A program made the position numbers and the translations under genes. From Nemertoderma westbladi (taxonomy: Eukaryota > Animalia > Xenacoelomorpha), in contig JAUCBJ010008665.1 of assembly GCA_032718475.1 (NCBI GenBank), positions 1 to 64,000 of the forward strand: DNA of 64,000 nt, given 5' to 3'. The notes below the pieces were generated by a model that was not told where the DNA came from, ran no database searches, and saw only the letters and a program-made list of their open reading frames with translations. Below are positions 1 to 64,000 of this stretch, one piece after another (the stretch's first letter is position 1; each line of letters begins with the position of its first letter).

Positions 1-2423
1 TATATCAGTTGATGAAACCTTTAACATCATATCGTAGAGAAACTCTATATGTGGTATGTCTTTATCGTAATGTAACTGTAAATATTTGCTTTCCTTGTCT
101 GTAATAATTACTTTTTTTTCTTGTACATTTATTTTTACTTTAAGTCGGTCAGATAAAGCTACTTTATCGTCCGTATCTAGCTCTGAAAAGACACCTTCGT
201 TACTAATTTCATAATTCCATTCATACCACAATGAATTTACTTCCAATGCTGTTAAGTTAAACCCATTATAATACCTAAGACCAATAGCATCAGAATATCT
301 AGCTGAAATCTCCCATAGTCCCATATAAGTCGCTCCTTTATATTTGCTTACAAAACCAACAAAAGATGGGTTGGTTAAATTAACAACATAACACTGATTT
401 ATTATTTCGAGTGGTGGTGATAACAATTCTAATATTTCTGTCTTACTCTGAAGCAATAAATTAATGAGTGATTTGTTTAGAATTTGACATTTGCCTTGCT
501 TCTGAATATATACGTTTTCAGTAATAACACAGGTGGAAATATTTAACTTTCCTCTTGTAAATTCTATATTAGGATAAATATTACCTCTTGAAACTGGTGA
601 TTCCTTTTGTCGGTTGAATAATATTTCTAAGACGTCTAGAAGGTAGAGTGTATCCAGGTAAGAGAAGCACGTTGTTACATTGCTATCGCATGAGAGTAAT
701 ATAAAGTACTTGCCATAAACAATACTACAGGTATATTTATTAAATGTAAATTTCCAAGTATTGCTTGAAGTTTTTTTAAATAAATCCATAATTAGAATGA
801 AAACTATTTTGAAAAATAAAAACTAAATAAATGATTATTAGATTGTAAAACTTCGGTTTATATGGTTGCTTTAATACAGCAGAGTGACTTACAGTGAGGA
901 ATATAGTAGCTTCGTGTAACAGATGCAACGTGTACAGATAAATTTATTACATTAGCGTGAGTTAGAGAGTGAAATAGCAGTAACGTGTAACAGATGCAAC
1001 GTAATCAATGCTAGCCCTGTCATTCTAACTTATATTCAACTTAGTTGATCGATCAGTTACAACGATAAAAGAAATTGATTATTATTAATAGTCAAATTAA
1101 TGTATTCTACGCTATAGTAATTATGTTAAGGAACTAGAAGCTATTTATAAACATCTGCTACCGGTGATGAAGATGAAGAATTCAATGACTATGGTATAAC
1201 TCAGATATTTATCGCCTTTTTCTCTCGAGGTTGGATGGGGGAGTGAGTGGAGGAATGTGGGGAGTTATAATGGTCCCGAGTTCGAACCCTGTTGAATATT
1301 TTGTTATCTGAAAAATTGCAAAATTAAATTTAGTTACTAGTGAAAAATAGTAGAAGTTACCTGTAGACACCTCTAGCGTCTGTAAAATAAAGGTTGGTAA
1401 ATATGAAAATACTGGTTGCTGAAAAATTGCGATTTGAAAAATAGTAGAAGTTACCTGATGCTAAGTGTAGACACTCGAACACCTGTAAAATAAAGGCTTA
1501 TGATTGGACGGATGAGTAGCGTTGGGGGACTAATAACGCCTCTAGCGGAAGATGCGGGAACTTGAGAAGTTGCCATGGTTACGGATTAAATGCTGACATC
1601 TGATTGGTTGAAATAATAACGACCACCGCTAAAGGTTGAAATAGTGGCTTCTGATTGGACAGAGTACCAGAAATGGACGGTAATGATGGGCTACGGGTGA
1701 CCATGGCCGGGTGTCATAGTATTGTATACTACTGCTCTCCTTGTATCCCTTTCTCCATAATTAGGGGTGTAGTTACATAATCATTACTACTAGAGGGAAT
1801 ACAACAGAGTTTGTAGTTAGTTGTGAGGAGACGTGAGAGTTTCGTCTGCCCTTTGGGCTTCGACAACGCTCTAACCTCCTACCCATAGCCTAAGATCTAG
1901 GGTTTCTTTAATGACACGCTGCTTCTTATCTAAAATTTTTTTGCCGAAATAAAAAACGAATTTGGGCTAAACTGGCTGTGAGTCTAAAATACTCACCTTT
2001 TGATCCCAAACTATTATCAGAAAATAAGCAGTCAAGAATTAGTAATAAATATAGGGGAGTCTATTTATTTGATGTAACTTATTGAAACAAGACCGTGTAA
2101 AATTTAATTAAAATTTTAAGAAAGGCTCGCAAGTCTTCCTCTCTTGTTTCTCTAATTTTAAGTTCCACCCGACTGTACCCTGAAATCTATTCACTGGAGA
2201 AAATTTTAAAAATTTTTCAAATCCAAATGGATTGTCTAAAATTTCGAAAATGTCTCAATATTGTGAGTTCCAAGTAGAATTCCATTTCTTATACCTACAA
2301 ATCCCGCTCCTATGTGACACATAAGGGTACTACCCTCAATGTTCACATATAAAGACAATGGAATTCTACCGCTGTCCTTACTACGGTGTACAGGTACGTG
2401 GAAATCTATTTGTAAACTCCTAA

Positions 2424-5400
2424 TTATTTACTAGTATTAGGTGGAGATTTGTAGTCTCCAGACTCGTTACGAGTCTCTTCAAGAAGTACGAGACGTTGAG
2501 TCGGTCTGTCTACTGTACGACCGTCAATTGTCCGTACCGTCACAGTTCTTGTCACTCCATCCATAGATGGATGTGTGGCTAAAATTACACCTGTTATCCA
2601 GAAGCGTCTTTTTAGATTCACTTCCGCTAACAGCACGTGATCTCCCGGCTTTAATGCGCGGGTGTTATTGTACCAGTTTGTTCTGGCAGAAATAGAGGGC
2701 AAATAATGGTTTTGCCATATTTCCCAGAATTTGTTAGCCAGTAGTTGCGTGATTTTCCACGCTTTTCTACCGTAGCTGTCGCTTTCTATTGGAATAGAAA
2801 TCGGCGTCAAAGTGGTCGGTGCCTGCATTAGCAGGTGTGCCGGTGTCAAAGCGAACTGAGATTGTTTGTCATCGGGTACTAATACTATTGGTCTAGTATT
2901 TAGTATTGCCTCGATTTCAACAAACAATGTTGTCAGTTGGTCGTCTGTTAATATGTGGTTTACTGGAATGACCTTTGCCATGGCTGTCTTTATAGATCTA
3001 ATCAATCTCTCCCAGACTCCGCCTCTCCAAGGACTATCTGGAGGGTTGAACTTCCAAACAATCTTGTGAGGTTGTAGTTCGTTCGAGATTTGATCATGAT
3101 CTAATTTCTTAAAGGCTCTAGCAATCTCATTCCGAGCACCAACAAAGTTTGTCCCTTGGTCTGAGTACAAGCATTTTACTAGTCCGCGTCTAGCGATAAA
3201 TCGCCGCAGTGCTAGTATAAACGCGTTGGTGGAAAGATCCATCACACGTTCAATATGAACTGCCCTACTGGACATACATGTGAAAATCAGTCCCCAGCGT
3301 TTTACTAGTATACGTCCACGTTTCGTATGTATGGGACCAAAGCAATCAATTCCAGTCTCTGTAAAAGGTGGTCTGAATGCTTGAAGTCGTGCTTGTGGTA
3401 GTTCACTCATTTCTTGGGTACCTATTCTAGAATGTACCTTTTTACAAATAATACACGTACGTGTCACTGAACTTAATGCTTTACTGGGTCTAATTAATAC
3501 AAATCTAGTACGTAAGTAGGAAAGACAGTGGTGTCTTCCAGCGTGTTTCAGATGTAAATGTGCGTCCAGTATCATTGCACGTTGTAGTTCGTGGTGTTGC
3601 GGTATTATTATTGGGTACCTAAAGTTTGTGTTAAAGTCAATGTTTTGAAGCCGAGATTTATGACAAATTAAGCCATTATAAATAATCGGACTCCAACTCA
3701 GTATTGGTGACGACTTGATTGGTTGACCTTGATTTATAGATGTGAATTCGCGCGCGAAATATCGCAGTTGGTAATGGCGAATTAATTTAATCTCACACCT
3801 GTCAATCTCAGCCAATGTAAGTCGACGTGTAAAGTCGCGTTTGCCTTTAACGTATTGTACAAAACGTACAATCCACGCTAATTTTCGGCAAGCGTTTGTC
3901 CAAGAATCTGTTAAGTTTACAATACGGTCGACATGAGTATTTGTGACGTCATCAGGTAAGTCAATGGAGATTTTGGAAGGTTTTGAATTACTAGAAGGGC
4001 CCACGGGTCCGCCGGTAGGTATTCCCTTGTTGACTGTTGATCCGTCCGGGTCTACAAGTAATTTGTCCTTCTTCGTCTTCTTACCTTGATCGTCAGTACT
4101 TTGTAAGTCGATCGTTAATGGTGGTTTGAACTCTATGGGGTCAGCAGGTTTCGGTAAACTTATTTTCCTGCCGACATTAATCCCAGGTCTCACCATAGGT
4201 TGCAAGTTCGGTATGTCTCTTGAGCGCAAAGTAACACCTGTATTTACATTAGCGTAGGTACTACCCACATCTGTAATACATGAGGTTTCACCGTGCTTAT
4301 GGTTGCTCAAGTGTGTCAAAATTGGTAGTTTGTCAATACAAGGCCGCTCCAATAGGGAAACTGCGGCTTTACTGTTTGTCAATACATTACTAATGTCCGG
4401 TAGAACATTTTGTGATGTTTCTGACAAAATGTCTAGTCGACTGTCTAGTAATGTGTCTGGCGATACGTCTGGTAACGTATCTGGTTGTTTGTCAATAGAA
4501 GGCCGCTCCAATAGGGAAACTGCGGCTTTACTGTTTGTCAGTGTGTTACTAGCGTCTGGTAGAATGTCTGGTTGACCGTCTGGTAACGTGTCTGGTTGAC
4601 CGTCTGGCGATATGTCTGGTGTAGAAAGGCTCGCAAGTCTTCCTCTCTTGACCTTTGAAGTTATATCTTTCCATTTCGCCTTTGGTTTTTTCTTGAGTTT
4701 TGCCGCCGTCGTCTTTTTCTTTGTCTTCCCCTTTTTTGGTTTCTTGATTTCGGCGTCCTTCGGGATAGTGTTAGATTTGTTGTCGTATAACGGAGGCCAA
4801 TCTTGTGTCGATTTCTGCAAGAATTGGGGTCCGTGTTGCCAAAATTCTTTGTTCTCCGGTTTACAGAATTCCTCAGGCATCATTCCTCGCGACGCAATAT
4901 CAGCTGGGTTTTGTGGTCCGGGACAATGTCGCCAATCCTCTTTTATTGAACGGTCTAGAATTTCTGCGCGACGGTTAGCTACGAATGTCTTGAATTCAAG
5001 CGTGTCGTTGTTTATGTAAAATAAAACCAACGTCGCGTCAGTCCAATAAAATATCTGTAAACTCGACTGTAGTTCTGTCTGTATGAGGTTCACGATGGTG
5101 GTTGACAGGGTTGCGGCTTGTAGCTCGGCTCGTGGTGTCGTCATATACTTAGTAGGCATGGTCTTAGCCTTAGAAGTAATGAGCGAAACATCGAACTCGT
5201 CTGATTCTACTTGTCTGCGCAAGTACGCTGCCACACCAAAACCGTTGTCACTGGCGTCAGAAAAACAGTGTAGTTCCAAGTTGTCAGGAAATGTACTTTG
5301 TAATGGAAAGTAAACCCTGGGTATGGAATAATCCTCTAGCGAAGATAATTCCGCCTCCCAGGTCTTCCATAAGTCCACTTGGTCTGATGAGATCGGCTCG

Positions 5401-8400
5401 TCCCATGTTAGTCCATCCTTCCATATACTGCGCATATAAATGCGGGCTTGCAGTATCACTGGACTGATGAATCCTAATGGATCGAACAATCGGCTCAACT
5501 TTGACAAGCATGATCTCTTTGTCAGTGTGTTCTCTTGACTGTCCAGTCTCACTTTCACTCGGAAGTTGTCTGTGTTTGGGTCCCAAAAGAGCCCCAACAC
5601 CTTAGTCGTCGGTAGTGGTTCGAACTCTAGGTCTATGTCACCACCTCCACGCTCAGTCGTCCCGAATGAGTCTACTAATTCGGCACTGTTTGAGGCGAAT
5701 TTGGTGAGGTTAAAACCTCCGCCCGCTAAGCAGTCCCGTAATTGATGTGCTACTGTTGTAGCACGTTCTACTGTGTCGCAACTTTGTAATCCGTCGTCTA
5801 CGTAAAAGTCACGTTCTACGATTTTAATTATCTCTGGGTCATATAGATGCTTCTGATCTCTAGCGGCCTGCTTTAGGGCATACATCGTGCAATTTGGGCT
5901 GTCTCTGGCACCGAAAACGCGAACTTGCATTTGGTAAGTCGCTGGTGGTAGACTTAAGTCTCCTTCCGGATACCAGAGGAACCGCAAACTGTCTCTGTCT
6001 CGCTCTAACGCTTTCACTTGGTGAAACATCGCTTCAACGTCGCAAGTAAAGGCTACTTGACGCTGACGGAAGCGCATAATCACCCCCATAAGATAATTAT
6101 TCATGTTTGGTCCATCCATCAACTCACTATTGAGGGACATTCCCTCAAACAGAGCCGCACAGTCGTTGACTACGCGTACTTTGTCTGGTTTGTCGGGGTG
6201 TCTCACATAGTGATGTGGCAAGTAATAGGTTTGGTCAGTCACTATCTCCGGGTTAGTCATTCGGATAGCGTATCCTTTAGTCAAATACGTCTCCATCTGA
6301 GTGTTGTACTGCAGATGGGCTTTCTCGTCCTTTAATAGACGTTGCCGTATTGAGTGTAGACGTCTCAAGGCTAGTGGATAGTTGTTTATAAGTTTAGGAC
6401 TTTGGCTACGCCATAACATCCCCACCTCATAATGTCCGTCTTTCGTCTGGCGGATAGTATCTTCCATGATCTTCAGAGATTGTTTCTCCTGTTCCGACAT
6501 ACAAGGTTCGTAGCTACCAGGTTCAGCTGTATCTTGTTCTAACCACCTGATAGTCTTCTCCGTTAATTCTTTGTCCAATGCGGCTTGTTCCATTTGATGA
6601 TTTCTCAACGCGTCATCATCGATATCGACGGGCACCGTTGAGGTTATTGGGGTAGGTAGACTCGCAAGCCTATCATCTGTCGTCGATGGAATCTCTAGCT
6701 GACTCGTCTTCTCCCCAAGTTCTAAACTCACCTGGTGGGTTAGCTGCTCCTTGTGACTTATCATACTAGTTACACGTCTGTCATGTTTTGTCGACTGTAG
6801 TGTAGTATGGTTCACGTCGTGTGAAAAGGAATGAATTGAATTTGTAGTTAATAAACTACATGTACTCTGTACATCGTCTTCCTCGTCACTTACGTCTAGT
6901 GTGCGCACAGGCGCTCGAGTATACCACCCTATCGGCGTTCTGCAGGCGTATGCGTTTCCCGCTACGACTGCCGATGGTCTGGTTTCCCACACCTGATGTA
7001 GGTTGAATTGGTCTGTCCCGATCAGCATTGCTACCGATCTATAATTGACAGGACATTCGGGTACACCAAGGTGTCTGAAATACTTACGGTCCTCTAGAGA
7101 TTGTTCCGGCACTGGACCTAATAGGTTACTAAAGTCCTTCGTGGCCGCAAAGGTTAGATCTTTAAAGGGTAACAAAGACCTCTCCCTCTCGCTGTGTTGC
7201 GATTTCGGAAGAAGAGAGTCTAAGTCCAACTTAACTCGTGTCACTGGTATTGCACGCTGTCCGTGCATACTACTTACAGTATAACTGACGCGCTTACCTT
7301 GTTTGAGATCCGTCACGACGTCAGCTATCTTTTCGTCCACGTAGCTATGAGATGAGGCTGAATCTAGAATCGCGTAGATTCTTTTGCTCCCTTTTGTGCC
7401 AGTAACCTTAATCGGAATTACACTGAATCCCTTCAGTTGGTCAGTAGTCAGAAGCGCGATCGACGGTTGTTCGTCTCCATTGGAATATTCGTCGTCGTCT
7501 TCTAACTCCTCGTCCGACGATCCGGATTGTTCTGAGAAGCAATCCTCAATATGGGTCACGAAGGTTGGAGTCGTTTTCGATTCTCGTTTTCGGTAGGCCG
7601 CATCACATCTCGCTGCTGCTTCCGGGTGTTCCCTGGCGAAGCGTTTTGTCGGCGTGTGGCTGTCTGTGTGGAGCAGACCGTCGTGGTTGCGTCCACAGGA
7701 TGGACAAGTGTCGGTATTTGGGCAATCTTTACGGACGTGTCCGTGTCGCGTACACCGCCAACAAGAGTCCAATGGCCGTATTTGCAGCCGTCGTTCTTCC
7801 GAGTTCAACTCGCGAAATTGTCGAAAACCTCGTAACTTGTGACCGATATACCGCTTGCCTAAATGCTCACAGTATTGGCAGCCGCTGAAGTCGGTACTAA
7901 GTTGTTGTCTCGTCTGTTTTGTCCCAATGGGCGCAGATACCCTACTACCGTCCGAGAATTGTCGTGATTCCGTCGGTGTGGCGTAAGTGGCCGTCTTAGT
8001 GGATGTTGTCTGGGGTTTTTGTCGGTTGGAGGATGGCAATGTGATCCCTTCTGCCACGATGTGCTGGTCGGTGTAGTTAGATCGAGTTTCTACTACCGCC
8101 TCCCTGGATATTAAAAGGTACACATCTTCTAATTTTAAGAATCCTCCCCGCTCTTCTCGCTGGTATTCGACCTTCCTCCACTCCCGACGAAGTCGATGGT
8201 GGAGTCGTCCTATTATCTTTAATAGGACTGTAGGGGTATTCCCGTAATCAAGTTGTCCAATTGATCTTAAGGTAGTGATAGCGTTCTTGATCTCGTCAGC
8301 TAGTTTTAGTAAGTCGACGGGTTTAGTGATAGCCCCTCCCTTACAGAGTTCCTCTATTACTGACCTGGCCATGCTCACTGTACCTCCGTATATCGAAGTT

Positions 8401-11006
8401 AAACGATCGTACGCTAGTTTGAAAGCGTCCGGTACACCGACGAAAGTCTCCGCCAAACGTTTAGGTTCTCCTGACAACGTTTGGAGCAGGTAATTGAACT
8501 TCTCCCGTGATGTAAAGGCGCACACGGCGATCTGGGATTCGATATAGTCTACGAAAGTATGCCAGTGTTTTGAGCTACCGGAAAACTTCGGTGGTTGTTG
8601 TACCGGCAATCCTTGTCTGGCTGCGAATTTCGCTATCTCTTCGGCAACGTTCAGAGTTTCGCGTCCTTGGTTGGTAATCTGGTTGATATCCCTTCTTGGC
8701 GCTTTTCCCTGATACGATGTGGGGTTTGAAGGTACCGGTCTTTGTGGTTCCTTCGGGTGTCTATTGTGTTCGAATTCGGAATTTCTCGAACTGTCGGTGT
8801 AACCTTCCTCCAGACGCTCTTCAATCCGGGCCAACTTGTTGACAATGTCGGCGAATTGTTGTGTACTGATTGCGTCCGTTGGTTGTAACGCCTTTTGTGT
8901 TGGTGTATTCTGTGGAGGATTGTCGATAAATGAATTATCCGAACGCTCACGTTTACATTTGTCGGCCGCTCCTGTTCTAAATACCTCGCGTTCCGGGTAA
9001 TCCGACTCGCTCGAAGTACTACTGTCACCTGGATACGGTGGTCGACGCGCTCGAGTCCGTTGCGCCGTTCGAATCCTAACATTCCGTTTCGGAACATCGT
9101 CTACTGGTTTCCGTTGTTCGGTAGGCTCGCAGGTCTTCCTCGAAGTCGTAGATTGCGATGTAAACTGATTAAACGGTCGCGTATCCACTGGTCTCCGTTG
9201 TTCGGTAGGCTCACAAGTCTTCCTCGAAGTCGTAGATTGCGATGTAAACTGAACCGGTGGTCGAGTGACAGCGTTTGAATCTAAAGGCCTTGTAGGCCTA
9301 AACGTCATTGGGTAAGCGTAGTGTGTAACGGGTTTTGGCGTCAGAGGTGGACTCACCTGTTTAGTCGTCAGTAATACAGGTTCGACTAATAAACTACTAC
9401 GATCTGTAATCGGTGGGTTACTTACCTTGACTTTCGGAATAGGCGACGACGTTGCTCTTGGCGGTGTAAACTCGTCCGGAATAACAAACCTGCGTTCCGT
9501 CGCACCATGGATAGGAGAAATGTTACTACTACCCGCAATCGAAACAGGTTCCTTAGTCGTAACTGGTGCAAACATATGAGTTACCTGTGGGAATCGTTGA
9601 CACAAGTCCTTTACTAATTGTCGTTCCCGTCCGGGTGCTCCTACGCTTCCTTCTTTCTTTCGTTCCTGAATTTGGCGATGTCTTACCTCTATCTGGTCCA
9701 AGTCATGTCCGTCTCGAGATCTCATCGATCGATCGCGGGCCTTTTGATCCAGATCTTCCTCGGCGTTCGCTAATTCTCTCGCCTTCTTCTCGAGTTCGAA
9801 ACGAAGTTTAACTTCTTTCTCGCGTTGTTCCGTTTGTTGTTGTTGCGCCTCGAGTTCCGCTTGTCGTATAGCTGACTGGGCCTTTATTTGCCGTGTCTTC
9901 ATCTCTGCTCTGGCTTCTAAAACTAACCGGTTTCTCTCTAACTCCGCCGCTGCCGCTGCCGCTTGTCGCTCTGACTCAGCCGCTGCCGCTGCTGCTGTTT
10001 GTTGCGCAATGTCCAACTCTAACTTTTCCATCTCGGCTGCTTCCAACTCGGCTTGTTCTTGCAGATGGGAGATTCTTGCTATATTTGCAACGCGTAGCTT
10101 CTCTTCCTCTACTGCTGCTTGTAGCATTAGAAGTTGAGTTTGTTCCTCCATTTCTCGTCGTTGTCGGTAGAATTCTTGCTGTTGTCGAGCAACTTCTGAC
10201 GTAACCATACTTCCCTCGCCAATCTCGCTACGAATACTCACCAACGATTGATCCAATATTCCCGGTGCCGATTCAATTTGTGCGAATGAAGTTTCCCTCG
10301 TAGCCTCCGGCACGGTTTCCCAATCTCCGACGTCCTCGCCGCACATGCGTAAGTGATCCGTCAGGTGTTTCAATTGTCCATCCAGTCGGTACAGTTCCTG
10401 TTCTTCCTCGGGTTGTAATAATTCGTCCGAAACTGACTCACCTAACAACTGGTCCGCTTGTTCCTGTTGTATCTGTCTAATCGTCGACTTAAACTGAATC
10501 AGTTTCTCTCTAGCGATCATTAGTTTCTCGAGGATTCTAAGTTGAGTATCCATGTCCTGTCTCTGTCTAGCTAGATCTTGTAGGCCAACTAGATTATCTA
10601 CGGACTTATATACTTTACTCTGTACTCTAACCTGGAGGGTGTAGAACTCGAATCGAGACATCGGAGCGGTCAACCCGTCTAATATGCGTTGGCCTTCTCC
10701 AATACTCCTGGTAATATGCGCCATGTAACCACCGACGCTTCTAACCACACTTTCTGTGCTTCCTGCTGAACTTACCATCTCCGTTTCCCTATATCTAGGT
10801 TGCGGAACAGTTAGAAAGTCCTCGGTCCTGCCGTCACCTCGTACTACGGCATCCGGTACTCCCGTTGGATGTACTGGTGACGCACACGGTGTAGGTTCGG
10901 TAGGCTCGCGAGTCTTCCCCTGTTGTTCTTCCGCTGCTGACTTATCCGCGTCACATGAGTCATAGTCGGTTTGTGTATTCTTCGTATAGTCTTGTTTGTC
11001 ACTCAT
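2424..11006 (-). CDS. BEL/Pao LTR retrotransposon gag-pol polyprotein (2860 aa, uninterrupted)
   Basis: Domains occur in BEL order: coiled coil; gag (PPKFSG..W..F); zinc knuckles (CWRCTRHGHVRKDC, CPSCGRNH); protease ILDSASSHSY; RT (YYLPHH, KVRVVND, DVEAMFHQV, FYVDD); Pao RNase H (LHCFSDAS, PRAELQAA, NPADIASRG); integrase (HLHLKH..CIIC, GIDCFGP, SDQGTNF, GGVWERL). Confidence 0.96.
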   Translation of the reverse strand: MSDKQDYTKNTQTDYDSCDADKSAAEEQQGKTREPTEPTPCASPVHPTGVPDAVVRGDGRTEDFLTVPQPRYRETEMVSSAGSTESVVRSVGGYMAHITRSIGEGQRILDGLTAPMSRFEFYTLQVRVQSKVYKSVDNLVGLQDLARQRQDMDTQLRILEKLMIAREKLIQFKSTIRQIQQEQADQLLGESVSDELLQPEEEQELYRLDGQLKHLTDHLRMCGEDVGDWETVPEATRETSFAQIESAPGILDQSLVSIRSEIGEGSMVTSEVARQQQEFYRQRREMEEQTQLLMLQAAVEEEKLRVANIARISHLQEQAELEAAEMEKLELDIAQQTAAAAAAESERQAAAAAAELERNRLVLEARAEMKTRQIKAQSAIRQAELEAQQQQTEQREKEVKLRFELEKKARELANAEEDLDQKARDRSMRSRDGHDLDQIEVRHRQIQERKKEGSVGAPGRERQLVKDLCQRFPQVTHMFAPVTTKEPVSIAGSSNISPIHGATERRFVIPDEFTPPRATSSPIPKVKVSNPPITDRSSLLVEPVLLTTKQVSPPLTPKPVTHYAYPMTFRPTRPLDSNAVTRPPVQFTSQSTTSRKTCEPTEQRRPVDTRPFNQFTSQSTTSRKTCEPTEQRKPVDDVPKRNVRIRTAQRTRARRPPYPGDSSTSSESDYPEREVFRTGAADKCKRERSDNSFIDNPPQNTPTQKALQPTDAISTQQFADIVNKLARIEERLEEGYTDSSRNSEFEHNRHPKEPQRPVPSNPTSYQGKAPRRDINQITNQGRETLNVAEEIAKFAARQGLPVQQPPKFSGSSKHWHTFVDYIESQIAVCAFTSREKFNYLLQTLSGEPKRLAETFVGVPDAFKLAYDRLTSIYGGTVSMARSVIEELCKGGAITKPVDLLKLADEIKNAITTLRSIGQLDYGNTPTVLLKIIGRLHHRLRREWRKVEYQREERGGFLKLEDVYLLISREAVVETRSNYTDQHIVAEGITLPSSNRQKPQTTSTKTATYATPTESRQFSDGSRVSAPIGTKQTRQQLSTDFSGCQYCEHLGKRYIGHKLRGFRQFRELNSEERRLQIRPLDSCWRCTRHGHVRKDCPNTDTCPSCGRNHDGLLHTDSHTPTKRFAREHPEAAARCDAAYRKRESKTTPTFVTHIEDCFSEQSGSSDEELEDDDEYSNGDEQPSIALLTTDQLKGFSVIPIKVTGTKGSKRIYAILDSASSHSYVDEKIADVVTDLKQGKRVSYTVSSMHGQRAIPVTRVKLDLDSLLPKSQHSERERSLLPFKDLTFAATKDFSNLLGPVPEQSLEDRKYFRHLGVPECPVNYRSVAMLIGTDQFNLHQVWETRPSAVVAGNAYACRTPIGWYTRAPVRTLDVSDEEDDVQSTCSLLTTNSIHSFSHDVNHTTLQSTKHDRRVTSMISHKEQLTHQVSLELGEKTSQLEIPSTTDDRLASLPTPITSTVPVDIDDDALRNHQMEQAALDKELTEKTIRWLEQDTAEPGSYEPCMSEQEKQSLKIMEDTIRQTKDGHYEVGMLWRSQSPKLINNYPLALRRLHSIRQRLLKDEKAHLQYNTQMETYLTKGYAIRMTNPEIVTDQTYYLPHHYVRHPDKPDKVRVVNDCAALFEGMSLNSELMDGPNMNNYLMGVIMRFRQRQVAFTCDVEAMFHQVKALERDRDSLRFLWYPEGDLSLPPATYQMQVRVFGARDSPNCTMYALKQAARDQKHLYDPEIIKIVERDFYVDDGLQSCDTVERATTVAHQLRDCLAGGGFNLTKFASNSAELVDSFGTTERGGGDIDLEFEPLPTTKVLGLFWDPNTDNFRVKVRLDSQENTLTKRSCLSKLSRLFDPLGFISPVILQARIYMRSIWKDGLTWDEPISSDQVDLWKTWEAELSSLEDYSIPRVYFPLQSTFPDNLELHCFSDASDNGFGVAAYLRRQVESDEFDVSLITSKAKTMPTKYMTTPRAELQAATLSTTIVNLIQTELQSSLQIFYWTDATLVLFYINNDTLEFKTFVANRRAEILDRSIKEDWRHCPGPQNPADIASRGMMPEEFCKPENKEFWQHGPQFLQKSTQDWPPLYDNKSNTIPKDAEIKKPKKGKTKKKTTAAKLKKKPKAKWKDITSKVKRGRLASLSTPDISPDGQPDTLPDGQPDILPDASNTLTNSKAAVSLLERPSIDKQPDTLPDVSPDTLLDSRLDILSETSQNVLPDISNVLTNSKAAVSLLERPCIDKLPILTHLSNHKHGETSCITDVGSTYANVNTGVTLRSRDIPNLQPMVRPGINVGRKISLPKPADPIEFKPPLTIDLQSTDDQGKKTKKDKLLVDPDGSTVNKGIPTGGPVGPSSNSKPSKISIDLPDDVTNTHVDRIVNLTDSWTNACRKLAWIVRFVQYVKGKRDFTRRLTLAEIDRCEIKLIRHYQLRYFAREFTSINQGQPIKSSPILSWSPIIYNGLICHKSRLQNIDFNTNFRYPIIIPQHHELQRAMILDAHLHLKHAGRHHCLSYLRTRFVLIRPSKALSSVTRTCIICKKVHSRIGTQEMSELPQARLQAFRPPFTETGIDCFGPIHTKRGRILVKRWGLIFTCMSSRAVHIERVMDLSTNAFILALRRFIARRGLVKCLYSDQGTNFVGARNEIARAFKKLDHDQISNELQPHKIVWKFNPPDSPWRGGVWERLIRSIKTAMAKVIPVNHILTDDQLTTLFVEIEAILNTRPIVLVPDDKQSQFALTPAHLLMQAPTTLTPISIPIESDSYGRKAWKITQLLANKFWEIWQNHYLPSISARTNWYNNTRALKPGDHVLLAEVNLKRRFWITGVILATHPSMDGVTRTVTVRTIDGRTVDRPTQRLVLLEETRNESGDYKSPPNTSK

Positions 11007-11087
11007 TTCGGTAGTTGTAAGTCAAGTAAAGTGAGTGTCAATGTATCGAATTTACCGTATTTATATCTAAACGGTACTAATTACAGT

Positions 11088-11220
11088 CATATAAAATTAG
11101 CCTACCGGCCGATTTTATAGCAGATGGATAAAATTAGCCTAAACGGCCAATTTTACAGCAAATAAATGTCACGGAATAAGTATATAATAAAATTAGCCTA
11201 GCGGCCAATTTTATAACAAA
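11088..11220. repeat. Three imperfect ~55-bp repeats (ATAAAATTAGCCTA..CGGCC.ATTTTA) in the BEL 5' leader
   Basis: Seen directly near 11091, 11128 and 11187. Confidence 0.7.
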
Positions 11221-13534
11221 TAAATCGGATAACGATATGCGTTATCAAAAGGTAAATTAAATACAATAATTACGGACTAATTCAGCAATGAACAAAGAAA
11301 TCATACGGAATGCATAAATACTTGAGACAGTGGAACCCACAATAATTTTAACTAATACGGTAATGCCTAACTTATTTATGCAACTTTTCGAACTCACCCA
11401 CTCCAATAATTCTCCAGAAAAACAGATTCCCAGATACAAACCGAACGTGAACCTTTCCGTTTCCAGCGTTGCGGACGAAACGCGATTTTCTCAACCAAAG
11501 TTGTTGAGTTATCTATCTCCCAAACTTGCTAAACACGGTCTTGCTCCCGTTACAGTCTAGAAATGAGTTCTGAATCCTGAAAAACAAAAGAGTTAGGTTT
11601 TACTTTACGAAAAATTTTGTACCGGTACAATATGGTATTTAAACCCTTTTAAACACCGGTATTCAATTCCAAAATATTTTACACGCGGTTCAAATCAAAT
11701 TTTATTTCAAAAAATTAGCACTTAGCTAATCAAATATAAATTTTTACCTCAAAATACAGAATTTTCAAATAACTTTAGTCCTACCGAACCGTAGTTCAGT
11801 AAAACATATTCCTACTAATTTAGGAAATATGTTAAAATAATCATATTCCTACTAATTGAAGAGACAGCAACAATACCTGCAATATCCTACTGTAAAGTTT
11901 GTGAATCAAATCATAAATCCGACCTTCTCACCAAAACAGTAAACTCTAAGTAAGCGAATATATTGCAGTATCGATCTCTTATAACCGGTGAGGCAGAAAA
12001 CAGTCTACGAGCAGACAAACTTCGATAAAACAAAATCCCGCGCAGCGAATCCTAAAATCAGGCTGACTCACTGACGGACTAAGGGGCTCGTATACTTTGC
12101 CGCGGTGTGATTTATATGGTTGGGCAAAGGGACGCTAGCTAGGTACAGGCAGAGATTTGGAGATGTCTAACTAGCGAGCAAAGTGCAGTAAGGACGAAAG
12201 TTAATTTTATATATTTTGAGGTGTAAATAATTTCTAACGCGCGTGTGTTAATTCTGAACGGTCAAAAGCAGTTTTGCTCCTTCACATATATAATTACTGG
12301 GTACGGTGTGCATTTTACGAATATTCTAATTTTATAACTTGTAGGTCCAATACTCACGAATGATAAGGTTCCTTCCCCTCTTGCGTATTTCCAGGACTCA
12401 AATTCAGGCATAGGGTTAATGCTACGCCCAGAATTCGGCAATTTTAGGTACCAGGTCCCTGATACTAAGAAGAGATGTGTTAGTTTACTACTGTAGGCGT
12501 ACAGTTACTAATAGCTATCCTGGCTCCTATCTAGAATTTTAGTCACCCAGGTAGTCCGGGTAACTTCCTATCAGGGCGTTGGCGGGGACACGGTAGATGT
12601 TAGTATCCCTAATAGCCTCAATTTATTTGCGCCTAGTGTAAACTGCCCTACCGCCTGAACGGTACAATCCTAATTCAGGTGAAAACACAATAACCCTCCT
12701 AGCCTACAAGTTCTGATGTAATGGACACCGTTGTACGGCAAATAGTCACAGACGCACCTGTACTTAGCAAGAGTTAAGCGTACAGTTTGCTGCACCCTAA
12801 CCAATGTGTATGCCTTGTACCGGTGTGCCTACGTCCTATCTGCGTACTAGTATCTGCCTGCGCTCTCTCCCTCCCCCGTAGGAATATGAAGGTCTACTGC
12901 GGTTTTTCCTGAATCAAGACAGTACAGTCCCTATGATGTAATTTTAGGCTTACAGCGTGTCACTACGTCTACCTTTTGATCTTTTGGTCTTATACTTAGG
13001 TAGCAAGGATCGAACGCTGTCTAACCTTTCAGGCGATGGGCGAATAACTCTAGATGGTATTGCGGGTTGTCTCTCGTCTACATTCCCCCGATGTTCCCGT
13101 TCATTGCTGCGGCCCGATCTCTAGCCTGCCATCCTGTCCCTTAGTTGGGTTCACCGTGGTGAATCATAGTAAAACAGATAGGAAAAGCAGATTAGCGATA
13201 ATTCTGACTTTATTACAGAAGATATAATTATAATACAATGTAATCTGAAAACTAATGACAGAATAAACAAATATCAGATAACTGAATAACTGAGAGAATA
13301 ATAACTAATGAACAAATCGCACCTTTTTATAGCAAATTTGTGCTGCAATCAATCGAGAAAATTCTCGATTGTTCTATAGGTTCTAACAGGGTTTTAAAGA
13401 TAGCTATTGGTCCAGCTAATATATAACTTGCACGACATTGGTTACAATCAAATAACTACAGTCTCATTGGCACAGACAAATGCAATTAATTTGTAGCGGT
13501 TAATTTAAATGAGTTGAAATTCTGCACAAAAAAT

Positions 13535-13614
13535 AATTCGCACTTACTAGGATTCGAACTCAATACCTACTACACATATAATTTCCAACGCTCTACCGAC
13601 TGAGCTACTGAACC
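13535..13614 (-). pseudogene. tRNA-derived Pol III-like sequence (tRNA pseudogene or SINE head)
   Basis: Minus strand reads GGTTCAGTAGCTCAGTCGGTAGAGCG (A box/D arm) ... GAGTTCGAATCC (B box), then a T run. The acceptor and anticodon stems do not pair, so it is not a functional tRNA. Confidence 0.65.
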
Positions 13615-14225
13615 ACTTGACCGATGGGTGTACAAATGATAGAACCAATACGAATGAGAACTCAAAGCAATCTTTACAAAGTTAATCCGAATAAAATAAA
13701 ATTTTGAAAATCCACGGCATTTAGGGAATATAATTCTATAGAGCCGCTTAACAACATATTGGATATTGGGTTCCGTTTTGGATTTCTCCTTACAGAAACT
13801 GAAGTTGCAATAACTTTGAGAGTGTGAATGGATTTTGATAAATTACGTCAAACATTTTCTACTTCGATGCTCTTTCAACACATTTAATAAAATTTAAGAA
13901 ATTCCACCAAAAATATTTATTTTACTTTTTTCGCCGGGAAAAAAGTAAAATCCGTCAAAAATCAATTAATACTATCCTATGGGTTACATTTTTCACCAAG
14001 GGAAAAAGTGCTCCCGATTTTAAGGTTTATTCGAGGCTTATTCCTATATCACAAATCTATCAGCAATACTCCATCATTTAAATAAATATAACATTACGAC
14101 TTGGAAAGCTGAGCTATGAACATTTTTTATCTATTGCTTAAGTAGGGCCTATATACTATACATATTTTATTTTATAATTAGACTTTAAGTTATTTATATA
14201 CAATGGAGTTAATTGATCTTATTAG

Positions 14226-14386
14226 ATTCTACAAACCGCATCTGTAAACCAATTCCTGATGAAGACTCCCAACTCCCTCGGCTATCTCAGTTACTTACGG
14301 GTTTGGCACGACAATAGTGGGCACGGGGGTAGCGCTTCTTGGTTTCTCGAGAAAATTATTGTGGAGGATTTACAGACGAAGACCAG
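14226..14386 (+). CDS. Polycystin-1 family (PKD1-like) gene, exon encoding part of the PLAT/LH2 domain
   Basis: ag|ILQTASVNQFLMKTPNSLGYLSYLRVWHDNSGHGGSASWFLEKIIVEDLQTKT|gt. The RVWHDNSG..SWFL..I.V.DLQT pattern is typical of PKD1-family PLAT domains. The exon ends in phase 2. Confidence 0.9.
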
Positions 14387-14504
14387 GTCGGTATAGTGAG
14401 TTAATGTGTTTGTACAAAACTTCCTTCTCAGGTCGTCATGGGTCTTTGTTTTAACCAAAATTAAAGTTTGTAGTTTATCAATAACTTTATTATCTAACTT
14501 ACGG

Positions 14505-17155
14505 TGTATTATTTTATTATTTAGGTATTACTTTATTATCTATATATTGTTTTATTATATATTTATTATTTTATTATTTAGGTATTACTTTATTATCTAT
14601 GTATTGTTTTATTATATATTTATGATTTTATTATTTAGGTTTTACTTTATTATCTATATATTGTTTTATTATATATTTATTATTTTATTATTTAGGTATT
14701 ACTTTATTATCTATATATTGTTTTATTATATATTTATTATTTTATTATTTAGGTATTACTTTATTATCTATGTATTGTTATATTTTATATTTATTATTTT
14801 ATTATTTAGGTATTACTTTATTATCTATATATTGTTTTATTATATATTTATGATTATATTATTTAGGTATTACTTTATTATCTATGTATTGTTTTATTAT
14901 ATATTTATGATTTTATTATTTAGGTATTACTTTATTATCTATGTATTGTTTTATTATATATTTATTATTTTATTATTTAGGTATTACTTTATTATCTATA
15001 TATTGTTTTATTATATATTTATTATTTTATTATTTAGGTATTACTTTATTATCTATATATTGTTTTATTATATATTTATTATTTTATTATTTAGGTATTA
15101 CTTTATTATCTATATATTGTTTTATTATATATTTATTATTTTATTATTTAGGTATTACTTTATTATCTATATATTGTTTTATTATATATTTATTATTTTA
15201 TTATTTAGGTATTACTTTATTATCTATGTATTGTTATATTATATATTTATTATTTTATTATTTAGGTATTACTTTATTATCTATATATTGTTTTATTATA
15301 TATTTATGATTTTATTATTTAGGTATTACTTTATTATCTATGTATTGTTTTATTATATATTTATTATTTTATTATTTAGGTATTACTTTATTATCTATAT
15401 ATTGTTTTATTATATATTTATTATTTTATTATTTAGGTATTACTTTATTATCTATATATTGTTTTATTATATATTTATTATTTTATTATTTAGGTATTAC
15501 TTTATTATCTATGTATTGTTTTATTATATATTTATGATTTTATTATTTAGGTATTACTTTATTATCTATATATTGTTTTATTATATATTTATGATTTTAT
15601 TATTTAGGTATTACTTTATTATCTATATATTGTTTTATTATATATTTATTATTTTATTATTTAGGTATTACTTTATTATCTATGTATTGTTATATTATAT
15701 ATTTATTATTTTATTATTTAGGTATTACTTTATTATCTATATATTGTTTTATTATATATTTATGATTATATTATTTAGGTATTACTTTATTATCTATGTA
15801 TTGTTTTATTATATATTTATGATTTTATTATTTAGGTATTACTTTATTATCTATGTATTGTTTTATTATATATTTATTATTTTATTATTTAGGTATTACT
15901 TTATTATCTATATATTGTTTTATTATATATTTATTATTTTATTATTTAGGTATTACTTTATTATCTATATATTGTTTTATTATATATTTATTATTTTATT
16001 ATTTAGGTATTACTTTATTATCTATGTATTGTTTTATTATATATTTATGATTTTATTATTTAGGTATTACTTTATTATCTATATATTGTTTTATTATATA
16101 TTTATTATTTTATTATTTAGGTATTACTTTATTATCTATATATTGTTTTATTATATATTTATTATTTTATTATTTAGGTATTACTTTATTATCTATGTAT
16201 TGTTATATTATATATTTATTATTTTATTATTTAGGTATTACTTTATTATCTATATATTGTTTTATTATATATTTATGATTATATTATTTAGGTATTACTT
16301 TATTATCTATGTATTGTTTTATTATATATTTATGATTTTATTATTTAGGTATTACTTTATTATCTATGTATTGTTTTATTATATATTTATTATTTTATTA
16401 TTTAGGTATTACTTTATTATCTATATATTGTTTTATTATATATTTATTATTTTATTATTTAGGTATTACTTTATTATCTATATATTGTTTTATTATATAT
16501 TTATTATTTTATTATTTAGGTATTACTTTATTATCTATGTATTGTTTTATTATATATTTATGATTTTATTATTTAGGTATTACTTTATTATCTATATATT
16601 GTTTTATTATATATTTATTATTTTATTATTTAGGTATTACTTTATTATCTATATATTGTTTTATTATATATTTATTATTTTATTATTTAGGTATTACTTT
16701 ATTATCTATATATTGTTTTATTATATATTTATTATTTTATTATTTAGGTATTACTTTATTATCTATATATTGTTTTATTATATATTTATTATTTTATTAT
16801 TTAGGTATTACTTTATTATCTATGTATTGTTATATTATATATTTATTATTTTATTATTTAGGTATTACTTTATTATCTATATATTGTTTTATTATATATT
16901 TATGATTTTATTATTTAGGTATTACTTTATTATCTATGTATTGTTTTATTATATATTTATTATTTTATTATTTAGGTATTACTTTATTATCTATATATTG
17001 TTTTATTATATATTTATTATTTTATTATTTAGGTATTACTTTATTATCTATATATTGTTTTATTATATATTTATTATTTTATTATTTAGGTATTACTTTA
17101 TTATCTATATATTGTTTTATTATATATTTATTATTTTATTATTTAGGTATTACTT
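14505..17155 (+). repeat. 57-bp AT-rich intronic tandem array; each unit contains the splice acceptor and the first 9 nt of the next exon
   Basis: Unit GTATTACTTTATTATCTATATATTGTTTTATTATATATTTATTATTTTATTATTTAG. First AG|G at 14524/14525 and last at 17146/17147, which is exactly 46 x 57. Confidence 0.97.
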
Positions 17156-17267
17156 CCTCTGTAACAATTGGTTGGCTGTAGAACGCGGGGACGGCCGTAT
17201 TGACCGAACTATTAGCGTCGCCAACAATTCCGATAAACTCGAATTCCGAAACTTATTTAATTCTTCT
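17147..17267 (+). CDS. PKD1-like exon (end of PLAT domain)
   Basis: ag|(R)YYFLCNNWLAVERGDGRIDRTISVANNSDKLEFRNLFNSS|gt. It has the F.C..WLAV..GDG motif, and its phase matches the preceding exon. Confidence 0.9.
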
Positions 17268-17399
17268 GTTAGTTTCATCTGTTTTGTTATTATTATTAAT
17301 TATAGTTTGTATAGATGAACTACTATTAATCTATTTATTTTATGGATGAACCACTACCTCTATATATTTTATAGATGAACCAATCTATTTATTTTATAG

Positions 17400-17582
17400 A
17401 TGAACCACGACCTATCCGATGGACATCTATTTATCTCTGTGGCTGCCCGCCCCACTCGGAGTAACTTCACCCGCATTCAACGTCTCACTGCTTGCTTTGC
17501 TCTTCTCTCCCTCAACATGATCACCAGCGCTATGTTTTTCGGGAAAGGGGAAGAATTGGAGGGATCTTCGCCACTTGTTGAG
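17400..17582 (+). CDS. PKD1-like exon (post-PLAT loop and TM segment)
   Basis: MNHDLSDGHLFISVAARPTRSNFTRIQRLTACFALLSLNMITSAMFF matches the PKD1-family D.H.W.S...RP..S.FTR.QR motif. Flanked by ttttatag and gtgaga. Confidence 0.92.
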
Positions 17583-19080
17583 GTGAGAATTCAGAGTTCA
17601 AGTAAACGTTATTTATATTTTAATATTTAATTCAATGTAAAATAAAGTTGTTTCATTAGGATATTCGTCTCAATGTGATAACATTTATGATGTGAGAATA
17701 CTATGAGGTTGATCAAGAAAACAACCTACAGTACCTTTGCAAATAAATATTTCAAAGAATTAGAGGTTGAAGTGAAAATAGTTGACTTAGGTTAATAAAT
17801 TCAAATTTTATTTTTTACTATTTTCCAGACTGCAATTTTATCTTTCCGAATCTGAAAACAAATTTTCATTGCCCTAATACTTTTTAGAATAATTCATTTT
17901 TCGTAGACTTCATTAATTGTGTTTTTCTTGTCGGTGATCCTGTTTCTGATGACTGCAAGTAAACAACGGGATTAGACTGTATGTATGTCAGTTTGTCTGT
18001 CAGTCGGTCATTTCGAAAAAATTTCAGAAAGCACACTACCTATCTAAAATGCAGACATTCAATGCAATATCATTCACACAGACACAACGCACACAATTTC
18101 AAAAACGAATATTTGAAATAAATTCAACGAGATGAAAACATTTATAGCAACAATTTTAGCTAGGTTGTGGGTTTTTATAAATATTGATGAACATCTGAGA
18201 GACGGGCAGAATGTAAACGGATTGTGACATCAGTTGAACGGACAAACAGTATAGATTCTGTCAAACGTAAGACAAACATCATAAATGGAATACCAGACCA
18301 GGAAAACTCCATAACGAAAATTTCAGTTATGGAGTGTTTATATATTATTTGACTGACAGACATACTGATAGACTGAGTGATAGACTACCTATAAAAAGTT
18401 TATAAAATCATGAAAACTGACATTAATTGGAATTGAAAGCACGCAAGGAAAGCCCCACATAGCGGAAAAAATAGTTTCCTTTTAATTTTGTTTTTATTTT
18501 ATAACTATCATTTTAAACAATTTTGGCTAGTATTTCTTGGAGAATGTTATGTAATATGATTCTGTTATGTAATACTGCATGATTTTTCTGAAGTACTGTA
18601 GGACATACTGTATATTTGAAATGTCCTAGATCAAACAATATTATTGTTGTAAAGCATAATTTTTGGAAGAATTTAACTAAAAAATTTAAATTTTGTTCGA
18701 GGATGCCTTTTTTTAAATAGCTTCTTTGAATTATTCCATCTAAAAGGTTTCTTATAATATAATCTCTGCTGTATGCCCCATCTGGGTGGGATATAGTTGT
18801 ACTGTAGCTTATATGATCAGGGAAACTTATGGACGTTGAATTTGAAACTATCGAAATTTATTGTTACGGTTGTGATAAAGTAATAGAGTGCTCAGTCCAA
18901 TTTACTCGAATTTCAGATTAAAAATAAATAATTCTATTTTATTATTTTTGCAATTTCTCGCAGATTTTACATTGAAGTTGAATTTTTTCAAATCTTATGG
19001 ATTTAATTAAATATCTCTAACGTGATTTCACTTATGTCGTCATTTTTAGTCTCTTTTTTTGTGTCATATAAATACAGTTC

Positions 19081-19413
19081 GTGGGGCCTTCGCGCAGCAC
19101 TTAGTGAGCAAAGCCTTTAGCATATGGGCACCATTAGCGAGTTGTCTGCCGTTAGTCAGAAGTCTTCAACACAATACTCGTCCTCCTCCTGTGCATAGTT
19201 GCGTTCGTTCGTTTTTCACCAAACTTCAGATTCTTTCTAAACTTTTGACTGACTACATACGTACCAAGTTTCGTTTAATTTCATCAAGGAATAACCGAGT
19301 TATTAGCGATCAAAAATTTACGATGACAGACGACGACAGACGACGACGACGACAGACAACTCGCCAATGGCACCCATATGCTAAGGTTTCGCTCACTTCG
19401 TGGCTCGCCCCAC
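19081..19413 (+). mobile_element. Short non-autonomous element (HINE/DINE-like or MITE) in an intron
   Basis: GTGGGGC...GCCCCAC ends, an internal TACCAAGTTTC motif and a (GAC/GACA)n microsatellite. The class is inferred only. Confidence 0.35.
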
Positions 19414-19438
19414 ATGCCTGCGATGTTTGTTTTTATAG

Positions 19439-19597
19439 ATTGGACCAATCAGACTGAGCCTACTCTCTATACAGATATCTATTCAATCTTGTGTTATCTC
19501 ATTTATACCAACTCTTCTTATTGTTGAGCTGTTCAGAAAAGCTGCACCTAAAGACTATAACAGAAGAGAAGGAGAATACACTGCGTGTACTGATAAT
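19439..19597 (+). CDS. PKD1-like exon (TM segment)
   Basis: ag|IGPIRLSLLSIQISIQSCVISFIPTLLIVELFRKAAPK...|gtgagt, resembling the PKD1L GP...P..LLIV..FR segment. In phase. Confidence 0.85.
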
Positions 19598-20078
19598 GTG
19601 AGTCGATGTAATCATTACTGTATCATAGCATTGATAACACATACTGACTGACTGACTGACCAGTGAATGACTGATTCCTCTGATTGGGTCAATACTCTTT
19701 GCACCAAAGCGAAAGTGGGGCCACTGAAGTATGTATAGTTAGTGTCTTTCAACATTTTTGTTTAGTTTTGCAGTACCATTTTAATATTGTTGTCCATCCA
19801 GTGCTTCTTTGATTTATCCTATTCATATTATATTTTTTTTTATTTTAATGTACAATTACTACTAATAACTATTACTGTACTTACTGTAGTAATCTTAGTA
19901 TTTTAGTATTTTTAATGTGCTGAAGGATGATTAGCGGAAATCAACTTCAAGATTACCTTTAAGTTGATTTCAAAGTCAATCTCAAAATTTTTAGAAATAC
20001 GCTGCCCACTTAACTAATTTTGTATTATGTTGCGATGTATACTGTAGGTGAGTAATAGATTGATTTTCGTTGTTTTAG

Positions 20079-20248
20079 AATATTCATGAGGTACCTATGA
20101 AGCCTGTTGGATGTTACCGCCGTTTTGTTGCTAAGTTCTGTTCCCCTGGAAACGGGAACAGATACTGGCCCCATTGGGTGATCTACATAGCTTACGGGTT
20201 GTCTCTGGTATCTATAGTCGCTTCCCTTGGTTTCACTGTTCTATACAG
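20079..20248 (+). CDS. PKD1-like exon (TM segment)
   Basis: ag|NIHEV...RYWPHWVIYIAYGLSLVSIVASLGFTVLY|gt, resembling the P.W..Y.....L.......S..FT.LY segment. Later exons were not found in the window. Confidence 0.85.
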
Positions 20249-21554
20249 GTTGGTCTACTGGCACGGTGCGCCTTCTGGCGTGTTCGCTCCAATCATACTT
20301 AGCATTGTGGATTTCCAAATTGGGTTAAAGCTACCAGAATGCATGATAAGCTGCTTAGTTTTTGAGGAATTAAAGGTTGGAATAATCCAAACCATTGCAG
20401 CTTCTCTAGCAAAAGGAACTTTAAACACTTTAAACACAATCCAATTAGTAAACAATTCAGAGAATTATTGAACACATAGAGATACAGTAAGTAAATATGG
20501 GAAGCAAACAAAGAAACATACACGTAGAAAATATATCTGGTAAACAACAAAACCAAAAAGAAGAAAAAAAAAACAATCTAAATACAGTAAAGAGTACTTG
20601 GTATTATACTTCGAACGAAGGATGCAACATAATACAAATGAATAGTAATATATGCCTGATATAGGAGCTACTGTAATTCTGTTCAATCAAAGTGTGTATT
20701 TCGTATACAGCTTAGGTTGATCGTTGCAAGCCATGAGACCACAAACAGTGGAACAGTCCAGATCCCCATCTCGGGAGATACACGGGTATATGGTCTAATT
20801 AATAATTATTAGCTAAAAATCGGAAATTAAACGATAGGCCCTATACCAAATATTATTACCACCACCTACACCAACAGGCATTGTCTTCTGAATAATTTTT
20901 ACCAGTTCCAACTGCTCTTAATTTTTTTAAATATTTCCCCCAGATTTCTCGTCAACCCTTTGTTTGATTTATTTGTTATACATTTCTTAGCTTCTTTGCA
21001 GTCACTCATGTGGCATCCTTTGATCTTGAAGCAATCCTCCTCGCATCCGACACACTGTGTGAAAGCAATGGTTATTAAATTAAATTATTGTTAAAAAAAC
21101 CGATCATAAAATTAATAAAGAATATTATGTATTGGCGACAGTTTTTGGGCGGGTTTGGTGCTAAGAAGATCAACTCTTCTCGCTAGGTGGTATTATTTCT
21201 TAGAAGAACACTGGTCTTTGTACTCCTTACCCATTTGTGTGTCATGTATGGAGATTTGTTAGAAAATTAAATGTCGCGAACATAGTTCTAATTTTGGGGG
21301 AACTTTGATCCAATTTGGGGGGAACTTTCATCAATTATGATGATAAATTTTTTCTATTAACTCCTCACCCCACTGCCTTGAAGTCGCCATGTTGCAAAAC
21401 CTATTTCAATTTAATTTTATTGTAATGGGGAACTGATTGTTATTAAACGCATAAATACGCATCTTATGGTTCCTGTAAGTAAACTATATATTGTATTAGT
21501 AGGTATTAATATATGTTTAATATGTATATGTATTAGTATATTAATATATTTTCG

Positions 21555-23890
21555 TTCACCACAAAGGGTGATCTTTCACAGTAAACCCTTCCACTCTGTT
21601 TCCCAAATGAATGCCTGTTCACCACCATGGGTGATCGTCAACAGTAAAGCCTTCCACTCTGTTTCCTAAAGGAATGCCTGTTCACCACCGTGGGTGAACT
21701 TCCACAGTAAACCCTTCCCACTCTGTTTCCTAAAGGAATGCCTATTCACCACAATGGTGATCTTCCACAGTAAACCCTTCCAGTCTGTTACCTAAAGGAA
21801 TGCCTGTTCACCACCATGGGTGATCGTCAACAGTAAACCCTCCCCCTATGTTTCCTAAAGGAATGCCTGTTCACCACCGTGGGTGATCTTCCACAGTAAA
21901 CCCTTCCACTCTGTTTCCTAAAGGAATGGCTGTTCACCACCGTGGGTGATCTTCCACAGTAAACCCTTCCACTCTGTTTCCTAAAGGAATGGCTGTTCAC
22001 CACCGTGGGTGATCTTCCACAGTAAACCCTTCCACTCTGTTTCCTAAAGGAATGCCTGTTCACCGCCACGGGCAATCTTCCACAGTAAACCCTTCCACTC
22101 TGTTTCCTAAAGGAATGCCTGTTCACCGCCACGGGCAATCTTCCACATTAAACCCTTCCACTCTGTTTCCTAAAGGAATGCCTGTTCACCGCCACGGGCA
22201 ATCTTCCACATTGAACCCTTCCACTCTGTTTCCTAAAGGAATGCCTGTTCACCGCCACGGGCAATCTTCCACAATTTACCCTTCCACTCTGTTTCCTAAA
22301 GGAATGGCTGTTCACCGCCAAGGGCGATCTTCCACATTAAACCCTTCCACTCTGTTTCCTATAGGAATGCCTGTTCACCACCATGGGTGATCTTCCACAG
22401 TAAACCCTTCCCCTCTGTTTCCTAAAGGAATGCCTGTTCAACACCATGGGTGATCTTCCACATTAAACCCTTCCACTTTGTTTCCTAAAGGAATGCATAT
22501 TCACCACAATGGGTGATCATCCACAGTAAACCCTTCCACTCTGTTTCCTAAAGGAATGCCTGTTCACCACAATGGGCGATCATCCACAGTAAACCCTTCC
22601 ACTCAGTTCCCTAAAGGAATGCCTGTTCACCACCATGGGTGATCTTCCACAGTAAACCCTTCCCCTCTGTTTCCTAAAGGAATGCCTGTTCAACACCATG
22701 GGTGATCTTCCACATTAAACCCTTCCACTTTGTTTCCTAAAGGAATGCATATTCACCACAATGGGTGATCATCCACAGTAAACCCTTCCACTTTGTTTCC
22801 TAAAGGAATGCATATTCACCACAATGGGTGATCATCCACAGTAAACCCTTCCACTCAGTTCCCTAAAGGAATGCCTGTTCACCATCATGGGTGATCTCCC
22901 ACAGTAAACCCTTCCACTCTGTTTCCTAAAGGAATGCCTGTTCACCACAATGGGCGATCATCCACAGTAAACCCTTCCACTCTGTTTCCTAAAGGAATGC
23001 CTGTTCATCACCATGGTTGATCTTCAACAGTAAACCCTTCCACTCTGTTTCCTAAAGGAATGCATATTCACCACAATGGGTGATCTTCCACATTAAACCC
23101 TTCCACTTTGTTTCCTAAAGGAATGCCTGTTCACCACAATGGGCGATCATCCACAGTAAACCCTTCCACTCTGTTTCCTAAAGGAATGCCTGTTCATCAC
23201 CATGGTTGATCTTCAACAGTAAACCCTTCCACTCTGTATCCTAAAGGAATGCTTGTTAACCACCATTGGTGATCTTCCACAGTAAACCCTTCCACTCTGT
23301 TTCCTAAAGTAATGTCTGTTCACCACCATGGTTGATCTTCCACATTAAACCCTACCACTCTGTTTCCTAAAGGAATGCCTGTTCATCACTATGGTTGATC
23401 TTCAACAGTAAACCCTTCCACACTGTTTCCTAAAGGAATGCTTGTTCACCACCATGGGTGATCTTCCACAGTAAACCCTTCCACTCTGTTTCCTAAAGGA
23501 ATGCCTGTTCACCACCATGGATGATCTTCCACAGTAAACCAACCCTTCCACTCTGTTTCCTAAAGGAATGCCTGTTCACCACCATGGATGATTTTCCACA
23601 GTAATCCCTTCCACTCTGTTTCTTAAAGGAATGCCTGTTCACCATCATGGGTGATCTTCCACAGTAAACTCTTCCACTATGTTTCCTAAAGGAATGCCTG
23701 TTCACCATCATGGGTGATCTTCCACAGTAAACTCTTCCACTATGTTTCCTAAAGGAATGCCTGTTCACCACCATGGGTGATCTTCCACAGTAAACTCTTC
23801 CACTATGTTTCCTAAAGGAATGCCTGTTCACCACCATGCATGATCTTCCACAGTAAACCAACCCTTCCACTCTGTTTCCTAAAGTAATGC
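21555..23890. repeat. 63-bp minisatellite, about 37 copies
   Basis: Unit GTTCACCACCATGGGTGATCTTCCACAGTAAACCCTTCCACTCTGTTTCCTAAAGGAATGCCT; overlapping ORFs show 21-aa periodicity. Confidence 0.96.
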
Positions 23891-25323
23891 ATCGATAAAA
23901 TATAGGCGACATTCCTCAAATGTGGACTTAGTCTAAACAAAAATACCCTGAATTTGCTGGTACTAGCGATGTTATAGAAAAGCCCCTAATAGGGGGTCTG
24001 GTAACTCCATAAATTACTGACTCTGAGGAAATACAAATTGGAGGTTGACCAAAATATTTGAAAATACATTCAGAATTCTGGGATCCTCCAGCGTTCTCTT
24101 CAAGAAATTTGACGGTGTGTTTCAACCAGTATTGTCATGTAACAACAACGACTTCAAGAAAGGGATTCCAGAATATCTATCTGGCTGGGTCTTGGACTGC
24201 TACTAGTGCCGGATACCGAACGGGAGGTAATACAGTGTCTCCGAGATTAGGGGGCCTGTATTTAATGCTGTAGGAGACAGATGATGGTTCCTGATCTGGA
24301 CTTTAGGGAAAACTAACTTCTTGTATTTTCTTCCATGTATAATAATACCAAATATATCACAGGTAACAGACAGTTAATCAGTAATGGATCAATCTCTAAG
24401 CCCAATGTGATGCACAAAGAACTTGGGTCTAAATAGGTACCAAACATACGGCTACACTAAGGTGCAATCTATACAGTAAAACTTATGGGCCTACTATCTC
24501 AACAGAAGATATTAGTAACACTGAAGATATTTTATGGTAACACTGTGTATCACTTACATACGGAGAGATGAAGTAATTGATCTATCCTGATTGGTCAGGG
24601 TAGGTAGTTTACTATTGGTTCTGATAGCAATAACTTTAGTTAGAGTACAGCTGATTGGATGGGTTTGTTTGTTGTTAGCTAATAAGATGACTCCCTCTCT
24701 CCTAATTGTGGTAACTGGACATTGGGATGTTACCACTGTAGGTATCTATCTACACACAATACAATATGGGGGTGGTTTAATTCTTCCCCGTAGGTTGTAT
24801 GTAGACTCAACCAACAATATAATACTGAATACAATGGTTCTACTGTAACAAACTTGTAGATTGCGCAGTCACGTGCTACTAATTTAGTTCGAGCCGCAAG
24901 GGTTTCTGTTTGTCAGCTTGACCTTTGTAGCTGACAAACAGAGGTGTTAATTGTTTCCCATTTTTGGCTATCGACTGATAATGGTGACATATTGGTTTTT
25001 GGGTGCCGAAGTGTTCTCAGACATAGCTCCCGTAACAGAAATCTCATATTTTAATTTTAATATTTTACCACTCCCACGGGTTATTTAAATATGGTATTAT
25101 AATAGAATTAAAAATCAACTCAATGCCAAAAATAAAAATATACAGCTGCTCTATTTAGCAAAGTAATTTTCTTTTGTTGCACCAATAATAAATTTGATAT
25201 AATGTTAAATACTTTAATATTATAATTTTGGGATGAAATTACAATAATGTGAAACAAAGTTGCAAAGTAAATACTGTAGTGCATTTCAATAATTTTGGAA
25301 TTTAATGCTGCGTTTTATAATAT

Positions 25324-25959
25324 TTAACGCTCTCCGTACATTAGTACAATAAGGACCGCAACCAACTTCAACGAAGGAGCGACAATGTTGGAATCGCTCT
25401 CCGTAGCCAATTGGGTTGTAGTCGACTCCATTGTGGTCGTCGATTCTGTGACTCCTTCGTTCCATTGAATTTCGGAACACGGACCATCGAAACAACAGCG
25501 AAACTGGCAAACTTCGTATGTTGAGGAGAGATCAACTTTCAGCCAGTTGATTATAGCTAACGCTCTAACCGTGGTATCATCTCGATGCTTGTGACCCTCC
25601 TCAGGAAGAACAACTGTGAGCATGTAGGTGCATCCGCCTTCAATGAGGGGGACGCAACTCGAGTAGTGCTTGCAGACGTAATTACCTATCTCTATTGTGA
25701 TCTCCGCGTCATATTCCTGGGAATATCCTGTGAGCTTGACGGAAGTAACTGAGCATTTAGAACAGTTGTGTTCTACTGCATTACCCATTTGAACGATGTT
25801 GTTACTCTTTACAAACCTGTCTACCTTTTCTTCATAATATTTTTGTAAGTCAGCGTTGTCAGAAGTCAAATTCCAACTCCGTCCCTTAGGACAGGTTATG
25901 TTGAGAATAGCCATGGTTGTGTGAACTAAACTTATTAACAGAACGGATGTGATATGCAT
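25324..25959 (-). CDS. Secreted, probably GPI-anchored cysteine-rich protein, Ly6/uPAR (three-finger)-like, 211 aa
   Basis: N-terminal signal peptide, 10 Cys ending in CCFDGPCS (compare CCxxxxCN), a Thr/Ser-rich stalk and a hydrophobic C terminus. Single clean ORF. Confidence 0.7.
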   Translation of the reverse strand: MHITSVLLISLVHTTMAILNITCPKGRSWNLTSDNADLQKYYEEKVDRFVKSNNIVQMGNAVEHNCSKCSVTSVKLTGYSQEYDAEITIEIGNYVCKHYSSCVPLIEGGCTYMLTVVLPEEGHKHRDDTTVRALAIINWLKVDLSSTYEVCQFRCCFDGPCSEIQWNEGVTESTTTMESTTTQLATESDSNIVAPSLKLVAVLIVLMYGER

Positions 25960-26084
25960 TATATATAGAACTGCCTCAGGTAGATGTTAATTTAAATTCT
26001 ACAACAACCAAAATTATTAATGAAGCTTATTTGTTTTGGTTTATATTTTAATTTAGTTTACAATTTTGTTCATTAGTAATTTCT

Positions 26085-26250
26085 ACACTGTATCAAGTTT
26101 ACTTGACTGGCACACTGTGTAATAAATTTACATCACTGGTACACTGTATCCAGTTTCCATCACTGATACACTGTATCCACTTTACATCACTGGTACACTG
26201 TATTCAGTTTACATCACTGATACACGGTATCCAGTTTACATCACTGGTAC
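26085..26250. repeat. 27-bp tandem repeat, about 6 copies
   Basis: Unit TACACTGTATCCAGTTTACATCACTGG. Confidence 0.85.
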
Positions 26251-26251
26251 T

Positions 26252-27697
26252 ACTAGTATCGGCATGCTGCATTGCAGCTGCTTTTTTAAGAATGCTGTTC
26301 CGGCTTGTCGACAAAATTGCGCCGTCACAACTCCCTATCACCCATGACATTTGCTAGATCATCCGCATCTTCAAGGCCAGTGTCCTTTAAGATGCGTCTC
26401 AAGAAAGTCATGGGCTGTCCACCAAGCTTATTCACTCCATGAGGCTGCCAAAGTATAAGATTATGCACTGGCTGGTGCTCACGGCGAAAGCAATGTCCTG
26501 CAAAGCGGAGGCGATTTTGTTCTAGTGTCAAGCTTGGGGGAACCAATGGGACACCTCCAATGTTATATAGTGTCTGGTTGGAGATGTGTGCATTGTACTT
26601 GACACAATGAACCCGGCGTAGCATTCTTGTGAATGTGCCATCCAGAGATTTGGTGTACTCAGCAGTTAGAGCCCAGCATGGACTCCCATAGAGGAGTACT
26701 GGAACTACTGCTGCTCTAAATAATCGGACCTTAACCCTATCCATACCGGGGTACTTTAGACGCTCAAACTACCGGGGGAGACTTTTGGGGACGTAAAGTT
26801 TGGAAGCATATAACTTTGTGTGGTGTGATGATATTACTTTAAAGTAAAAAGTTTTAGATACAAAATTTATTCCTCTATCCAAATATGCCACACACTAATG
26901 CTCAAATATAATATTTATATACTATAATTATGTTTAAATTGATTTTAAATTGATATTAAATTGATTTAATTTTAATTTTCCCTCCTACAATAGTTCAGCA
27001 ATAATATGACAGTTTCAGAGACAGGTCAGTTTACGAGTCATTTTCATGGTCATAAATAATAATATGAAAATTAATTTTTTTTTAAGATAAAGAATAATAA
27101 ATTTTAGGAAAAGTAACGGAATTTCACTTGCAATAAATGTGGTTTGGCTTTGAACCAAGCAATCAAATAAAGTGCGTCTCCAAAAGCCCCCCCCCCCCGG
27201 TATGGATAGGGTTAAGTTTCCGATTAATTCTCGGTGACTTCCAAATCCTGGAAAGCCTATTCAAGGCTGCCCATGCCTTCCCCTTACGTATTCGAAGGTC
27301 CTCACCTGACTTCCGGATCCATGATCCCAGGTTACAGAAGTCGTCCACATGCTCAAGCATACCATCCTTTGAGCTTATGCTCATCCGATCAGAGACTTGC
27401 TGAGAACTTTCAAAGTTAACTGTCAAAATTTTGGTCTTTCTGGAGTTAATAAAAAGACCAACACTAGAAGCAGCATGTTCTAATGAGCTGAAGAGCCGTT
27501 GGGCTCCTTCTAGTGATTCTGAGAGTACTCCTAAGTCATCAGCACTCGACTTCTGGAGCCAGTAGGTGGAGTTATCATCACCCCATCATTATTATGATGA
27601 TCTAAGGCCATATAATGAAAGTATGCTGAACATACGTGAGCGGGAGACTGAATCAAAGGCCTTGAAGAAGTCAACAAAGATAACAGCCAGATGCCTG
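26252..27697 (-). mobile_element. RTE-like LINE, 3' part (degenerate RT), interrupted by a MITE
   Basis: FVDFFKAFDSV, ADDL, GLFINSRKTK, RIRKGKAWAALNRLSRIW, VLLYGSPCWAL and LRFAGHCFR motifs. Confidence 0.85.
26735..27211. mobile_element. piggyBac-like MITE (477 bp)
   Basis: 17-bp TIR CCCTATCCATACCGGGG and TTAA duplicated at both ends (26731-26734, 27212-27215). The paralogous LINE copy near 29926 shows the empty site GGACCTTAAGTTTCC. Confidence 0.92.
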
Positions 27698-28770
27698 TCA
27701 GGTCAGGTCAGGTCAGGTATTCTAGGTCATTGATCAAGAAAACTTGCCACCTCCATGCAGCATAAAGGAGGTGCCACCTGCAGCTGCATAGACCCTCTTA
27801 CTAGGACAAATCTGGTCCTGTAACTAGGACCCCCTTCGTTCTGGGATAAGGACGCCCTTGGTCCTGGATTAAGGACCCATATACTTGGCTGCGGGGGTAT
27901 ATGGCCTGGCCAGGCAGATGGTGATCTATCAATGACTGGTCAGGAGTAGAGTGTTTTCATGTCCACTCTGAGTGCACTTCACTGCGACCTGCACCTGGCA
28001 GCAGGGGTACAGGGCATGACCCAGCAGATGAGCTGCACAGCCAATGGTGGGTCATGTGCGCCAGAGTAGATATGGGTGATGGGCCTCATATCTGACTCCA
28101 CTGCGACACCCACCCTGTGGAATGGCAAACCAGGGTGTGGTATTTGCCCCGAGAGCTGACTCGGCAAAAAAGCACCCCCCCCCCCCAACCCCCACTGTGG
28201 ATTACATTAGTAATGCGGAGATCCAATCGGCCTCACAGGCGTCAGTTATCTCCTGACCGGCTGCCTGTCTCACCCCCTACTGGAGAGAGAGCAGCCAACA
28301 ATTCTTTGAGTCCCTTTCCTGATGAACTTTCTGGCCCAAACCCTGGGTCACCAGGGAGGCCAGATTGTGATGGGGAGACGGATTCTGGAGTTGGAGGATA
28401 CTCTCATGTTCCACCCCGACCAACAAGGCCATTGGTGAATCTGAGGCAAGTCACTAGACTAGCCTCAGTAAACACCCTAACACTCGGGTCCCCAATGCAA
28501 CAAGGTGAGCTGACTGCATTGGCAAATAAGCTTTCTCTTAACGCAGTGGGTGTTCAAGAGCACCGAATGCAGACTGGACAGACTGATGAGGTTCTGATTA
28601 AGGATATGGGGGGCGGTTGGCGACTCGCCCTCGCGTCAGCAGATGATAGTGGCAATGGTGGAATTGGTCTATTGATGAATCCAACTGCACATGCAGCATT
28701 GGACAAAATAGACCAAATCTCTAACCGCATCATCCGTTTCCACTTCTCATGTTCTGGAAGACTGGCTACG
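27698..28770 (+). mobile_element. LINE 5' part: UTR plus the start of an APE endonuclease ORF
   Basis: Begins with (GTCAG)n. ORF 28117-28806 has RLASVNTLTL, VGVQEHR, GGIGLLM and ISNRII, which are APE domain motifs. Confidence 0.75.
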
Positions 28771-29290
28771 CACACATTATTTTTCCCTTTATTCATCCTT
28801 ACATAAATTATTGTCTTATGCGTTGCGGCAATGTCCCCACAACGGTCTTAAAACCAATTCGCACAAAAATAAATAAACTTCTTCGTTGCATCAGGTTCAC
28901 CTACTATCGTAACTCTGCTACACCAATATATAAACAGTTAAAAATATTCGTCCCCTCAATAGTCAATATGTATGAATATCAATCATTTACTATTAATATC
29001 TATTCATTTATGTATAACATCCATTCAAACAGTATAAATCCCACATACGAACTTTCCAAACTATTTCAAAAACGTAACACAAGTCCCCTCACACTTTACC
29101 AGATCGGCACCCAGAAGTGACTTTACACTCCCCCTATTCCATTTTACTTCAATCCAACGGTCCCTGAGCTATCGCCTATCGGGGCTCTCATGTCTGGACT
29201 TGACTCTGCCCGACGAACTCAGGTGCAAGAAATCTAAATTTCTGTTCCAATCTCATCTTAAAAAAATACCTTTTCAATAACTTATAAAAT
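28771..29290 (+). mobile_element. CR1/L2-group LINE 3' fragment
   Basis: IHPYINYC..GN...LKP...KLLRCI....RNSATPIYKQLKI resembles the C-terminal region of CR1/L2-group ORF2. Confidence 0.55.
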
Positions 29291-29439
29291 ATTTTTTTAC
29301 GACTAATACTTTAATTTAACCAATAAATATAGTTCGACTCTGCTATTTATATTTCAAGCATTTCCTGTTTCTTAATAAATCTAAATCTTATTGTATTTAA
29401 ATTTTTTACTGTTTTAATTTCATCTCTAAATATTTGGTT

Positions 29440-30020
29440 ACTACAACTACTACTAGGAGCGGCATGCTGCATTGCAGCTGCATTTTTAAGAATGCTGTGC
29501 CGGCTTGTGGACAAAATTGCGCCGCCACAACTCCCTATCACCCATGACATTTGCCAGATCATCCGCATCTTCAAGGCCAGTTTCCTTTAAGATGCGTCTC
29601 AAGAAAGAAATGGGCGGTCCACCATGCTTATTCACTCCATGAGGCTGCCAAAGCACAAGATTATGCCTGGTCCTCACGGCGTAAACAATGTCCTGCGTAG
29701 TGGAGGCGGCTTTGTTCTAGTGTCAAGCTTGGGGGAACCAATGAGACACCTTCAATGTTATATAGTGTCTGGTTGGAGATGTGTGCATTGTACTTGACAC
29801 AATGAACCCGGCGTAGCATTCTTGAGAATGTGCCATCCAGAGATTTGGTGTCCTCAGCAGTTAGAGCCCAGCATTGACTCCTATAGAGGAGTACTGGAAC
29901 TACTGCTGCTCTAAATAATCGGACCTTAAGTTTCCGATTAATTGTCGCTGACTTCCAAATCCTGGAAAGCCTATTCAAGGCTGCCCATGCCTTTCCCTTA
30001 CGTATTCGAAGGTCCTCCTC
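29440..30020 (-). mobile_element. Second, 5'-truncated copy of the RTE-like LINE with a (TAG)n-like tail
   Basis: Near-identical to 26260-26734 joined to 27216-27300. Confidence 0.88.
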
Positions 30021-32054
30021 ACCTGATACCAGAACAGAAGGTGGAAACATCATAATTAGGAGCCCGCTCGACAGGCGGGATACTTGCTGTAAGAATCTCA
30101 GGATATATAACACTGACTGACTGACTGACTGATAATTATCTAGGTTCAGGCACTTCCTGCCTGTCGATTTTGTTGAAATTTTACAAGTACATTGCTTTGG
30201 TGGTTAATAATCGCGTTACAAAATATCAGATCAATTCAATGTGTGGTATTCGATATATTTCGTTTTTTTTTTAATAATAATTTTGTCGCGAAATTAAAAG
30301 CAATGGTAAAGTAACAACTCCTCCCTGAGCTGCAGCAGCTTTATAGCTGTGTAGGAATGGTTGAGTTCAGGGCTGCCTGAGATAGAATTCCATCAAGGCA
30401 GAATTTCTTGACTACACCCCTTCTGCTGCTGGCTGAGTCTACACATCCTTTATTAGCTCTCAGGGATAGACATAAAATAGTTGAGTTGTCAATAAACAAA
30501 ATAAAATATACCACTGCAGTAGAATTATATTATTATTATTCCACGAATCATTGGGCTGATTATTTTGTATAGGATATATGTAGAATGTTCTTAAAAATAA
30601 TATTCTTATTTTTTTTTATTACATAGGATTAGCATCATTTTTTAGCTGAAGCATTAATAGTGTAAATTAATTTAATTATATTTTAATACCATTACTACAT
30701 TGGCATACTGTAAGATAAGTTTTAACATTTTTTACAAATAGTGGTGCGAGCATAAAACTCAAATCACGCAAATTTAAAAGAACCGGGTGTGTTGTCATAG
30801 CAAAGTTTCATTTTTTATTATGTGGGACGAGCCACAAAGTCAGCTAGCCCCACGCCTTATAGTTTAGACAATTGTTTAGTTTAATTACTGCTGACCGACA
30901 AGGTTTATTTGTAATAGTCTTGTAAATAGGATTTTTCCCCCGGGCTCCTTCCAGCCAGCTTGCTGGCTTTCTAGTTACCAATATCAAAATAAACTTTGAG
31001 CACAACGTCAACTTTATTATATATTATATTTACAACATATCGCATAAAGCAATAATTTTTTATTTATTGTCTATTTTAACTTTTTACATATATAATGTAT
31101 TTTATCTTTCGAGTTGCAAGGCAATAACACACCCCCCCCCCCCCATCCCCCACCCCCAGGCGGCACTAGTATTTTACAGCTATTATTTGCGTACTGTGTG
31201 GTTCAAAATATATTATTTGTGTATTTTGTGTATTTGATATATTGTCTTAAAGGATAAATAAATAAAAGAAAATAAATAAATATTAGAAACCCAATAAGGA
31301 AATAAGTTAATGACGACTTTAAGTTTGTAGTTAAATTACAGAACTCTACGAATGAAATACACAAAGCATAGAGCTTTATTATTCACAAGAATTCTTTGTC
31401 ATTGATTTGGAACGATAGAATTGTAGTGTATGTAGAGCTTACTGTAGCAACAGGCTGTATAATATCCCATGTACCATAAGCATTGATGATGCTGGTGTCA
31501 CACAGAGCAACAACAACTCTACAGTTCCCAGAACAATCTCATTATCGACCACGGTGCCTTCTATATGAGTTTCTCTCTGTAAGTAGGATTGCATAATACT
31601 GTACAATGTAAGCTACACTATGTACATCATGTTACAATATAATGTACATCATGAACAATAAGCAAGTAGAATTACTTCATTAACTTAAGGCACAGTACAG
31701 TCAGTGTAGATACTACTGTGAGAATACATATTACATAGACGATAGAGCCGTAGTGTCTGATCATACCATGATATTCAATGGGCCTTTTTATGAAGGTAAA
31801 GCTACTGATTTCCTATTGCTATTATTCATAACTTACTTAACAAAATTTGTGTTACTCCCATTGTAAATGCTTATTTAAAGTACAAATATTTACAAAACCA
31901 AAGATCACCCGGAATAACGCAGGAATATGATATTATTGGTGACAACCCAGCCACGCATCCTAGATGCAACTCACCTTGGCGTCGGTGAGTTACAGGATAA
32001 CTTGGCCATCACGAATCAATTCGTCCAGCCGAGTCTGTTTGCCAACAAAGTGCT

Positions 32055-32870
32055 AAGGTTGAGGGAGGCCGTTCACCATATTCCCAGAAATCAGACAAAG
32101 TGCGAGGGTTGTTAAGGCCGTTCACCACATTCCCAGCACTCAGGCAAAGTGCGAGGGTTGTTGAGGCCGTTCACCATATTCCCAGAAATCAGACAAAGTG
32201 CGAGGGTTGTTGAGGCCATTCACCATATTCCCTGCACTCAGACAACGTGCGAGGGTTTTTGAGGCCGTTCACCATATTCCCAGCACTCAGACAAAGTGCG
32301 AGGGTTGTGGAGGCGGTTCACCATATTCCCAGTACTCAGACAAAGTGCGAGGGTTGAGGGTGGCCGTTCACCATATTCCCAGTACTCAGACAAAGTTTGA
32401 GGGTTATGGAGGCCGTTCACCATATTCCCAGTACTCAGACAAAGTGTGAGGGTTGTGGAGGCCATTCACCATATTCCCAGCACTCAGGCAAAGTGCGAGG
32501 GTTGTTGAGGCCGTTCACCATATTCCCAGTACTCAGACAAAGTGCGAGGGTTGAGGGAGGCCATTCACCATATTTCCGGCACTCAAACAAAGTGCGAGGG
32601 TTGTGGGAGTCCGTTTATCATATTCCCAGCACTCAGACAAAGTGCGAGGGTTGTTGAGACCATTCACCATATTCCCAGTACTCAGATAAAGTGCGAGGGT
32701 TGAGGGAGGCCGTTTACCATATTTCCGGCACTCAAACAAAGTGTGAGGGTTGTGGGAGGCCGTTCACCATATTCCCCACACCCAGACAAAGTGCGAGGGT
32801 TGAGGGAGGCCGTTCACCATATTCCCGGCACTCAAACAAAGTGCGAGGGTTGTGGGAGGCCGTTCACCAT
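32055..32870. repeat. 49-52-bp tandem array, about 16 copies, each with a hairpin
   Basis: Unit GAGGCCGTTCACCATATTCCCAGCACTCAGACAAAGTGCGAGGGTTGT, with a GCACT/AGTGC and CCC/GGG stem. Confidence 0.93.
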
Positions 32871-35800
32871 AGAATGGGGGTGTCGTGTCGGGAATACCGA
32901 ACCCGATACCCCTACGACATCGCCATTGACGTGTGCGACATAAGTGCGGATCCCAACGAGGAGATAGCGCGACTATACCATATGAATATGTATTTATCGC
33001 ACGATGAACCTCTACCCGCCGTTAGAGATCAATTTGACGGAATGCATCTTTACCGGAGGACCCGAGGCGAGGACGAGGAGACGCCAAAGGTTTTCGGCGT
33101 GTATAAGTTGTTCTATAAATGCAGCGAATGCATGAATAAACAAGATGTATCTATCCCCGATCGTCTGAACGAGCTGAATCCCGAACCGATACGTGGGGCA
33201 AAGCTCATCAGTTTCTTAGGAACAACGAAGGAGGTTGCACGATGAGTAATCCGATGATCAGCATCGATTTTAGCGGAAAGAGACCTCCGAGACCTGTTAC
33301 GCCGACCGTTACAACTTTGGATCCGTATACGGAGATTAAACCCCGTACGACTCCCGCTTTGATAGAAACGGCAGTGGCCATTTCACTCTACAGAGCATAT
33401 AAGGACCTAGAGGCGCGGCGCGAAGCGGCACGGAACTCTCGAGTCCCTGGTCCACATTCACTTCACCACACCAGGAGAGGAAGCTCACGCCTGAGCACCA
33501 GGACGAGATAGACGCGTTGCGGCAGGAAGAGCGAGCGGCAAAGGCGAAACAACTATTCATAGAGCTTATAGCTGAGTATAATAAGACTGCGGATAAACAC
33601 CAGGAAGAGACGAGAGGAGTTACTGGATTTATTCCACAGGCTGTATCTCAACCTAGACCGGTGTATTATTCCAGTGGAAACGAAGCTGCGATGTTGGTAG
33701 ATCACCCAGAGTCACGAGAAGCCATTCGATTCTTGCCTATGGTGACGTTGACGGATCATGGGAACGTCCACTACTTGAGGGAAGCCTTATGCGCGAGTTC
33801 CTGCGCAATGTTCTGATACAGATAACGGACTACGACCATTGGATAAGATTGGAGCTCCGGGGAAGGAGAATAAGTTATTCGGTTGGTTAGACAAATACAT
33901 AAAGGTATGGGTCGCTGTGGCAATGTTCCCAGACGACGAGGAGGTAGACCAGGCATGGTTGAGGAGGAAGGGTTCCTATACCCAGTACGACGACCCCAAG
34001 GCTATTGAGTGCATGTGGACCCAATCCAACGAGATTCAGCGCCAATGGAGAAAGACGGAGGAATCCTTGGAGGATTGGCGTCTAATGTTTTATGACAACG
34101 AGGGAGGGTCTCACCAGGAATGCTTGACCAGCAAATGTATTCAAGTTCGAGCAGCCGACGGCGTGACCCACGTGTTTATGCGCGTGAGGGCGGACCGGGA
34201 TAGACCGGAGCCCATTATAACGACACAATATAGGTGCGGGAAGGATCCCCAATAACATATCTTAGAGGTATGTGGGCGAGGGGGTATGCATGGAGCGGAG
34301 CGGATCGACGCTAGGATGTTACCCAAGAAGGTTTGGGAGGCGATCCTTAACCAAGATTATGTCAAGGTGGGATCAGGTGTCCAGAGTGATCTGGAGAGTG
34401 ATTTCAACAATATGGCGGACCCAGAGGATCGATTGCCATTCGTTGACACCAAGCTATTATTGCTATAGGCGCAGGACATTGGGATTTATAGGGAGTACCC
34501 CAATTCTGTTAAGACTGGTATGGGTTTTATATCGCATTTATTATATAATTGGGACTTCAAGTTAAAGATGCAGAAGAAATACAAGGAGGCGTACGGTGAA
34601 TATAACACGCCGCTGGGAGCTGAGTTCAAATCCCATTCCAAGCGGCAAGCGTTGGTATATTGGAACATCTGCGCACCACCCCGTGCTTCGTTGCAATATT
34701 ATTTGGTATTGGGGTCAAACACGGTAACTTGCCTAATTACGGACATAGTCGCAAGAGTTTTGAAGCGCCATCCGTTGGTATTTGGTGGAGAACAATACAT
34801 CAGATCGAAAGGGGGGAATTCAGTCTGACGTGATGAAGCTTTTCTTAACCCTTTCTTCAACCAATCGTTAGATAATACATCGATGGTCAGAAGAGGATTG
34901 GCGATATTCGAAGGAGTATACCGACAGAACATTGGAGACTTGGGAGATCGACCTTCCATGGAGTATCCGACGCCAGAGGCATTGGAGAAGTGGTTCGGGA
35001 ACCAAACCCACGGGTTTGGTACTCCCGTCCACTTGGATGCAGACAGACCCGTTAGAGAGAGGAAGGGAGACGGTTGGCCTGAGACGTTAGTAAAGGTGTT
35101 CGGAATGGATCTTCCGGTGGAGAAGACATATCCTAAACGGACGTGGGAGGAAATATTAGAGATTGAGGACAAAGGCAAGGATGTTTACTTTGTTCCAGAT
35201 CAGCAACCCTTAACCGGAGAGGATGACATTGTTCTAGATATTGGGAAGGAAGGAAGCGCAAAACCGATTGGAGACCTCATATATGACAGGGCTTGGTTAC
35301 CGCAAGCGCGTAGATGTAAGTTGTGCGGTAGCACGAGACACAGTCAGAAGATGTGTGACGCTGTTGTAGAAGCAGTGCACAAGGTTTGCCGTTGGTGTAA
35401 TGAGACCGACCATTCGTTTTATACATGTACCGTCTTCATTTCTCAGTGTGGATATTGCGGGGTGAAGGGACACCGTAGTTCGAAGTGTCAGCTGCGCGAC
35501 GACGCCTTTCAGAACCATAGCACCAACTTACTTCGAGAGATGTTGGATAAGTGGGAAGACGCGGCGGATTACCATATTCAGGCCCAGATGAGGTGGCTGC
35601 CGTTTAAGGCGGGTTACGGATTCTGGGCGGAGGATCCTTCACACGTGGCGTACGAGCCCTACCTACAGTCGTTACCTCAGTATCAAGAATTAATGCTATC
35701 CACTCAAGACCTTCCACGGAACACTGGAGTTGTGGTGATCAGGTCATACTTTAGACAGCCTAATATGGACATATAAATATACCTGGAATTTTATCGGTAT

Positions 35801-36430
35801 TTGCGATAGAAACACTAACGGAATATTCTCAGAGACAAGGAAGGTGGTGCACCCGCGAGGCGATTGGAGGGTGGCGGCCATCCAGTACAGGAACAAATTC
35901 CTGTTGACCCACGTTCGTCTAGGGTCATTGACCGCTGAACGAATAGTGGAGCAGCGGGCTGATGCGCCCACCGCAACAACAGCCGGAGCTCATGGCTCAT
36001 GGCAAGGAGCTGATGGAGTGGTCCTTAGTAAATGTCAAGCGAAAGACGCTCAATACCACGAAATCATAGACGCTTAGCAGCTGCAACGCAAAGCGCAGGG
36101 GATGTCCGAAAGGGCGCGCGTACAATTACAGAAGGAGGAGTTGGCGGAGGCGCCCGCAGCAACGTGGCTAATGGGATGAGGCCGAGGGAGGAGCATCAGT
36201 CGGGAACTAGTTGGCGCTCAAAAGTCGTCCTCATCGCTGGTCCCAGGAAGTGACGCCTCGAGAACGCCATCGTTGGAATCCACTGGAGGTAGACTAGTGT
36301 ATCTGGGAAGGGGGCGGAAAAGAGGAGCGAGCCCGAGAGACCCAGGAGCCAGCCGATGATGCCACATAACATCAAGGAGCGACAAACTATAAACATATAC
36401 ATCATCGTCGCTCTGATGTATATTGTAGGC
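32870..36430 (+). pseudogene. Decayed intronless coding region of unknown origin with three CCHC zinc knuckles (TE or viral relic)
   Basis: A chain of + strand ORFs broken by stops and frameshifts; 34883-35776 contains CKLCGSTRHSQKMC, CRWCNETDHSFYTC and CGYCGVKGHRSSKC. Confidence 0.55.
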
Positions 36431-36959
36431 TTTAATTATATATCCGACTGGACTCATATACACATATAGTCGTATTCGTTTTAAAATTTATTGAAGGACG
36501 AAGGCGGAAGGTGGCTCAGGAGGTGACTGGAGAGACAAACCTGCGGGTTTGGCTTACTCCTTTCACCTGCCTGAGCAATATTGCGTTTTTTATATTAAGT
36601 AAATGTCCGAAACGAAAGAAATTATTATCTAATTTTATATTTAGTTTGATTATCGGCCTTTAAACGCAATAATATTTAGTTAACCGAATTAGCCTTAATA
36701 GATTGTTAATTTGTAAATACATGCTGAAAGAAGCAATATTTGTGTAATTTAATTTGTATGTAATAATCATCATGCAATATAAATAGCAATATTTGTACGT
36801 ATTTATTATGACATGATTTATTAATTAATTACTTAATACTACAACAGGTTAACCAACAGTTTACAGTTTATATAAATATAATATATTTTGATCAAATTAT
36901 AGCACAACAAACAATGGCTAGTAACAATAAACAAAACCTACTGTATAAGTTGGTAGGAC

Positions 36960-39187
36960 GAGGACAATAATATTCAGTATTGGGTAGCCAGATCAACCCC
37001 CCGCAGACCTGCCCCATCCCCAAAGCCTGACCCACACCAAAACCGTCGACCACCTCTGAGGCAGAGAGAATTCGATCGGAGGAGGGCGAATTGAATCCTC
37101 CGGCAAACTCCACCCTGCACACAGGCAAGGCCCCTCTCGGCCATCCCAGCTTGTCTCGAGACAAGGGTCTCGGCCAGATGGCGAATGAGAATCTCTGCCT
37201 CATTGCACCATACGCCGTCGGTTGTACCGACCAGTGGGGTAAAGGACATCCTCTGGTCTTCACAGACAGTCCGGTAATGGGTGTGTTTCAGCCGGGCCCG
37301 CTGCTCCAAGAGGGACTCTGTCGACCAGTTGGCCTGGACGTACGAGGTGGCGTCAGCGTTGATTATCGCAATGTCAAACGACGCCACTCGTTGGTTGGTC
37401 CAGACCCCCCGGACAACTAGGTCTGCCCTTACCCCCCTCATCTCCCGCCCCTGTCTGTCGATGTATCCTTGGGAGAGGGTCACCTCACGCTCGACACTTG
37501 ATTGGTCGAAAGCCGAGGTCACCAAACACCTGGCCAACCTCGTCAATGACGTTTGATGATAAGACCCCCGGATTTGCAGCTCAGTGCGTGGGAGGTGCTG
37601 AATGGGCTACCGCACCCCTCGCACGTAACTGGTAAACCCGGCGGGGTGAGACCATAACGAAGGGCGAGGTTGTCCCAGGCTCGTCAGGCCCCAAGTCTGT
37701 GTTGTCCAGCATGGACAGCTGGGCCGATAACCACCCCCCGGTCTTGTTCCGCGTCGTCCGCTCCGCGGTTCGTCGACGCTCGGCTGGTAATGCCCCTAGT
37801 GCGGCCTCCAGTTTCTCCTTATACGGGTATACTGGGCGGCCCGTGACTCGGTGAGGACTTTACGCAGCCGCACAGTGTGGTCGGCCACGTGAAGCAGCAG
37901 ACCAGACTGGATTGCTTCAACCACAAGAGAAGTCCCCTCGGTGGACGCAGCACGGGCATGGGCAAACCGCATTACGGGGTCCTGCAACCCAATCCCACCA
38001 TGGCGAACAGGCAGGAGGACCAAGTCCTCGTCTGAGGGGCCCAATGGGATACTGAACAGGGAGGGGATATACTGTCGAAGCAGCGCGGTCCGGATAGGAG
38101 CGAAATCCTCAACATCCATTGGGACTACCCGCATTAGGAAGTCCCATTCAGCCTGCACACACTTGGACTTCCCTGTGTGAGCAGTCTGGGAGTACTCCAG
38201 AGTCCTCCGAGAGTTTGTCGATATGTCCCACCCACCCCGCAACCTTGTCCGACACAAACTGCTTCCGTCCCTCGGCATCGCCGATATATCCCCCCAGGAA
38301 CTGGTGTCCGGAGACTATCTGGATGCCACTCCCATCGAACCTTTCCCGGGCTTCTGCCTCCAGCCCTGGCTTTATTACCAGGTAAGTTTTGGTCGGTTCG
38401 GGGAAGTTGCCGATTTTGGGACCTTTTAGCTGCAGGTCGGACCACCACTGTGCAACTCCGCACAGACTCCCTGCCGCCGAGGCGTCGTCCGCGTACCAGC
38501 ACTGAGTCGATGATGATCCCTGGGTGTGGGGCACTGTGGAACCAACTCGCGACCCCTGGGGACTGGACTGGTACAATGTGGGGAAGGGATTGGACAGGGA
38601 CACCATGGCAGTGGGTGGGAGCGCCGTTGGAGTAACTGGGGACAGCATGGGGAGTGACTGAGACAATGGGGAGGAGGGACTGGACAATGTGGAAGTAACA
38701 TGGGACAGCGTGGGGATGGACTGGGACATTGAGGAGAAGGGACTGGACAATGTGGTGGTAACCTGGGACAGCATTTGGATGGACTGGGACAATGCGGGGA
38801 AGGAACTGGATTCTGTGGGAGTAACCTGGGGCAGCATTGGGATGGACTGGGGCAATGAGGTGAAGGGACTGGACAGTGTGGAAGTAACATGGGACAGCAT
38901 GGGGATGGACTGGGGCGATGCGGGGAAGGGACTGGATACTGTGGGAATAACTTGGGACAGCATGGGGATGGACTGGGACAATGCGGGGAAGGGATCGGAC
39001 TCTGTGTGAGTAACCTTGGACAACATGGGGATGGACTGGGACAATGAGGGGAAGGGACTGGACAATGTGGGAGTAACCTGGGACAGCATGGGGATGGACT
39101 GGGACAATGCGGGGAAGGGACTGGATACTGTGGGAGTAACATGGGTAAGCATGGAGATGGACTGTGACAATGCCGAGAAGGGACTGA
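36960..39187 (-). mobile_element. CRE-like RLE non-LTR retrotransposon, 3' half (YADD, CCHC, restriction-like endonuclease)
   Basis: WYADDASAAG, LPVRHGGIGL, CEGCGSPFSTSHALSC, RADLVVRGVW..ASFDI and SFTPLVGTTDG. Frameshifted. Confidence 0.88.
38560..39187 (-). repeat. 63-bp coding-frame repeat (SQSIPMLSQVTPTVSSPFPAL) inside the CRE RT, left part
   Basis: 21-aa periodicity in ORF 38148-39239. Confidence 0.9.
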
Positions 39188-39284
39188 TGTTATAATCGGG
39201 ATAGCGATCATAAAATAGTGGATACTGTGGGAGTAACATGGGTCAGCATGGAGATGGACTGTGACAATGCCGAGAAGGGACTGA

Positions 39285-39586
39285 TGTTATAATCGGGATA
39301 GCGATCATAAAATAGAAGTAACTGAAGAAGTAACTGAAGTATAGAAAAAGTAAGCTACATACTGACATATGCGAAATATTGATATCCATCCAATCCAAAC
39401 AAAGTATATCAAAATCAACACAGTCTAACCGTACTACCGGTACATAAACATACTGATGACATACCAGTAATCATCCATCCAAATCACCTCTACCGTACTA
39501 CCGGTACCCTCCTGCAATACCATGTCTCGAGTCAGGCCATGTCCAGTCCCTCATCCGGCCAGTTAGGTCCTAAAATATACTCAACA
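39285..39586 (-). repeat. Gypsy 3' LTR
   Basis: Direct repeat of 47823-48100, next to the PPT. Confidence 0.95.
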
Positions 39587-40281
39587 TCCCCTCCACCAAA
39601 GCTTGAGTTCCATCGAAAAGCTATAATACAGTTCACTTGAGTCTACTAATTCGACTTTTATATTGTAGCAACTTCCAATGCATCTTCTTCCATTATTAAA
39701 TTTTACTTTCAGTTTCGACTTTTCTACATTTACATACTATATACATTTCTTTGCACTTCATTATTATATAATACCCAATTAATAATATTTCATCTCCATA
39801 CATACTTCAATAAAATTATTTAGTTCAGTGTAAATATCCTATATCATTTATCTTTAGATCGGGTTTCATATCTATGACTTGAAACAACTTCTTGTCTATT
39901 TGGAAGGTCCTTTTTCTTAGAATTGATAATTACTGAGTCACGCAGTTGCGCACGATTCGTAAATCTTCTTCCAGTTTGTGTTTCTTTCCCTACATAAGGC
40001 ATTGATATATCCAATTGTGTATGTTTCAGTTTTGAAACGTTTACTGTAAAGGTTGTACAATCGTCACCTCCCTTTAGTGAGATATCTGCATTTTCGTCAG
40101 TAACTTTCGTGACTTAATAATAATAATAATAATAATAAAAGGTCCAAGGTAGGGACGAGCAAATTTATGTGCTGCTCCAGATTTGTCTGCAGGACAATAT
40201 AGTAGCACTTGTTGTCCAACTTTGAAGTCATGAGGTTTTGCCGTTTTATTGTATTCCTGTTCCCATGATTCATGCGCTTTC

Positions 40282-42903
40282 TTAACATTTTGTTGAACCA
40301 ATTGGAATGACTGTTGCTAAGTTGTCCTTTAAATCATCAATAAAATCATATTGATCTGCATACATACGGGGTTGATAACAACAAAAATACTGAAATGGAA
40401 AATTTGCATCTCTTCCATGTGTTAAATAGAAAGGAGTTTCTTTCGTGGTGCAATGATATGTAGTATTATAAGCAAATATGAGTTGTTGCAAATACGTATC
40501 CCAATCTGTACCATGTTGATTTACAAAATGAGATAACATATCACATAAAGTTCTGTTCATGCGCTCTACTGCACCATTGGCTTGCTGATGTTCAGGTGTG
40601 GTAAATATTTTATTGATATTTAACATCTTACACAACTCTGTTAGAAGTTCTGAAGTAAAATCTGAGCCTTGGTCAGATAAGAGTTTCTCTGGAGCACCAT
40701 GTTGGGAAATCACCATATCCATCATTATTCTAGCTATAGTTTGTGATTCTTGATTGGGAATTCCAGCAGCTATAACCCACTTCGTAAAAAGGTCAACAAA
40801 TAGAACGGCATGTTTATTTCCATGTTCAGTTAATGGTAAATCCAGTACATCAACGGCAACTATTTCCATTGGTCTGGAGGATAAGATGGGTTTTAAGTTA
40901 GTGATTTGAAACCTATGAGGTGGTTTACGTGTTTGGCAACTAATACATGAGTTACAATAATTAACAACATCTTTATGTATATTATTCCAATAAAAATGTT
41001 GCGCTAAGGATTGATACGTTTTCTCTATTCCAAAATGTCCTCCTGTAGTTGAAGAATGTCTTTGTTGGATCAAGTTTCCTTGCATATGAGAAGGTACAAC
41101 AGGTAAATATGTCTTTCTCAACAATAATGATAGTTTGTAAAGACACTTCTTTCCTATCATATTCTCTTTTATACAATAATTAGAGTTAGCAATATCCTTA
41201 AAATGAGTTTGATCACCATGTTTAGTTAGTATATTCGAGTTCAAGTAGTCAATTATATGTTTTAAATCTTTATCTTTCAATTGTTCATCTATATTGATAT
41301 CTAATGCAGATTCATTGTCAATAGTATGTATCTTTGAGATGCTATCATCTTTACTCTCATTCATGGCATTATTTTCACAATGTTCATTTAGAATGTTTCT
41401 CATTTCTTCAAGTATGGTCTCCTCATTGTCCATGCCCATATTATCATTATTATCATCTTGCATTTCATTGGTTGATGTGTTCCGTGGTAATCTTGACAGT
41501 GCATCAGCTGCCAGGTTAAATTTACCAGGTCTGTATGTAATTTTAGGCATTTGTGGCATCAGTTTGATCATCCATCTTGCCAATCTTCCTTTAGGGTTCT
41601 TTGTATTTAAAAACCACATCAGAGCACTATGGTCTGTGATTACTTTGTAATCTTGTCCTACTAGATATGCATCAAAATGGTCTATAGCCCATATAATTGC
41701 ATATAACTCGAGTTCAGTAACATGCCATTTGCATTCGTTGGGTGTTAGAGATTTTCCTGCATACACCACTGGGTGTAAAATTCCATTATCGTCTTCTTGA
41801 CTAAGAATCGCTCCCAATCCAGTAGTACTAGCGTCAGTTTCTAACACAAATGATTTTGACATATTTGGACGAATAAGTATTGGTTCTGATATTAAAGCTT
41901 TTCGCAATGCTTGAAATGCATTCTCACATTCTTCTGACCATTTAAATTCTACATTCTTATGGGTTAATGCATTTAATGGCCCACATATTTGGGCATGGTC
42001 CTTAATGAATTTCCGATAATAACGTACAAACCCAAGAAATTTCTGTACTTCTTTAAGATTTGTAGGTCTAGGATAATCTTGTACAAGTTCAATCTTTCTA
42101 GGATCCGGTTTAATTCCAAATTGGGTAATCACATGTCCCAAAAATGTTATTTCATTACATGCAAATTTACATTTTTGCGGTTTAAGTTTTAGTCCAGCTT
42201 TATGAATACGATTCATAATCTTCTCAATATGTTTTATATGGTCTTCAAATGTCTTTGAATATATTAAGACATCATCTAAATAAACAAAACAGAATTGTCC
42301 TATATACCCCTGGAGAACAGTATTCATCAGGCGTTGACATCTCGGTGGGGCATTCATTAAACCAAAGGGCATTCTATTAAATCGGTATGCTCCTTCAAAT
42401 GTAACCATTGTTGTTTTATCCTTTGAATCTTCATCCATAGGTATCTGGTAAAACATTTGTTTAGCATCCACCACAGTAAATATACTTGCATCTTGTATAT
42501 TATCTAAGATATCGTCAATCCTTGGCATTGGATAACAGTCTCGGGTTGTTACACTATTTAGTGCTCGGTAATCAACACATAAACGTAATGACTTATCTGG
42601 TTTCTGCACAAATAAAATAGGACTGGTCCATATTGCAGATGAAGGTTCTATAACACCTTGTTCTATTAAGTCCTTTATCATTGTTTTACATTGATCTCGG
42701 TACGCTAGTGGAATTCGACGAGGATGCTGTTGTATAGGCTTTGCATTACCAGTTTCGATATGATGCGAAGCAAGATGAGTTAAACCAGTTGGTTCATCAT
42801 CTAGTGCAAAATCCTCTTTGAAAAGTAAAAGTGTATCTGTTAATTGTATTTGTTGGAGAGAGGTTAAATTTGTCCAATCATTTGCCATTTTCAAACATTC
42901 CAA
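40282..42903 (-). CDS. Gypsy pol (RT, RNase H, integrase), frameshifted at both ends
   Basis: LRLCVDYRALN, MPFGLMNAP, YLDD, LETDAS, HHCC zinc finger, SDQG and NGAVER. The GPF module continues in 40074-40301. Confidence 0.95.
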   Translation of the reverse strand: MECLKMANDWTNLTSLQQIQLTDTLLLFKEDFALDDEPTGLTHLASHHIETGNAKPIQQHPRRIPLAYRDQCKTMIKDLIEQGVIEPSSAIWTSPILFVQKPDKSLRLCVDYRALNSVTTRDCYPMPRIDDILDNIQDASIFTVVDAKQMFYQIPMDEDSKDKTTMVTFEGAYRFNRMPFGLMNAPPRCQRLMNTVLQGYIGQFCFVYLDDVLIYSKTFEDHIKHIEKIMNRIHKAGLKLKPQKCKFACNEITFLGHVITQFGIKPDPRKIELVQDYPRPTNLKEVQKFLGFVRYYRKFIKDHAQICGPLNALTHKNVEFKWSEECENAFQALRKALISEPILIRPNMSKSFVLETDASTTGLGAILSQEDDNGILHPVVYAGKSLTPNECKWHVTELELYAIIWAIDHFDAYLVGQDYKVITDHSALMWFLNTKNPKGRLARWMIKLMPQMPKITYRPGKFNLAADALSRLPRNTSTNEMQDDNNDNMGMDNEETILEEMRNILNEHCENNAMNESKDDSISKIHTIDNESALDINIDEQLKDKDLKHIIDYLNSNILTKHGDQTHFKDIANSNYCIKENMIGKKCLYKLSLLLRKTYLPVVPSHMQGNLIQQRHSSTTGGHFGIEKTYQSLAQHFYWNNIHKDVVNYCNSCISCQTRKPPHRFQITNLKPILSSRPMEIVAVDVLDLPLTEHGNKHAVLFVDLFTKWVIAAGIPNQESQTIARIMMDMVISQHGAPEKLLSDQGSDFTSELLTELCKMLNINKIFTTPEHQQANGAVERMNRTLCDMLSHFVNQHGTDWDTYLQQLIFAYNTTYHCTTKETPFYLTHGRDANFPFQYFCCYQPRMYADQYDFIDDLKDNLATVIPIGSTKC

Positions 42904-43552
42904 TAGTTTGATAATTCTATTTCGTGCTTGTAGAGCACTTCTGTCGCTGTCATCTTCATTATTAATATTCTCATTAACATTTTGCGATTTAACTTGAAAA
43001 GTGTCACATGTTACGGTACTTCATTGTCACGATCAAGAGTTTCAAAATATTCTACTGTCCCAATTTTCCTATTTGGTCTTATTCTGATTTTAGTATTTGT
43101 TATATTTTCAATTGTTAAAGTAATAAGCTCATTATCATCAGGTACTACAATAGTTCCATACATCCTGAAGGGTAATGAATTATTTGGCTGAAAAATCAAT
43201 GTCTCACCATTTCCAACATCTTGCATATGTGCCTTTATAAAACAAGAACAGTTTGGTTTCAGAGTTATACCAGTTGAAACTTTCACACAAGATATATATC
43301 TGTTCATTGATGTCTTGATAGGCTCAGTTTGTCTCTCTTCAATATCTTCCTTCTTTATTTCTTGTTGTATACTTACATCATTATTCTGTATTGTTGCCTT
43401 AAGCTCACTTTCAGGCTTTCTGTGTTTACTTGATTCTTCGTAAGGTATATTCCATAATACTGGATTTTCAGTCAACTTTAATAGTGGACCAACATTATGA
43501 CCAACTAACAGTAGATGTTCCTTGCCCATGTGTGGATCTATTAAAGCTGTAG

Positions 43553-46500
43553 TTAATACTGGTGGAAAAGTTTGTATTTTATAGCAATCTTAATTTCTCC
43601 CTCAATATGAATTGCATGTTCTTGGTAAGCTAGTGGATTACAACTTGTAGGTTTAATGGAATCAAATAAAGCACCAGATTTTTCTAATCTTTGTACTAAA
43701 ATTGAGTTAATAAATGTACTTTGTGAACCAGGATCGGCTAATACTTGATGAGGTTCAAGATACATATTATTTACTAGAATATCATTCAAATAAGGTAATG
43801 ACTTTGAGATAATAGGTGCTTCTTTCATATCATAATGATCTTCTGCTTTATTATAAGAAATATCATCGTATTGAACAGTCTTTCTATTTGTAGGTACTTT
43901 ACTATCTGATCTGCTATGAAATTGATCATCATCCCTTTTAATATCCGGTCTTTGCATTGAATTAATTCTTATATCTTGTGAAAATCTCTTTGTGCAGTTT
44001 CTAGATAAATGTCCATAATCTCTGCAGTGATAACATTGTATTGTACTAGTGATACTATCACTACTAGCACCACGATTACTAAATGTCCCAATATTGTTAT
44101 TCACATTTGTATTACCATTATTGCTGCTGTTATAATATGGCTTATGATATGGCTGCGGGGAATAGTTTCTAATGTCATTTTGTCTTGGTGTTTCATTATA
44201 ATAGTATGGCTTATCTTCTGTACGTTTTCGTATAGAATGAAGGAATATTTCTAAATCACGAGCTAATACAGCTAATGTATTGATTTGTCGTAAAGCATGG
44301 TATTTGTCATTTGATATATTTTGTTTCGTCTTTGAATTTATACCTTTGAGGAATGCTACACACATTGCCTGCTCAACTTCCTTCTTATTCACATCACGAA
44401 GTATCGTCACTTCGGCAGGAGAATAACCATCAGACACCAACTGACGGCCACGTGCTGCCAACAATGCAGCACCACATTTCTGAACGAAATCCATGAAATT
44501 GCTAATCGACTGGTCATGTCGTTGTTGAACACGGTTAAGTTTATCCAAAGCTTCTTGTGGAGATTCCTTTATTTCAAAATGATCTTTAAGACTCTTTGTG
44601 AATTCATCATATGTTATATTTGATGTGTTAGTATAAAATTCTCTGGCGAGAGTACTAATTGTTGATCCTGTTTTTAAACTATTAAGTACTTTACTTATTC
44701 TTTCTTTATCATTTAAGTAACCAGCTACATCCATATCTAATTCCGCATTTGCTAACCAAGTTGCAAATGAACCATCCTTGGAATTATCATAACGAGATAT
44801 ATTCAATGGACGACGTTTAAACTTGTTCTCTTGCTCATGTACCAACATTGTATCATTAACAGTAAATGTTCGATCAATATTTGGTACTGGAGACTGTATA
44901 GGCCTTTGCTGTGAATTCCTCCACTCTGGTACATCAGGATTTATTTAGACTCCCAATGCAGTGTGTTCTCATGTACTACACCATTACCATTAGTAGTATT
45001 GGTAGTATCCTGAGTGGATGCAATTGTATTTATTTTTGTCATTTGTCGTTTGCAGCTTAATAAGTCATCCTGTAGTGATATTACATCATTTTGATAACCT
45101 GACAAATTTACTTGTAATTTATGCATATCCTTTTGCAATAATTTATATTCATCAGATTCTACTGGATCTTTATGCATCTTTTGCAACGATTCTGATAGTT
45201 CTTTAATATACTTATTACGTCCATCAACATCATCATGTAGAGAAGATATCTCTTTACCCAGCTCAATACATTTTGTTTTAAAATTAATACATTCATAACA
45301 AATATCAATATTGTCTGTATTGGTTTTGTCATTCACTTTCTGTTGTTTCTTGTGCCATAAATCATCATATTTATATTTTAATTCATTATAATCTGAGATA
45401 GGTACAAAATCTGAAGAATCAAGTTGCTCACATTGTGTTTTTAAATACTCTACTTGATTTTGACATTCATATTATACAGACTTCAGATCATCAAATTCTT
45501 TCATGGGAACTGTACTTTTAGAAATATCTTTATGCAGTTCCTGTAAACCCAGTGAAAAGTGCGCAAGCGTATCGCAAGCGTGCCTATCGGCACGCTTGCG
45601 ATAAGGCGTATCTCAAGTGATTCCCAAGAGTTATGGCCCGACCTTTACGCAAGCGATTTACTTGAGTTATGTCACATAAATATCGCAACAACTTGCGTTA
45701 AGTCGCATAAAAATCACAACAACTTGCGTTCAGTCGCATAAAACTCGCATCCGATTCACTTGCGACTTTCAAGTGTCATGGCGCATAAATATCGCAAAAA
45801 TCTACTGGTTGTGAGTTTTGTGTAATATATTGAGACCTTTGTGACAGAAAATATGATACAGTAGTTGATTATTCCACTGCTGTTTAATACTATGGGCTTC
45901 CGTATCATCTGCCTACTGTACTTAACTTACATTACATTACATTACACTCTCTAGACTTAGAACATTACACATGCTGTATGAATCAATACTAGAAATGGTT
46001 GGTTATATAGAGGATAATACAAATAGATTAGAACAACCATGGTACACTTTTAACTATTCCCTATAATTTTCTATTCTATAAAATATATTAATATAATCTC
46101 TGTATTCGACAGCCATATTAGATAATTCGTATTCATCAATTTTATATTTTAAAACTATTTATTTCTTGATAGGCAACTTTATTTTAATTAATAAATCTTT
46201 AGTGTAATTAAAAACATGCGATTCACATGGGAATTAACGCATGATATTCTCATGGTGTAAAACATGCGTAAAATAAGTGTTAAATGAGGTATGATTCGCA
46301 TGCGATTTTCATGCACGGAATCACATGCGTAAAATAAGTTGTGAATCGCATGCATGCGTGGAATCGCTTCCTTATTTTACATGTGATTCACATGCGAATC
46401 ACAAGAGTTTTATCGCTATTTATTGAGCCGCAATAAAAATGCATGACGCTTTAAAATCACTTGCGATACGCATGCGCATTTTTCACTGGGAATCATCATT

Positions 46501-46785
46501 ATGTTTCACACATTTATTATATTTGTAGTCTAACAAAATATTCTCTTCCACAAGTTCTTTATGTTTTTGTAACAAATTGTTAAGCTGTACTGATAGTGTT
46601 TTAACAATACCATCAGCTTCAATCTCAATTTGTTGAGAATTTGGATCAATTGTTTGTAGTGAACAGTCCTCAAATTGGGGTAATATACCTCCCAAAACAT
46701 TAAAATGAGAAATTAATGAATTAATTAACTTCTGTAATGACACAATGTCTGCCTCTAGATCTGCTTTTGTTTTTCCACCTGCCAT
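43553..46785 (-). pseudogene. Gypsy gag-protease, broken by stops and a MITE
   Basis: N-terminal coiled coil, CYHCRDYGHLSRNC knuckle and protease VLADPGSQSTFI. Confidence 0.85.
45548..46490. mobile_element. EnSpm/CMC-like non-autonomous DNA transposon (943 bp)
   Basis: ~31-bp imperfect TIR CCCAGTGAAAA.TGCGCA.GCGTATCGCAAG, 2-bp TSD AA and subterminal repeats. Removing it restores the gag frame (NDD-LQELHK). Confidence 0.85.
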
Positions 46786-47808
46786 TATTAACTTACTATT
46801 GTCCCAAATTGGATATTATTCAAAATAAATAAAAATTACAAACTTTGGCACGTCTGCCAAAACTGTAATGTCAGTATATAATCAACCACCAAGGTATATT
46901 ATTGTAGTACTGTGTAATATTCGCATTCCACATATATAAAATAAACATATAGGGTAAACCCAAATAATTTATTCAGTCACACTGCAGGTTGAATTTGCTA
47001 CATTTCTGCATTGATAAATTCGTAACTCAACCATATATATATATATTACAGTATTTAATTAATTTCCATACCGGTACCCATATAACTCAAAATACTGGAA
47101 TTCCAATTTAATTACAATTACTTAGTCGACTTAGGCCTCTTTTAACTGCATCTATAATGCTGTATGCTGATTGAAACTTGAAAGCGGATGGGTCGTCCTG
47201 CCCTATTCAATGCACTTTCACAAATAAATTATTTTCATAGTAACTCATTCAAATACGAAGTAGGTTTGCCATTTACCAGGCTATATAGCCTGTACGCAGT
47301 GGCGTTATCCTTCTTCCTGTACGGTAACCAGGTAACTATACTTATTCCAATATTAGGGCGGTCACCCTACACCCTAATAAAATATTCTGTCTTAATTTCT
47401 TCAATAACAGGAATAACGTAGCCTATTCGGGATGTGTTAAGTTAGGCAGTTAGGTACAATGGCCCAATGGCCAAATTAATTTCAATTTTGGTTTAAATAC
47501 AATATTCGCTGAATATCGGGCTTTCTGCCTTCACCATACAGTCAAGACATCATCAGTACAGCAGTAAGTAGATGTAGCTGTGAAGGATTGAACCAGCAAT
47601 TAAGCCTACCGGTACCGGTACTGATTTCATCACCAGTCAGCCAGTAAATTAAACAAAACCAAATACAGAAATAATGCCATCAGTACAGCCGTAATATCTG
47701 AATATACCGGTCTGCCATAGGTACACCAAACCTGAATTACTGAATCGATATCTTCTCCCTTAGTCAGCCTTTCTTGCAAACGTAAATACAGTGTAGAAAG
47801 TGATCTTT

Positions 47809-47822
47809 ACCCAGGGACGCCA
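47809..47822 (-). promoter_or_regulatory. Primer-binding site complementary to the tRNA-Asn 3' end
   Basis: The + strand reads ACCCAGGGACGCCA immediately inside the 5' LTR, matching the animal tRNA-Asn(GTT) 3' end as I recall it. Confidence 0.8.
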
Positions 47823-48100
47823 TGTTATAATCATAAAGTAGAAGTAACTGAAGTATAGAAAAAGTAAGCTACATACTGACATATGCGAAATATTGATATC
47901 CATCCAATCCAAACAAAGTATATCAAAATCAACACAGTCTAACCGTACTACCGGTACATAAACATACTGATGACATACCAGTAATCATCCATCCAAATCA
48001 CCTCTACCGTACTACCGGTACCCTCCTGCAATACCATGTCTCGAGTCAGGCCATGTCCAGGCCCTCATCCGGTCAGTTAGGTCCTAAAATATACTCAACA
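47823..48100 (-). repeat. Gypsy 5' LTR
   Basis: Direct repeat of 39285-39586 with small indels. Confidence 0.95.
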
Positions 48101-50260
48101 CTGACTATTATGGGAGTAACCTGGGACAGCATGGGGGTGGACTGGGGCAATGCGGGGAAGGGACTGGATACTGTGGGAATAACCTGGGACAGCATGGGGA
48201 TGGACTGGGACAATGCGGGGAAGGGACTGAATACTGTGAGAGTAACCTGGGATAGCATGGGGATGGACTGGGACAATGCAGGGAAGGGACTGGATACTGT
48301 GGGAGTAATATGGGTCAGCATGGAGATGGACTGGGACAATGCCGGGAAGGGACTGGCTACTATGGGAGTAACCTGGGATGCATGGGGGTGGACTGGGACA
48401 ATGTGGGGAAGGGACTGGACACTGTGGGAGTAACCTGGGACAACAAGGGGATGGACTGGGAAAATGCGGAGGCTGATTGAGTTGCACTACGACCCTCCGG
48501 GGCACCACTGAGAGATACACTGTCAGATGGACTATGGGCGATGGTGCGCGAATTGAGAGACGAATCTGAGGAAGCCAATACTGGTTCACAGTGTAGGGAG
48601 CGTACCATAGGCAGGGACCCGCATCCATACGCCAGCATAGCGAGTGGATCTCCCTGCGTCATGCCCTCTCTGCTCCACAGTGGGGGGTTGTTGCCATCGA
48701 GGTACAATGCGGCGTGACCATTATACGCATTGTAGAGAAACCTCGAACATCTCGGCCAAAGTACTCTGCAATTCCACAGTATCACGGGACAGCTGAGGCT
48801 GTTAAATGCATTGCGGGCGTCTACTAGAATCATGGCCTTGGTGGATTCATCATCGAATATCGAGACCATCGCATGGATGGCGCCCTCTATTCCGGCCTTC
48901 ACCCCGGCACACAATTGGTCTGCACCGCACTGAGTTACAATGTCAGTCTTTATTGCCATCGCCATGCTGACTGCGAGGAGTCTAAAGAGAACCCCCCCCC
49001 CTACGCCAATCGGACGGACCCCGGGCTGTTTGTCCAATCCAACCAAACGGCATGCTCGAAGCACACGGATCTCCCCCCACGGTACAATGGTGTTACACAG
49101 ACGTCGTGCCAACCCCGCCACAACTTCGCGCAACCGCGAACTATGGGCCTGGTATCGAGTCAGCAGTGCGTGCCAGAACTCACCATCCCCTCCGACAGGG
49201 CCAGCACAACTGCACAGAGCTCGTGCCGCCTTGAGGATGAGCTGTCCAGTCACATCAACACCCTCGAGTGGGGGCAAATCGCTGCAAGAATCAAAACTGT
49301 CAGGGGAGACATCCATCTGTGGAGGGTGTTTCTGTTCCAGAACATCTCGTACGGTAATGCCTAGCGGCTGACCCTCAGCTTGGTCCTCGGGGTTGAGAAC
49401 ACCTCCGCAGTCACGATCTGTGACTGTCCGCACAGCTGACCAGTTCATGTTGGCAAGGACCTTTCGATCGAGGATGCTGGAAGACCGGGGATGTGTTCCC
49501 GGAAGTTGCACCCCTTCCGGTCGCGAATTTGCTACTGCACCGCACGGCCTCAACAAGTAGGGCCCCAAAGTCACCATGTTCCCACGTTTCTAATCGCCTT
49601 AGGAGGGTACGCCGCACATCTGGGGTCTTCACGACATCCGGGTCACGTTGAAAAATCTTAGCGATGAAGCAAAGAGGTCGCTCTGAAGGATAAACTCCTT
49701 CACACAGTTTTGCCAGCTCCTTTGTTATGTCGTCAACTATCTTGCGTCCGAGATTGCCCCCAGGGACAATATAGCGGCGGTTTGGTAGACGACATAGACG
49801 ACGATGATGACTCTCCCAGGTAGGATCGGGTGAAGAACCCGGAGTATTCAGCCAGGACCCGCCGAAAGCGGCTTCCAAACGTTCGGAAGTGGAAGGAGGC
49901 GGTGGGATGCAGTCCGTGCCACTCGCCACCGCCGGTGGGGCAGCCGACTGCTCAACTACAGTGGTGTCCAACTCCGTGTCACTGCTCTCACTCAACGAAG
50001 GCGTTGATGTGGCGGACCCGGAAAGTGAATCGTCAAATACAATGTTTGCCATATTGGTAGGCAACGTGGGAGGTACAACCGGGTTCTTATGCCTGCTAAT
50101 TTCCATTGGGACACACCGGGTACACTGGCGGTTTGCGCGAACACACCCACATCGACTAGTGGGACCACAACCACTGGCTGCACACTGGCAGCACCGCTGC
50201 GACATCTGTGACATCGCCACCCAATATAAACAAATAACAGTCTTATGATATATCAGTATA
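48101..50260 (-). mobile_element. CRE-like non-LTR retrotransposon, 5' half (Cys-rich N terminus, RT motifs up to QGDP, rest of the 63-bp repeat)
   Basis: CCQC..CGC..CTRC, LDKQPGVRPIGVG, QLCAG..GIEGAIHAM, VDARNAFNS and EGMTQGDPLAM. Confidence 0.88.
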
Positions 50261-51608
50261 ACTCAGTAGTATAGCAGTATAGCAGAGTTTTGTTTTAAAC
50301 ATAAAAATCGTAATCGTAAATAAATAAACGTAATTATTATTAGAACCGAGTTATTTGATTTATTTGAAAGTAAATTTATTTTGTTATTTCACATCGCCCT
50401 ATTTCTTCTACAATTGGAGCGAAACATTACTTGTTTCCCTTGGAGCGGTGTTACGATATATGGCGCTGTGTACTAGAACAGCCCATTATACAGTACAGAG
50501 CAATTAGATAAATTATATCGATGTACGGCATTCGTTAGATAGGGAAAATAAAATACACGAGTTTATATTATTCATCCGATTTTGTACAGTATATAGTCTT
50601 TCGTATGTAATTTTATAATAAATCTTTAGTATTTACATTTATGGTGGCAAACTTTCATAAAACTTTAATATGAATTTGCCGTTTATTAATGCATATTTGT
50701 ACTAATTTCTTTTATATTTCTCTACAAACTGGCGTTGTACTAAATTTATGCTAAATGTGCTTTAATAATCGCAAAATTAATGCTACAGCCATAAACCTAT
50801 AAGCCCATCGAGACAGATTCATTACCATATATCGTAATAATTTGAGAAATGGGTGAAGGAAGGATCACAATCAGGCTCTCTCATTGGCCTAGCTATCTTA
50901 GGTTGGTCTAATGGTAGTAGATTTTGTTGGACCAATGATATAATCATTGCGTCATACCTATATTTTTACTCAGTGTACCTTTTTCAGTGTTCAGTGTATT
51001 AGTACACCGGTACAGCGGTACTGTGCACGTGTTAGCTTAGTTAGTTAGTACGCAAATTCGTATTTTACGACACTGTAGTTTATTTAGCTAGAATTTAATT
51101 TAGTTAGAATAAAATTAACAGTTTGTACGCAGCATAGTGGAGAATAGTTGGGTAAATTACTCTTAGAAATACCGTAGAATATTCAACGCTAGGCGGTTAT
51201 TTGAAAATAGCGGGTTAGCGGGCTGACAGTGGTTGCTAGTATATACAGTAGTAAGCTTGCTGGCCTAAAGCCAGCTTAAGGCCAAGTTTTGACATTAGGA
51301 CGAATAAATAGCCCATCCCATTATAATATTAAAATATTCTCACATTCGACATAATCCAGCCCGATAACTTCCAGTATTTCTCTGTGATAAGTGAATGCCG
51401 AGTGCTAGACCACCCGCACTCATTTTAAGTAGCTTAGGGAGCCATTTCAGATTTATTGTTTTGGTTGCTGCTGTTTTGGCTTATAGATTCGAACAGTTAG
51501 CTCTCTGTTGAGAAATCAACAGAGAAAGGAGCGAGTGATTGTCAGAGCCGTATAGTTCGTAATAGTAAATTGTTCTTAGGAAATGGTTCTGAAGGTTCTG
51601 CTTGTGTT

Positions 51609-52122
51609 TGTTAGCTTATTCAATCCCGCCAACACCCCATAAAGTTATCAGCCGATAAGCAATATTGGGGGCCACGAGATTGGGCAATAAGAGTGGGAAG
51701 GAAGCACACAATAGAGGGTCAGGGGCCAAACCCCTAACCCAGAGAGAACAGGTGGAGTGAACGGGAATACTCCACGGGGCGCCAACAAGGGTATTAACCA
51801 ATCAGAGGGGGGAATGGCATCGATTGAGTAGCAGTAAGGCCACCGTGCAATATAACCAATAACCTATTAATCAGTGATTCAGTTATCTCAGTGCAGCAGT
51901 GCTAGCGTAGGGTACAGCCAATTAGTTTAGTTAGGGGATCACGGGACTTTAGTTACCGTATCCCGCCTTGTACACATTCACAATATATCTATATCTTATA
52001 ACCTCTTATTATACACCGAACTTCAGAACTCAATTATCTTTACTTCACCCTTACACACGGCGGGGACGCGTGGACTAAATACCACACCGGATAAATCGGG
52101 ATCCCTCCTGGATCCCGTCACA
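51609..52122 (+). repeat. BEL 5' LTR
   Basis: TGTTAG...GTCACA direct repeat. Confidence 0.96.
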
Positions 52123-52243
52123 GTAACTAAATCGGTGTTGCTTCCCCAGCTAAACTCAGTAACTAAATCCGAGCTGCCGCCCTAGTTAAACTCTAAGAAC
52201 TACCGGTACAACCTAGCTAGCCGAATCATCAGCCACAAACGAG

Positions 52244-55200
52244 ATGAGTGAATCGGGCGAGACACCGACGCGGACCCCGGACGAAGACCTAACGATCCGC
52301 GAGGCCGCGACCAAGCGATACAGGCCCACGACGCCGGAGCCATCGATAACGGGCGAACCGGAAGTCCAGGACGAGGAGGGCCTGGAACCCGAAGTCGAAC
52401 CAAGAGAGAAAGAGAGCGAGATGGAGGGAGATGGAGACGAGTCGACACGAGAGGGAGAACGGCGCGCCGATGTCGCCGGCCAGCTACCGGCCGAGGGCGA
52501 CGGGCGGCCCACCGAAACGGCGACGGTGGGGCCGACGGTGCGACGCCGGACGCGAAGAGACGGAGGAGAGATCGGTACCGATGTCGCCGGCCAGCTACAG
52601 GCCGAGGGCGACGGACGGCCCACCGGAACGGCCACGGTGGAGCCGCCGGTACGACGTCGAACCCGGAGGGACGGAGGAGAGGTCGGCGACGAGGACGTCG
52701 GGGTTTCTGAGCGACTTCGACGGGCCTACAACGCGACCCGGAAGCTGATAAACGACGCCAAGAAGGAAGGGGCGAAGGTAGACGAGGTGAGACTGAGAAA
52801 GCGACTAGGTGAGTCGGATAAACACTTAAACTACCTAATACGTTTTGGGCAGAGAGAACTGGCCGGGGAGAGAGCAGAAAGGATAGCCGGCGAACTGTTT
52901 GAACTATGGGAGTGTGGGAGTATGGGACCTAGCGTAGCGCCAGTGTACATAGGGCCATACTTGGTCGATGCCCGGGGAGTGAAACCAGTGGGTTGGAAGG
53001 GACCTGAAGAGGGCGAATCCGAGGTTAACACCGAGGATTCGGCCTCGTCGGTCGGAGAAAGCTCCGAAAAGGGGGAGAAAGTTAGTAGGTCGGGAAGGCG
53101 GGGGAAGTCCGTCGTAACCGATAAGTCTGCTACATCCTCCGCGAAAGAAAGAGCGGTGAGAAAAATAGGGGCCACGTACCGTCTCAGCATGGCAGAGCAA
53201 GGTCAGAGAGAAATGAAGGAACGGCTAGAGGAGGGAAGAGTGCGGTTAGAGAGGGAAACGGTATTGCTTAGAGAAACCGGAGAAAGGGCCGAAAGGGCTT
53301 TGAAAAGCCTAAGGGAGTATGATGAGATAGAGGAAAGGGAGTATAGGGAGCGTGAAGCGAGAGAGGAAAAGGAACGCGAGGAGCGTGAAGCGAGAGAGGA
53401 AAAGGAACGCGAGGAGCGTGAGGCGAGAATGGAAAAGGAACGCAAGGAGCGTGAGGCGGAACGCAAGGAGCGTGAGGCGGGAATGGAAAAGGAACGCAAG
53501 GAGCGTGAGGCGGGAAAAGAAAAGGAACGCAAGGAGCGTGAGGCGAGAAAGGAAGAGGAACGTAAAGAGCGTGGGGCGAGACGAAGGGAGAGCATTAAGA
53601 GTGCCGCAGACTCGGCCATCAAGGACACCCAGGAGCGTGAGGGGATAGTGGCAAAGGGTGAAAAGGAGCGCAAGGAATTAAAGGAACGGCAGAGTGAGTA
53701 TGCGAAAAATATAATTAGAGGGACGCACGAGTTGGAATATGTGCGAGTGGGACCGCCGTCTGAAACTGGGGCCGGCTCGAGTATTTTTGAGGAGCCGAGG
53801 GCCGTAGACGTATTTGTTAATACTCCACTGACAGGGACCGCACGACAGACTCAAGACTGGTGCGACCGTACGAGCGGGGGGGGGGGGGGTAATGATAATA
53901 ATAATGGTACAGTAGACGTTGTCGATATTAATAGTACCGTATGGGATAACGCTAATCAAACCTTTATTACAGGAAATACTTTGCCTGGTGGTAGTAATTT
54001 AAATTTAAATCAGAACAATCCCAGTGTTAATGTAGAAAATAATCCTAATGTTGATGTAGTTACGCAAAATAATTCAAATAATCAAAATAATAACTCGAAT
54101 TCGGACCTACAAAATAACTTAAATAACGCGATTACACAGAATAATTCGAATAATTCAAATAATGATCTTAGCCCGAATTTACAAAATAATTCAGATAACG
54201 TAGTCGCGCAGAATAATACAAATGATTTTGTTTCAAATGAGCAAATTAATTCCGTTTCCAATATGGGTGCTATTAGTGTAGACACGTCGGGCCTACGTAA
54301 CCAGGGAGCAGAGGGCCTGGTAGGCCACGTAGTTAGTAGACAGAGAGCAGAGGGCCTGGTAGGCCACGTAGTTGGTAGGCAGGTAGCGGAGGGCCTGGAA
54401 GGCCACGCAATAGCAGAGGGAGAGGCGGGGGTGAATAGACCCGACTGTGGTAGGGTTGATGTGTCGACTAGAGAGATATATAGTAGCGGGGCGAGAGGTA
54501 GCGAACTTAGATGTAGCGAGTGGGGGGGGGGCTACGAGCACCCCACAACAGAAAGTTAGCGGCGAGAGGGGGGGGGGGGGCAGAGAGTGTCCCACAGCCG
54601 TCAGCGGACAATGCGAGGGCCGAACAAGGTAAACCGCAACAACCGGCGATGGAGAGTAATAGGGGGATTGCGAGTATCCCCGGCGACGTGCGATCGACCA
54701 GAGAAAGACAGGTCGACGTCGCAGGAGGGCAGACGGAGCGTCGAGCCCGATCAGAGGAGGAAAGAAGAACAGTGGGGTTTAACCGGGAGGTCGACGAGAG
54801 ATCTCGTGAGCGGGAATATTCCACTGATAGGAGAAGAGAGGAAGAGAGTAGTAGAAGTATCGCCGCAAACGATAGAAGAGCGAGGACGGATAGCGAGCCG
54901 TCGGTAGTCGAGGTGAGAACGGAGAGTCAGTGGGGTCGGACTCCGGGAGATTGCCGTCGCCCCGGAGGGATGCGATCCTGTGAGACGCATTACGCACCGA
55001 GAGAGGGGTACGCGATGTACCGGTACGAAGATGAAAACAGTGGAGAGGGGGGTTGAAGAGAAACTTTCCGACGGAATATACCTACCGATCGAGAATACGG
55101 TAGCCGCGGGGAGGATTATTCGAGAAGAATAAACTTCGATCCCGAGCAACACATGCAGACTGTAGGGCATACTGTAGGTCTTACTGCACATACCGTAGGC

Positions 55201-55521
55201 CATACTGAGAGAGGCGATGTAGGCGATAGGATAGCGCGGACAACGGGATTAAACCCAGAAGTCGCGGAATACATACCGGCGAGTAGGCCAGAAGCTGATA
55301 GGCCTATACCAGTACCAGCACAGCAGTATGACTACAGCATGCAGGGACATAACATATACCCAGGGGAGGGGGGAATTATTGCGGATAGGTGTATGGGCCC
55401 CAACATATTAACATCAACCCCAGTACCAGACATACCGGTGGGGGGGGGGGACAGGGTGACATTCCCCCATCACAATATCAACAATATACCCCGACAGGAA
55501 CAAGAACAACGAGACCCCTAG
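52244..55521 (+). CDS. N-terminal gag extension (charged coiled coil, Asn-rich), split into ORFs at poly-G runs
   Basis: ORFs 52244-54559, 54520-55056 and 55153-55521, with frame changes near G homopolymers. Confidence 0.65.
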
Positions 55522-58175
55522 ATGAAAACAGGTCGTGTGATACAGACATATGGAGGGGGCCGCTACCCCCGATGACATATCCGAGTCAGAGAAGATCAAG
55601 AAATAGGACGGACGAACCGCATCAGACAAGGGAAACTATACAGCACCCGTCGAATCCATTAGAAGCGCAGGCAATGGGGATGGCCACGTTGATCGATGCG
55701 TTGAAAACGAGGATCGAATTACCACCCGTGGAACCGTTCAAATTCGATGGGAGCAGGCCGGAAGAATACTTACAGTTTCGGCGAATGTATAGTAACGAAA
55801 TACTAACAAAAAACTTGACGCAGGCGGAGTGCCTAAAGTATCTACAAGTGTACACGGGAGGCCCAGCATACGACATCGTGAGGCAATACCAAGGAATAGA
55901 GGGCGGCTTCACGACAGCATGGCGGGCACTGGATAGGGAATACGGGCACCCGGCAAAGATCATCAGGCAAACGCTGAGAGGCATAACATCGGGTGGCCTA
56001 CAGGATAATCCCGTTAGCATTAAGACGTTTGCTAACAAAGTCGAGAAGGCGCTGATCGTGCTGAAGACGTTAGACGCGCCATACGAACTCAACGCGTCCA
56101 ATAACATCACCACGATAGCGCAGGCACTACCGAGCTGGCTGCGCAACAAATGGAGGAAGGTTGCTTTCTCCACCCGAGACAAGAAGGGTGCGGAACCAGG
56201 TTTAGAAGAAATGTCAAACTTCTTAAATTACGAGGCTGAACTAATAACGGACCCAGTCTATAGTGAAGATAGCCTGGGAAAGGGACCAAAGACAGATCAC
56301 TACAGGCCCAAACCAGAGCACAATACATCGAACGCGCTACCGAGACTCAGGCAATCATTGCCATATGCAGCGACGCAGGGGACTGCAAGTCCACAGACAA
56401 GCGAAGATAAGACAACATCAAGGGACGGACAGGGGAACAATAACAACATGAATAAACATAACCCCAGTACGTCCAGTAGGTCAAACCCAGTCAATAAGAA
56501 TAGTAGGGACTTTGGTACGAATATAACTGCGATACGCAATGCATTGTATAAAGAGGGCTATGACCCAAAGAGCAAATGCCAGTTACACGCAAATGCGCTT
56601 CATAAAACCATGAACTGCAGGTACTGGCAGGCGCTACCGAGGCAAGACCAGATAGATTACGCGTCGAGCAATAAAATCTGCTCGCGATGTGTGAAAAGTG
56701 GACACAAGGCCAGGGAATGCCAAGAGAAACCGGTCAAGTTTGGCCAAAGGAGAGGCCAGACGATGGCAACGAGCACAGTAAGGGCGAAGAAGAGAGGAAC
56801 AGTGCTACTTGGAGTAGTACCAGTACGAGTGATCGGGGAAGGCAATCGATCAGTAACAACACTAATGCTGGTTGATAGTGGAGCTGCCTTCACATTAGTT
56901 GAGGAATGGGTAGCCGAAGAAATAGGGTTGAGAACGAGGCCAAGCAGGATGGCGGTGACAACCATCTCTAGCAAAGACGAGATCCTAGAGATGAGGACAG
57001 GACGGTGCGCAATTGCAGCAGTGGCACCAGGATGCGATTATGGGGCAACCATCGACCCCATCCAAGTAATAGAGTCAATTAACATCAATGCCAGGCGGCC
57101 AACCAACATCGAGGTCGAGCAATACAAATTCCTGGACAACATTGACTTCTCAATCCCAGACGTGGACGTTAGGAAGGTATCCATCATAGTAGGCATGGAC
57201 TGCCCAACGGCCCACGAGAGAATGCAAACGGTCTTCGGCGAAGACAAGCAGAGCGACCCGGTGGCCATACTAACACCATTCGGGTGGACACTGACAGGCC
57301 CAATTAAGAGTAATATACCATTCCATGTGTCCGAGAGTTCAGGATGCATGGTTCCAGGAACTGACGAGATAGAGGAGAGGCCAGAGATGGGCAATAGTGG
57401 TAGACAGCTAAAAGTAGAAGCAACACCAAGAGAGTGGGCGGAGGAGAATGGTATGGATGCAGAAGATCTAGAGACGATGGGTTGGAATAAGGGTCCCAGC
57501 AAGTATCGGTATGGAGATGGGGAGGAGCGGACGGTGGAGTGTCGGGAGGACAAACCGGAGAAGTGTCCGGTGGAGTGTCCAGAGGAGTGCCCGGAAGAGA
57601 CGCCGGTCCGGTTGAGAGGCATACCGACAAGGGGGAAGCCGAGTAAGAATACAAGATGGAAAGGGAGAAGATGTGAGACGATCAGACCAGGGGCAGAGAA
57701 GCCCATGAATAAACATATGGTGGACAAAGGAGGCGGGAGAGTAGGAGGCGTGCTGCGTACGCACGCGGAACTGACAGAGTGCGAGGGGGCATTACATGGG
57801 CAGACATCGAGTACACCGAAGGACGAACGGGGGTCGTTGAAGCCTTTAATGCCAGCACACATATTAAGGGGGAGGCCAGCAGAGGTGGCATCTAAGATTA
57901 AGGAGAAGAACAGGGGCGGCATTATACCGCCGGGTGACACGTTGAAGGGTGGCACTTTGCCGCCAAGGGACGACCACGAGATCAGAAACATAAATAGGAG
58001 ACAGCATTTGCCAAAACAGGAGAAAAGACCACCTATCGAATTGACAAGGAGAGTGGAGCGAAGAATTAGAGAACCTATAGGGGGGCAGTGGGAGAGTTGC
58101 CTGCTGGAGGAATCACCCCTTGGGTCGCTGAGTTGTCCAACAGGTTGGACTGGGATGGAAGAGTTAGATCCGTAA
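55389..58175 (+). CDS. BEL gag core, zinc knuckles, aspartic protease and a vestigial integrase tail
   Basis: PFKFDGS..EY..F, CSRCVKSGHKAREC, LVDSGAAFTLV, AILTPFGWTLTGP, then LTECEGAL...LMPAHILRG. Confidence 0.88.
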   Translation: MYGPQHININPSTRHTGGGGGQGDIPPSQYQQYTPTGTRTTRPLDENRSCDTDIWRGPLPPMTYPSQRRSRNRTDEPHQTRETIQHPSNPLEAQAMGMATLIDALKTRIELPPVEPFKFDGSRPEEYLQFRRMYSNEILTKNLTQAECLKYLQVYTGGPAYDIVRQYQGIEGGFTTAWRALDREYGHPAKIIRQTLRGITSGGLQDNPVSIKTFANKVEKALIVLKTLDAPYELNASNNITTIAQALPSWLRNKWRKVAFSTRDKKGAEPGLEEMSNFLNYEAELITDPVYSEDSLGKGPKTDHYRPKPEHNTSNALPRLRQSLPYAATQGTASPQTSEDKTTSRDGQGNNNNMNKHNPSTSSRSNPVNKNSRDFGTNITAIRNALYKEGYDPKSKCQLHANALHKTMNCRYWQALPRQDQIDYASSNKICSRCVKSGHKARECQEKPVKFGQRRGQTMATSTVRAKKRGTVLLGVVPVRVIGEGNRSVTTLMLVDSGAAFTLVEEWVAEEIGLRTRPSRMAVTTISSKDEILEMRTGRCAIAAVAPGCDYGATIDPIQVIESININARRPTNIEVEQYKFLDNIDFSIPDVDVRKVSIIVGMDCPTAHERMQTVFGEDKQSDPVAILTPFGWTLTGPIKSNIPFHVSESSGCMVPGTDEIEERPEMGNSGRQLKVEATPREWAEENGMDAEDLETMGWNKGPSKYRYGDGEERTVECREDKPEKCPVECPEECPEETPVRLRGIPTRGKPSKNTRWKGRRCETIRPGAEKPMNKHMVDKGGGRVGGVLRTHAELTECEGALHGQTSSTPKDERGSLKPLMPAHILRGRPAEVASKIKEKNRGGIIPPGDTLKGGTLPPRDDHEIRNINRRQHLPKQEKRPPIELTRRVERRIREPIGGQWESCLLEESPLGSLSCPTGWTGMEELDP

Positions 58176-58329
58176 AAGGTGCGGGCAGAGGTGTTACCTG
58201 TCTCTTAGAAGGAGCACCTTAGAGCGGAGTTAGAGTGAAGTTTAGTCGTCCAAGTTTTGGACTGAGGGGGGTGGGATTGAGGGCGAGACGCCCTTCCCAC
58301 ACAAATAAAATAAAATAAAAAATAAAAAT

Positions 58330-58920
58330 AAAAGTTAGTTAGTTAGTAGGTACGTAGTACCTAGAGTTAGTTAGTCAGTAGGTACGTAGTACCTAGAGTT
58401 AGTTAGTCAGTAGGTACGTAGTACCTAGAGTTAGTTAGTTAGTAGGTACGTAGTACCTAGAGTTAGTTAGTAGGTACGTAGTACCTAGAGTTAGTTAGTA
58501 GGTACGTAGTACCTAGAGTTAGTTAGAGAGTTAGAGGGTACGTAGTACCGATAGTTAGAGTTAGAGGGTACGTAATGCCTAGTTAGAGTTAGAGTTAGAG
58601 GGTAGGTAGTACCGATAGAGTTAGAGTTAGTAGGTACGTAGTACCTAGTTAGAGTTAGAGTTAGAGGGTACGTAGTACCGATAGTTAGAGAGTTAGTAGG
58701 TACGTAGTACCTAGTTGGAGTTAGAGTTAGAGGGTACGTAATGCCTAGTTAGAGTTAGAGTTAGAGGGTAGGTAGTACCGATAGAGTTAGAGTTAGTAGG
58801 TACGTAGTACCTAGTTAGAGTTAGAGTTAGAGGGTACGTAGTACCGATAGTTAGAGAGTTAGTAGGTACGTAGTACCTAGTTAGAGTTAGAGTTAGAGGG
58901 TACGTAGTACCATTAGTTAG
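58330..58920. repeat. Composite tandem repeat of GTTA/GTTAGA plus the palindrome TAGGTAC-GTA-GTACCTA
   Basis: Seen directly; lies in the BEL internal 3' region. Confidence 0.92.
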
Positions 58921-59422
58921 AAAGAGAGAGTAAGAGGTAAAAGGGGTAAAAAATAGGATATAGATATTAGATAGCAGTAAGTAGAGTTAGTAGCGAGAGG
59001 GGGGCATATGAGTACAGCTGGATAAATCGTGTGGCCACACGACGCATACTGCTGTGCTGCATAGGCCCACAGAGTAGGCCAGAATATGGATCAGAGAATA
59101 GAATAAATCCATAGGCAGTAGTAAGTAGTAGGACAGTAGAATCAAAGCAAAATAAATAAATAAATAGAATAGGGCTAAAGTCGAAAAATAGTGGTAACAC
59201 AAGGAAAGTCGTTCTAGAACATAATAAAAGTAACGGACGGAAATTGTAAATTAGGCTGATTTACTAGCTCCGAAATTAATTAGATTAAACTAAGCTTGAA
59301 AGGCGCAGTTAAGTAGAAAAGTAGGCCATTATCGAACTGTACGAAACATCTTAATACATCACTCATCTGTATTGCGCCTTGGTAAGGCACCACCCTACAG
59401 GTGAGCGAGTGTAGTGTTCGGA

Positions 59423-60004
59423 ATGGCGAGTAAGCTGATCAGGAAGAGAAAGGCGGAGTCAGGAGGAAAAGAAATATTGGTGGATTTCACCGAAAGACAC
59501 CCAGAGGAGAAGTTCACGAGGTTCGAGGAGTGGGCCGACGTCGGGGCCATGACGCGCCAGCGCATGAAGGCCCAAGAGTTCAAGTGGGGTTTCTTCCTCA
59601 TAAACCAGGAGACCCACATGGAAATCATAAAGCGAAGGTTACCGTTTACCTTTCAAGAGGTAGCTACGGCGGCATCGTTCGCCGGAGTTATGAACACGCA
59701 ACGGTACCTGGACAGGTGGACACCAGAGAACCGGAGGGAGTTTAGGGATTTCTTGGCGGAACACGTACCAAAGGCAATGAAGATGATCCTATGGGACGCC
59801 ACACGAGGGAAACAACCAGGCCATTCTGAGGGGCCACCGGCGAAGCGGTATCGGGCTTTAATAACACCAGCGCCCAAGGAGCCGACGACCGGGATCAGCA
59901 AGGAAGTGGCAGCGAAGGTCCGGAAGCAGAAAGCGGATGATGCCAGAGGAACAGTGATAACCAAGAAACGGGCCAGGGAGGAGGACGTGAGGAGGTACAG
60001 ATGA
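59423..60004 (+). CDS. Accessory basic ORF (193 aa from ATG) of unknown function inside the BEL element
   Basis: Clean ORF between the pol remnant and the PPT, with NLS-like RKRK, PAKRYR and KKRAR motifs and no TM segment. Confidence 0.55.
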   Translation: MASKLIRKRKAESGGKEILVDFTERHPEEKFTRFEEWADVGAMTRQRMKAQEFKWGFFLINQETHMEIIKRRLPFTFQEVATAASFAGVMNTQRYLDRWTPENRREFRDFLAEHVPKAMKMILWDATRGKQPGHSEGPPAKRYRALITPAPKEPTTGISKEVAAKVRKQKADDARGTVITKKRAREEDVRRYR

Positions 60005-60712
60005 GTTCCCGGAGGCGAGGGAATGAGACTGAGATTGGGACGTGGTGCGCCTGGAAGGCGCCGCATGTAACGTACGAACTATTAAGTATAAATTTAATTA
60101 ATGCAAATAACTATATAAGTGCAATTTGTATGTACGTACGTAGTGATTAGCAGTAAAATACATACGTTTGGAGTAAGTACTATAGTCATACAACCTTTCT
60201 CAATTAGCTACTGGGACTGGGGGACGATTGACTATGGCACTATGGACGAGACAACTGACAATTTCACACTTCTTGAGTGCGGCGGCACGAGAGGGGGGGG
60301 AGGTTCGTCAGGAGAGATAAAACAGTCAAAGTGGACTTGAGAATCGGAATAAGAGTGTGAAGTGCGGAGAGAGTGCGAGCGCCATTCTAGTGTGGGGGGG
60401 GGAGAATAAGAGGCTGAGTGAGGGACGAGGAGGTCCGGGGGTATGAGAGAGTTAGGGTGAGAGTAGAGGGGAGGTAGGGCGAAAGTGTTGGGGAAACAAA
60501 AATCGCGTGAAGAGGTGAGCGCGATCGGCCCGACATGAGACGCCAGGCACACAGGGTAGCGTTATCATACCCATAGGGTGCGGCCTGGAAAGCCGGCTCC
60601 AAGAGAAAAGAATTCCACCCCACACCCGATACTAGATCGGGATCCAGCGGGATTGTAGCGCACTTTTTTGGTTGATGCTATCTTCTTACCGGGAAGATAG
60701 CATGGGGGGGAG

Positions 60713-61249
60713 TGTTAGCTTATTCAATCCCGCCAACACCCCATAAAGTTATCAGCCGATAAGCAATATTGGGGGCCACGAGATTGGGCAATTAACCAAC
60801 TCGCGCCATCCCAATAAGAGTGGGAAGGAAGCACACAATAGAGGGTCAGGGGCCAAACCCCTAACCCAGAGAGAACAGGTGGAGTGAACGGGAATACTCC
60901 ACGGGGCGCCAACAAGGGTATTAACCAATCAGAGGGGGGAATGGCATCGATTGAGTAGCAGTAAGGCCACCGTGCAATATAACCAATAACCTATTAATCA
61001 GTGATTCAGTTATCTCAGTGCAGCAGTGCTAGCGTAGGGTACAGCCAATTAGTTTAGTTAGGGGATCACGGGACTTTAGTTACCGTATCCCGCCTTGTAC
61101 ACATTCACAATATATCTATATCTTATAACCTCTTATTATACACCGAACTTCAGAACTCAATTATCTTTACTTCACCCTTACACACGGCGGGGACGCGTGG
61201 ACTAAATACCACACCGGATAAATCGGGATCCCTCCTGGATCCCGTCACA
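60713..61249 (+). repeat. BEL 3' LTR
   Basis: Direct repeat of the 5' LTR, preceded by the PPT and followed by the TSD GTGTT. Confidence 0.96.
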
Positions 61250-63594
61250 GTGTTCAACAGAAAGTGATTGCGTTGGACCAAGTTGGATCGCCCAACAGTA
61301 AGAGGTACTGTAATCGTTCAACAGGTACCTTACCTATCACAATAAATTAGATTTCACCTTCAAAGCCACCAGCCGCCATACACTGTTAACCAGCTCCCAT
61401 TCTCCTTAGCCAGGCCGTATCTTTATTAGATATGAGTTGATTAATTCAACTTATTGGTGTTCCAGCGAGGTATCTATCATTCTGCTACCGCTTATTGACT
61501 TGTTATAAATTAACTGTGGCCGGGAGAATGGTTCGTTGCCTATTGGCTATTGCCCAGTAATATTATAACCGGAAAATATCAGCAGTGAAACCTCTTTTAT
61601 GAATGAATTTCCTACTGTAAATTAATGTCTTGGAAAGCGCATTGGGTTTTTAACCACGAAACTTCAAACTCCAATACAGTTAGTTAGTTCTAATATAATA
61701 TAATAAACTTGAATAAGTATAATAACCATATGCTTAAAGCGATATAACAACCGCCACTGCTGACATACACTTACTTTTCTACATCAAACATATGTAATTG
61801 CTTTTACTACTTACAGAAGAAGTCGCCTTTTTAGCATTATTAGTACCAATTTTGACGTTGTTGAGCATAAATGATCCCTCCAAATCATTGCCATACATTT
61901 CCGAGCAACAAATAGTTTGTATAAATATTAACAAAGTCCACATAATAATAACATTTATAGATGAATTCATGGTATAAGAATATTGGTTTCAATAGCAACC
62001 TATTCTTATTGGTTGCTATGTATTCCAAAATACATCAATAAAATTACGGAAGTTTTAAATAGTAATAGAAATGTTAGTAAGAGTTAATTCGTAGAGGTTT
62101 AGTTGGCCTCATTAGTAACAGACAGGGGTCTAACTGTAGTATCAAGTAGGGGATTTCAAATATATATTATGTTATAGAACATTATGATAATTGTCTCCAT
62201 AGCAAAAAATATATTTAGCAGACTCTATTGGGGCTCGATTGTGGGAAAAGTAGAGGCAAGAGTTCATATACAATTATAATAGGGCCTTTTTCAAACAGTG
62301 GTGTTGTTACATTATGTCAACGTGCGTTCTGAATGCTTAATTAGTTATTAATACTTAAATTATCACCTTTTTTTTTAATTATGTAAAATATGTTTAGGAA
62401 TATTAATGAAATTCATATCCTTTTTATGTAATTATTATTATAAACTAATTATTAATTATTATAAACTTTATATGTCTATGTTATATACATTCTAGTACAT
62501 GAAGGTAGGTTAGTAGGATTCTCACATGTCTCAACAATATGTTACATCGATTTGTTTGTTGTATTGAATGGTGCAGAATAAATCAATAGGTTGTTTTTAT
62601 CGATTATATTTCCCGCTAGTTCATATATGCGTTGGGAAGGCTAGGCCACTAAATTGATAAAACAGATGGTTATGGGGAATTATTTCTATTATTGTCGGTC
62701 CTAAATAAACTGTACATAGCGTATATGTAAAGAAACCTGGGTACTTTAGTACAGCGGCACACATGACTAACACAACACTAGGGCTATTCGCGACCCTCAA
62801 AATGCGAAGCATAGCAAAGCCGCGACGGTAAATTGGCAAATAGAATTGAAGGAATGAAGAATTAACTAATCTGAGTACCAATTGTTGCCATTTTGTTTAT
62901 TATCGATGATACAAAACAATAAATTACTGCAAATATAAAAATAAAATACAAACATCAATATAAAATTAAAGATTCACTTAATAACTATCCAGTATAAACT
63001 TTAAAAGTCAGATTCTAAATTTGTTTTGAAAACTATTTCCTATTTCCTATTTTCTTTTTTAATCTTAGTTATGTGCATGTTGTTTTATACTTCAGTGTAT
63101 TTACGAACTCTTATAATTGCGTTATTAACAAATGCCCTTACTTGCGGGTACCGATAAGCTGGCTCTATGCTATTATAAATATTATAGTGATATGATAACT
63201 GATTAATGATAAAATAAATAACTCTTAAAACTCAGTATCTTATAGTATACTATGTATTTTAACTTTTGGTATATTTATAGTGTATTTTATAAGTATTTTA
63301 ACTAAGTATTTTATATTTCGGGTGTATTTAACAGGCTCTTTTAATAACTTCTTCAACGAATGGCCTTAATGAACAGCCGTCTTGGATTAATAATGTAGTA
63401 ACTGTATAGTACTGTATGTAAGAACCTTATTCAGAACCTTATTCTATTTTATCTCCATTAACATATTTATATTTTAATGTACGTCCTTTTACTGTGTATT
63501 TCCCTACACATTTCGGGTAATAATTTCGTTAATATTTTGATTGTTGCTGGGAATGGATAATTAAATTCGTACAGTAAGTACGAATTTAAATCGT

Positions 63595-64000
63595 TCATAA
63601 TTAATCTATTGTAATTTTTATTTAAATCCGTGTAATCTAGTAATCTGTGTAATCTAGTAATCCGTGTATTCTGTATCATAATTAATCTATTGTAATTTTT
63701 ATTTAAATCCGTGTAATCTAGTAATCTAGTAATCTGTGTAATGTAGTAATCCGTGTAATCTAGTAATCCGTGTAATCTGTATCATAATTAATCTATTGTA
63801 ATTTTTATTTAAATCCGTGTAATCTAGTAATCCGTGTAATCTAGTAATCCGTGTAATCTGTATCATAATTAATCTATTGTAATTTTTATTTAAATCCGTG
63901 TAATCTAGTAATCTGTGTAATCTAGTAATCTGTGTAATCTAGTAATCCGTGTATTCTGTATCATAATTAATCTATTGTAATTTTTATTTAAATCCGTGTA
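63595..64000. repeat. ~80-105-bp tandem repeat built from 8-9-bp GTAATCTA/GTAATCCGT subunits; runs off the window
   Basis: Seen directly. Confidence 0.9.

What the first reader, a model, noticed from the sequence alone, without database searches (positions are those of the whole stretch)
14387..17155. Satellite made of 47 in-frame copies of a polycystin exon's 3' splice site
Seen: every 57-bp unit ends in a T-rich tract plus tttAG and restarts with GTATTACTT, which are the first 9 nt of the real exon at 17147. The spacing is exactly 46 x 57, a multiple of 3, and the exon frame is stop-free throughout (RYYFIIYILFYYIFIILLF per unit). The only consensus branch-like CTAAC (about 14494-14498) lies before the FIRST acceptor, not the last. 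Joining the upstream exon (ending AG) to any copy regenerates AG|GTATTA, a possible donor. Inference: (a) variable acceptor choice could insert 0-46 hydrophobic 19-aa units into the PLAT domain, (b) the array could be removed by recursive (ratchet) splicing, or (c) exon definition picks only the last AG. Any of these makes this a splice-site-amplifying VNTR.
Basis: partly seen in the sequence, partly recalled or inferred. Interest (0 to 1): 0.88.

Follow-up and report, generated by a model that had tools for sequence, protein, structure and literature searches.

The report
Splice-acceptor "mirage" repeat in polycystin intron
The end of an intron and the first nine bases of the next exon of an animal polycystin-like gene are repeated 46 times head to tail, but the one spliced transcript seen skips every extra copy, so this is likely a harmless repeat of a kind already described in lancelets ("mirage").

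Summary
The array is real: 47 TTTAG|GT acceptors exactly 57 nt apart (14525-17147), in the PLAT-domain intron of a polycystin-1-like gene. Contig depth in DNA run X1 matches the assembled copy number. Run X4, whose 2,179-nt contig is spliced cDNA, joins 14386 directly to the last acceptor (17147) with no unit inserted, and no X4 contig lay on the unit. The open frame is not a signal: 20,000 of 20,000 dinucleotide shuffles are also stop-free, and another haplotype adds an out-of-frame acceptor and changes the CTAAC adenine to G. The next intron holds a small acceptor repeat that cannot regenerate a donor, and there too the last copy is used. Best reading: a 'mirage' minisatellite (boundary-spanning repeat described in amphioxus; related cases in human CBS and F7), likely removed in one step by exon definition. 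Rare +1/+2-unit isoforms or a two-step recursive route through AG|GT are not excluded, since only one cDNA contig and no raw RNA reads were available. This scan found the same kind of array before on other DNA (68 notes, at least 9 genomes). New member of a known kind; interest low.

The parts
14226..14386 (+). Exon of a polycystin-1-like gene, middle of the PLAT domain; ends in AG
   Evidence: Pfam PLAT, polycystin-1 in PDB; covered with 0 differences by the X4 cDNA contig
14387..14392 (+). Used 5' splice site GTCGGT
   Evidence: X4 contig leaves the genome here; its loose end before 17145 is the end of this exon
14387..14524 (+). Unique 138-nt 5' part of the intron, likely the pre-expansion intron; 14484-14524 is a degenerate first copy of the unit
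   Evidence: Shares 13 nt and the last 18 nt with the unit but has a different middle; differs between samples
14494..14498 (+). CTAAC, adenine at -28 from the first acceptor; likely the old branch site, not fixed in the species
   Evidence: A14497G in X2 and X3
14525..17146 (+). Array of 46 x 57-bp units, each GT...AG: 9 nt of exon start plus 48 nt of T-rich intron end; 10% G+C, 62% T; 8 variants in repeated blocks
   Evidence: depth check
17145..17146 (+). The 47th and last AG, the acceptor used
   Evidence: X4 contig
17147..17267 (+). 121-nt exon, end of the PLAT domain
   Evidence: X4 contig; tblastn with homologues
17315..17399 (+). Second, small acceptor repeat in the next intron: exon-start copies at 17315, 17346 (AG changed to GG) and 17375 before the used acceptor at 17400
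   Evidence: TRF 17330-17413; X4 joint 17267 to 17400, GT..AG
17400..17582 (+). 183-nt exon
   Evidence: X4 contig; homologues
19439..19597 (+). Next exon; start shown by cDNA, end predicted
   Evidence: X4 loose end after 17582; homologues; open frame
20079..20248 (+). Predicted further exon
   Evidence: Homologues and profile hit E 2.5e-6; no cDNA laid here

Best explanation
A 57-bp piece spanning an intron end and the start of the next polycystin exon is repeated 46 times inside that intron, and the one spliced transcript seen uses only the last acceptor, so the array is likely a silent 'mirage' minisatellite removed with the intron. Inferred origin: a tandem duplication across the acceptor, seeded by a short ACTT match between the exon start and the intron, then amplified and homogenised by slippage or unequal exchange, leaving the old branch site at the 5' edge and the real exon at the 3' edge. 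Inferred choice of site: exon definition; the donor at 17268 pairs with the nearest upstream AG to give a 121-nt exon of 43% G+C, whereas earlier AGs would give exons of 178 to 2,743 nt padded with 10% G+C, U-rich sequence. The length of 57 and the open frame are likely by-products of composition; at most they make rare mis-splices escape nonsense-mediated decay.
For: Direct junction 14386-17147 in X4 with 0 inserted bases and 0 differences; X4 depth 0 on the unit. X1 contigs run unbroken from intron through exon into the array at both ends, so no second copy of these exons with other introns is seen. Next intron: last of four tandem exon-start copies is used, and these read AG|AT, so no donor can be regenerated. 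Open frame expected by composition; 15 of 171 single changes would make a stop, so 6 variant sites without one has P 0.58. X3 haplotype adds a 17-nt insertion with a further AG|GT 19 nt before the first acceptor, out of frame, and X2 and X3 change the CTAAC adenine. Homologues keep the PLAT spacing across the junction: 29 residues in 36 of 48 with the motif (150 fetched), 26-27 in 8, 29 in the spliced product here, none at 48. Mean pairwise difference 2.3%, repeated blocks of 9-10 units, degenerate edge copy. Same anatomy and silence reported for amphioxus mirages (PMC3087553, PMC3902484) and CBS 844ins68 (PMC2630376).
Against: One cDNA contig from one run; contigs drop rare isoforms, and a 10% G+C insert may be lost in library preparation. 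X4 is another sample (S3), so its allele is not shown to carry the array, though both DNA samples do and X4 matches the window allele at 14378. A mature mRNA cannot tell one-step from recursive removal. CTAAC at -28 from the first AG has about a 1% chance per 21-nt window (3 in 6,052 nt; CTRAY 12%), so the first acceptor looks competent. In the next intron the skipped AG copies are out of frame (85 and 25 nt), so decay could hide their use. Four homologues had longer spacings (52-78) that I did not inspect. Exon definition itself was not tested.
Confidence: 0.76

Rival explanations
1. Leaky in-frame alternative acceptors: the nearest one or two upstream AGs are used often enough to give +19 or +38 residue hydrophobic inserts in PLAT, so array state would tune the amount of working polycystin.
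For: All 47 AGs intact and in frame; the two acceptors checked at the 3' end carry a TTTAT with its A at -28, the same distance as CTAAC (the yUnAy motif is recalled). In human 6-16 and CBS intron 13 donor arrays the two nearest pseudo-sites are used (as summarised in PMC1557585).
Against: No X4 contig on the unit at 90% likeness, at exon depth 52.7. Frame is not kept in the X3 haplotype. Insert has mean hydropathy 1.9 and no homologue shows such a spacing.
Confidence: 0.12
2. Recursive removal: the short first intron is spliced to the first AG using CTAAC, the regenerated CAG|GTATTA then acts as donor to the last AG (two steps) or walks the array (many steps), giving the same mRNA.
For: Each unit is GT...AG; regenerated site matches the donor consensus at 6 of 9 places; first AG has the best branch motif and is transcribed 2.6 kb earlier; the product is identical to the X4 junction.
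Against: +5 is T whereas 5 of 5 donors of this gene have G; the same junction is stable in the mature contig; branch A is lost in sample S2; the next intron picks its last copy with no GT available; ratchet points are described as strong, conserved donors in long introns (PMC8605326).
Confidence: 0.09
3. The array damages splicing in carriers, and the clean X4 transcript comes from an allele with few or no units.
For: X4 is a different sample with no genomic cover; unit depth in sample S2 is only 0.58-0.64 (X2) and 0.13-0.18 (X3) of that expected for 46 units.
Against: Both DNA samples carry the array joined to both flanks, on haplotypes that differ at 14378; X1 shows one allele at full length; X2 and X3 are one sample yet differ more than threefold, so the low depth points to library bias.
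Confidence: 0.03

Closest known systems
'Mirage' minisatellites of amphioxus (globin BflGb6/BflGb9, Adh3, troponin C, PGBD5); PMC3087553 and PMC3902484, passages read
   Same: Tandem copies of an intron 3' end plus exon 5' start (BflGb6), many keeping AG, homogenised inside with a divergent edge copy, and regular splicing undisturbed.
   Different: 46 units against 3-6 in BflGb6; unit 57 bp, 10% G+C, in frame, stop-free and bounded GT...AG; length instability is shown for amphioxus but not here; organism here not identified.
Human CBS 844ins68; PMC2630376, passages read
   Same: Duplicated intron 7/exon 8 junction; the more distal (exon-adjacent) site is strongly favoured and normal mRNA results.
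   Different: One extra copy of 68 bp, not 46.
Human donor-side boundary minisatellites: F7 intron 7 (37 bp x 5-9), 6-16, CBS intron 13, LMNB2, PDGF; PMC1557585, abstract and passages read
   Same: A splice site reiterated up to about 25 times; the exon-adjacent site is used alone or with the next two.
   Different: These repeat the 5' splice site; here the 3' site is repeated, and the used site is the last one transcribed.
Drosophila ratchet points (recursive splicing); PMC8605326, abstract and passages read
   Same: Juxtaposed acceptor and GT at every unit boundary.
   Different: Described as conserved, strong donors in long introns; here a young repeat whose GT lacks +5 G, with no intermediate seen.
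Intron gain by tandem duplication across AG|GT (Rogers model; mentioned in PMC3087553; PMC4974935 and PMC3443670 seen as search listings only)
   Same: Each unit begins GT and ends AG, so any block of units could form an intron.
   Different: The mRNA keeps no unit, so no new intron position has arisen.

Membership tests
Mirage minisatellite | Tandem repeat whose unit spans an intron-exon boundary | tested here: met
   Unit = 9 nt of exon start + 48 nt of intron end; boundary confirmed by cDNA
Mirage minisatellite | Many copies keep the splice signal | tested here: met
   47 of 47 positions keep TTTAG
Mirage minisatellite | Regular splicing not disturbed | tested here: met
   One X4 cDNA contig, direct junction, no unit-bearing contig; rare isoforms not excluded
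Mirage minisatellite | Concerted evolution inside, edge copy left out | tested here: met
   2.3% mean pairwise difference, repeated 9-10 unit blocks, degenerate first copy
Mirage minisatellite | Length differs between alleles or cells | tested here: inconclusive
   S2 depth 0.58-0.64 (X2) and 0.13-0.18 (X3) of expected, but the two runs are one sample; the 5' edge differs in sequence
Ratchet point / recursive splice site | Acceptor directly followed by a usable donor | tested here: inconclusive
   AG|GT present; 6 of 9 consensus match, no +5 G against 5 of 5 gene donors
Ratchet point / recursive splice site | Recursive intermediates or lariats | not testable with these tools
   Only contigs; no raw or nascent RNA reads listed
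Ratchet point / recursive splice site | Site conserved across species | not tested
   No genome of a related species was available; all listed runs are organism A
Coding VNTR (variable in-frame protein repeat) | Repeat units present in mature mRNA | tested here: not met
   0 units in the X4 contig; X4 depth 0 on the unit
Coding VNTR (variable in-frame protein repeat) | Open frame beyond chance or kept across alleles | tested here: not met
   20,000 of 20,000 dinucleotide shuffles open; out-of-frame extra acceptor in X3
Polycystin-1-like (PKD1/PKD1L) gene | PLAT domain followed by colinear polycystin membrane segments | tested here: met
   Pfam PLAT, PDB polycystin-1, colinear tblastn hits on five exons with homologues, two of which were scanned and carry GPS, PLAT and PKD_channel
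Polycystin-1-like (PKD1/PKD1L) gene | GPS motif and PKD channel domain in this gene | tested here: inconclusive
   No exon for the first half of PLAT or for the channel found in the window by profile search; the X4 contig runs on 173 nt upstream and 1,541 nt past 17582

The most novel reading that the evidence does not exclude
A self-excising acceptor satellite: because every unit is GT...AG and in frame, the spliceosome first takes the first AG at the old branch site and then re-splices from the regenerated CAG|GTATTA to the last AG, with incomplete steps leaving 19-residue hydrophobic inserts in PLAT, so that repeat length sets polycystin output. It would be recursive splicing created de novo by a minisatellite in a short intron.
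Probability: 0.1. Interest if true: 0.72.

Novelty: new member of a known kind. Interest (0 to 1): 0.24.

Why it matters
As it stands it is a clean, large example of a known repeat class, with a second small one in the next intron of the same gene. Its use is as a natural test piece: 47 near-identical acceptors whose mis-splices would all be in frame and so visible in mRNA, which allows scanning, exon definition and recursion to be told apart by long-read RNA. If recursion or a length-dependent ladder were shown, a repeat would have built a new splicing route and a tunable polycystin, which would be surprising.

Tried and rejected
No whole genome is held for this window, so no genome-wide count of such arrays was possible. 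No run on record as RNA was listed ('no RNA holder listed'); X4 was guessed as DNA and proved spliced on laying. Two word-index protein searches with single exons found nothing at E 0.001; the exhaustive search did (864 hits, best 150 fetched). The protein Atlas gave no answer. Copy-number variation from depth was tried and rejected as unreliable for S2. The array as a separate reading frame (972-codon ORF 14400-17318) was rejected: no Pfam hit for two units plus exon, no cDNA cover, open by composition. A nearby GTGAGT at 14396 as donor would create a stop and is not used in X4. Unit 16-mers occur nowhere else in the window. In one search the start of exon 19439 and both ends of exon 20079 were mis-set and corrected. 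Profile searches for further polycystin exons found only 20079-20248. Paper searches returned nothing; three papers were not held, so the original Adh3 mirage paper and the 6-16 paper are known to me only through citing papers. No earlier scan notes exist for this genome or for this exon.

Full report
Observation. The intron 14387-17146 (2,760 nt) holds 52 AG dinucleotides; 47 are TTTAG|GT sites at 14525+57k, and all 46 spacings are 57 nt. TRF gives period 57, 46.5 copies, 97% matches, no indels. The 46 units fall into 8 variants (22, 7, 5, 4, 3, 3, 1, 1 copies) that differ at 6 sites; 45 of 46 begin with the first 9 nt of the exon at 17147. The exon frame has no stop through the array. The one CTAAC lies at 14494-14498.

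Is the array real? No whole genome was held. Six runs of one organism were listed, none on record as RNA; four were laid as contigs on two stretches, 13700-14581 and 17072-17660. In X1, contigs with no differences run from unique sequence into the array at both ends (13923-14536 and 17126 onward) at depth 39.4 and 36.7. The two main unit contigs have depth 1,068.5 and 1,200, that is 27.1-29.1 and 30.5-32.7 times single copy, against 29.2 and 32.0 expected from the window's 31-mer counts. An assembly expansion is therefore unlikely, though X1 may be the source individual and the tool warns that depth is a poor copy measure. X2 and X3 (one other sample) also join the array to its flanks, but give 0.58-0.64 and 0.13-0.18 of the expected depth; because one sample gives two such different values, I draw no conclusion on length variation.

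The gene. Exon 14226-14386 matches PLAT (E 6.5e-6) and human polycystin-1 (E 2e-7). Homologues from the exhaustive search (150 fetched; 22 used as queries) hit exons at 14226, 17147, 17400, 19439 and 20079 in order; the two scanned carry GPS, PLAT and PKD channel domains. The spacing across the junction is 29 residues in 36 of the 48 homologues with the motif, 26-27 in 8 and 52-78 in 4 not inspected; it is 29 in the spliced product here and would be 48 with one unit. No exon for the first half of PLAT or for the channel was found in the window, which suggests very long flanking introns (inference).

What is spliced. Run X4 was guessed to be DNA but its 2,179-nt contig (depth 52.7) covers only exons, with no differences: 14224-14388 at record 2008-1844, 17145-17267 at 1847-1725 and 17400-17582 at 1724-1542, with a GT..AG joint from 17267 to 17400. 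The loose end before 17145 is the end of the upstream exon and the loose end after 17582 is the start of the exon at 19439. Record arithmetic puts 14386 at 1846 and 17147 at 1845: no base is inserted. It was the only X4 contig laid, of 1,901,655 records read, and X4 depth is 0 on the unit in both calls. So the main mRNA uses the last of 47 acceptors. Limits: one contig, rare isoforms dropped, a different sample whose array is not seen. X4 shares the window allele at 14378, where X2 and X3 differ, and the unbroken X1 contigs show no second copy of these exons with other introns.

Is the open frame meaningful? The consensus unit has no AA, no GA and no internal AG, so it can hold no stop except the acceptor's own TAG, which falls in another frame. 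20,000 of 20,000 dinucleotide shuffles with fixed ends are stop-free, as are 35% of mononucleotide shuffles; the consensus is open in 2 of 3 frames; 15 of 171 single changes would create a stop, so six variant sites without one has P 0.58. A length divisible by 3 is a one-in-three event. The X3 contig (depth 25.2, 1 contig) has a 17-nt insertion at the 5' edge that adds an AG|GT 19 nt before the first acceptor, out of frame. There is no sign of selection for coding.

Branch site and donor. The CTAAC adenine is at -28 from the first AG, about a 1% event per 21-nt window in nearby non-coding DNA (3 in 6,052 nt; CTRAY 12%), so it is probably the branch site of the old 138-nt intron. But it is G in both X2 (6 letters from a contig end) and X3 (64 letters from the end), the last two acceptors of the array have a TTTAT with A at the same -28 (motif recalled), and only 1 of 4 cDNA-supported acceptors has a YTRAY within 70 nt. 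The regenerated CAG|GTATTA matches a recalled 9-letter donor consensus at 6 places, within the 5-7 of the four real donors scored, so sequence alone does not exclude it; it lacks the +5 G of all 5 donors of this gene (three cDNA-supported, two predicted), and it persists unused in the mature contig. Ratchet points are described as strong, conserved donors in long introns with a cryptic exon (PMC8605326, abstract and passages).

An internal comparison. The next intron (132 nt) ends in four tandem copies of its own exon start, at 17315, 17346 (AG changed to GG), 17375 and 17400. X4 uses the last. These read AG|AT, so recursion is impossible; decay of frameshifted products could, however, hide use of the others. 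X2 and X3 show half depth at 17332-17371 (19.3 of 36.4; 14 of 24.3), a hint of a second allele there.

Mechanism. Shown: anatomy, copy number in X1, direct junction in X4. Inferred: origin by tandem duplication across the acceptor, with ACTT shared between the exon start and 14484-14487 as a likely seed, then turnover that left repeated blocks of 9-10 units, 2.3% mean divergence and a degenerate first copy; one-step removal by exon definition, since the last AG gives a 121-nt exon and the others 178-2,743 nt of mostly 10% G+C sequence. I put this at 0.76, meaningful leaky isoforms at 0.12, recursion at 0.09 and a damaging array with an array-free X4 allele at 0.03.

What is known. Earlier notes of this scan (68 findings in at least 9 genomes; unchecked AI notes) gave the name 'mirage', which I checked in print. 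PMC3087553 (passages) describes tandem duplications of an intron 3' end plus exon 5' part in amphioxus BflGb6, many with splice signals, not interfering with splicing, unstable in length and homogenised except at the edges; PMC3902484 (passage) adds Adh, troponin C and PGBD5. PMC2630376 (passages) reports that in CBS 844ins68 the duplicated intron 7/exon 8 junction is resolved to the distal site (the paper calls the sites donors; the title of the cited Romano 2002 paper calls them 3' splice sites). PMC1557585 (abstract and passages) covers donor-side arrays in F7, 6-16, CBS, LMNB2 and PDGF, where the exon-adjacent site is used alone or with the next two. PMC2812944 (passages) lists human repeats at exon-intron boundaries with alternative transcripts. 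The original Adh3 and 6-16 papers were not held.

Verdict. A real, large, in-frame mirage minisatellite in a polycystin-1-like gene, silent in the one transcript seen. New member of a known kind; interest 0.24. The bold reading, recursive removal and length-tuned inserts created by a repeat, stays open at about 0.1 and would deserve about 0.7.

Noticed in passing
window 17315-17399: A second, small acceptor repeat in the next intron of the same gene; the last copy is used, one copy has lost its AG, and sample S2 shows half depth here, hinting at a second allele.
   Followed up: yes
window 14226-20248: Only five polycystin exons were found in the 64 kb; the cDNA contig runs 173 nt further upstream and about 1.2 kb past the fifth exon, so the gene likely has introns of more than 14 kb upstream and tens of kb downstream, or short divergent exons were missed.
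   Followed up: partly
window 2424-11021 (-): Uninterrupted 2,865-codon Bel/Pao-type retrotransposon frame (Peptidase_A17, DUF1759, DUF5641, integrase), upstream of exon 14226 and probably inside the polycystin intron; no terminal repeats found within the window by blastn of 1-14300.
   Followed up: partly
window 21554-23890: 63-bp x 37 minisatellite; on the minus strand each unit holds an acceptor-like TTCCTTTAG|G, and one frame is open for long stretches. Whether it spans a splice site is unknown.
   Followed up: no
window 20680-21090 (-): Two short cysteine-rich frames that look like exons of a small gene on the opposite strand.
   Followed up: no
window 25324-25986 (-): 220-codon frame, cysteine-containing with a Thr-rich and hydrophobic end; no Pfam hit.
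   Followed up: partly
window 40282-44944 (-) and 52217-60004 (+): Further retroelement frames: RT, RNase H and integrase at 40282-43020 with a gag-like frame behind it; a second Pao-like element in pieces at 52-60 kb (by eye).
   Followed up: partly
window 13700-13970: High-copy dispersed repeat just upstream of exon 14226; summed contig depth up to about a thousandfold or more above single copy in all four runs.
   Followed up: no
window 38629-39186 and 48111-48469: The same 63-bp G-rich repeat occurs twice, each time beside reverse-transcriptase-like frames.
   Followed up: no
run X4: Listed as 'DNA?' but its contig skips GT..AG introns and has no intron cover, so it behaves as an RNA run.
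   Followed up: yes
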